Shown here piece after piece: positions 1 through 32,000 of a stretch of 32,000 bases of DNA. The notes under the pieces are model-generated. The model made no database searches. It was not told where the DNA came from and saw nothing but the letters and a program-made list of their open reading frames with translations. Numbering within the stretch: the stretch's first letter is position 1; each line of letters opens with the position of its first letter. This stretch comes from Telmatocola sphagniphila (lineage in GTDB: Bacteria > Planctomycetota > Planctomycetia > Gemmatales > Gemmataceae). The stretch covers positions 2,850,001-2,882,000 of the forward strand of contig NZ_CP074694.1 in the NCBI RefSeq assembly GCF_018398935.1, written 5' to 3'. The position numbers were made by a program, and so were the translations under genes.

Positions 1-2
1 CT

Positions 3-680
3 TATAGCGGTTTCGATTTTTCAAAAAATCTTCCCGCTCGACAGCATTGCATCCAAAAATTGGTTCGGTCGCTGCACGCCCAACTCGTGGAGCGTATTCG
101 AAACGATCTGGAAACTCGCGGCGAAACTGTTCCGGCCGGGGCAAGCATCCCGATCATGCTGGAAGGTCGAGAATACCTGTTCGAAGACGGCGCTTACCAT
201 ATCGACACTTCGCATCTGAATTCGATTGTCGAGTTCTCGCTGCATCTGGAGAACTGCCCGGAACTCAATCTCGCTTCCGAACTGGCTCTCTACGGTTCCA
301 GACTGAGTGGCAGTTTCCAGAACCAGATGGATCCCCCCTTCGAGAACAGCTACGCCGATTACAAGGTCTATCTGGATATCCTGCGCGGCGTGGATGTTGA
401 AGCCGGCCTCAAACACTTCCGCGACAAAATCGACCCGGCCTTCTCCGAAGAGTTCACCCTTCCTGCCGAAATCTACGTCAATCTGCTGCTGCGCTTGGGC
501 CGAATGGACGAAGCTCGGGCAATCGCCAAGAAGTATTTATCCGAGGTTCAAGGTCGGCAGATGGCCTGTCCCGGCGTTTACGAACTCTGTCTGCAGGTGA
601 AAGATTTTCAGGGACTTTCCGATGCGGCTCGTAGTCGGGCGGATGGAGTCAGCTTCCTCGCGGCGCTGGCCTCCCAGTAA
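3..680 (+). CDS. Hypothetical protein, C-terminal part; probably truncated by the left window edge
   Basis: The frame is open from position 3 up to the listed TTG at 60, so the true start is probably upstream of the window. Stop at 678-680. The C-terminus has a TPR-like helical segment (AEIYVNLLLRLGRMDEARAIAKKYL). I recognise no family. Confidence 0.5.
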   Translation, partial: YSGFDFSKNLPARQHCIQKLVRSLHAQLVERIRNDLETRGETVPAGASIPIMLEGREYLFEDGAYHIDTSHLNSIVEFSLHLENCPELNLASELALYGSRLSGSFQNQMDPPFENSYADYKVYLDILRGVDVEAGLKHFRDKIDPAFSEEFTLPAEIYVNLLLRLGRMDEARAIAKKYLSEVQGRQMACPGVYELCLQVKDFQGLSDAARSRADGVSFLAALASQ

Positions 681-729
681 ATCAATTCTTCATCAGTAAT
701 TCTCATTCGCGAAAAAAATCGGGAATAAT

Positions 730-760
730 ATGTCTTTTTGATCTCACTCAAAAAAGACAT
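730..760. promoter_or_regulatory. AT-rich perfect 10-bp hairpin just upstream of the transporter gene start
   Basis: ATGTCTTTTT (730-739) pairs perfectly with AAAAAGACAT (751-760), with an 11-nt loop. It lies 8 nt before the ATG at 769. There is no 3' T-tract, so it is not a classical terminator. Confidence 0.3.
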
Positions 761-768
761 GGATTCCC

Positions 769-2073
769 ATGAAAGACCGATTGCGCGCGGATAAGCCCTG
801 GGTTCTCCTATTCTGGAGCATTGCCGCCACATTCGGGACTTATTTCTGCATGTATATGTTCCGCAAACCCTTCACGGCGTCGGCGTATGAAGGGGAAACA
901 CTCGGTAGCTTCAAGTTCAAAACGGTAATCGTCACCTCCCAAGTACTCGGTTATACGCTCTCCAAATTCCTGGGAATTAAAATCGTCTCGGAAATCAATC
1001 CGCAGCGCCGCGCCTGGTTGATTCTAACTCTGATATCGCTCTCCGAAATTTCTCTAATCCTCTTCGGCCTCACCCCGACACCTTACAATCTGATTTTCAT
1101 GTTCTTTAATGGTCTCCCCCTGGGAATGGTCTTCGGGCTGGTCATCGGCTTTCTCGAAGGACGTCGGATGACGGAGGTCATGACCGCCGGTTTGTGCGTC
1201 AGCTTCATTGTCGCAGGAGGTCTGGCCAAGAAGGTCGGAAAGCATCTGCTCGATTTCGGCGTCCAGTCGCACTGGATGCCCGCCGTTGCCGGAATTTTAT
1301 TCCTGCCCGTATTAATTGGATTCGTCTGGATGCTGACGCAAATTCCTGCTCCCACAAGCGCTGACGAAGATGCTCGATCGCAACGCGTTCCCTTGAATCG
1401 CGAAGACCGCCGAGCATTTTTTCGAAGTTATTCTTTCGGACTGACTAGCATCATCCTGGCATTTCTGCTGATTACGGTTCTTCGAGGCATACGAGACGAT
1501 TTCGCTCCGGAGATCTGGAAAGCACTCGGATCAGATGCCAAGCCAGACGACTTCTTTTTTCCGGATCTTATCGTCGGATTGGGAGTTCTAGTGACCTGCG
1601 GGGCAACGGCGTTTCTGCGAAACAATCGAGGAGCATTTTATTGTGCATTAGGGCTATCCATCCTTGGCCTCGTCCTGGTATGTTTCGCACTCATCGGTAT
1701 AAGAGCGGAATTATTATCCCCGTTCTCGTTTATGGTTGTTCTGGGACTCGGTCTTTACATTCCCTATGTAGCAGTGCACACGACCCTTTTTGAACGTTTG
1801 ATTGCCATGACGCGATCGAAAGGCAATCTCTGCTATCTGATTACCCTTTCGGATTCGTTCGGATATCTGGGCACAGTATTCCTGATGCTCGGCAAGGATT
1901 TTTTCAACACCGGTAACTTCGTTAAAGATTTCTTCGACCTCATTGGCTGGATTGTCGCGATTGTCGGCATAGTGGCGTTTGCCTCTGCCGGAATATACTT
2001 TGCTCGAGTAGGTTCCGCGTTTAAAGAGCCTCAACAGGATATTGCGGCCCAACCCATGACGCAGCAGGTCTGA
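769..2073 (+). CDS. Polytopic (about 12 TM) MFS-like membrane transporter, DUF5690-like
   Basis: 434-aa ORF dominated by hydrophobic helices. The N-terminus (FGTYFCMYMFRKPFTASAY ... QVLGYTLSKFLGIKIVSE) matches my recollection of the DUF5690 family. The stop lies 1 nt before the next gene. Confidence 0.7.
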   Translation: MKDRLRADKPWVLLFWSIAATFGTYFCMYMFRKPFTASAYEGETLGSFKFKTVIVTSQVLGYTLSKFLGIKIVSEINPQRRAWLILTLISLSEISLILFGLTPTPYNLIFMFFNGLPLGMVFGLVIGFLEGRRMTEVMTAGLCVSFIVAGGLAKKVGKHLLDFGVQSHWMPAVAGILFLPVLIGFVWMLTQIPAPTSADEDARSQRVPLNREDRRAFFRSYSFGLTSIILAFLLITVLRGIRDDFAPEIWKALGSDAKPDDFFFPDLIVGLGVLVTCGATAFLRNNRGAFYCALGLSILGLVLVCFALIGIRAELLSPFSFMVVLGLGLYIPYVAVHTTLFERLIAMTRSKGNLCYLITLSDSFGYLGTVFLMLGKDFFNTGNFVKDFFDLIGWIVAIVGIVAFASAGIYFARVGSAFKEPQQDIAAQPMTQQV

Positions 2074-2074
2074 T

Positions 2075-3166
2075 GTGACTTCATCCAATACACTGTTTGG
2101 CCGAATGGCGGTGTTCCATTCCCATTCCCAGCCGCAGGTGATCGAAAAACAGGTCGTCCCCACACCGACTGTCCAGGAAGTGCTGGTACAAATCACCTGC
2201 TGTACGCTTTGCGGAAGTGACATCCACACCGTGAATGGACATAGATCGGTCGCAACGCCGACCGTGCTGGGCCACGAAATTGTCGGCCGGATCGTCAAGT
2301 TCGGGGAGGCGCATCCGCGAATCGATTTTGCCGGGAAGCCGCTACAGGAAAATGATCGCATCACCTGGACGGTAATCGACCGCTGCCGCCAGTGCTTTTA
2401 TTGCATGCAAAACTTGCCGCAAAAGTGCGAGCAGCTGCAGAAGTACGGGCATGTTCTCCACTCGGTTGAAAATGCTTTTGCGGGTGGCCTGGCCGATTAC
2501 ATACTTCTGAAATCCGGAACGGATTGCATTCGTGTTCCCGACAATATCCCGGATCCCATTGCCACACAGGCCAGTTGCTCCACGGCCACCGTCGCAGCCA
2601 TCTATCGCCACGCCCCGAAATTCCAGACAGTTTTCATATTCGGCGCGGGAGTTTTGGGACTGACGGCCGCCGCGATGGCCCACGCTAGTGGGGCTGAGGT
2701 AATTGCGATCTGCGACCGCGATCCGGTATGCCTCAAACGTGCCAGTGGCTTCGGAGCCGGCGCCCTTTTTGATGCGGATCTGCCAACCCAGGCTAAAGAA
2801 TTATCGCAACTGACTCATGGCCGCGGTTTCGATTTAGTCATCGAATTGGCTGGAACGCAACAGACTTGTGCCGCGGCTATCCCCTTAACTCGCATCGGCG
2901 GCACGATAATCTTCGCGGGAACCGTCTCTCCCACGGAGCCGATTCCTCTCGATCCGGAACTGATGGTTCGCCGGTTACTGACGATCAAGGGAGTGCACAA
3001 CTACACCTCGCTCGATCTGCAAAAGGCCTTGGACTTCCTGGAAAATTCGGGGAAGAATTACCCCTTCGAGTTGCTGGTGGGCGAAACTTTTCCGCTCTCC
3101 GAAGTGAATGCCGCTTTCGAAAGAGCGCGAACGACTCGGGGCATGCGAATAGTAGTACGACCCTGA
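2075..3166 (+). CDS. Zinc-dependent alcohol dehydrogenase, medium-chain dehydrogenase/reductase (MDR) family
   Basis: Catalytic-zinc motifs CGSDIH and GHEIVGRIV. Structural-zinc motif C-x2-C-x2-C-x7-C (CRQCFYCMQNLPQKC). Rossmann motif FGAGVLGL. GTG start at 2075, with an in-frame ATG alternative at 2105. Confidence 0.85.
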   Translation: MTSSNTLFGRMAVFHSHSQPQVIEKQVVPTPTVQEVLVQITCCTLCGSDIHTVNGHRSVATPTVLGHEIVGRIVKFGEAHPRIDFAGKPLQENDRITWTVIDRCRQCFYCMQNLPQKCEQLQKYGHVLHSVENAFAGGLADYILLKSGTDCIRVPDNIPDPIATQASCSTATVAAIYRHAPKFQTVFIFGAGVLGLTAAAMAHASGAEVIAICDRDPVCLKRASGFGAGALFDADLPTQAKELSQLTHGRGFDLVIELAGTQQTCAAAIPLTRIGGTIIFAGTVSPTEPIPLDPELMVRRLLTIKGVHNYTSLDLQKALDFLENSGKNYPFELLVGETFPLSEVNAAFERARTTRGMRIVVRP

Positions 3167-3171
3167 CTGAA

Positions 3172-4980
3172 TCAGACCAATAGCATCGGTTCCGGTTCGA
3201 ATTCAAAATCGAACGGCGGTTCGGATTGCACTCCTTCGTCGCCACGATTGCGGAAAATATGGAGGATGCGCGCCCGGCCCAGATTTTCGAACCGCGGTTC
3301 CGGATAAGTCAGCGATTCAAAGGGCTGATCCAGTAGAAATTCGTGGATCATCACTTTGATTTTCGGCATGCCATCGAACTGCGACTCTTCCGCCCGCCGT
3401 TGTCCGTTTGATTTGTCGTAGACTTCGAACAGTCGGCGCATCACCTTGTTCAGCTTGCGATAACCGACGCCATCTTCGACAAATATCAGGTCGATCTGCA
3501 GGGAGTTCATCAACACGTACAAATAGTGACGAACCGCCCTATCCAGGAGTTGGCCGTAGGGGGGTCCCACAGGTCGGGTTAAGAAGTTACCTTCATTGGC
3601 ATCACTTTCATCCATGTCGTCCCGCAGCATTCCCTGCAAGAGCCACTGATGCGGGGCCAGCCAGTAGCCGCTGCCTCCGGGATGGTGCCGTTGTCCGGCC
3701 TTGCGGAATAATTTCTCAAGCCCCCGCAAGAACATTCGGCGTTTATGGATTTCATCGCGGCGCAGAAGACGATCGAACACGGTTCCCTGTCGCAAGTCTT
3801 CCATACAAACGGCCAGCGGCCAGCGCGGTTGAAATTCCGACGCTTCCGATTCCGCTTCGGGTACCAGCCGAATGCTGATATCCGATGGATTCATCGCGGC
3901 CGGTTCGAAGTGGAGTTTCCAGCCGCGGTTCTTGAATATTTTGCGAATTTCCCGAACTTGCGATCCCGGAGCATTACGAACGAAAATGCTGGGACGGCAA
4001 GGTCGGGAGGGGTTCTGCTTCCACATCGTCCAGAGCATCAGGGTGCCCGACAGAAGCGTCCCGGGAACCAGCCAACCAAGTACCACCCCCATAACGCTGG
4101 TCACTGGCATGCAACAGTCTTTCTCGGAGAAACCGAGTACCACATTTCCAGACGATAAGGTGATGAGTGCCGTCAGCCCCAGAACGATGGTTGCGGCCGC
4201 CAAGAGGATCATCTTTCGGGAAGTAATCGACCAGACTTTGGCTTGGGGATTTTTCCGCCAGACGAACTGCACCCCCGACGAAGTGGGAATGAGCGTTCCC
4301 ACCGCGACCGCCAGCAGCGCCACGCCGCACAGCGAAGGAATGACCCAGAACGGCACGAAAAAACCGGCCAGAATCATCGTCGAAACGTAACAGACAAAAA
4401 GAACGTGAACGCGGTTCAAACGGCTTCCCGCGCCTCGCGAATCGGGTAACAAGCGATCCAGTAGCATGATGGGGAGGAAAAAGCCTCCCACAAAAACACA
4501 CAGGACCACAGATCCCCAAAGTACCAGAAGGCTGACCAGATAGGCGAGGTAGCAGACTTGAATCAGCGGTTGCCGCCAACCGTTGGGAAAGAGCGTCCAG
4601 GCCCCGAACCCCAGGAGTGTGGACAGAGCGAGGCAAACGGGCAGAACATAAAGGATTTTCGGCGTACCCCGGGGAATCGGGGGCGAACCGCGGAAGTCGA
4701 TTCCAATTTCAAATTTCACAGAATTGGTGATGGAAAAAATCCGTTCAATCGCACGCGAACCAGCACTCACCCACTGGATCGGATTCATCCGATGTCGTTC
4801 GAGAATCAGGATGCTCAAGAGCATTAAAAAACATAGACCCACAACATCGTGAACGTCGGATTTGGTGAAGCGGCCGAAGATTTCCAGCCCGAAAAAGGCG
4901 CAGCAAACCAGCGGTGCAAACCAGGAGCTAGACCAGACGGCCCGGCGAACTTGGGGTAAAACTTGGGTGAGAAACTTCAT
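3172..4980 (-). CDS. Hypothetical polytopic membrane protein with a soluble C-terminal domain of about 270 aa
   Basis: 602-aa ORF. The N-terminal roughly 330 aa contain multiple hydrophobic helices and the C-terminal part is charged and soluble. No family recognised. It converges on the ADH gene with only 5 nt between the stop codons. Confidence 0.7.
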   Translation of the reverse strand: MKFLTQVLPQVRRAVWSSSWFAPLVCCAFFGLEIFGRFTKSDVHDVVGLCFLMLLSILILERHRMNPIQWVSAGSRAIERIFSITNSVKFEIGIDFRGSPPIPRGTPKILYVLPVCLALSTLLGFGAWTLFPNGWRQPLIQVCYLAYLVSLLVLWGSVVLCVFVGGFFLPIMLLDRLLPDSRGAGSRLNRVHVLFVCYVSTMILAGFFVPFWVIPSLCGVALLAVAVGTLIPTSSGVQFVWRKNPQAKVWSITSRKMILLAAATIVLGLTALITLSSGNVVLGFSEKDCCMPVTSVMGVVLGWLVPGTLLSGTLMLWTMWKQNPSRPCRPSIFVRNAPGSQVREIRKIFKNRGWKLHFEPAAMNPSDISIRLVPEAESEASEFQPRWPLAVCMEDLRQGTVFDRLLRRDEIHKRRMFLRGLEKLFRKAGQRHHPGGSGYWLAPHQWLLQGMLRDDMDESDANEGNFLTRPVGPPYGQLLDRAVRHYLYVLMNSLQIDLIFVEDGVGYRKLNKVMRRLFEVYDKSNGQRRAEESQFDGMPKIKVMIHEFLLDQPFESLTYPEPRFENLGRARILHIFRNRGDEGVQSEPPFDFEFEPEPMLLV

Positions 4981-5037
4981 CGCGGTACTGCATCCGAAGA
5001 CGCCGCGATCCTCTAAAGATATGCGGCTGTCGGTCCA

Positions 5038-7515
5038 TCACACCAGCTTCAAGGTACCGCGCGTAACACCTAGTTGATTCATCACGCGCAGCTTTTTCCA
5101 GGTCTCCTTACCATCCTCCTGACCGGCGAGAACTCGCCGATACGTAGTCAAAAGAGATTGCACTTCCGTGCCGCGCTCTCTCAATAGATCTATGCGAAAT
5201 CTCGACAGCCCTAAAGCCTGCATTTGCGGCAGGTACTCGATGGCGGACTGTGCTTGGGAATTATACACGGTGTTTCGACAACCTGTGTCTGGAATCACCG
5301 GAAAATCCGCATTCACTCTGTCTCTTAATTCCACCTTGTGGTCATCGCAGGGCCGACCGCAATCGCGGAAGTCTCGACCGTTTGACAAAAATGCCGCAAA
5401 TACGCAATGTTCCATGTGAAACATCGGCATATGCTGATGAATTACCGGCTCAAACCACTCGACCGGAACTCGCCTCATCAGAGCCTGAAATTGCTCCCAA
5501 TTCAAGTCAAAACTGGGAATTAGTCGCTCCAGGCCGCTCTTCACAAAAAAAGCCGCCGTCAATTCGTTGGCCACATTCAGTGAGAAATCTCCGATCAGCC
5601 GCGCCGAGGGCAATTTTTCCTGAAAGTAGAGCAACGCTGCCAGATTTCGAATTAAGACGGCGTCGGGCTGCGCGTGAAGAATGGGTGACAGAAACCCTTC
5701 CTCCCCCGGCTTCTGAATTCGAAGAGGGGCTAGGCCGATGGGTATTTCTCTGGCCCGAGCGAGAGGCACCGCTTCCTTGTACTTGCGCAGATCCTCAAAA
5801 TCGCAATAGACCATAGAAACCGATTCCGCATCTTCCAGTACGGCCGCGAGTTGATCCAGATTGCGTACGAGGACGGTGATACTCGGCGGCCTAGTCGATG
5901 GCTTCGCTTTCGGAATTTCTGACCTAAGTGTTTTCAGAGCTTCAGGTTCCGCAATCGCCTTCGCCTCCCGAGCGATACGGAGCTCGCAAAGTTTTTGCAC
6001 GGCCTGCCGGCGCAGATCATTGAGAATACTTTTGGGTACCAGCACCGGCTGAGGACAATCGATTTCCACAAGACCCAACTGAAAGGGAGTATCGCCGAGT
6101 CGGTCGAATTGTTCCCGAAGGAGTTCCCCATTAAAAGGATGCTTCCGAGGAACTTCCAGCGGTCCGGGCCAACTTACCTCCACTCGCAAACCGGTGTCGT
6201 CGGAAAGGAAGATGGTTAAAGCACCGCCGACGTTCCCAACCGCCTTCACATGCACCGGCACCCGGTGGTAGATCGGGTCATTCTGATACGATTGCTCCAG
6301 TTCCTTTTTCACGACTGGATCATCGGTTTTCCAAACCCGGCAACCGTTGGGTATTTTCGAAGAATCGAAATCCACGTCCAGGCGGATCAAAGCTTCATTC
6401 GGACCCAGGGCTTCCACCGCCCAAAGCCGTCCCCCCGGTTCCTGCTGATCGGGCTTGCCGAGATCGAAAACCACCCCATCTCCGGGCTTCGGGGAAACGG
6501 AGTCTTCCAGCCGAACGATAATTCCATTTCGTTGCTGTCGGCTGACCCGGCCCAGTAACAACCCTCGGGCTTTGGGTACACGCCCTTCAACGGTTTGCTG
6601 GTGATTTACTCCTTCGAGAAAGCCGGGAATAAAGCCACGGGAATAGGTCAGACTCAGATTGTGCGAGGCCTCCTGCGATAGTTCGAACGCTTTGTGCTCT
6701 CGAGCAGAATCGATGGCCCCGCGATAGGTTTGGGTCGCCGCCGCGACATAGTGGGAGCTTTTCAGCCGGCCTTCGATCTTGAAACTAGCCACTCCCGCGT
6801 CGACCAAATCCGCCACCTGATCGTAACCCGCCAGATCCTGAGGACTTAGGAGATATGCCCGATCTCCCAATTCCTTCGATTTTCCATCGACGATCATCTC
6901 ATAAGGCAGACGGCAGGCTTGAGCGCATTGCCCGCGATTGGCACTTCGTCCCCCCAGCGACTCACTGGTCAGACACTGCCCGGAATAAGCCACGCAAAGT
7001 GCCCCGTGAATGAAAACTTCCAGGGGAACGGACGTTTCTTGACCGATTTTGCGAATATCGGAAATCGACAGTTCCCGGGCCATAACGGCCCGCTGCACGA
7101 ACAGTTTTTCCCGAACGAATTGAATACCCCTCGATTCCGAGAGCGTCATCTGCGTCGATGCATGAATTGGCAGATCGGGAGCGATCCGATGAATCAGTCG
7201 GGCGATGCCGACGTCCTGCACAATCAAAGCGTCAATTCCCGCCTCAGCCACTTCCCGGATGTAGGCCGCGGCATCCTCGAGTTCATCGGAAAAAATCAGC
7301 GTGTTGAAGGTGAGAAAGCCCTTCACGTTACGATCGTGCAGATAGCGGATGACTTTGGGGAGATCTTCGTGACTGAAATTGGTGGCCCGATGGCGAGCGT
7401 TGAAGCGATCCAGACCGAAGTAGACGGCGTCTGCCCCGTTCGCGACCGCAGCCCGTAGTGCATTCCAGTCGCCAGCGGGTGCAAGCAGTTCAGGAGGATG
7501 GGAACGAACTGCCAT
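5038..7515 (-). CDS. Peptidase U32 family protein, long form
   Basis: 825-aa ORF. N-terminus is ELLAPAGDWNALRAAVANGADAVYFG. The U32 signature E-x-F-x2-G-[SA]-[LIVM]-C-x4-G-x-C-x-[LIVM]-S is present as EVFIHGALCVAYSGQCLTS. Confidence 0.9.
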   Translation of the reverse strand: MAVRSHPPELLAPAGDWNALRAAVANGADAVYFGLDRFNARHRATNFSHEDLPKVIRYLHDRNVKGFLTFNTLIFSDELEDAAAYIREVAEAGIDALIVQDVGIARLIHRIAPDLPIHASTQMTLSESRGIQFVREKLFVQRAVMARELSISDIRKIGQETSVPLEVFIHGALCVAYSGQCLTSESLGGRSANRGQCAQACRLPYEMIVDGKSKELGDRAYLLSPQDLAGYDQVADLVDAGVASFKIEGRLKSSHYVAAATQTYRGAIDSAREHKAFELSQEASHNLSLTYSRGFIPGFLEGVNHQQTVEGRVPKARGLLLGRVSRQQRNGIIVRLEDSVSPKPGDGVVFDLGKPDQQEPGGRLWAVEALGPNEALIRLDVDFDSSKIPNGCRVWKTDDPVVKKELEQSYQNDPIYHRVPVHVKAVGNVGGALTIFLSDDTGLRVEVSWPGPLEVPRKHPFNGELLREQFDRLGDTPFQLGLVEIDCPQPVLVPKSILNDLRRQAVQKLCELRIAREAKAIAEPEALKTLRSEIPKAKPSTRPPSITVLVRNLDQLAAVLEDAESVSMVYCDFEDLRKYKEAVPLARAREIPIGLAPLRIQKPGEEGFLSPILHAQPDAVLIRNLAALLYFQEKLPSARLIGDFSLNVANELTAAFFVKSGLERLIPSFDLNWEQFQALMRRVPVEWFEPVIHQHMPMFHMEHCVFAAFLSNGRDFRDCGRPCDDHKVELRDRVNADFPVIPDTGCRNTVYNSQAQSAIEYLPQMQALGLSRFRIDLLRERGTEVQSLLTTYRRVLAGQEDGKETWKKLRVMNQLGVTRGTLKLV

Positions 7516-7537
7516 GATCTTACTTCTAAAGTGAAAG

Positions 7538-7565
7538 TGAGGTGAGCCAGTTAGCCTTCACCTCA
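7538..7565 (-). terminator. Hairpin between the rpsT stop and the U32 start; possible terminator or attenuator
   Basis: TGAGGTGA (7538-7545) pairs with TCACCTCA (7558-7565), with a 12-nt loop. On the minus-strand RNA it is followed by CTTTCACTTT. Confidence 0.4.
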
Positions 7566-7576
7566 GTGCAATTCAA

Positions 7577-7846
7577 CTATTTGGCCTTGGTAATTCCCAG
7601 CTTCTTGGCCAGCTGGCTCTTCTTGCGAGCTGCGGCGTTGGGATGAATTACCTTCTTGGCAGCGGCCTTATCGAGTTTTTTGCTGGCCAGTTTGAACTCG
7701 GCCACTTTCTGCTCGGGCGTGCCCTTGGCCAGCGCCTCGGAGAATTTCTTGAACTGAACCTTGATCGCTTTTTTCACATCGCGATTGTGAGCCCGGCGCT
7801 TTTCGGCCTGGCGGAGAGCTTTTTCTGCACTTTTGGTATGCGGCAT
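7577..7846 (-). CDS. rpsT: 30S ribosomal protein S20
   Basis: 89 aa, very basic. N-terminus HTKSAEKALRQAEKRRAHNRDVKKAIK is typical of S20. Confidence 0.95.
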   Translation of the reverse strand: MPHTKSAEKALRQAEKRRAHNRDVKKAIKVQFKKFSEALAKGTPEQKVAEFKLASKKLDKAAAKKVIHPNAAARKKSQLAKKLGITKAK

Positions 7847-7883
7847 TTCTCGGATCTACCTTTGAAAATTTAGAGAAAGACGA

Positions 7884-7909
7884 GCGGCCGAATACTTCGA
7901 TCCGGCCGC
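7884..7909 (-). terminator. GC-rich hairpin after tsf; probable intrinsic terminator or processing site
   Basis: GCGGCCG (7884-7890) pairs with CGGCCGC (7903-7909). On the minus-strand RNA it is followed by TCGTCTTTCTCTAAATTTT. Confidence 0.55.
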
Positions 7910-7916
7910 CAGCCCT

Positions 7917-8780
7917 TTATACGATTTCGCCCACTTTGTAGCGGACGTACTTAACGAGTTTCAGGCCGGCCCCACTCAGGAGCTGCCCCACAGTCTTCTT
8001 GTCATATTTCGCTGCATTGGCAATCGGCTGTTCGAGCAGAACCGTCTCGGCATACCAGGTCTTCAGTTTGCCTTCGATGATTTTCTCGACGATATTGGCC
8101 GGTTTGCCCGCGTTCTTCGGATCGGCATCGGTCAGCTTCTTGGCCAGTTCCTTTTCTCGCTCGAGCACATCCGTGGGGAGTTGATCGACCGAGGCATAGA
8201 CCGGATTCATTGCGGCAATGTGAGCACAGATGTCTCTCAGCAATTCCGGGCTGGCCGTATCCTTGCCAGTCACTTCGAGCAGAACGCCCAGGGTGCCATC
8301 GTGGTGGATGTAGTTGCCGTACAGACCACCCGTCAACCGGGTGAACCGCTGAACCTTCATGTTCTCGCGGATCAGACCGATGACTTCATTGATGCGGTCC
8401 GTGACGGTCAGCGCGCTGTTGCCAACGAAAGGGGCTGCCGAGAGCGTGGCCACATCGGCCGGGTTTTGAACCGCAACCTGCTTGGCTAGATCAGCAACCA
8501 GAGCGATGAACTGTTCGCTTTTGGTCACGGGAGCCGATTCGCAGCGCATCTCAAGGATGGATGCGGTTTTGGTACCGGCATCGATGTAAACGCCGACTCG
8601 TCCTTCCGCCGTTTCGTTGCCCGCTCGCTTGTTGGAAACGGACTTGAACCGCTCTCGAAGCAGCATGACCGCCTTGTCCATATCGCCGGCAGCTTCGGTG
8701 AGAGCCGACTTGCATTCCATCAGAGGCAGGTCGGTCCGTTTGCGAAGTTCGTTGACAGCGGCCGCAGTAATTGCACTCAT
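7917..8780 (-). CDS. tsf: Translation elongation factor Ts
   Basis: 287 aa. UBA-like N-terminus AAVNELRKRTDLPLMECKSALTEAAGDMDKAVMLLRE. GAGGAA Shine-Dalgarno sequence upstream of the ATG. Sits directly downstream of rpsB. Confidence 0.95.
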   Translation of the reverse strand: MSAITAAAVNELRKRTDLPLMECKSALTEAAGDMDKAVMLLRERFKSVSNKRAGNETAEGRVGVYIDAGTKTASILEMRCESAPVTKSEQFIALVADLAKQVAVQNPADVATLSAAPFVGNSALTVTDRINEVIGLIRENMKVQRFTRLTGGLYGNYIHHDGTLGVLLEVTGKDTASPELLRDICAHIAAMNPVYASVDQLPTDVLEREKELAKKLTDADPKNAGKPANIVEKIIEGKLKTWYAETVLLEQPIANAAKYDKKTVGQLLSGAGLKLVKYVRYKVGEIV

Positions 8781-8803
8781 GGCTTTCCTCGTTTTCTCCG
8801 TCT

Positions 8804-9703
8804 TTAAGCGGTGGTCTTTTCAGTTTCAGCAGCGGGAACAGGTTTTTCTTTATCGACAGGGGCCGCGTTGCGCTGGTTCGCCTGCCCGCGGGGTCGTGCC
8901 GCCTGGTTCGCCATTTCCGGAGGAAGTGCCGCGCGCCCTTCGAGAACCGCATCGGCCAGCTTCTGGACGATCAATTCGATCGAGCGAATGCTATCGTCAT
9001 TACCGGGAATGGGAAGATCGACGGGATCCGGATCGCTATCGGTATCGATCAGAGCAATCGTGGCCACACCCATGCGCTGAGCTTCTTTAACCGCGATGTG
9101 TTCCTTCTTGGGATCCACAACCACCAGAGCATCGGGAAGCTTCTTCATATCCCGAATACCCTGCAAGTTACGGCGAATTTTCATCAATTCGCGGGACAGG
9201 GTGCTCACCATCTTCTTGGAGTAGGTGCGGATAACCGCCGTTTCCGGAGCTTTGTGAATATCGAGCTTGCCGGTTTCGTTCATCATGCTGTTGATATACT
9301 GCAGCATGTCGATCTTGTTCGGGTTTTCGCCGGAAGGAAGCCACATTTCCTCGAGTTCGCGAAGCCGGTTCAACCGGCTGCGGATCGTACGGTAATTCGT
9401 CAGAATACCTCCCAGCCATCGCTCGGAGACATAAGGCATGGAGCAGCGGGTCGCTTCCCGTTCGATAATTTCCTTGGCTTGTCGTTTGGTACCGACGAAC
9501 AGCACCAGGCTACCGCGGCTGATCAGCTGTGCCAGATAGCGGTGGCCGCGCAGCAAACCTCGCATGGTTTCGCGTAAATCGACAATGTGAATCAGATTGC
9601 GCTTGCCGTAGATGTACGGTCGCATTTTCGGATTCCAGCGGCTGGCGCGGTGGCCGTAGTGCACGCCGGCTTCGAGCAGTTCCTTCACTTGGAAATTCGA
9701 CAC
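8804..9703 (-). CDS. rpsB: 30S ribosomal protein S2
   Basis: 299 aa. Motifs [22 protein letters not shown] and IVDLRET. GTG start preceded by AAGGAG at 6-nt spacing. Basic/Pro-rich C-terminal tail. Confidence 0.95.
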
Positions 9704-10032
9704 GCTTTGCTCCTTGGGCTGCGTTGATGCAGCAAATTAACAGGTTGCCTCGATAGAATACAGCATTACAGTCCTCCGAATAACGGGGAACGATCGTCCC
9801 AACCAATCTGTTGGGGGAAGACTGATTAAGATAGCAACACTTGGAAGAACGTCAAATCGCGGGCCGGAAAATTTCCGAATTTCCTGGCAGGCATTATTCG
9901 GTCATATTCCGCTCTTCTTGCTCGAAAATGATAAAAGCAAATGTTAGGATAAAAATAGCTTGTGAGAGGGCATTTTTGGGAACTCTCCCCATCGATGTTC
10001 CATCTCATTAGTATCTCATTTCTTGGGTATTT

Positions 10033-10998
10033 ATGCGCGGTTTTCCACTAACTCTCCGGGCCCTGCTCCAGCAAATTCGGCTGCGATACCTGGTTTTACC
10101 CTTAATCCTCCTGATTTGGACCAGTCTGCTGACTGCTCAGGAGCCGGCTAAAGAAAATTTAAAGAAACAGGGCGAGCCCTATAAATCGGAGTACGATCCC
10201 AAAGACAATAAACCCGCCGAAGAAGTTCCTCTCGAAAATGAAGCTGAAAAAATTCAGCTGGATAAGAATCTCGACTGCTTCAAAGCCGTGGAAGATCTCG
10301 AGCCGGTCCGCAGTGCCGATAAGAATGAAGACGAACACTTCGCGTACAATTACATATTGGAGCACGCCCGCAAATTCAGCACGGCGGCTCTGGCTCGGAA
10401 CTCTCTTCGGAATATTCCGTACGCCAACTTCGTGGACGATATCCGGCAGGATTACCGCTACGATCTGATTCATGTGGAAGGGCGAATTGTTCGCATCGAC
10501 CTGATGAAACCGACGGAGATGCTGGCCAAAGCCTCCGGGGTCAAACAGCTTTATGAAATATGGCTCTTCCCGCTCGAGCGAGCTAATCAGGATAATCCCA
10601 TCTGTCTGGTGACCTCGGAGATTCCCGAAGGAATCAAAACAGGGCGAGATGTGGGCTATTGGGTCGAATTCGATGCATATTACTTTAAGTTGATGAAGTA
10701 CGAATCGGGCCAGAAACTCGCTAATAACCGCTATCAATGGCGGAAAGCCCCTCTGTTTCTGGGAAAAACTTTCCAGGTAATTCCGCAGCCCGAGGAAAAC
10801 AGCCTTTTCTCTTTTAAAGGCGGCTTCGTACCCGCCGTAGTCACAGTCCTCGGCGTGGTCGGTTTCACTGCACTGGGAATTGCGCTCTATTTTCGAAGAG
10901 GGGACCGTAAAGTACGCGAACGACTGGAGCAGATCCGGGGGAATACCAATCCTTTCGAAAATGCTCCGCCGCCTTCCGAATGGTTGGAACACAGTTAG
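10033..10998 (+). CDS. Hypothetical protein with an N-terminal signal/anchor and a C-terminal TM helix
   Basis: 321-aa ORF. Hydrophobic N-terminus LVLPLILLIWTSLLTAQEP. C-terminal TM PAVVTVLGVVGFTALGIALYF followed by basic residues. No family recognised. Confidence 0.65.
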   Translation: MRGFPLTLRALLQQIRLRYLVLPLILLIWTSLLTAQEPAKENLKKQGEPYKSEYDPKDNKPAEEVPLENEAEKIQLDKNLDCFKAVEDLEPVRSADKNEDEHFAYNYILEHARKFSTAALARNSLRNIPYANFVDDIRQDYRYDLIHVEGRIVRIDLMKPTEMLAKASGVKQLYEIWLFPLERANQDNPICLVTSEIPEGIKTGRDVGYWVEFDAYYFKLMKYESGQKLANNRYQWRKAPLFLGKTFQVIPQPEENSLFSFKGGFVPAVVTVLGVVGFTALGIALYFRRGDRKVRERLEQIRGNTNPFENAPPPSEWLEHS

Positions 10999-11064
10999 TT
11001 TCGCCCATGAATTGCAGAATTGTGAGCTTAACAGGTATCTCCCATACCTCGAGGAGTCTTGATC

Positions 11065-12669
11065 GTGACACCAAACCCTGAAATTCCACCGACCCTGGGA
11101 ACTGCTGTACCGCCTGCGGACAATCCCCAAGGTGGCAAAGCGGGCTCGCCGGTTATCCGTCGGCTGGACGTGCTTTCGGAAGACAGCCGGGAACGGCTGC
11201 TTCGTCGCGTGGCCCCGGCCTGGGCGATCAGCGGGATCATTCACGTCATACTGGTGATGATCGCCCTGGTGATCTTCGGCGGCAAGAAAGCGGCCGCTAA
11301 TGTGGAGGACAAGATCGTATCCACCTCCATCGAAGATTCCAAGGACAAAGAAGACAACCTGGTAAACGACGATGTCGGCTTCGATGCGGACCTGCAGGCC
11401 GCAACAGACGCGGCCCGCGAAGCCGATAAAAACGTGGAAGCTCCCGTCGTCGAAAACCAGCCCGTCGATGCCATGAAGAACGATAGTGACGCGCCCATCG
11501 TCGGGATGGCCCAGGGCTTCGGCGACCCCTCCAAAGATAGTGGCGTCACCGGCGATCTGGTGGCCAACAGCAATTCCAAGCTCGGCGAAGGCGGCGGATT
11601 CAACGCCATGGCCACCCGCGGACTCAGCCAGCGCGGCAGCGGTGCCACCAAGGATGCCTTGATCGGCAAATATGGTGGGAACACAGAATCCGAAGCGGCG
11701 GTGGCCCGCGGGCTCATCTGGCTTGCAAAACAGCAGAAAGAAGACGGCTCCTGGCGTTACGACGGCGGAGACAAGACCAACGAAGTCGCCGCCGCGACCG
11801 GCATGGCACTGCTCCCCTTCCTGGCCGCGGGTGAGACTCACAAGTACGGCAAGCACTATCAGCAGAACGTGTCTCGAGGACTGTCCTATCTTCAAAACCT
11901 CGTTGGCTCCAACGGTAAAGTTAATCAGGCAACCAGCATGTACGGACATGCCATCGCCACGATTGCCCTGTGTGAAGCTGTGGGGATGACCCGGGATCGC
12001 AGCCAACTGCGAGAGAAGGCACAACTGGCAGTCAACTATATCGTCAAAGCCCAAGCGACCGATGGAAGTTGGGGCTATACACCCGGTGCCTCGGGAGATA
12101 CCTCTATCGTCGGCTGGCAAGTTCAGGCTCTGAAGAGCGCCATTCTCGCCGAATTGAAAGTAGATAAGGCAGTGCTCGAAAAAGCCGTTGGCTTTCTAGA
12201 TCGAGTGAGTACCGATAGCGGTTCCCGCTACGGCTATCGCGACAATGAAAATACCACAAATCTGCTCTCCTCCGTCGGCCTTCTTTGCCGTCAGTACATC
12301 AGCGGTTGGGGACCGGGTACTCCCGGATTGATCAAGGGAGTCGATGAGTTCCTGAAATCGGGGATGCCCACGCGGGCGAATTTCGACATCTACTTCCACT
12401 ACTATGCCACTCAGGTCGTTCACTTTTTCGAGGGACCAGCCTGGCACCAGAAGTGGAATCCGGCCATGCGGGATCTCCTGATCAGCCTTCAGCGCAAGAA
12501 TTCGGACGACAAGAACCGAGGCAGCTGGGATGCGGATGGCTTCAGCATTGGAACGCACTGTTCCCGTCTGGGAACGACCTGCTTGAGTCTATTGACTCTG
12601 GAAGTTTACTATCGCCATCTTCCTTTGAACAAACGAGATAATGCCGGTCTCGCAGAGTTGAATCGCTAA
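11065..12669 (+). CDS. TM-anchored prenyltransferase/squalene-oxidase-repeat (alpha/alpha-toroid) protein
   Basis: One TM helix (AISGIIHVILVMIALVIFGG), then repeated QxxDGSW-type motifs (KQQKEDGSWRYDGG, KAQATDGSWGY, RGSWD). GAGGAG at 11051-11056 favours the GTG start at 11065 over the listed TTG at 11059. Confidence 0.75.
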   Translation: MTPNPEIPPTLGTAVPPADNPQGGKAGSPVIRRLDVLSEDSRERLLRRVAPAWAISGIIHVILVMIALVIFGGKKAAANVEDKIVSTSIEDSKDKEDNLVNDDVGFDADLQAATDAAREADKNVEAPVVENQPVDAMKNDSDAPIVGMAQGFGDPSKDSGVTGDLVANSNSKLGEGGGFNAMATRGLSQRGSGATKDALIGKYGGNTESEAAVARGLIWLAKQQKEDGSWRYDGGDKTNEVAAATGMALLPFLAAGETHKYGKHYQQNVSRGLSYLQNLVGSNGKVNQATSMYGHAIATIALCEAVGMTRDRSQLREKAQLAVNYIVKAQATDGSWGYTPGASGDTSIVGWQVQALKSAILAELKVDKAVLEKAVGFLDRVSTDSGSRYGYRDNENTTNLLSSVGLLCRQYISGWGPGTPGLIKGVDEFLKSGMPTRANFDIYFHYYATQVVHFFEGPAWHQKWNPAMRDLLISLQRKNSDDKNRGSWDADGFSIGTHCSRLGTTCLSLLTLEVYYRHLPLNKRDNAGLAELNR

Positions 12670-12690
12670 AGGGCATCGAACGGAAAATCG

Positions 12691-12742
12691 AAAGCGGAGG
12701 AAAGTCGCTTCCCTCGGGAAGTGCCTTTCCTCCGCTTTTTTT
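12691..12742 (+). terminator. Rho-independent terminator; its symmetry may let it act on both convergent genes
   Basis: AAAGCGGAGGAAAG (12691-12704) pairs with CTTTCCTCCGCTTT (12725-12738), followed by a T-run to 12742. An inner mini-hairpin is CTTCCC/GGGAAG. It lies between the convergent stops at 12669 and 12759. Confidence 0.8.
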
Positions 12743-12758
12743 GGGATTTGGATCTGGA

Positions 12759-13955
12759 TTAGGATTTGGTGGCGGTAGCCAGTGCGACGGCCAGCCGGCA
12801 GCCACTCTCAAATTCGCTCAGATCGACCCACTCATTCACAGTGTGAATCTCGTTTTGCCCCGCCCCGAATGTGATGGTCGGTATACCATGCTTTACCATC
12901 CAGTTGGCATCCAGTCCGCCGTTGGTCACTTTCAAGTTTGGTTCCCGGCCGAGCTTTCGGATGGCCGACATTGCGTGCTTCACGATCGGTGCGTTTTCCT
13001 TGATTCGAAACGGTAAATAATCGAGTCGGGAGGTGAATTTTACTTTGCCCGTCCGCCCCTTGTGATCTCGAACTTCCTTAACCGCCAAGCTGAAGGCGGC
13101 TTTGTACGCGGCCGTGATCGATCGTACGAATTTGGCATCGTGGCTGCGCGATTCACCGCGAATCAGAATATAATCGGTCACTACGTTCGTGGCTTCTCCG
13201 GCACTTCGCCCATGCTTATCGCCGACGCTGCCGATGTTGCTGGTCCCTTCATGACCTTCCTTCACAATCTTCCCGAACCAGCCATTTTTGAACAAATCGG
13301 CCATGGCTAACGACAGGATCATTGTGGCTGAGATCCCCATTTCCGGATGAACGCCGGCATGTGCTGCCTTTCCGAAAATCTCGACTTCCCATCGGTCAGC
13401 TCCCACCGCCCCAATAGTCACATCCGCGGCAGAACGACCGTCGAAGTTGAAAGCCATCACCGGTTCGTGGAGATCTTTGGGATCGACATTGCGGGCTCCA
13501 AACAGGCCCGACTCTTCTCGAACCGTGAACAGTAAAGTGATCGGCGGATGCGGTAACTTTCTGCGGATTAATTCTGCGGCCAGCGTCACCAGTACCGCAC
13601 AGCCCGTGCGATTATCGCCACCCAGAGCGGTCACTCCCGCTGGTACGATGCGATTGCCCTTCCGAACCGGTTCCGCCCCGGCGCACAAGGGAACGGTATC
13701 CATATGCGTCATGAACAAAATTCGAGGGGCGCTGAATGTGCCCGGCAGATTCACGATCAAATTGCCGGTTTGCGTCGGCAAAGCAATTCGTTCATTGGCC
13801 GTATCGAAACGAATCGCCGAGGCCGGGACACCAACCTCTCCGAGAGCTTTCTGGATCTCCTTCGCGATGGCCGCTTCCTGACCGGTAATCCCTTCTACGG
13901 ACAGGAAGCGCATCAACCGATCAATAGCCGGTTCAATCTGGACATCGCTTGGCAT
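12759..13955 (-). CDS. M20-family metallopeptidase, PepT-like
   Basis: 398 aa. Metal and catalytic motifs HMDTV, LGGDNRTG and VREESGLFGA appear in the M20/PepT order. Confidence 0.85.
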   Translation of the reverse strand: MPSDVQIEPAIDRLMRFLSVEGITGQEAAIAKEIQKALGEVGVPASAIRFDTANERIALPTQTGNLIVNLPGTFSAPRILFMTHMDTVPLCAGAEPVRKGNRIVPAGVTALGGDNRTGCAVLVTLAAELIRRKLPHPPITLLFTVREESGLFGARNVDPKDLHEPVMAFNFDGRSAADVTIGAVGADRWEVEIFGKAAHAGVHPEMGISATMILSLAMADLFKNGWFGKIVKEGHEGTSNIGSVGDKHGRSAGEATNVVTDYILIRGESRSHDAKFVRSITAAYKAAFSLAVKEVRDHKGRTGKVKFTSRLDYLPFRIKENAPIVKHAMSAIRKLGREPNLKVTNGGLDANWMVKHGIPTITFGAGQNEIHTVNEWVDLSEFESGCRLAVALATATKS

Positions 13956-14066
13956 TGGGAAATCATCCTTTTCAGCGGGAGATATTCGAAAAGATTATTG
14001 TAGAAGACTTCATCGCAAGGACGTATTGCTGCAGCCGGTCGGGGAAACGATTTGCCTTCGAAAAAT

Positions 14067-14098
14067 AAAAAAAACCGCTCGAAGCAGGTTCGAACGGT
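14067..14098 (-). terminator. Rho-independent terminator ending the minus-strand gene run
   Basis: On the minus-strand RNA, AACCGTTCGAA-CCTGC-TTCGAGCGGT forms a stem with 9 of 10 positions paired, followed by TTTTTTTT. It lies 30 nt after the stop at 14128. Confidence 0.75.
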
Positions 14099-14127
14099 TA
14101 AGTGATGGGGACTTCAAGAAGGAGAGC

Positions 14128-14679
14128 TTATTTGAAAGCTTTGATCCATTCTTCGAATGCCTTCTGGTGTTTTTCAACCGTCTTCTTCGGGCCAATCACT
14201 CGGAGGAAGTAAGGACCGTTTTCGCTCTCGACAATCGCACCGAGCAGGCGGAAATCTTTTTTCTCCGTCACGGGCGAGCTGGGATTGAAAGGCTGTGCTT
14301 TAAACTTGTAAGTGCCGTTTTCGACAATCAGGTAGTTCACTTTCACTTTATCGCCGTTGATTTTGAATTCCGAAGCCTTGCTGACATCGTCGATTTTCTT
14401 GCCTTCGGGTGCATCGAACTGGTCTTTCCAGCGCTTCAGATTATCGGGTACGCCGCCGCCGCCGCCCTTGCCGAAGTAGAAGATCACCAGTTCGGCATCT
14501 TCCGAATCGCCGTCGGCTTTGGGAAGTTTGGCCTGCATCAGGCGCATTTTGTTGCTGCCTTCTTCGGTCTTCCAGCCGTCGGGGATCTTGGATTTCATCC
14601 CGTCCATTTCGAAATCCGCCGCGAAGCAGTAACCGACCAGCGCGAAGGCCAGAAGTCCGGTTCCGAACAATTTAACCAT
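14128..14679 (-). CDS. Hypothetical secreted protein
   Basis: 183 aa. Signal peptide MVKLFGTGLLAFALVGYCFAA. GGGAG sits 8 nt before the ATG. Only 25 nt downstream of the isomerase-like gene, so probably co-transcribed. The antisense 223-aa ORF is rejected. Confidence 0.7.
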   Translation of the reverse strand: MVKLFGTGLLAFALVGYCFAADFEMDGMKSKIPDGWKTEEGSNKMRLMQAKLPKADGDSEDAELVIFYFGKGGGGGVPDNLKRWKDQFDAPEGKKIDDVSKASEFKINGDKVKVNYLIVENGTYKFKAQPFNPSSPVTEKKDFRLLGAIVESENGPYFLRVIGPKKTVEKHQKAFEEWIKAFK

Positions 14680-14704
14680 CGTTGCAACTCCCTGTGATTA
14701 GGAC

Positions 14705-15952
14705 TTAGATCTTGAATATCTCACGAACGTTATCGCGAAGCAATCGTTTACCCAACTCAACCGCCTGATTTTCGCTCCAGCCCCGCGACCGGACGAAATC
14801 TTCCGCCAGTACGTTGGCCAGAACGCGTCGATACATGCCGAATTTGGGCAATACAAATTCCAGTTTATACGCATCGCTATAGTAGGCGATCTGCTTGGTT
14901 TTTGGAACAGCCTGAAGGCGAGATTTTAGATCGCTGTGAATATACGCCGGAATATTGCTGTACCACCAATGCCCGTTGGTTACGACGTTCGGGAAAATCC
15001 AGGCGTGGCTGACCAACTCTTGATTCGAGTTCGAACAGAGCACCGAGATCGGAAAGGTCACCTGCGGGAAGGCATTGAACAGCTCGGCGTATTGCAGAAG
15101 TGAAACGCGCTGATCGAAAAGATCCTGCCCCTGATAGACGCCGTTGCGGTACACTTGACGATTCACGCCGATCATCAGATCAAAAGGGAGCTTATATTCC
15201 CGGCAATGTTCCGCAATCACCCAGAAGATACCGGCGGGACTGAGAGCCTCGGCATCCGCTTTCGGACTGAAATTGGGAGGCAGACTGATTGCGCAGGCCT
15301 TGGCGTTTTTCGACAGAAACTGCTCGAAGAGCTTGCGGATTGCCCGTTTCAGGCTTGGCCCATCGTGAACTTCCACACCGGTCGCCCGAGCCAGGCGAAT
15401 CTGAATTTCCCGTTCTTGCAACCGGAAGACCAGTGCATCGGTCCTCAAACAGGGAACATAACGGCTGGTATCGAAATCCTCCAGCGGATCGTCGAATTCA
15501 TTGGTAAGGAATATAGCTTCAAGATTCGATTTCTTGAAAACCTGTTCCTCCCAATCGGATTGGGCAAATATTTTCTCCGCCCGATCATATAAGCGATCAG
15601 AATTGTCGGCAGAAATCTGGTCTTCCGTCATTCCCAAAAAGGATTTCACGATTTCTGCAAACCAGCTGTACTGCAAAGTGTTATCAAAACGCTCGATATG
15701 CTGCAAAATCGCTCGGACCCGTTCCCGGCCGGGCACATCCTTCGCCAAAGGTGCCTGACTCATTCCCGCGCTATGCGCCAATTCGGTGTAGTAATGGTAA
15801 CCGAGAATGTCGTCCAGTGAACGGGAGACGGGATTCAGCGGGTCTATATGCGAATGAGGATCTATTAGCGGAATGTCTTCGAGAGCCTGAGTGAGATCCA
15901 GAACCAGTTGATCGGCCATGCGAAAGCTCTTAAAAGACGAATAAGCTTTCAC
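14705..15952 (-). CDS. Amidohydrolase-superfamily enzyme resembling divergent (Bacillus halodurans Bh0493-type) uronate/glucuronate isomerases
   Basis: Motifs DPHSHI, LGYHYYTELA, AISLPPNFSP, LPFDLMIGVNRQVY and GHWWYSN occur in the same order as in my recollection of Bh0493-type uronate isomerase. GTG start at 15952, with an in-frame ATG alternative at 15919. Confidence 0.7.
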   Translation of the reverse strand: MKAYSSFKSFRMADQLVLDLTQALEDIPLIDPHSHIDPLNPVSRSLDDILGYHYYTELAHSAGMSQAPLAKDVPGRERVRAILQHIERFDNTLQYSWFAEIVKSFLGMTEDQISADNSDRLYDRAEKIFAQSDWEEQVFKKSNLEAIFLTNEFDDPLEDFDTSRYVPCLRTDALVFRLQEREIQIRLARATGVEVHDGPSLKRAIRKLFEQFLSKNAKACAISLPPNFSPKADAEALSPAGIFWVIAEHCREYKLPFDLMIGVNRQVYRNGVYQGQDLFDQRVSLLQYAELFNAFPQVTFPISVLCSNSNQELVSHAWIFPNVVTNGHWWYSNIPAYIHSDLKSRLQAVPKTKQIAYYSDAYKLEFVLPKFGMYRRVLANVLAEDFVRSRGWSENQAVELGKRLLRDNVREIFKI

Positions 15953-16033
15953 ATCAATGTATGAACCCTCGCCGGAGACAGAGAGGGGAGCTGGGACAAT
16001 ACGGGTTTCAACTATCCGAAAGAATGGCCGCGA

Positions 16034-16711
16034 TTATTTGCCATCGGCTTGGGAAATCCCCAATCCTGCCAACTGTTTCTGATTGTCGGCAATCACGACC
16101 TTGACGGGCGTCGGGTTCCCTAACCAGGCTTTGGGGGCCGTCGCTATCGGAGTCGGAGTCGCCAGAGAAGCATTAGCGGTCAGGCTGGCGGGCAATTGAG
16201 CGGGAGGAGAAGCCGTCGTCACCGTTTTGAGAGAGACCGGCGTAATCAATGTTGCGGGTGGAACTGCCGAAGGAGTCGCCGCCAGTGAGGTCGGTGGGTT
16301 CAGCGATACCGGCGGTTGTGGGTTGTAGGGAGACACGACATTTCCCAGACTGGCTTTAAGACCAGGAGCCTTCGAGGACGTGGCCACGGCAGTCACGCCG
16401 ATTGCCGGCGGAGGATTTCCGTCAGGCGTCAACCAGTGCTTGGAAGGAGTGGAATCCACCTCAGTCGGTTTAGCGACGACTTTGGGTGCATCGAAACGAG
16501 CGGCCAAAGGTGGGCTGATCACGGGATCAGTTTTTTCCGGAGTTACCGTAGGCAGAATTCTCGGCTCGGCAACAGGACTTCCATTCGGAGCACTCCAGCG
16601 CGTCTGGTAGTATCCCGAGGCGGTTGTGGCCGGCGGTCGGACACCGTCCTGGGCGAAGGCCAACCCGGCGGGGCCGCAGAGTAAAAGCAGGGCGAGACTC
16701 AACTTCTTCAT
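16034..16711 (-). CDS. Secreted Pro/Thr/Ala/Ser-rich low-complexity protein
   Basis: 225 aa. Signal peptide MKKLSLALLLLCGPAGLAFAQ. AAGGA sits 7 nt before the ATG. The rest is extended P/T/A/S-rich sequence carrying three W-x-x-P-[DN]-G-like motifs. Confidence 0.65.
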   Translation of the reverse strand: MKKLSLALLLLCGPAGLAFAQDGVRPPATTASGYYQTRWSAPNGSPVAEPRILPTVTPEKTDPVISPPLAARFDAPKVVAKPTEVDSTPSKHWLTPDGNPPPAIGVTAVATSSKAPGLKASLGNVVSPYNPQPPVSLNPPTSLAATPSAVPPATLITPVSLKTVTTASPPAQLPASLTANASLATPTPIATAPKAWLGNPTPVKVVIADNQKQLAGLGISQADGK

Positions 16712-16749
16712 CGGAATTCCTTTTCCTACGAATCTTCAAATCCTGGAAT

Positions 16750-17235
16750 TTACTGTCCTCGCGTAGCGCTGCCGCGAGCCGCTCCGTTGTTCAAACCGCT
16801 CGCCCCGAACGGACTGCCGGCATTAATGGCCCCGGTGGTTCTTCCGCTAAAGGAGTTGTTTACCACGCCCTGCCCCGCACTAAAGCCGCTGCGGTTCAGA
16901 CTCATGAAATAGGGCTGCGTATTCAGGAAGCGAATCGAATTGCCCGTGATGGGCACGTTATCGATTCCATTAATCGCCTGGGTATTTTGAACCTGCTGAG
17001 TGGCTAGCCCCTGCACCTGCTGCCGGAACTGCAGTTCGGGCCGAACCAGTCCATAATAGTTGGCAAGTGTGGAGCTACCGCCGCGAAGCAGGTTCAAATA
17101 AGGGCTCGTGGTTGGCCCTCCCTGACCGAAACCGGGATTCATGGCCCCGCCAATCGGTGGCCCCGCGGGATACTGCGCGAAAGCCGACGCATTCAAAACC
17201 AGAAACAGCGCGAAAGCGAGAAAAATTTGTCGCAT
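16750..17235 (-). CDS. Secreted Gly/Asn/Gln-rich protein
   Basis: 161 aa. Signal peptide MRQIFLAFALFLVLNASAFAQ. The mature part is rich in G, N, Q and S, with a duplicated PY[LF]..L.R.G motif. Confidence 0.65.
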   Translation of the reverse strand: MRQIFLAFALFLVLNASAFAQYPAGPPIGGAMNPGFGQGGPTTSPYLNLLRGGSSTLANYYGLVRPELQFRQQVQGLATQQVQNTQAINGIDNVPITGNSIRFLNTQPYFMSLNRSGFSAGQGVVNNSFSGRTTGAINAGSPFGASGLNNGAARGSATRGQ

Positions 17236-17250
17236 TTGGAAAACCTCTGA

Positions 17251-17279
17251 ATCGGGAGGGGTTCGATTACCCTCCCGAT
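17251..17279 (-). promoter_or_regulatory. Perfect 10-bp GC-rich intergenic hairpin; attenuator or RNA-stability element
   Basis: ATCGGGAGGG (17251-17260) pairs with CCCTCCCGAT (17270-17279), with a 9-nt loop. It lies between the Wza-like stop (17289) and the next start (17235). Confidence 0.5.
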
Positions 17280-17288
17280 ATTGTAGTC

Positions 17289-18386
17289 CTAGAATCCGCC
17301 CGAGACATTCGTCTGGCCATCCACGGCTCGCACAGCCCCGTTACCCAGCAGAGTGAATCCGAAGATTCTCTCGAACGGTGCCAGCACCTGAGCCAGCTTG
17401 TTGTCGAATGTGATCCAGGGGTTGGCCTTCACGAACAAGCGGTCCCCGGGGAGCAATTGATAATTCGTTGCTACCTTGCCTTTGGTGGTAATGCCCATCC
17501 AGTCGACGGGAAGAATCAGTTCTTCATTCACACTCGTCGGCGACGGTCGGGCGATCCAGATCGAGTTGGTGCTCGACACGGGTGACAACCCATACAGTTG
17601 GCTGACGGCATCCAGGACGGTGTCTTTCCCAGTTACCGGCAGGCGGACCACTTGTTGACCGCGGTTCGCCCCGTCATAGATCACGTAAAAAGTTTTGCTG
17701 TTGAAGGCAGCGACACTCACAGCGATCTCGGGTGACTGCAAATATTTACCCAGATGCTGTTCGATGACCTGTCGGGCCTGCGTTACCGTCAAGCCGACCA
17801 CTCGAACGTTTCCATAGGTACCGAGATTCACCGTTCCATCCGGCTGCACCAAATGCTCGCCGCGAATCTGCTGAAGAACGCGCGACTGGCTGAGCGACAC
17901 CACAGCCTTCGGATCCTTCAGTTTAACAATGGTCTTGAGGTGTTTTTCGATCGCTTCTTTAGCCTCGGGCAAAGTCATGCCCTGAAGCTTGATCGGTCCG
18001 CCATAGCTGGGGCCGAGATTCACGCTGCCATCTGGTTCCACAATATAAACGGTGTTGATCGGCTCTTCCGGATTGGAATTGGCAACCTGGATGAACAAGC
18101 CATCGAGCGGTTCGACCTTATAGGGCAATTGCGGTAGAACTCGAATAGCATCGATCCGCAGGATATCGGGCGGTTCGATCTGGTATTCCGGCATGGTAAC
18201 CATGTCGAGTTCGCGCGGCAGATTGCCGTTGTAAGGCTGCGGATCGCCATGGTGTGCTTTGGTGACTACATAAGGATCGAAAACGTTTTTCTGCGAAGAG
18301 GTGCTTAGACAACCTGTGTTGGCGAGCGCTATCGCCAGATAGAATCCACAAGCCATCGCGAATCGCCAGCGTCCGTTCGAAGTCAT
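17289..18386 (-). CDS. Polysaccharide export protein (Wza-like; Poly_export plus SLBB repeats), probable lipoprotein
   Basis: PEYQIEPPDILRIDA plus repeated DGSVNLG/DGTVNLG SLBB-type motifs. I prefer the internal ATG at 18386 because MTSNGRWRFAMACGFYLAIALANTGC is a lipobox-type signal and is preceded by GGGGGGAA. The listed ORF extends to 18524. Confidence 0.85.
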   Translation of the reverse strand: MTSNGRWRFAMACGFYLAIALANTGCLSTSSQKNVFDPYVVTKAHHGDPQPYNGNLPRELDMVTMPEYQIEPPDILRIDAIRVLPQLPYKVEPLDGLFIQVANSNPEEPINTVYIVEPDGSVNLGPSYGGPIKLQGMTLPEAKEAIEKHLKTIVKLKDPKAVVSLSQSRVLQQIRGEHLVQPDGTVNLGTYGNVRVVGLTVTQARQVIEQHLGKYLQSPEIAVSVAAFNSKTFYVIYDGANRGQQVVRLPVTGKDTVLDAVSQLYGLSPVSSTNSIWIARPSPTSVNEELILPVDWMGITTKGKVATNYQLLPGDRLFVKANPWITFDNKLAQVLAPFERIFGFTLLGNGAVRAVDGQTNVSGGF

Positions 18387-18617
18387 GGACGTTTCCCCCC
18401 ATCGCAGAACCCGGTGAAAATTTCCCCGCGCCGGATTCGCGAATCTGTTCGGATGGACCAAAAAACCGCAAGTGATCCCGAAATTCCCCCGAACTCGGAT
18501 ATGTACTTGTCGATCTTTAGCCAATCGGTGCTTTTATATCGGGAGGCTTTCTAACCGTAGCTTGGAAATGATGCAAGGTCGATTTTTCGAGTTCGATTAA
18601 AGTTGGTCACAAACGAT

Positions 18618-18938
18618 TTAATGTTCTCCGGACAGCTTCAATCCCACGATCCCCAGCAGGATGATGGCCACGAAGATTATTCGCAATAAATTGGCCGACT
18701 CGTTGAAAAGAACGATGCCCAGCAGAACGGTTCCCACAGCGCCGATGCCGGTCCAGACCGTGTAGCCGGTTCCAAGAGGGATACTTCGCAGCGCCAGGGT
18801 GAGACAGTAAACGCTGGCAAACATGGTAATCAAAGTAATCAGCGTCGGCCACAGTTTGCGGAAGCTGTCGGTGTACATCATGCTGACCGCCCAGCCCACC
18901 TCCAGCAACCCCGCAAGGATCAACCAGCCCCAATCCAT
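18618..18938 (-). CDS. sugE: SMR-family exporter, SugE/Gdx (guanidinium exporter) type
   Basis: 106 aa with 4 TM helices. MDWGWLILAGLLEVGWA carries the conserved TM1 Glu. The size and start are typical of SugE. The listed 181-aa ORF is an upstream extension, and another alternative ATG lies at 18971. Confidence 0.85.
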   Translation of the reverse strand: MDWGWLILAGLLEVGWAVSMMYTDSFRKLWPTLITLITMFASVYCLTLALRSIPLGTGYTVWTGIGAVGTVLLGIVLFNESANLLRIIFVAIILLGIVGLKLSGEH

Positions 18939-19217
18939 CGCTCGCCCCCGTGTGATACTCTCATTTGCCATGATGGCCTCGCGAATCCACTCCTGAAAAG
19001 GGATTCTAGAGATTCCTCGCCAACCCCCAAGGAGGCACTTTCCCCGGACCCGGCCGTTCGGTGATAGCAGAAATTGAGACCATCGCGGTCCCATTTTTGC
19101 AATCCTCTCAAACTGACAAACTTGCCTATTTCGACTCAATTTCTGAAACCGCCGTGCGAACAATCGAGTAGACTTCCATAATAACTCGCGACTTCTCCTT
19201 TGAATTGGGGTTCCCTG

Positions 19218-20969
19218 ATGCGTGGAGTCCTTCTCTCCTTACTTGCTGTTGCAGCGTTGCCCAGGGCCGCGCACTGTCAGACAGCGGATCCGCTGAAATA
19301 TATTCCCCCGGCGGCCCAGCTGATCATCAAAATCGAAAAGCCCCGGCAATTGCTGGAAAGCGCTTTTAAATTGCCGCTTTACGATCAGGCGATGAAGTTG
19401 AACACGCTGCAGCGGGCGCTCGACACGGCCGATTTTCGGAAGTTTCGCGACCTCGTCAGCTACTTCGAAAAGGAACTGGGAAAACCCTGGCCAGAACTAG
19501 TCGACGAACTCGCCGGTGGGGGCCTCGCACTGGGCGTTCGCTATGCCGATGCAGGGACGGATAACCCGACCATGCTGGTGATGCAATCTCGGAACGAAGA
19601 AACGCTCAAGAAATTCCTGATAAAACTCGTCGACATTTTTAAGCAGGAGCAAGAACGTCAGGGCGGCAAAAGCCAAGTGGAAAGCAAAAACCTCGAGGGC
19701 TTTGAAGCTTACCAACTGGACGAAAAAATCGTTTTGGTCCGCGACGGCTCGGTTCTGTTTGCCTTGAACCAGCAGAAACTGATCGCTCCGGTGATCGATC
19801 ACGTGAAAAAACTCCACGCTTCCCCGAATCTGGAGAGCATGGCCAACCATCCCGGCGTCACGAAGAGCCGCCAATTATTACCGAAAAATCCGGACGCGTG
19901 GTTCTGGTTCGATCTGGCTTGGGCCAAGACCCTCGAAGGTGCAAAAGGCATCCTGGAGCAACCCCGCAATGATCCTATTCCGACTTTCGTTTTTGCCGGC
20001 CTGCTCGATCTGGGCCGACGCTCCGAGTTGATTTCCGGTGCACTGACTTCCTCATCCGAGGGCTATGATTTCACTCTTCGCCTACCGGCTGGTTATGAAC
20101 ATCGGGGAATGGACACCATCCTGCATTTACCCAAGGAAGTTCCCGCTTCTTATTCCATTCCCTCTCTGCATCCCAAAAACACGCTCTATTCGCATGCTTT
20201 CTATCTGGATCTGGCCGCGTTTTACAACGAGCGAGAAAAAATCTTCAACAAGGAAGTCAGCAAAAATCTCGCGGATTTTCAAAAGCAAGTTTCGAAAGTG
20301 CTGCCTTCGGCTTCTTTTGAAAAACTGATGAATTCGACTGGGCCGATTCATCAAGTCGTGATTGCCTACTCCGACAAAAAACCTTACAAAACGGAGCCCA
20401 ACCAAAAGATTCCTCCCGGGGCTTACATCGTACCTTTGCGCGATAAAGAAGCCAGCCGGAATTTCGAAGCTCTGGTGCGGGCCGGCGGCTTCCTGGCTTC
20501 GACGCAGGTTCCCCTGAAGATGTCGGAGGAAACTTATGCTGGTGCAAAACTTCTGATCTATCGTTTCGATGAAACCAAGCCGTTCCCCAATAATGGCGAT
20601 CCGGAAAATATCCGCTTCAATTTCGCGCCCACGTTCGTTGATTTAGGCGACAAACTGCTGTTCAGTTCGACGACCGATCTCGCCCGGGAATTGATCGATC
20701 TTAACAAGGCCGCTCCCGCATCGTCCAGCAGTGCCGGTTACGAAAATATGAGCATGGAATTTAATGCCGAAGGGGGAGCCGCCTTGATCGCCGCGGATCC
20801 GCAGGCCGTGAAAATCCAACTGATTCTTTCTCAGGCGCTACGTGAAGCCGAGGCCCAAAAGGAAGCCGAACTGCTGATCAAGTACGTTCGAAATCTGGGC
20901 GTCCTCCGAATCAACACTGTATACTACCCCAACGATTTTCGCATGAATTTCCGCTGGATCCTGAAATAA
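19218..20969 (+). CDS. Hypothetical secreted protein
   Basis: The ATG at 19218 gives the signal peptide MRGVLLSLLAVAALPRAAHCQ. It is a long soluble protein with no family recognised. It sits 36 nt upstream of the DUF1800 gene on the same strand. Confidence 0.7.
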   Translation: MRGVLLSLLAVAALPRAAHCQTADPLKYIPPAAQLIIKIEKPRQLLESAFKLPLYDQAMKLNTLQRALDTADFRKFRDLVSYFEKELGKPWPELVDELAGGGLALGVRYADAGTDNPTMLVMQSRNEETLKKFLIKLVDIFKQEQERQGGKSQVESKNLEGFEAYQLDEKIVLVRDGSVLFALNQQKLIAPVIDHVKKLHASPNLESMANHPGVTKSRQLLPKNPDAWFWFDLAWAKTLEGAKGILEQPRNDPIPTFVFAGLLDLGRRSELISGALTSSSEGYDFTLRLPAGYEHRGMDTILHLPKEVPASYSIPSLHPKNTLYSHAFYLDLAAFYNEREKIFNKEVSKNLADFQKQVSKVLPSASFEKLMNSTGPIHQVVIAYSDKKPYKTEPNQKIPPGAYIVPLRDKEASRNFEALVRAGGFLASTQVPLKMSEETYAGAKLLIYRFDETKPFPNNGDPENIRFNFAPTFVDLGDKLLFSSTTDLARELIDLNKAAPASSSSAGYENMSMEFNAEGGAALIAADPQAVKIQLILSQALREAEAQKEAELLIKYVRNLGVLRINTVYYPNDFRMNFRWILK

Positions 20970-21005
20970 TTCCTCTCCCGAAATCGACCGCTAGCGAGAA
21001 CTCGC

Positions 21006-22403
21006 ATGTACCGAGAAGCACAAAACGCCTGGCTACCTTACGAACCCAGCCCCGCCAATCCCTGGACGCTGGCCAAGGTCGGGCATCTCTATCGACGGGC
21101 CGGTTTCGGTGGCAGTTATCCGGAATTACGCGCGGGGCTGGCTCTGAAACCTCAGGAATTGGTCGATCGCCTCGTGCATCCCCCCGGGGATATCAATGCG
21201 TTCGAGGCCGAAACCACTAGTTGGAGCCAGTCGATTCGTAAAGGGAATAACATCCAGCAAGCCAGCGACTGGTGGCTCTACCGGGTGCTGAAGACTCCCT
21301 TCCCATTGCGCGAGAAGATGACACTTTTCTGGCATAACCACTTTGCCACTTCATTCTCGAAAGTTCTGAATATTGGCTATATGCTCGGTCAGTACGAGTT
21401 AATGCACCAGCACGCCCTGGGCAATTTCGCGGAAATGCTACAAGGCATTTCCAAGGACCCGGCCATGCTGGTCTGGCTGGATACCATCCAGAGCAAAAAG
21501 GGTATGCCCAACGAGAATTATGCCCGCGAATTGATGGAACTTTTCAGTTTGGGAATTGGAAATTACACCGAAAATGACATCCGGGAAGCGGCGAGAGCTT
21601 TTACCGGCTGGGAGATCCGTAACGGGAAGTACCATTTCAACAAGGATCAGTTCGATGCCGGCGAGAAAGCAGTTTTCGGCAGAAAAGGCCCTTTCAGCGG
21701 CGAACAGATCGTGCAACTCTGCCTCGAAAAGGAAGCCTGTGCCCTCTTTATCGTTAAGAAACTCTATCTGTTCCTAATCAGTGAGTCGGCGGAATTGAAT
21801 CCGGAATTGCTGAAACCACTCGTGGAGCAGTTCCGGAAAGATTACAACATCGGCCAACTGGTCGAGACCATGCTCCGATCGAACCACTTCTTCGCCGCGG
21901 AGAACTATCGAGCCAAAGTGAAATCGCCGGTCGATTTTATCTGCGGCGTGGTGCTAGGTTTGCAAGGCTCGGTAGGTGTTTCCAATCTGGCTCGATCCCT
22001 CGAAAGTCTCGGACAGAATCTCTTCAGTCCCCCTTCCGTAAAAGGTTGGGACGGCGGGCCCGCCTGGCTGAATGCCCAAACCCTCCTTTATCGCCAGAAT
22101 CTGGCCTTGCAACTTTGCGAAACCCGACAAAAAGAGGATGGTACCAATCACTCTCTTCCACTCCCCTCCCGGCTCCTGAAACTGGCCGGGGTGCAAACCG
22201 ACCCGGCGGCCGTCGATCTGTTTCTGGAGGTCTTTCTACAAAAGGAAATTCCGACCCAGACGCGGGATAAACTGCTCGACTTCGCGGCGCATTCGAATCC
22301 CAAATCCTTCCCCAGTTATTGGAGCGAGGAACGGAAATCGGAACACAAAGCGATTTCGCTCTGCCATATGATTCTGACTCTACCGGAATGGCAGCTGGAT
22401 TAA
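21006..22403 (+). CDS. DUF1800 domain-containing protein
   Basis: Hallmark motifs YRRAGFG, REKMTLFWHNHFATS, GNFAEMLQGISKDPAMLVWLD and PNENYARELMELFSLG. Confidence 0.9.
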   Translation: MYREAQNAWLPYEPSPANPWTLAKVGHLYRRAGFGGSYPELRAGLALKPQELVDRLVHPPGDINAFEAETTSWSQSIRKGNNIQQASDWWLYRVLKTPFPLREKMTLFWHNHFATSFSKVLNIGYMLGQYELMHQHALGNFAEMLQGISKDPAMLVWLDTIQSKKGMPNENYARELMELFSLGIGNYTENDIREAARAFTGWEIRNGKYHFNKDQFDAGEKAVFGRKGPFSGEQIVQLCLEKEACALFIVKKLYLFLISESAELNPELLKPLVEQFRKDYNIGQLVETMLRSNHFFAAENYRAKVKSPVDFICGVVLGLQGSVGVSNLARSLESLGQNLFSPPSVKGWDGGPAWLNAQTLLYRQNLALQLCETRQKEDGTNHSLPLPSRLLKLAGVQTDPAAVDLFLEVFLQKEIPTQTRDKLLDFAAHSNPKSFPSYWSEERKSEHKAISLCHMILTLPEWQLD

Positions 22404-22465
22404 TTCGTGGAATTCCGCCCGATTCCGGTTCATACTAGAAGCTTCCCCACTCAACGAGACTTGCC

Positions 22466-23701
22466 ATGTTCAGACGCGATTTCCTCAAAACCGGTTCCCT
22501 TCTCGGGTTGGGCTCCAGCCTGCCTGCTTTTCTGGCCAACAGCGCCTACGCGACGCCGAACGCCGAAAAGCCCGGGGCGAAGGATACCATCCTGGTCGTC
22601 GTTCAATTCACCGGCGGCAACGATGGCCTCAATACCGTCATCCCCTATGCGGATGAGGAATATGCCAAACTTCGTCCGACGCTGAAAATTGCCAAGGATC
22701 GCGTGAAAAAATTGAACGATCATGTCGGGTTGCATCCCTCCATGACCGGGATGGCCGAGTTGTACGAAGAGAAATCTTTGTGCGTGGTACAAGGCGTCGG
22801 CTACCCAAACCCCAGCCAATCGCACTTCCGAAGCATGGATATCTGGCAAGCAGCCAGCACAGCCGAGACCTTGAATGAAGGCTGGCTGGGCAAGGCTCTC
22901 AAAGAGTTAAAAGCTCCCAGCTTCCATATCGCCAACGATGGCGAATCTTCTCCCTTGGCTTTCAGCGGCGCCCCCGTGCGAGTGCCCAGCGTTAAGAATC
23001 TGGAAGATTTTCAGCTGAAAATGACGGCTGCCAACGGCTCGGAGAAAGAAGGTCAGCGGAAGTTGCTGGGGGAAGTCTCTCAGGGAAGTTCAACTGCGGG
23101 GAATTCGAACAATTTGCTGCAATTCGTCCAGCGAACCGCACTGAACACCTACGCCAGTAGTGACAAGCTCCAGGAGATCGGCAAAAATTATCAGCCGAAA
23201 TCTCCCTATCCGCAATCGCCACTGGCAAACAAGCTCCGATTGTGCGCCCAGCTGATCGACGGCGGATTGGGTACCCGAATCTTCTATCTGAGTATCGACG
23301 GCTTCGACACTCACGCCAATCAGGGGGGAGCCAACGGAGCCCATGCAAACTTGCTAGCGCAGGTCTCCGGAGCGATCACCGCCTTTTACAAGGATCTATC
23401 TGCCCGCGGCCATAAAGATCGCGTGCTGATAATGACCTTCTCCGAATTCGGCCGGCGCGCCAAAGAAAACGGTAGTAAAGGAACCGATCACGGTAGCGGA
23501 GCTCCCATGTTCCTGGTCGGCGGCAAAGTGAATGCCGGAGTGCTGGGCGACCATCCCAGCCTAACCCAACTCGAGATGGGTAATTTGAAACACAATCTCG
23601 ACTTCCGGCAGGTTTACGCAGCGGTTCTCGATCAGTGGCTGGGAGTTTCCAGCCGTAAGGTGCTTAGTGGGGATTTCTCCGCCGCGAAAATTCTGGTTTG
23701 A
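22466..23701 (+). CDS. DUF1501 domain-containing protein (sulfatase/alkaline-phosphatase-like fold) with a Tat signal
   Basis: Twin-arginine signal MFRRDFLKTGSLLGLG. Motifs GGNDGLNTVIPY, GYPNPSQSHFRSMDIWQ, DGFDTHANQ and SEFGRR...GTDHG. Confidence 0.9.
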   Translation: MFRRDFLKTGSLLGLGSSLPAFLANSAYATPNAEKPGAKDTILVVVQFTGGNDGLNTVIPYADEEYAKLRPTLKIAKDRVKKLNDHVGLHPSMTGMAELYEEKSLCVVQGVGYPNPSQSHFRSMDIWQAASTAETLNEGWLGKALKELKAPSFHIANDGESSPLAFSGAPVRVPSVKNLEDFQLKMTAANGSEKEGQRKLLGEVSQGSSTAGNSNNLLQFVQRTALNTYASSDKLQEIGKNYQPKSPYPQSPLANKLRLCAQLIDGGLGTRIFYLSIDGFDTHANQGGANGAHANLLAQVSGAITAFYKDLSARGHKDRVLIMTFSEFGRRAKENGSKGTDHGSGAPMFLVGGKVNAGVLGDHPSLTQLEMGNLKHNLDFRQVYAAVLDQWLGVSSRKVLSGDFSAAKILV

Positions 23702-23712
23702 ATTCCTTAAAT

Positions 23713-23749
23713 AAAAAAAGCACGCATCGATCGGATGCGTGCTTTTTTT
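23713..23749. terminator. Bidirectional rho-independent terminator
   Basis: A-run (23713-23719), stem AGCACGCATC (23719-23728) pairing with GATGCGTGCT (23734-23743), 5-nt loop, then a T-run to 23749. It lies between the convergent stops at 23701 and 23777. Confidence 0.85.
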
Positions 23750-23776
23750 GTTCTTCTCGCAGCTTAGTCGGTTCGA

Positions 23777-26140
23777 TCAACCATCGAATCGCCCCGGTTT
23801 GCTGCTATCGTTGCCGCCATTGGGGGTATTACCCGAATTCGACTTCATAATGTTTTCCACTTCCACAAGCCATTTCTTCCAGCGGTCTTCGCGTTCCTTG
23901 CGTTCTTTATTTTCCTTCTCCGAAGCACTCGTCAGAACGGACATCTTGCCGGTGTTCACATCCATCAGAAGGATTTCCGTGGCACATTCATCGGTATAGG
24001 TCTTGTTGTTGATCACTCGGGTTCGCTTACCGCCGTCGATATCGACCACGAGTAACTTTTCATTCATCCCATAGGTGGGATCGACCGGTATCCCGCGAGC
24101 AGGCTCCTTGGCTTTCGGATTTCTGGACGGCTCGCTGGCCCGAATCGTGTAGTGGTTGAGAGTGGAATCCCACAGAGGGAGATTCACCAACTGCTTGCCA
24201 CCGACGATTTGACCGCGACCGACCACCACATCCGTTACGATCCACTCGCCCACCGGTTCGCGATAGTTGGCTCCCACTTCAATCTGTGGCATCCAGCGTT
24301 GGAATTGCAGGATCGCCTGTCCATCCTTAACGTCAATTTTCTTGTCGGCTTCCCGATCGATGGAATAGATGTAGGTCTCGGGAGGAATGCCGACTGTGTC
24401 CTTCATGTCGATCCATTCGCCTTTCAGCTCGGAAATTTCCGCATCGGAGGGACGGGAAACCAGTTTGTCCTTGCCGAAATTCGGGTTCTTCATCTTCACC
24501 TGAATGCGATACTGATAACGATAGCCCGGCAGAACATCGATATCGACGAAGCGAACGAGCACTGCATCGGGAGCTTCTCCACTCGCCAGATTGTTAATTT
24601 CACCACCTCCCGGGAAGCCACCGTTTGCGCCGCCGGGACCACTTCCCGGTACACCCGGAGGAGGGAAACTCCCAGAGGAGGAACCAGAATTGGGTGGGAA
24701 CGATTTTCCGCCTTTACCAGGAGCGCCGGGGCCCCCCGGCCCACCCGGAACCATTCCGCTCGGACCTCCAGGACCACCCGGTCCGCCCGGTCCGCTCTTA
24801 GATCCAGGCCCCATTCCTTCCGATCCGCCGCCAGGGCCGCCGGCCGAGGAGTAGGAGGTCGGTGGTTCGTAAATATCGCCTTGCCCCAGGAGAGGGTTCG
24901 GGTTCTTAGGCAACGCTGGGGGTCGATTCAGTTCTTTGAAATGTTTGATGGTGGCTTCGAGGCTGGGAAGCTTCAAATCGGGGTATTTCATACCGTCCAT
25001 CAAGGGGGGAAGGTTCATATAGAGCCGGTTGCTCACATCGAGCTTAACGATTTGCAGATCCGGGTCGTCCGCTTCCACCGCGCCCATGGTTCGACGGTAG
25101 ATCACATTGCGATAGCGATCCTCGAAGTGCAGCGGGCTCCAGTCCACCGCGATCGTGCCATCTTCATTGAACACGCGGCGTTGGACGTTTATGCCGGTGA
25201 ACACCGGGGTCGCGTCGCTGGTGTTATAAATTTCGCTGATGGAGGAAAGGCGAAGGGCTTCCCGGATCCGGTCCAGCTGCTGCTTGTAAGGGAAGGAGGC
25301 ATTAACCACCACCATTCGCTGCGGCCAGATGGTTCGAGCCGGCTCTTTGCCTTCGAGAGCCTTCTCATCGTTCAAGGAGACGTATTGAACCGTCGGTCGT
25401 AAAGATTCCGTTGTGTTCAGACTACCCGAACCCGTCATTCGACCTGAGCCGGAACCTTTACCGCCGCCACCGGACGACCCCCCTGGACCGCTCGCCATGC
25501 CAGGTCCACCGGGGGCTCCCGGTCCGCCAGGTGCTCCTGGTCCGCCAGGAGCTCCCGGCGCACCCGGACCTCCTCGACCACTACTGCCTGGAAAACCTCC
25601 CTGTGGCATGTTATTGCCCGCGTTCGGATTGTAGTTAGCACCACCGATCTTGTTTCGAATTCCTTTGAAAGGGTCTTTCACCTTTTGTTCGTTGCCTCGC
25701 TCCTTCATTTCTATCACACCGATCATGGGCGTGTTGGAATCCAGCTTGAGATCGACCGCCACGATTCGGGTATGAACGGGATTTGCTTGAATCTCCGTGA
25801 CACCCAGTACCGGCGGATTCGATCGGCGGCTGGAAGGAATAGCAATCGGATCGAAAATGGGAGTGTTGGCAGCGAATAAGGCTGCCGGTATTTGTTCCTG
25901 TTTGTAAGGAACCTTTACGAACTCGGGAAGATCGGAAATGGTGGCATCGCCATTAGCGATCTGGCTCGTGATCTGCGATGCCTTCTGCTTGATCTGGTTG
26001 GCAAACTCCGCCGGATTAGCACCTGAGAAAGCGCTGGAAACGCCCAGTGCCAGCATGCCAAGCAGCGCGATTCCGGCAATGCCCATGCCGATTTTTTCGC
26101 CCTTCTGCAGAAGCAGTTCTTGAAAATCGACCTTTGCCAT
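23777..26140 (-). CDS. Large bitopic membrane protein (gene 3 of the PilMN-like operon) with two Gly/Pro-rich spacers
   Basis: 787 aa. Short cytoplasmic N-terminus, and one TM helix at aa 16-38 (IGMGIAGIALLGMLALGVSSAF). Low-complexity segments at aa 166-240 and 431-514. A beta-sandwich-like signature VRFVDIDVLPGYRYQYRIQV, and a Lys/Glu-rich C-terminus. GGGG sits 8 nt before the ATG. Confidence 0.85.
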   Translation of the reverse strand: MAKVDFQELLLQKGEKIGMGIAGIALLGMLALGVSSAFSGANPAEFANQIKQKASQITSQIANGDATISDLPEFVKVPYKQEQIPAALFAANTPIFDPIAIPSSRRSNPPVLGVTEIQANPVHTRIVAVDLKLDSNTPMIGVIEMKERGNEQKVKDPFKGIRNKIGGANYNPNAGNNMPQGGFPGSSGRGGPGAPGAPGGPGAPGGPGAPGGPGMASGPGGSSGGGGKGSGSGRMTGSGSLNTTESLRPTVQYVSLNDEKALEGKEPARTIWPQRMVVVNASFPYKQQLDRIREALRLSSISEIYNTSDATPVFTGINVQRRVFNEDGTIAVDWSPLHFEDRYRNVIYRRTMGAVEADDPDLQIVKLDVSNRLYMNLPPLMDGMKYPDLKLPSLEATIKHFKELNRPPALPKNPNPLLGQGDIYEPPTSYSSAGGPGGGSEGMGPGSKSGPGGPGGPGGPSGMVPGGPGGPGAPGKGGKSFPPNSGSSSGSFPPPGVPGSGPGGANGGFPGGGEINNLASGEAPDAVLVRFVDIDVLPGYRYQYRIQVKMKNPNFGKDKLVSRPSDAEISELKGEWIDMKDTVGIPPETYIYSIDREADKKIDVKDGQAILQFQRWMPQIEVGANYREPVGEWIVTDVVVGRGQIVGGKQLVNLPLWDSTLNHYTIRASEPSRNPKAKEPARGIPVDPTYGMNEKLLVVDIDGGKRTRVINNKTYTDECATEILLMDVNTGKMSVLTSASEKENKERKEREDRWKKWLVEVENIMKSNSGNTPNGGNDSSKPGRFDG
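25503..25574 (-). repeat. In-frame 18-nt tandem repeat (3 good copies plus 1 degenerate) encoding (GAPGGP)n
   Basis: Copies at 25503-25520, 25521-25538 and 25539-25556, with a degenerate copy at 25557-25574. All differences among the three good copies fall on codon third positions of the minus-strand frame. Confidence 0.7.
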
Positions 26141-26212
26141 AACTAAGCCCCTTGACTGTTAAACTGTCTCAACGAGCTGACAGTGATCGTAGCTCGGATT
26201 TTGTCTAATTAC

Positions 26213-28039
26213 CTATTTCTTATCGGTTGCGGATGCAGCGGCCGGCTGCTCCCCACCCGAAGGTGCAAATTTTTCGTAGAGCGATGCAACGCCATACAAG
26301 GTGAACTCGACGAGGTTGTTGGTCGTTTGATCGGACGGAGGATTATTTGTGGAATCAAAATTACCACCCGGAATACCTCCCCCCGGGAAAATACTGCCCG
26401 ACCCCTTGTTACCTCTGGGACCGGGAGGGCCACCCGCACTCCCCAGACCACCGGGCCCGGGGCTGCCGATGGGTCCTGCAGGCCCGCCCGGACCGCCGGG
26501 ACCGCGTGGGCCAGATCCAGGGCCGGGACCTTGCGGAATTCCCACACCTTTGCCCCCGCGTCCTCCCGATCCGCTGCTCCCGAGTTCCCCAGCGGGACCG
26601 GAATTCAATCCTGTGTTTCCTGAACTTACCCCCGACTCAGAGTTGGAAGAAACCAATGCCGAGAGATCTCGCGATCGCTTGAAATGGTTTTGCGTAATCT
26701 GAAATCGCAGCTTCGTATTGGCGAAGGCCACCATCAAATCCTGAATGTAGGGCTGCTCGCAAATGACGACAATTCCCAGCGGCATACGGCGAACCTGAGG
26801 CGTCACGTCGATGTACCGTTTGCGAATCAAACCGCAAGCTGAAACAGCACCACCGGCGGCATCCGCCCCGGAAGAACCGAAGCCTCCGGCTTTGGAGCCG
26901 GGGCCACCCATTTCACCCGGCGTTCCGCCCGAGGTCGTCGAACTTCCGGTACCATCGGCCGCCGCGGCGTTGGCATCGGTAACTGCCTTTTCGCTGATAG
27001 GTGCCATCTTCAATCCAAGTGCCTGCTGGCGGTTGGACCGATAACCCATTTCGATGCGGTCGATCCGCTTCACGGGAATCGTCTTGATATCGAAGACTTG
27101 TTCCACTCGAGCTAACTCTTCCAGTCGACGACCGTTAGGAATTTTGTGAGACGGAATCGACTTGACCTCGACTGTATCGCCGGCGTGAATCTGTTCACCT
27201 TCGACGATGAACGGAAAGGGCTCGACGCGCGGATCGGAGTCCAGCCATACATTCAGAATCATCTGGTTGTTTTCGCCCAGGCTCAGTAAACGATTCGTCA
27301 CATTCTTGATCTTGCCCTTCATGATGCGATCGCGGCGATCTTCCGAATCCACAATTTGAAGGTCGAGTTCCCAGAGCGGGCTGACGAATTTACGATTGAA
27401 TTTATTTTCCGGCTTCGGATCGATGGTTTTGAATCGTCCGTTGCTCTTGTTGACCTCGTCAATCGTCGCGATGACCAGGGATTGAACCCAAAGATCTTCC
27501 ATGGCCAGCCACATATCTTCGCTGCCGGGGGGATAGGGAAATCGCTTGAGGGTCTTCACCACCGAGTCGGGACTGCCCAGAAAATGCATCGGTTCGACCT
27601 GCTTCGCCAGATCCTTCAACACGTTGGGATAGTGTTCCTTGAACTGGTCTTTCAGCGTATCGAGATCGGGAATTTCCGTTTTGGTCAATTCGGTGCCGAA
27701 CTTCAGGCTTTCCAGCTTTTCACGATGGTGCTGCTGAAGAGTTTCCGGCCATTTGTAGATGTCTTTCTGAGCATCCCAGGCGATCTTCCACATGGTATCC
27801 AGGCTGCCGAAAATCGTCTTGTTCTGCTCTTCGAGTTTACCCAGCTTGGACTGGGGCTGAACCTTGGTACCATCGATTTCCTTTTTGGCATCCTGGTTTT
27901 TCTTGGCAACGGTTTCCGTTGCATCCGCCACGCCAAATACCACGCCGTAGAGGCAGATGAAGAACAGAATAAGCACCACTCCGGTCAAGATCCAGAAATG
28001 ATGTTTTTTCAGAACTTCGACATCGATCTTGTTGGCCAT
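26213..28039 (-). CDS. Large bitopic membrane protein (gene 2 of the PilMN-like operon; positionally PilO/GspM-like) with two Gly-rich spacers
   Basis: 608 aa. One TM helix at aa 15-37 (FWILTGVVLILFFICLYGVVFGV), then a charged, probably coiled segment. Low-complexity segments at aa 355-399 and 464-562. GGAG sits 7 nt before the ATG. Confidence 0.85.
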   Translation of the reverse strand: MANKIDVEVLKKHHFWILTGVVLILFFICLYGVVFGVADATETVAKKNQDAKKEIDGTKVQPQSKLGKLEEQNKTIFGSLDTMWKIAWDAQKDIYKWPETLQQHHREKLESLKFGTELTKTEIPDLDTLKDQFKEHYPNVLKDLAKQVEPMHFLGSPDSVVKTLKRFPYPPGSEDMWLAMEDLWVQSLVIATIDEVNKSNGRFKTIDPKPENKFNRKFVSPLWELDLQIVDSEDRRDRIMKGKIKNVTNRLLSLGENNQMILNVWLDSDPRVEPFPFIVEGEQIHAGDTVEVKSIPSHKIPNGRRLEELARVEQVFDIKTIPVKRIDRIEMGYRSNRQQALGLKMAPISEKAVTDANAAAADGTGSSTTSGGTPGEMGGPGSKAGGFGSSGADAAGGAVSACGLIRKRYIDVTPQVRRMPLGIVVICEQPYIQDLMVAFANTKLRFQITQNHFKRSRDLSALVSSNSESGVSSGNTGLNSGPAGELGSSGSGGRGGKGVGIPQGPGPGSGPRGPGGPGGPAGPIGSPGPGGLGSAGGPPGPRGNKGSGSIFPGGGIPGGNFDSTNNPPSDQTTNNLVEFTLYGVASLYEKFAPSGGEQPAAASATDKK

Positions 28040-28140
28040 TTTTCACTCCAACCGAAAAGCCGCTTGCGGCGGTGTACGATTTAGCTATTCGAGATCGGCC
28101 CGGTTGAAAATCCAATCGAGCCTGACAGTGATTATTTCAA

Positions 28141-30708
28141 CTATTTGCCGCCACGGCCTGGCCCCGGTCCACCTGCTGGTGCTGCGGGAACGCTTTCCGT
28201 GATGTCGGAGGCCGGGGTAATGAGTTTGTCCGAAGGTGTCGGTTCTTTCCAAACGAACACCACCACGAATTCGTAGCGCGGCTTGATGACTTTTCGAATG
28301 GGATTGCCGTTGTTATCGAACTGAGGCTGCTGCTGTACCGCAGCGCTTTCGGTATCCGCATCCTTGGAGGCGTAAGTACCGCTTCCGCCCCCTCCCCCAC
28401 TGCCCATTTTGCCGCCGGAGCCTGCCAGGCTTCCAGGACCCATGGTCATGGAACCCGGGCCGGGACCGGGGCTGCCGAAACCCGATTTTCTACCGCCACC
28501 TCCCGGGGAGCCCGGACCAGCAAGTTCACCCGGACCGCTTGAGGCCCCTCCCATCGAACCCCCCGCGCTGACCAGCGGAACCCAAGGTTCGGCGGACGAA
28601 GCAGAAGCGGAGCCTACTCCTTCGCCGCTGGGAGGACTTCCTCCCGAGCTCTGGGAACTGTCGCTGGCCGATTCCGAACCCGCGGCCGGTAAAATTTCCT
28701 CGATCAGGCTGCTGCCGATCCGACGATACTGCCCCGGATCGGGCATTTTGTCCGTCCAATAGTTGTAGAGAAACACGTGGCTGATATTGCCCAGGATCGG
28801 TTCGATTTCCCGGGTAGTGGTGTTCGGATCCGACTCCCGCTTCTGTGAGGCTCGGAGGAGATTCTGAATCACTGCACGTCGCAGGAATTCTCGGGTGGGA
28901 ACCAGCGGCGTGTTATAGAACGTCGTGCCCCGAATCTCTACCAGCCAACCTTCTCCCGTTGGCTTTTCCTTCCAGGCATCCTTGTTGAAATACTTGATCG
29001 CGAGATCGGCGCCGTCGAAGTTATAGGGGAATTCCTTGCTGCTTCGGCCGGTGTAGATATTCAGGTAATTTTCCAGATTATCGTAAGCCCCCTTGAGATT
29101 GGTTGTGAAGCGGGTGTTAATCGCTTCCACATCCACCGCAGCCAGATATTCGCGATAAGCTTCATCGATTGAGGCGGTCGGCTGGAGGCCATTGCGAAGC
29201 CGATCCACATAGCGTTTGGAGGCTTCGAGCCCCAGCTGATTCTGCCACAGGACGACCTGATTCTGATCGTTCAGATTGCCATTTTCTCCGGGAACCGGAA
29301 GGATATTATCAATGAACTGGTACATGCGTATCCAGTTCTTGCGTTCGTCCTGTCCCGAAATAACCGATTGCACCTTTTTCGTCGTGGCTTCGACGTCACT
29401 GATCTTCGAAGCGATTTCTTTGTTGATTTTATCGGCGCGAGTTTTTGCATTTTTCCCTTCATCGATCGCCGATTGAATGATTGTGGCTTGAGCCTGGTTG
29501 TAAGGCATCGAATAGCCGATCGCCAGAACGCCCGTGCCCATCATGAACATGGCGGCCGCGGCCACCGCCCAGGGTTTCTTGGCTCGGATCAGACGTTCTT
29601 TGTGAATTTCCGGCGGTAAAAGGTTTGTAGTCAATCGGGACTGCCCCAACCCCTGGGTCGCCAGACCATAAGCGACGGGGAAGCTCAGCATATTTTCGAT
29701 GAAAGCGGGTGCATTCAGAACCGAATCGCCCGTCATTCGATCGAACTTGCTCGGCTTTCGCACATCCAGATTCAGCTTCTCGGCCAGATACTTCTGCATG
29801 CCGGGAAGTTTGAAACCGCTGCCGATACCCACCATGTAAGAAACGGTGGCATCACGGTGCGTGTTGGTAAAGTAGCCCAGCGATCGCTGCACTTCCCCGA
29901 CGAAATCGGTAAGGACTGGACGCAGAGCTTTCAAGATATTGGGAAGATCGGGCGATTTCGCCGCGTTCCGCTTCACATGCTCGGCCTTCGCGAAGGTCAG
30001 TTTCATTTCCTTCGTCAGAGCGCGGGTGAAGTGGTTGCCACCCAGCGGAATAGGTCGCTGCCAGATGATCTTGTCCGCATCGGTGATGATCAGATTGGAG
30101 TTATCGGTACCCAGATCGAGGGCCACCACGCACTTCTTTTTGCCCCGTTCGTCTTTCGATGCTCCGTCGGGCATGAGATCATAGGTGACGTAGTTGCACA
30201 GGGCCAACGGCGACATCTGAATCAGATGCACTTCGATCCCAGCGCTCTGGAAGTGCGACAGGAACCGGGAGATCATATCCCGTTTCATAGCAAACAGGCC
30301 GATTTCCGTTTCGACAAAGCCGTCGGAAATCTGCCCCTGGCCAATGCGCTGGAAGTCCCACACCACTTCTTCGAGCGGGAAGGGAATCTGTTGCTTGGCC
30401 TCAAACTTTACGATGTCGTCGATCTTTTTCTCTTCGACCGGCGGCAATTTCACGAAACGGGCCAGACCCGATTGGCCGGGAACGCCCATCGCCACCTTGT
30501 CCCCTTTTATGGGATTCCGGGACAGGAATTTCTCCAGTGCTTCCTTGGTCAATTCGTCTGGATTGGCATCGGGCTGGCTGAGAATTTTTGGATGTTCGAT
30601 ATAGTCGAATGCAGTGGCAGTTGGTTTACCGTCGATTATTTCCAACCGAATGGCTTTGAGGGCGCATTGTCCTACGTCAATGCCCCAAACGCCGGAAGTG
30701 ACTGCCAT
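28141..30708 (-). CDS. PilM-like actin-fold ATPase domain fused to a PilN-like TM segment and a large periplasmic extension (GspL-like topology)
   Basis: 855 aa. Actin-fold phosphate motifs WGIDVGQCALKAIRL and VALDLGTDNSNLII, plus GIGSGFKLPGMQKYL. PilN-type NLLPPE motif at aa 362-367 (nt 29608-29625). TM helix at aa 379-399. About 450 aa lie outside the membrane, including a G/S/P-rich segment at aa 675-778. GGAG sits 7 nt before the ATG. Confidence 0.85.
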   Translation of the reverse strand: MAVTSGVWGIDVGQCALKAIRLEIIDGKPTATAFDYIEHPKILSQPDANPDELTKEALEKFLSRNPIKGDKVAMGVPGQSGLARFVKLPPVEEKKIDDIVKFEAKQQIPFPLEEVVWDFQRIGQGQISDGFVETEIGLFAMKRDMISRFLSHFQSAGIEVHLIQMSPLALCNYVTYDLMPDGASKDERGKKKCVVALDLGTDNSNLIITDADKIIWQRPIPLGGNHFTRALTKEMKLTFAKAEHVKRNAAKSPDLPNILKALRPVLTDFVGEVQRSLGYFTNTHRDATVSYMVGIGSGFKLPGMQKYLAEKLNLDVRKPSKFDRMTGDSVLNAPAFIENMLSFPVAYGLATQGLGQSRLTTNLLPPEIHKERLIRAKKPWAVAAAAMFMMGTGVLAIGYSMPYNQAQATIIQSAIDEGKNAKTRADKINKEIASKISDVEATTKKVQSVISGQDERKNWIRMYQFIDNILPVPGENGNLNDQNQVVLWQNQLGLEASKRYVDRLRNGLQPTASIDEAYREYLAAVDVEAINTRFTTNLKGAYDNLENYLNIYTGRSSKEFPYNFDGADLAIKYFNKDAWKEKPTGEGWLVEIRGTTFYNTPLVPTREFLRRAVIQNLLRASQKRESDPNTTTREIEPILGNISHVFLYNYWTDKMPDPGQYRRIGSSLIEEILPAAGSESASDSSQSSGGSPPSGEGVGSASASSAEPWVPLVSAGGSMGGASSGPGELAGPGSPGGGGRKSGFGSPGPGPGSMTMGPGSLAGSGGKMGSGGGGGSGTYASKDADTESAAVQQQPQFDNNGNPIRKVIKPRYEFVVVFVWKEPTPSDKLITPASDITESVPAAPAGGPGPGRGGK

Positions 30709-31141
30709 AGGGATTTCTCCGATAGACTATAAGCCGGATATGGGAACAGAATTACGACGGAAGCGGTGGTCGAACCAGCCATCGCCGTCGCTAGAATGTC
30801 CCTAATACGTTACACCGTATCACGGTACTAAGTATCCTGTCAATTAACTAAACAAAGTGAAGAGGGGAATCGTTGGCGCGATTGGAGCGAATCGGTGGAT
30901 GGAGAGGGTTCTTCAAGTCTCCGGTTTTTGCAGATCATTTCTGTTCCCCGCTCGAACGTCCTAACCGAAACAACCGCTCCAATCCCATTCCCTCGAAAAA
31001 CAGTTGAAACCCGAGCCTGGAGCTTTGCCGTTAAACCCTTGCAAAACCAAATCTTAGAGCGAGCTTTGCCCTGAATTCCGCTATGGTCTTAGCTCTAGTT
31101 ACTCAGGCAAAAAAATGACTTGAGACCCATCCCGAGTTCGC

Positions 31142-32000
31142 TTACTCTTCCACCGAAACCCATTGATTCCATTTTTCCTTCAACGGCGTTGTTGATATTT
31201 CCAGGCCGGTCACTCGCGAGACCACGAGACGGACTTTTTCGACCAGCAAATCTCCCGTAGTAAGGGTCTTGCAGCCGCGCAACTCGGCTTCTCGCAAAAA
31301 TTTGCTGCCGCGCAGCCCCGCTTGCAAATCGACTACGACCATCCCCTGCCGAAGATAACCCGGATGAAGAATCAACTCTTGAGAATCATCTCCTTCCTCG
31401 GGTTGCGGCTCGCCCGCCACAATGAGGCCATCGTGAAAGGTTTGATAAATCGCTTCCCACAGAATGAATCGAGCCCCCAACGCCACAGCGAGTCGAGGAC
31501 CATTCTGGCGATCCTTGCTCGCAAGGATCATCAGAGCCCCTTGCTCTTTGAGCCGGGCTACCACCATTCGACCGGGGGCCGTATCGCCCGCCACCACAAT
31601 TGTTTTATCCTTGAGCGGTTGAGGGTTTTCCGGCTCCTTGGCCTGAAAGACCTCCAGAAAAAGTTTGGCGGTGACTTCCCCCAGGAGATTGCTACCGCGC
31701 CAGCCCTGGTCGCCTGGGCTCATCCAGTCGGCGGCCTGCACCGGTGCACGAGCCTGTTCGTCTAAAAAAGCGGCCTCGTGGACGTTTTCGATGAAATCAT
31801 CTTCGACCGCAACCCCTTGCAGTTTCACAGCTTCGATGATCTTGCGAAAAAGCTTCCAGTTACCGACTTGCAACGGCCAGCAGCGTGTGGGGGCCGGAGT
31901 TTCGGAGAACCCGGCATTCAGCAGCCCGCAAAGAATTTGATCCTTTTCGCTCATCCCCGTAACGCCGATCAGTTTTGTCGATTTGGAAATTGCACGGTAC
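31142..32000 (-). CDS. Shikimate dehydrogenase (AroE)-like Rossmann protein, truncated by the right window edge; canonical catalytic residues apparently missing
   Basis: The frame stays open upstream of the listed ATG (31954) to the window end (YRAISKSTKLIGVTGMSEKDQILCGLLNAGF), matching the AroE N-terminal pattern GxxGxPxxHSxSPxxHNxxF only in outline. By-eye alignment to E. coli AroE: GVAVEDDFIENVH vs GANVTVPFKEEAF, and GSNLLGEV vs GDNTDGVG. Confidence 0.65.
   Translation of the reverse strand, partial: YRAISKSTKLIGVTGMSEKDQILCGLLNAGFSETPAPTRCWPLQVGNWKLFRKIIEAVKLQGVAVEDDFIENVHEAAFLDEQARAPVQAADWMSPGDQGWRGSNLLGEVTAKLFLEVFQAKEPENPQPLKDKTIVVAGDTAPGRMVVARLKEQGALMILASKDRQNGPRLAVALGARFILWEAIYQTFHDGLIVAGEPQPEEGDDSQELILHPGYLRQGMVVVDLQAGLRGSKFLREAELRGCKTLTTGDLLVEKVRLVVSRVTGLEISTTPLKEKWNQWVSVEE

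Follow-up and report, generated by a model that had tools for sequence, protein, structure and literature searches.

A conserved three-gene locus of Telmatocola sphagniphila as a probable alignment scaffold of a type IV filament machine

What does a pilM-led operon do in a stretch of planctomycete DNA that holds no other pilus gene? The planctomycete envelope is unusual, with an enlarged periplasm, crateriform structures, and the fibre-mediated uptake of polymers, and to our knowledge the molecular parts behind these features are essentially unknown. Our literature searches, directed at a planctomycete PilM system, at components of the crateriform structures, and at a division role, found no paper on the three genes described here (hereafter called the "triad"). 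The triad lies in a 32,000-nucleotide stretch (the window) from Telmatocola sphagniphila (Gemmataceae), with the following layout.

28141..30708, minus strand: gene 1 (855 aa, QVL34477.1), a PilM–PilN-type fusion, annotated by NCBI as "type IV pilus assembly protein PilM".
26213..28039, minus strand: gene 2 (608 aa, QVL34476.1, KIH39_11375, "hypothetical protein"), bitopic, candidate PilO/GspM counterpart.
23777..26140, minus strand: gene 3 (787 aa), bitopic, candidate PilP/GspC-like connector to the secretin.
30709..31141, minus strand: upstream stretch of 433 nt, with no ORF of at least 80 aa.
30720-30717, minus strand: GGAG Shine-Dalgarno of gene 1, read from the sequence.
23713..23749, no strand assigned: bidirectional intrinsic terminator, composed of A7, GCACGCATC, loop, GATGCGTGC, and T7, read directly.

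The genes are separated by 101 nt (genes 1 and 2) and 72 nt (genes 2 and 3), and the Shine-Dalgarno-like sequences GGAG, GGAG, and AGGGG lie 8–12 nt 5′ of the ATGs of genes 1, 2, and 3, respectively. The terminator hairpin, a G+C-rich stem of 9 bp (arms 23742-23734 and 23728-23720) with A7 and T7 on either side, sits between the triad and a convergent DUF1501 gene. It was found by direct reading, and is absent from the list produced by a consensus terminator scan. An earlier note on this DNA had described the gene sizes and gaps, the ribosome-binding sites, the non-coding upstream region, and the clean bidirectional terminator, and all of them were reproduced. The 433-nt leader matches no Rfam family, and neither it nor the window as a whole yielded anything when scanned for Rfam families and tRNAs. 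The same note had described the window as lacking pilus and secretin genes. Consistently, Pfam scans of 20 neighbouring ORFs and a six-frame prepilin-motif scan revealed no pilin, PilB/T, PilC, or secretin in the window. The secretin gene that immediately follows in pilMNOPQ-type operons is also absent here, as gene 3 is followed by the terminator and the DUF1501 gene.

Gene 1 is the best-defined member of the triad, and is divided as follows.

29656..30684, minus strand: cytoplasmic actin-fold PilM domain, residues 9-351 (Pfam, TIGRFAM, and PDB matches).
29605..29631, minus strand: PilN N-terminal signature TTNLLPPEI, residues 360-368, fused in cis (conservation and 5eou alignment).
29512..29574, minus strand: single transmembrane (TM) helix, residues 379-399 (hydropathy maximum at residue 380; conserved AKKPWAVAAAA).
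28705..29511, minus strand: conserved periplasmic part, residues 400-668 (conservation; no family match).
28324..28704, minus strand: Gly/Ser/Pro-rich low-complexity loop, residues ~669-795 (sequence composition).
28240..28278, minus strand: conserved terminal beta-strand-like segment RYEFVVVFVWKEP after the loop, residues 811-823 (alignment of orthologues).

Residues 9-351 match Pfam PF11104 PilM_2 (E 2e-35, 122.8 bits versus a cut-off of 27), the protein exceeds the cut-off of TIGR01175 pilM (165.4 versus 133 bits), and the PilM chains 3jc8, 2ych, and 5eou are matched in the PDB with E values from 5e-27 to 4e-16. The PilM domain is followed by RLTTNLLPPEI, which contains NLLP, the PilN motif that binds PilM. 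PDB 5eou is itself a PilM–PilN(1-12) fusion, and its alignment with gene 1 runs through residue 365. The motif is invariant or almost so in 60 orthologues, in which the TM helix is conserved as well. The PilN hallmark, an I/V-N-L-L-P motif ahead of a single TM helix, is present in cis with PilM, as RLTTNLLPPEI...AKKPW and the helix. Gene 1 is therefore a true PilM that carries, in the same chain, the PilN NLLP peptide, a TM helix, and a periplasmic domain, as the earlier note had recognized for the actin-fold domain, the motif, and the helix. The PilN model itself (Pfam PF05137) matches neither the full protein at E<=1 nor a loop-deleted C-terminal construct at E<=10.

Gene 2 encodes a bitopic protein with the following elements.

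27935..28000, minus strand: TM helix, residues 14-35, with the invariant juxtamembrane motif KKHHFW.
26951..27934, minus strand: coiled coil, helical domain (invariant WLxxEDLWVQ), and beta-sandwich (215-331), together residues 36-363 (AF2 model, pLDDT mostly >90).
26339..26647, minus strand: Gly/Pro-rich disordered loop ahead of the last strand, residues 465-567 (pLDDT <50).
26276..26314, minus strand: terminal strand, residues 576-588 (AF2 secondary structure).

In the AF2 model (m15a005a7695d), the secondary structure of the C-terminal part comprises a helix (347-363), strands (407-409 and 416-428), a second helix (429-440), and two further strands (447-455 and 576-588). As an order of predicted secondary-structure elements only, this reads alpha-beta-beta-alpha-beta-beta. 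The same order is the topology of GspM, PilO, and PilN. The gene 2 of the window matches neither of the Pfam PilO/GspM models (PF04350 / PF04612). T2SSM (GspM) is matched weakly by two of the 34 gene-2 orthologues (best E 0.015, below the cut-off), and is the only Pfam family matched by more than one of them. Two other candidates were rejected: a match of residues 256-301 to a GspD N-domain (E 0.055 in a PDB sequence search) vanished with the profile, and the likeness of the gene-2 segment RMPLGIVV...FQITQ to PMPLEIAF...FTVN of Amuc_1100 and to PilO was seen by eye, without statistical support.

Gene 3 is likewise anchored by one N-terminal helix.

26027..26092, minus strand: TM helix, residues 17-38, without Cys, hence not a lipoprotein.
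25406..25645, minus strand: first Gly/Pro-rich disordered linker, residues 166-245 (AlphaFold model).
24929..25402, minus strand: alpha/beta domain, residues 247-404 (pLDDT 85-97).
24590..24901, minus strand: second Gly/Pro-rich disordered linker, residues 414-517 (AlphaFold model).
23930..24562, minus strand: all-beta C-terminal domain(s), residues 527-737, with the conserved motifs RFxDxxVxPGxxYxYR and NPNFG (high pLDDT).

The missing residue is the lipobox Cys. Pfam detects no PDZ domain in gene 3, and the protein matches nothing in Pfam, NCBIfam, or the PDB sequences. Its family comprises 1,168 clusters at 50% identity (E<=1e-30). The gene 2 family is also large; thus, two of the three triad proteins belong to large families described in no database.

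Are genes 2 and 3 really counterparts of PilO/GspM and PilP/GspC? The earlier note had proposed this from gene order and topology, and these two grounds stand: each protein has a single N-terminal hydrophobic helix, and the order of the genes is that of the alignment scaffold. In contrast, similarity by profile, HMM–HMM, or Foldseek comparison is not significant. Pfam and NCBIfam searches with the full proteins, loop-deleted constructs, and all alignment members returned nothing beyond the marginal T2SSM match, and PDB sequence searches with single proteins and profiles gave low-complexity noise only. In Pfam/NCBIfam, profile-versus-PDB, and hhalign comparisons, no significant match links genes 2 and 3, or gene 1 in its periplasmic part, to PilN, PilO, GspM, PilP, GspC, or Amuc_1100/1099. 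Although AlphaFold models the folded domains of genes 2 and 3 confidently, Foldseek found no PDB fold for either (E<1e-3 for gene 2), so the PilO/GspM or PilP/HR folds that the earlier note had proposed to seek did not emerge. Its description of the extracytoplasmic sequence as unrecognizable thus holds, as does that of the proteins as oversized, all three being enlarged by disordered stretches rich in Gly and Pro. We also rejected the idea that the three proteins are paralogous to one another in their periplasmic parts, as hhalign aligns only TM helices and low-complexity regions.

These negative or marginal results are what would be expected if genes 2 and 3 encoded unrelated periplasmic or surface proteins, such as low-complexity structural ones, that merely share an operon with the PilM–PilN fusion. 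We consider this highly improbable, in view of the strict order and co-inheritance of the genes from Gemmatales to Pirellulales with gaps of 13–100 nt, the single N-terminal TM topology shared with the canonical partners, and their position between the PilM/N and secretin genes, where pilO and pilP sit. Order, topology, and synteny therefore make gene 2 a candidate PilO and gene 3 a candidate PilP, with homology undetected.

How far does the genomic neighbourhood support this assignment? The triad is not a chance arrangement, because over 100 genomes and metagenome contigs keep all three genes together. Their order and strand are constant in every related locus of sufficient length (about 60 complete triads; 79 GTDB loci plus further contigs), and they are inherited as one unit. 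The conserved neighbours in the 79 GTDB loci are lineage-local housekeeping genes only. About 80 Gemmatales-type loci, the window among them, have no gene for a secretin, ATPase, platform, or pilin closer than 10 kb to the triad, which stands alone there among variable housekeeping genes, such as those for HemC, HslU, TatD, and CysK.

This solitary position bears on the suggestion that Gemmatales have put the scaffold to another use, as an envelope-spanning tether or in a cytoskeletal or division role, with no pilus or secretion machine left to serve. PilM and FtsA share a fold, and planctomycetes are an FtsZ-less phylum; the Pfam FtsA model matches gene 1 weakly (31.7 bits versus a cut-off of 31.8), and the strong expansion and the lineage-specific domains without a fold match would also suit a new function. 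The orthologous triads of other planctomycetes, however, are linked to the missing genes. In three Pirellulales-type contigs, all of one lineage (L165, L168, and L170), a giant secretin gene lies 425–520 nt 3′ of gene 3 on the same strand, producing the M/N-O-P-Q order. In L168, the gene-2 and gene-3 HMMs match with E values of 2e-20 and 9e-29, and the secretin has 1,312 aa (Pfam Secretin E 2e-19; TIGR02515 PilQ 82 bits). In L170 (Lacipirellulaceae), the triad gaps are 13 and 32 nt, and the secretin is 60% identical to that of L168; L165 has the same triad-then-secretin arrangement. The secretin gene thus lies directly 3′ of the triad in one order of Planctomycetes. These Pirellulales leads came from searching for homologues of gene 1 with its periplasmic part as the query, a search that otherwise yielded fragments for the most part. 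In a single deep-branching contig (L167), the triad is divergent from a set of genes for GspE/PilB (314/295 bits), further T2SSE paralogues, GspF/PilC, and GspG-like pseudopilins, with an ACT-domain gene between the two groups. Two further context look-ups gave short or noisy contigs only.

Pilus genes are commonly dispersed in many bacteria, the NLLP motif that couples PilM to PilN in pilus machines is invariant in the triad, and the papers returned by most of our full-text searches drew no tie between a PilM-like protein and planctomycete division. The triad-bearing Limnoglobus roseus (Gemmataceae, L019) is reported to encode PilB, PilC, PilD, PilQ, and PilT (PMC7397252). In Rhodopirellula baltica, a gene named pilM, which may or may not be orthologous to gene 1, was co-induced with pilB, pilT, and pilC (PMC2754498). 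We therefore regard repurposing as improbable, and the best reading is that the triad is not an orphan, contrary to what the earlier note had drawn from the absence of pilus genes nearby. As for its proposed synteny with pilus loci, the partners are missing within 10 kb in Gemmatales-type loci and present in the Pirellulales-type contigs and L167. Together with the report on Limnoglobus roseus, the linkage in these relatives comes close to the refuting case that the earlier note had set out, in which the triad merely serves a machine whose other genes lie elsewhere in the same genome.

Which machine could this be? The triad shares with the type IVa PilM-N-O-P system (plus PilQ; Myxococcus, Pseudomonas, and Thermus) the PilM domain, the NLLP motif with a TM helix in gene 1, and the order of M/N, bitopic, bitopic, and then secretin, the last in the Pirellulales relatives. 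Like PilP, gene 3 has long disordered linkers ahead of a beta-rich C-terminal domain. Unlike the type IVa system, PilM and PilN are fused, and gene 3 is TM-anchored whereas PilP is a lipoprotein. The triad proteins are 2–4 times larger, with Gly/Pro-rich segments of 100–130 aa and extra domains (helical and beta-sandwich in gene 2, alpha/beta in gene 3), resemble PilN, PilO, or PilP detectably in neither sequence nor Foldseek comparisons, and are not adjacent to a secretin in Telmatocola.

The closest architecture is that of the type II secretion proteins GspL-GspM-GspC and of MshI-MshJ of the MSHA system. GspL and MshI are each a single chain that runs from an actin-like cytoplasmic domain through a TM helix to a periplasmic domain, and gene 1 has this architecture. 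GspM is bitopic like gene 2, whose orthologues recurrently match only T2SSM, and that weakly, and GspC is TM-anchored like gene 3. Unlike the type II system, the cytoplasmic domain of gene 1 fits the PilM models, with T2SSL not among its Pfam matches; gene 3 has no detected PDZ domain; and the Pirellulales secretin scores best as PilQ/MshL, above GspD. In L167, the neighbours score slightly higher when taken as GspE and GspG than when taken as PilB and pilin. The triad may serve either a type IVa-like pilus or type II secretion.

A third relative comes from the PVC superphylum, to which the triad also belongs. The MUL2 locus of Akkermansia muciniphila (Amuc_1102, Amuc_1101/MUL2B, Amuc_1100, Amuc_1099, and the secretin Amuc_1098), which we took from gut metagenomes with the Amuc_1100 sequence checked against PDB 6lad/6kny, encodes a PilM+TM+periplasmic fusion (612 aa), bitopic proteins of 317 and 337 aa, and a secretin with an N-terminal extension. 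The order pilMNOPQ, or Amuc_1101-1100-1099-1098, is that of the Pirellulales-type contigs, and in Amuc_1100, as in genes 1 and 2, a low-complexity loop precedes the last conserved segment. The best NCBIfam match of gene 1 is Amuc_1101_fam (NF045709, equivalog; E 8e-62), reaching residue 467, beyond the PilM domain. MUL2 is tied to mucin uptake (PMC13174399), and PMC11131199 cites crateriform structures as the route of polysaccharide uptake by planctomycetes. The triad could thus be the planctomycete counterpart of MUL2, a PVC-specific PilM-based envelope complex that attaches to polymers or takes them up into an enlarged periplasm (Akkermansia takes up mucin, and Planctopirus dextran by way of crateriform structures and fibres), rather than part of an ordinary motility or adhesion pilus.

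We hold this counterpart to be rather unlikely. The Amuc_1101_fam score is 209.9 bits versus a whole-protein cut-off of 650, with profile positions 54-458 of 608 covered, and in phmmer searches Amuc_1101 is no nearer to gene 1 than Myxococcus PilM is (105.6 and 97.6 bits, respectively). PilM and the TM helix are all that BLASTP and hhalign align, whether the domain profiles are full-length or loop-deleted, and hhalign aligns nothing beyond these to Amuc_1100, 1099, 1098, or 1102, leaving homology of gene 2 to Amuc_1100 and of gene 3 to Amuc_1099 undetected. The planctomycete proteins have about twice the length of the Akkermansia ones, and no Amuc_1102-like gene goes with the triad. Moreover, MUL2 is itself seen as pilus- or secretion-like, which makes its counterpart a refinement of the alignment scaffold more than an alternative to it.

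Taken together, the triad is most likely a very diverged, enlarged scaffold that aligns a type IV pilus or type II secretion machine with the outer-membrane pore. More specifically, it is probably the planctomycete inner-membrane alignment (assembly-platform) subcomplex of a secretin-dependent type IV filament machine. We propose that the PilM domain would bind its own NLLP segment and dock beneath the PilC/GspF platform and the PilB/GspE ATPase. Genes 1 and 2 would pair through their periplasmic parts, in the manner of PilN–PilO or GspL–GspM. Gene 3 would be held in the membrane as GspC is, its two long Gly/Pro linkers bridging the wide and variable planctomycete periplasm, so that its C-terminal beta domain may touch the N-terminal domains of the secretin. 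In Gemmatales, including the window, the secretin, ATPase, platform, and pilins would be encoded elsewhere in the genome.

A bolder and still less likely extension is that the triad and the giant, N-terminally extended secretin form the trans-envelope core of a type IV filament derivative specific to the PVC superphylum, one that would share descent with MUL2, underlie the planctomycete crateriform and fibre apparatus, and capture whole polymers and import them into the enlarged periplasm. An extensible connection over a periplasm of variable width would then come from the Gly/Pro-rich segments. The architectural parallel with MUL2, of medical interest via Amuc_1100, suggests a testable PVC-wide theme, and the triad provides concrete gene targets for work in tractable planctomycetes. 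Genome-mining tools now find only "PilM" here; the two large unannotated families (over 1,100 clusters at 50% identity for gene 3 alone) are likely the PilO and PilP equivalents in the type IV filament machinery of the phylum, and would let complete systems be recognized there. Comparative synteny connects both families to the giant secretin.

The triad lies on the minus strand, and the ORF calls agree exactly with the three same-strand genes of 855, 608, and 787 aa that the earlier note described, with intergenic gaps of 101 nt (gene 1/gene 2) and 72 nt (gene 2/gene 3).

28141-30708, minus strand: gene 1, 855 aa (ORF call)
26213-28039, minus strand: gene 2, 608 aa (ORF call)
23777-26140, minus strand: gene 3, 787 aa (ORF call)
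23749-23713: terminator, a 9-bp G+C-rich hairpin between A7 and T7 (read directly)

The ribosome-binding sequences ascribed to each gene are present, as the start codons of genes 1, 2, and 3 are preceded by GGAG, GGAG, and AGGGG, respectively. The 433 nt upstream of the triad (30709-31141), described as non-coding, contain no ORF of at least 80 aa and no Rfam match. Downstream, the hairpin stands between the triad and the convergent DUF1501 gene, where a bidirectional terminator had been proposed; the consensus terminator scan did not list it. The window likewise contains no pilin, ATPase, platform, or secretin gene, as had been noticed, and its other genes encode DUF1800/DUF1501, SMR, Wza-like exporter, EF-Ts, S2, and U32 peptidase proteins, and similar. 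The database annotates gene 1 as PilM (QVL34477.1) and gene 2 as a hypothetical protein (KIH39_11375).

Gene 1 carries a PilM domain at residues 9-351, which exceeds both curated PilM thresholds (122.8 bits with Pfam; 165.4 bits with TIGR01175, whose cut-off is 133) and matches solved PilM chains. This domain is directly followed by the segment “RLTTNLLPPEI...RAKKPW” and one TM helix. The NLLP motif, which is the N-terminal signature of PilN, is essentially invariant across 60 gene 1 orthologues. Therefore, gene 1 is a PilM–PilN fusion, as the earlier note had recognised, with the same fused architecture as GspL and MshI. The periplasmic part (residues 400-668) is conserved but without a family match. 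Behind it come about 125 aa rich in Gly/Ser/Pro and then a conserved terminal segment, RYEFVVVFVWKEP. The best NCBIfam match of gene 1 is the family of Akkermansia Amuc_1101, but its score of 209.9 bits falls short of the cut-off of 650. Amuc_1101 (105.6 bits) is no nearer to gene 1 than the Myxococcus PilM (97.6 bits) is.

What are genes 2 and 3? Each has a single N-terminal TM helix; their two families are conserved, are labelled “hypothetical proteins”, and have no Pfam or NCBIfam model. When the gene-3 profile was searched exhaustively with HMMER, 1,168 clusters of 50% identity reached E<=1e-30, and 3,114 reached E<=1e-10. In the model of gene 2 (mean pLDDT 75.7), the TM helix is followed by a coiled coil, a helical domain bearing the invariant WLxxEDLWVQ motif, a beta-sandwich, and a C-terminal unit with the element order alpha-beta-beta-alpha-beta-beta, which is interrupted by disordered Gly/Pro loops at residues 366-395 and 465-567. 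In the model of gene 3 (mean pLDDT 70.2), a beta-hairpin follows the TM helix. An alpha/beta domain then lies between disordered linkers of 80 aa (N-terminal side) and 100 aa (C-terminal side), and the protein closes with a large all-beta C-terminal region and one last helix.

The bitopic topology and the gene order are as first read; no significant homology of genes 2 and 3 to PilO/GspM and PilP/GspC was found. Foldseek searches of the two AlphaFold models, suggested as a means to reveal PilO/GspM or PilP folds, returned no PDB match at E<1e-3, and searches of the PDB sequences with the gene-2 and gene-3 profiles gave low-complexity noise only. When every member of both alignments was scanned, the sole recurrent Pfam signal was T2SSM (GspM), which appeared in 2 of the 34 gene-2 orthologues at E 0.015 at best; this weak sequence signal is a hint and no proof. 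With the single gene-2 sequence, residues 256-301 (window ~27137-27274) weakly matched the N-domain of the GspD secretin (PDB 3oss; E 0.055); this match disappeared with the family profile, and is probably due to chance.

Low-complexity segments also occur at gene 2 residues 465-567 and gene 1 residues ~669-795 (28324-28704), in both cases preceding the last conserved beta-strand. Orthologues differ in their low-complexity content, which ranges from 0 to 313 aa. Since these loops lie within domains and not between them, they cannot be simple spacers. The Ala/Pro-rich segment of Amuc_1100 (residues ~245-283) occupies an equivalent position.

The gene-2 profile picked out 137 relatives among the GTDB species genomes. 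We fetched 79 loci, mostly from Gemmatales but also from records titled Isosphaera, Singulisphaera, and Planctomycetaceae. The triad is strictly co-inherited: the order and strand of genes 1, 2, and 3 are kept in every sufficiently long locus, with about 60 complete triads. The flanks of these Gemmatales-type loci vary by lineage (TatD, HemC, HslU, DUF1501, CysK, GT39, Ser/Thr kinase) and include no type IV filament gene, also by tblastn.

However, contigs reached through more distant gene-1 relatives link the triad to a secretin or to GspE/F/G. In the Pirellulales-type contig L168, gene 1 is frameshifted, and behind it lie homologues of gene 2 (473 aa; HMM E 2e-20) and gene 3 (698 aa; HMM E 9e-29) and then a secretin of 1,312 aa (Pfam Secretin E 2e-19), whose top NCBIfam match is PilQ. 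L165 has the same four-gene arrangement, as does L170, a Lacipirellulaceae MAG, with gaps of 13 and 32 nt in the triad and 425 nt to the secretin.

L168 16375-20313: secretin 3′ of the triad
L170 5565-8126: secretin 3′ of the triad

The Secretin domain of the 1,312-aa protein begins only at residue 1094, preceded by an N-terminal extension that includes low-complexity stretches; Amuc_1098 of Akkermansia is likewise N-terminally extended, by TPRs. The gene-2 homologues from Pirellulales measure 473-496 aa, and their HMM matches skip the beta-sandwich region. In L167, a single deep-branching Gemmatales-like contig from a noisy assembly with frameshifts, a clear triad (9944-16992, plus strand) diverges from a filament-gene cluster (1-9635, minus strand) encoding GspE/PilB-type ATPases (three T2SSE paralogues), GspF/PilC, and GspG-like pseudopilins, with an ACT-domain gene in between.

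The structural interpretation in the earlier note largely holds, but this synteny in relatives weakens the earlier suggestion of an orphaned, possibly repurposed scaffold, which the filament-free flanks of the Gemmatales-type loci would fit. The triad is best explained as the planctomycete version of an alignment subcomplex that serves a secretin-dependent type IV filament machine (T4aP or T2SS), whose partner genes in Gemmatales would lie elsewhere in the genome. PilB, PilC, PilD, PilQ, and PilT are reported in the genome of Limnoglobus roseus, which has a triad locus (PMC7397252), and a Rhodopirellula baltica “pilM”, so named and possibly orthologous to gene 1, was co-induced with pilB, pilT, and pilC (PMC2754498). 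The order in the secretin-linked loci (M/N, O-like, P-like, Q) is identical to that of pilMNOPQ; the cytoplasmic domain scores as PilM and the Pirellulales secretin as PilQ, as in a type IV pilus, while the fused gene 1 and TM-anchored gene 3 resemble GspL and GspC of the T2SS. In such an assembly, gene 1 would pair with gene 2 in the manner of PilN/PilO, and gene 3 would bridge to the secretin as PilP/GspC does, its Gly/Pro linkers possibly acting as extensible spacers across a wide periplasm. Genes 2 and 3 are candidate PilO/GspM and PilP/GspC counterparts, respectively, for which we found no significant homology or fold match. The triad is most likely a strongly diverged, new version of a known machine type, with two large families that no database describes.

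The Akkermansia MUL2 locus has the same order: Amuc_1101 (612 aa), Amuc_1100 (317 aa), Amuc_1099 (337 aa), and the secretin Amuc_1098. A link of the triad to MUL2 and to planctomycete polymer uptake is a plausible hypothesis. Beyond TM helices and low-complexity regions, hhalign gave nothing for the triad against Amuc_1100, 1099, 1098, and 1102, with loop-deleted domain profiles, or for the periplasmic parts of genes 1, 2, and 3 against each other, and a by-eye resemblance of a gene-2 segment to Amuc_1100 and PilO was rejected on this ground.

The gene immediately 5′ of the triad, also on the minus strand, encodes a DHquinase_I (3-dehydroquinate dehydratase) protein of 495 aa (31142-31954; in full, 5411-6898 of the fetched locus L001). 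The legend of a figure names this enzyme among the Akkermansiaceae MUL2 neighbours (PMC13174399); the shared neighbour could be ancient PVC synteny or a coincidence, and it is not kept in the other planctomycete triad loci.

A DUF3352-DUF1800-DUF1501 row (21006-23701 and 19200-20969, plus strand), an arrangement typical of planctomycetes, runs convergently towards the triad terminator. DUF1501 genes (cluster c7) also turn up close to the triad in a further 11 loci, which probably reflects the abundance of this family in the phylum. The Wza-like polysaccharide exporter gene (Poly_export; 17289-18524, minus strand) adjoins the SMR-family transporter gene (18618-19163, minus strand), whose listed ORF includes about 75 additional N-terminal residues; the gene call in L001 is only 117 aa. 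Three long antisense ORFs (24152-25402, 27356-28084, and 29857-30732, all plus strand) were rejected as genes and taken as shadow-ORF artefacts. Across loci, ORFs opposite the triad genes group into conserved “families” (clusters 1 and 4), in our reading because Gly/Pro-rich coding segments generate shadow ORFs.
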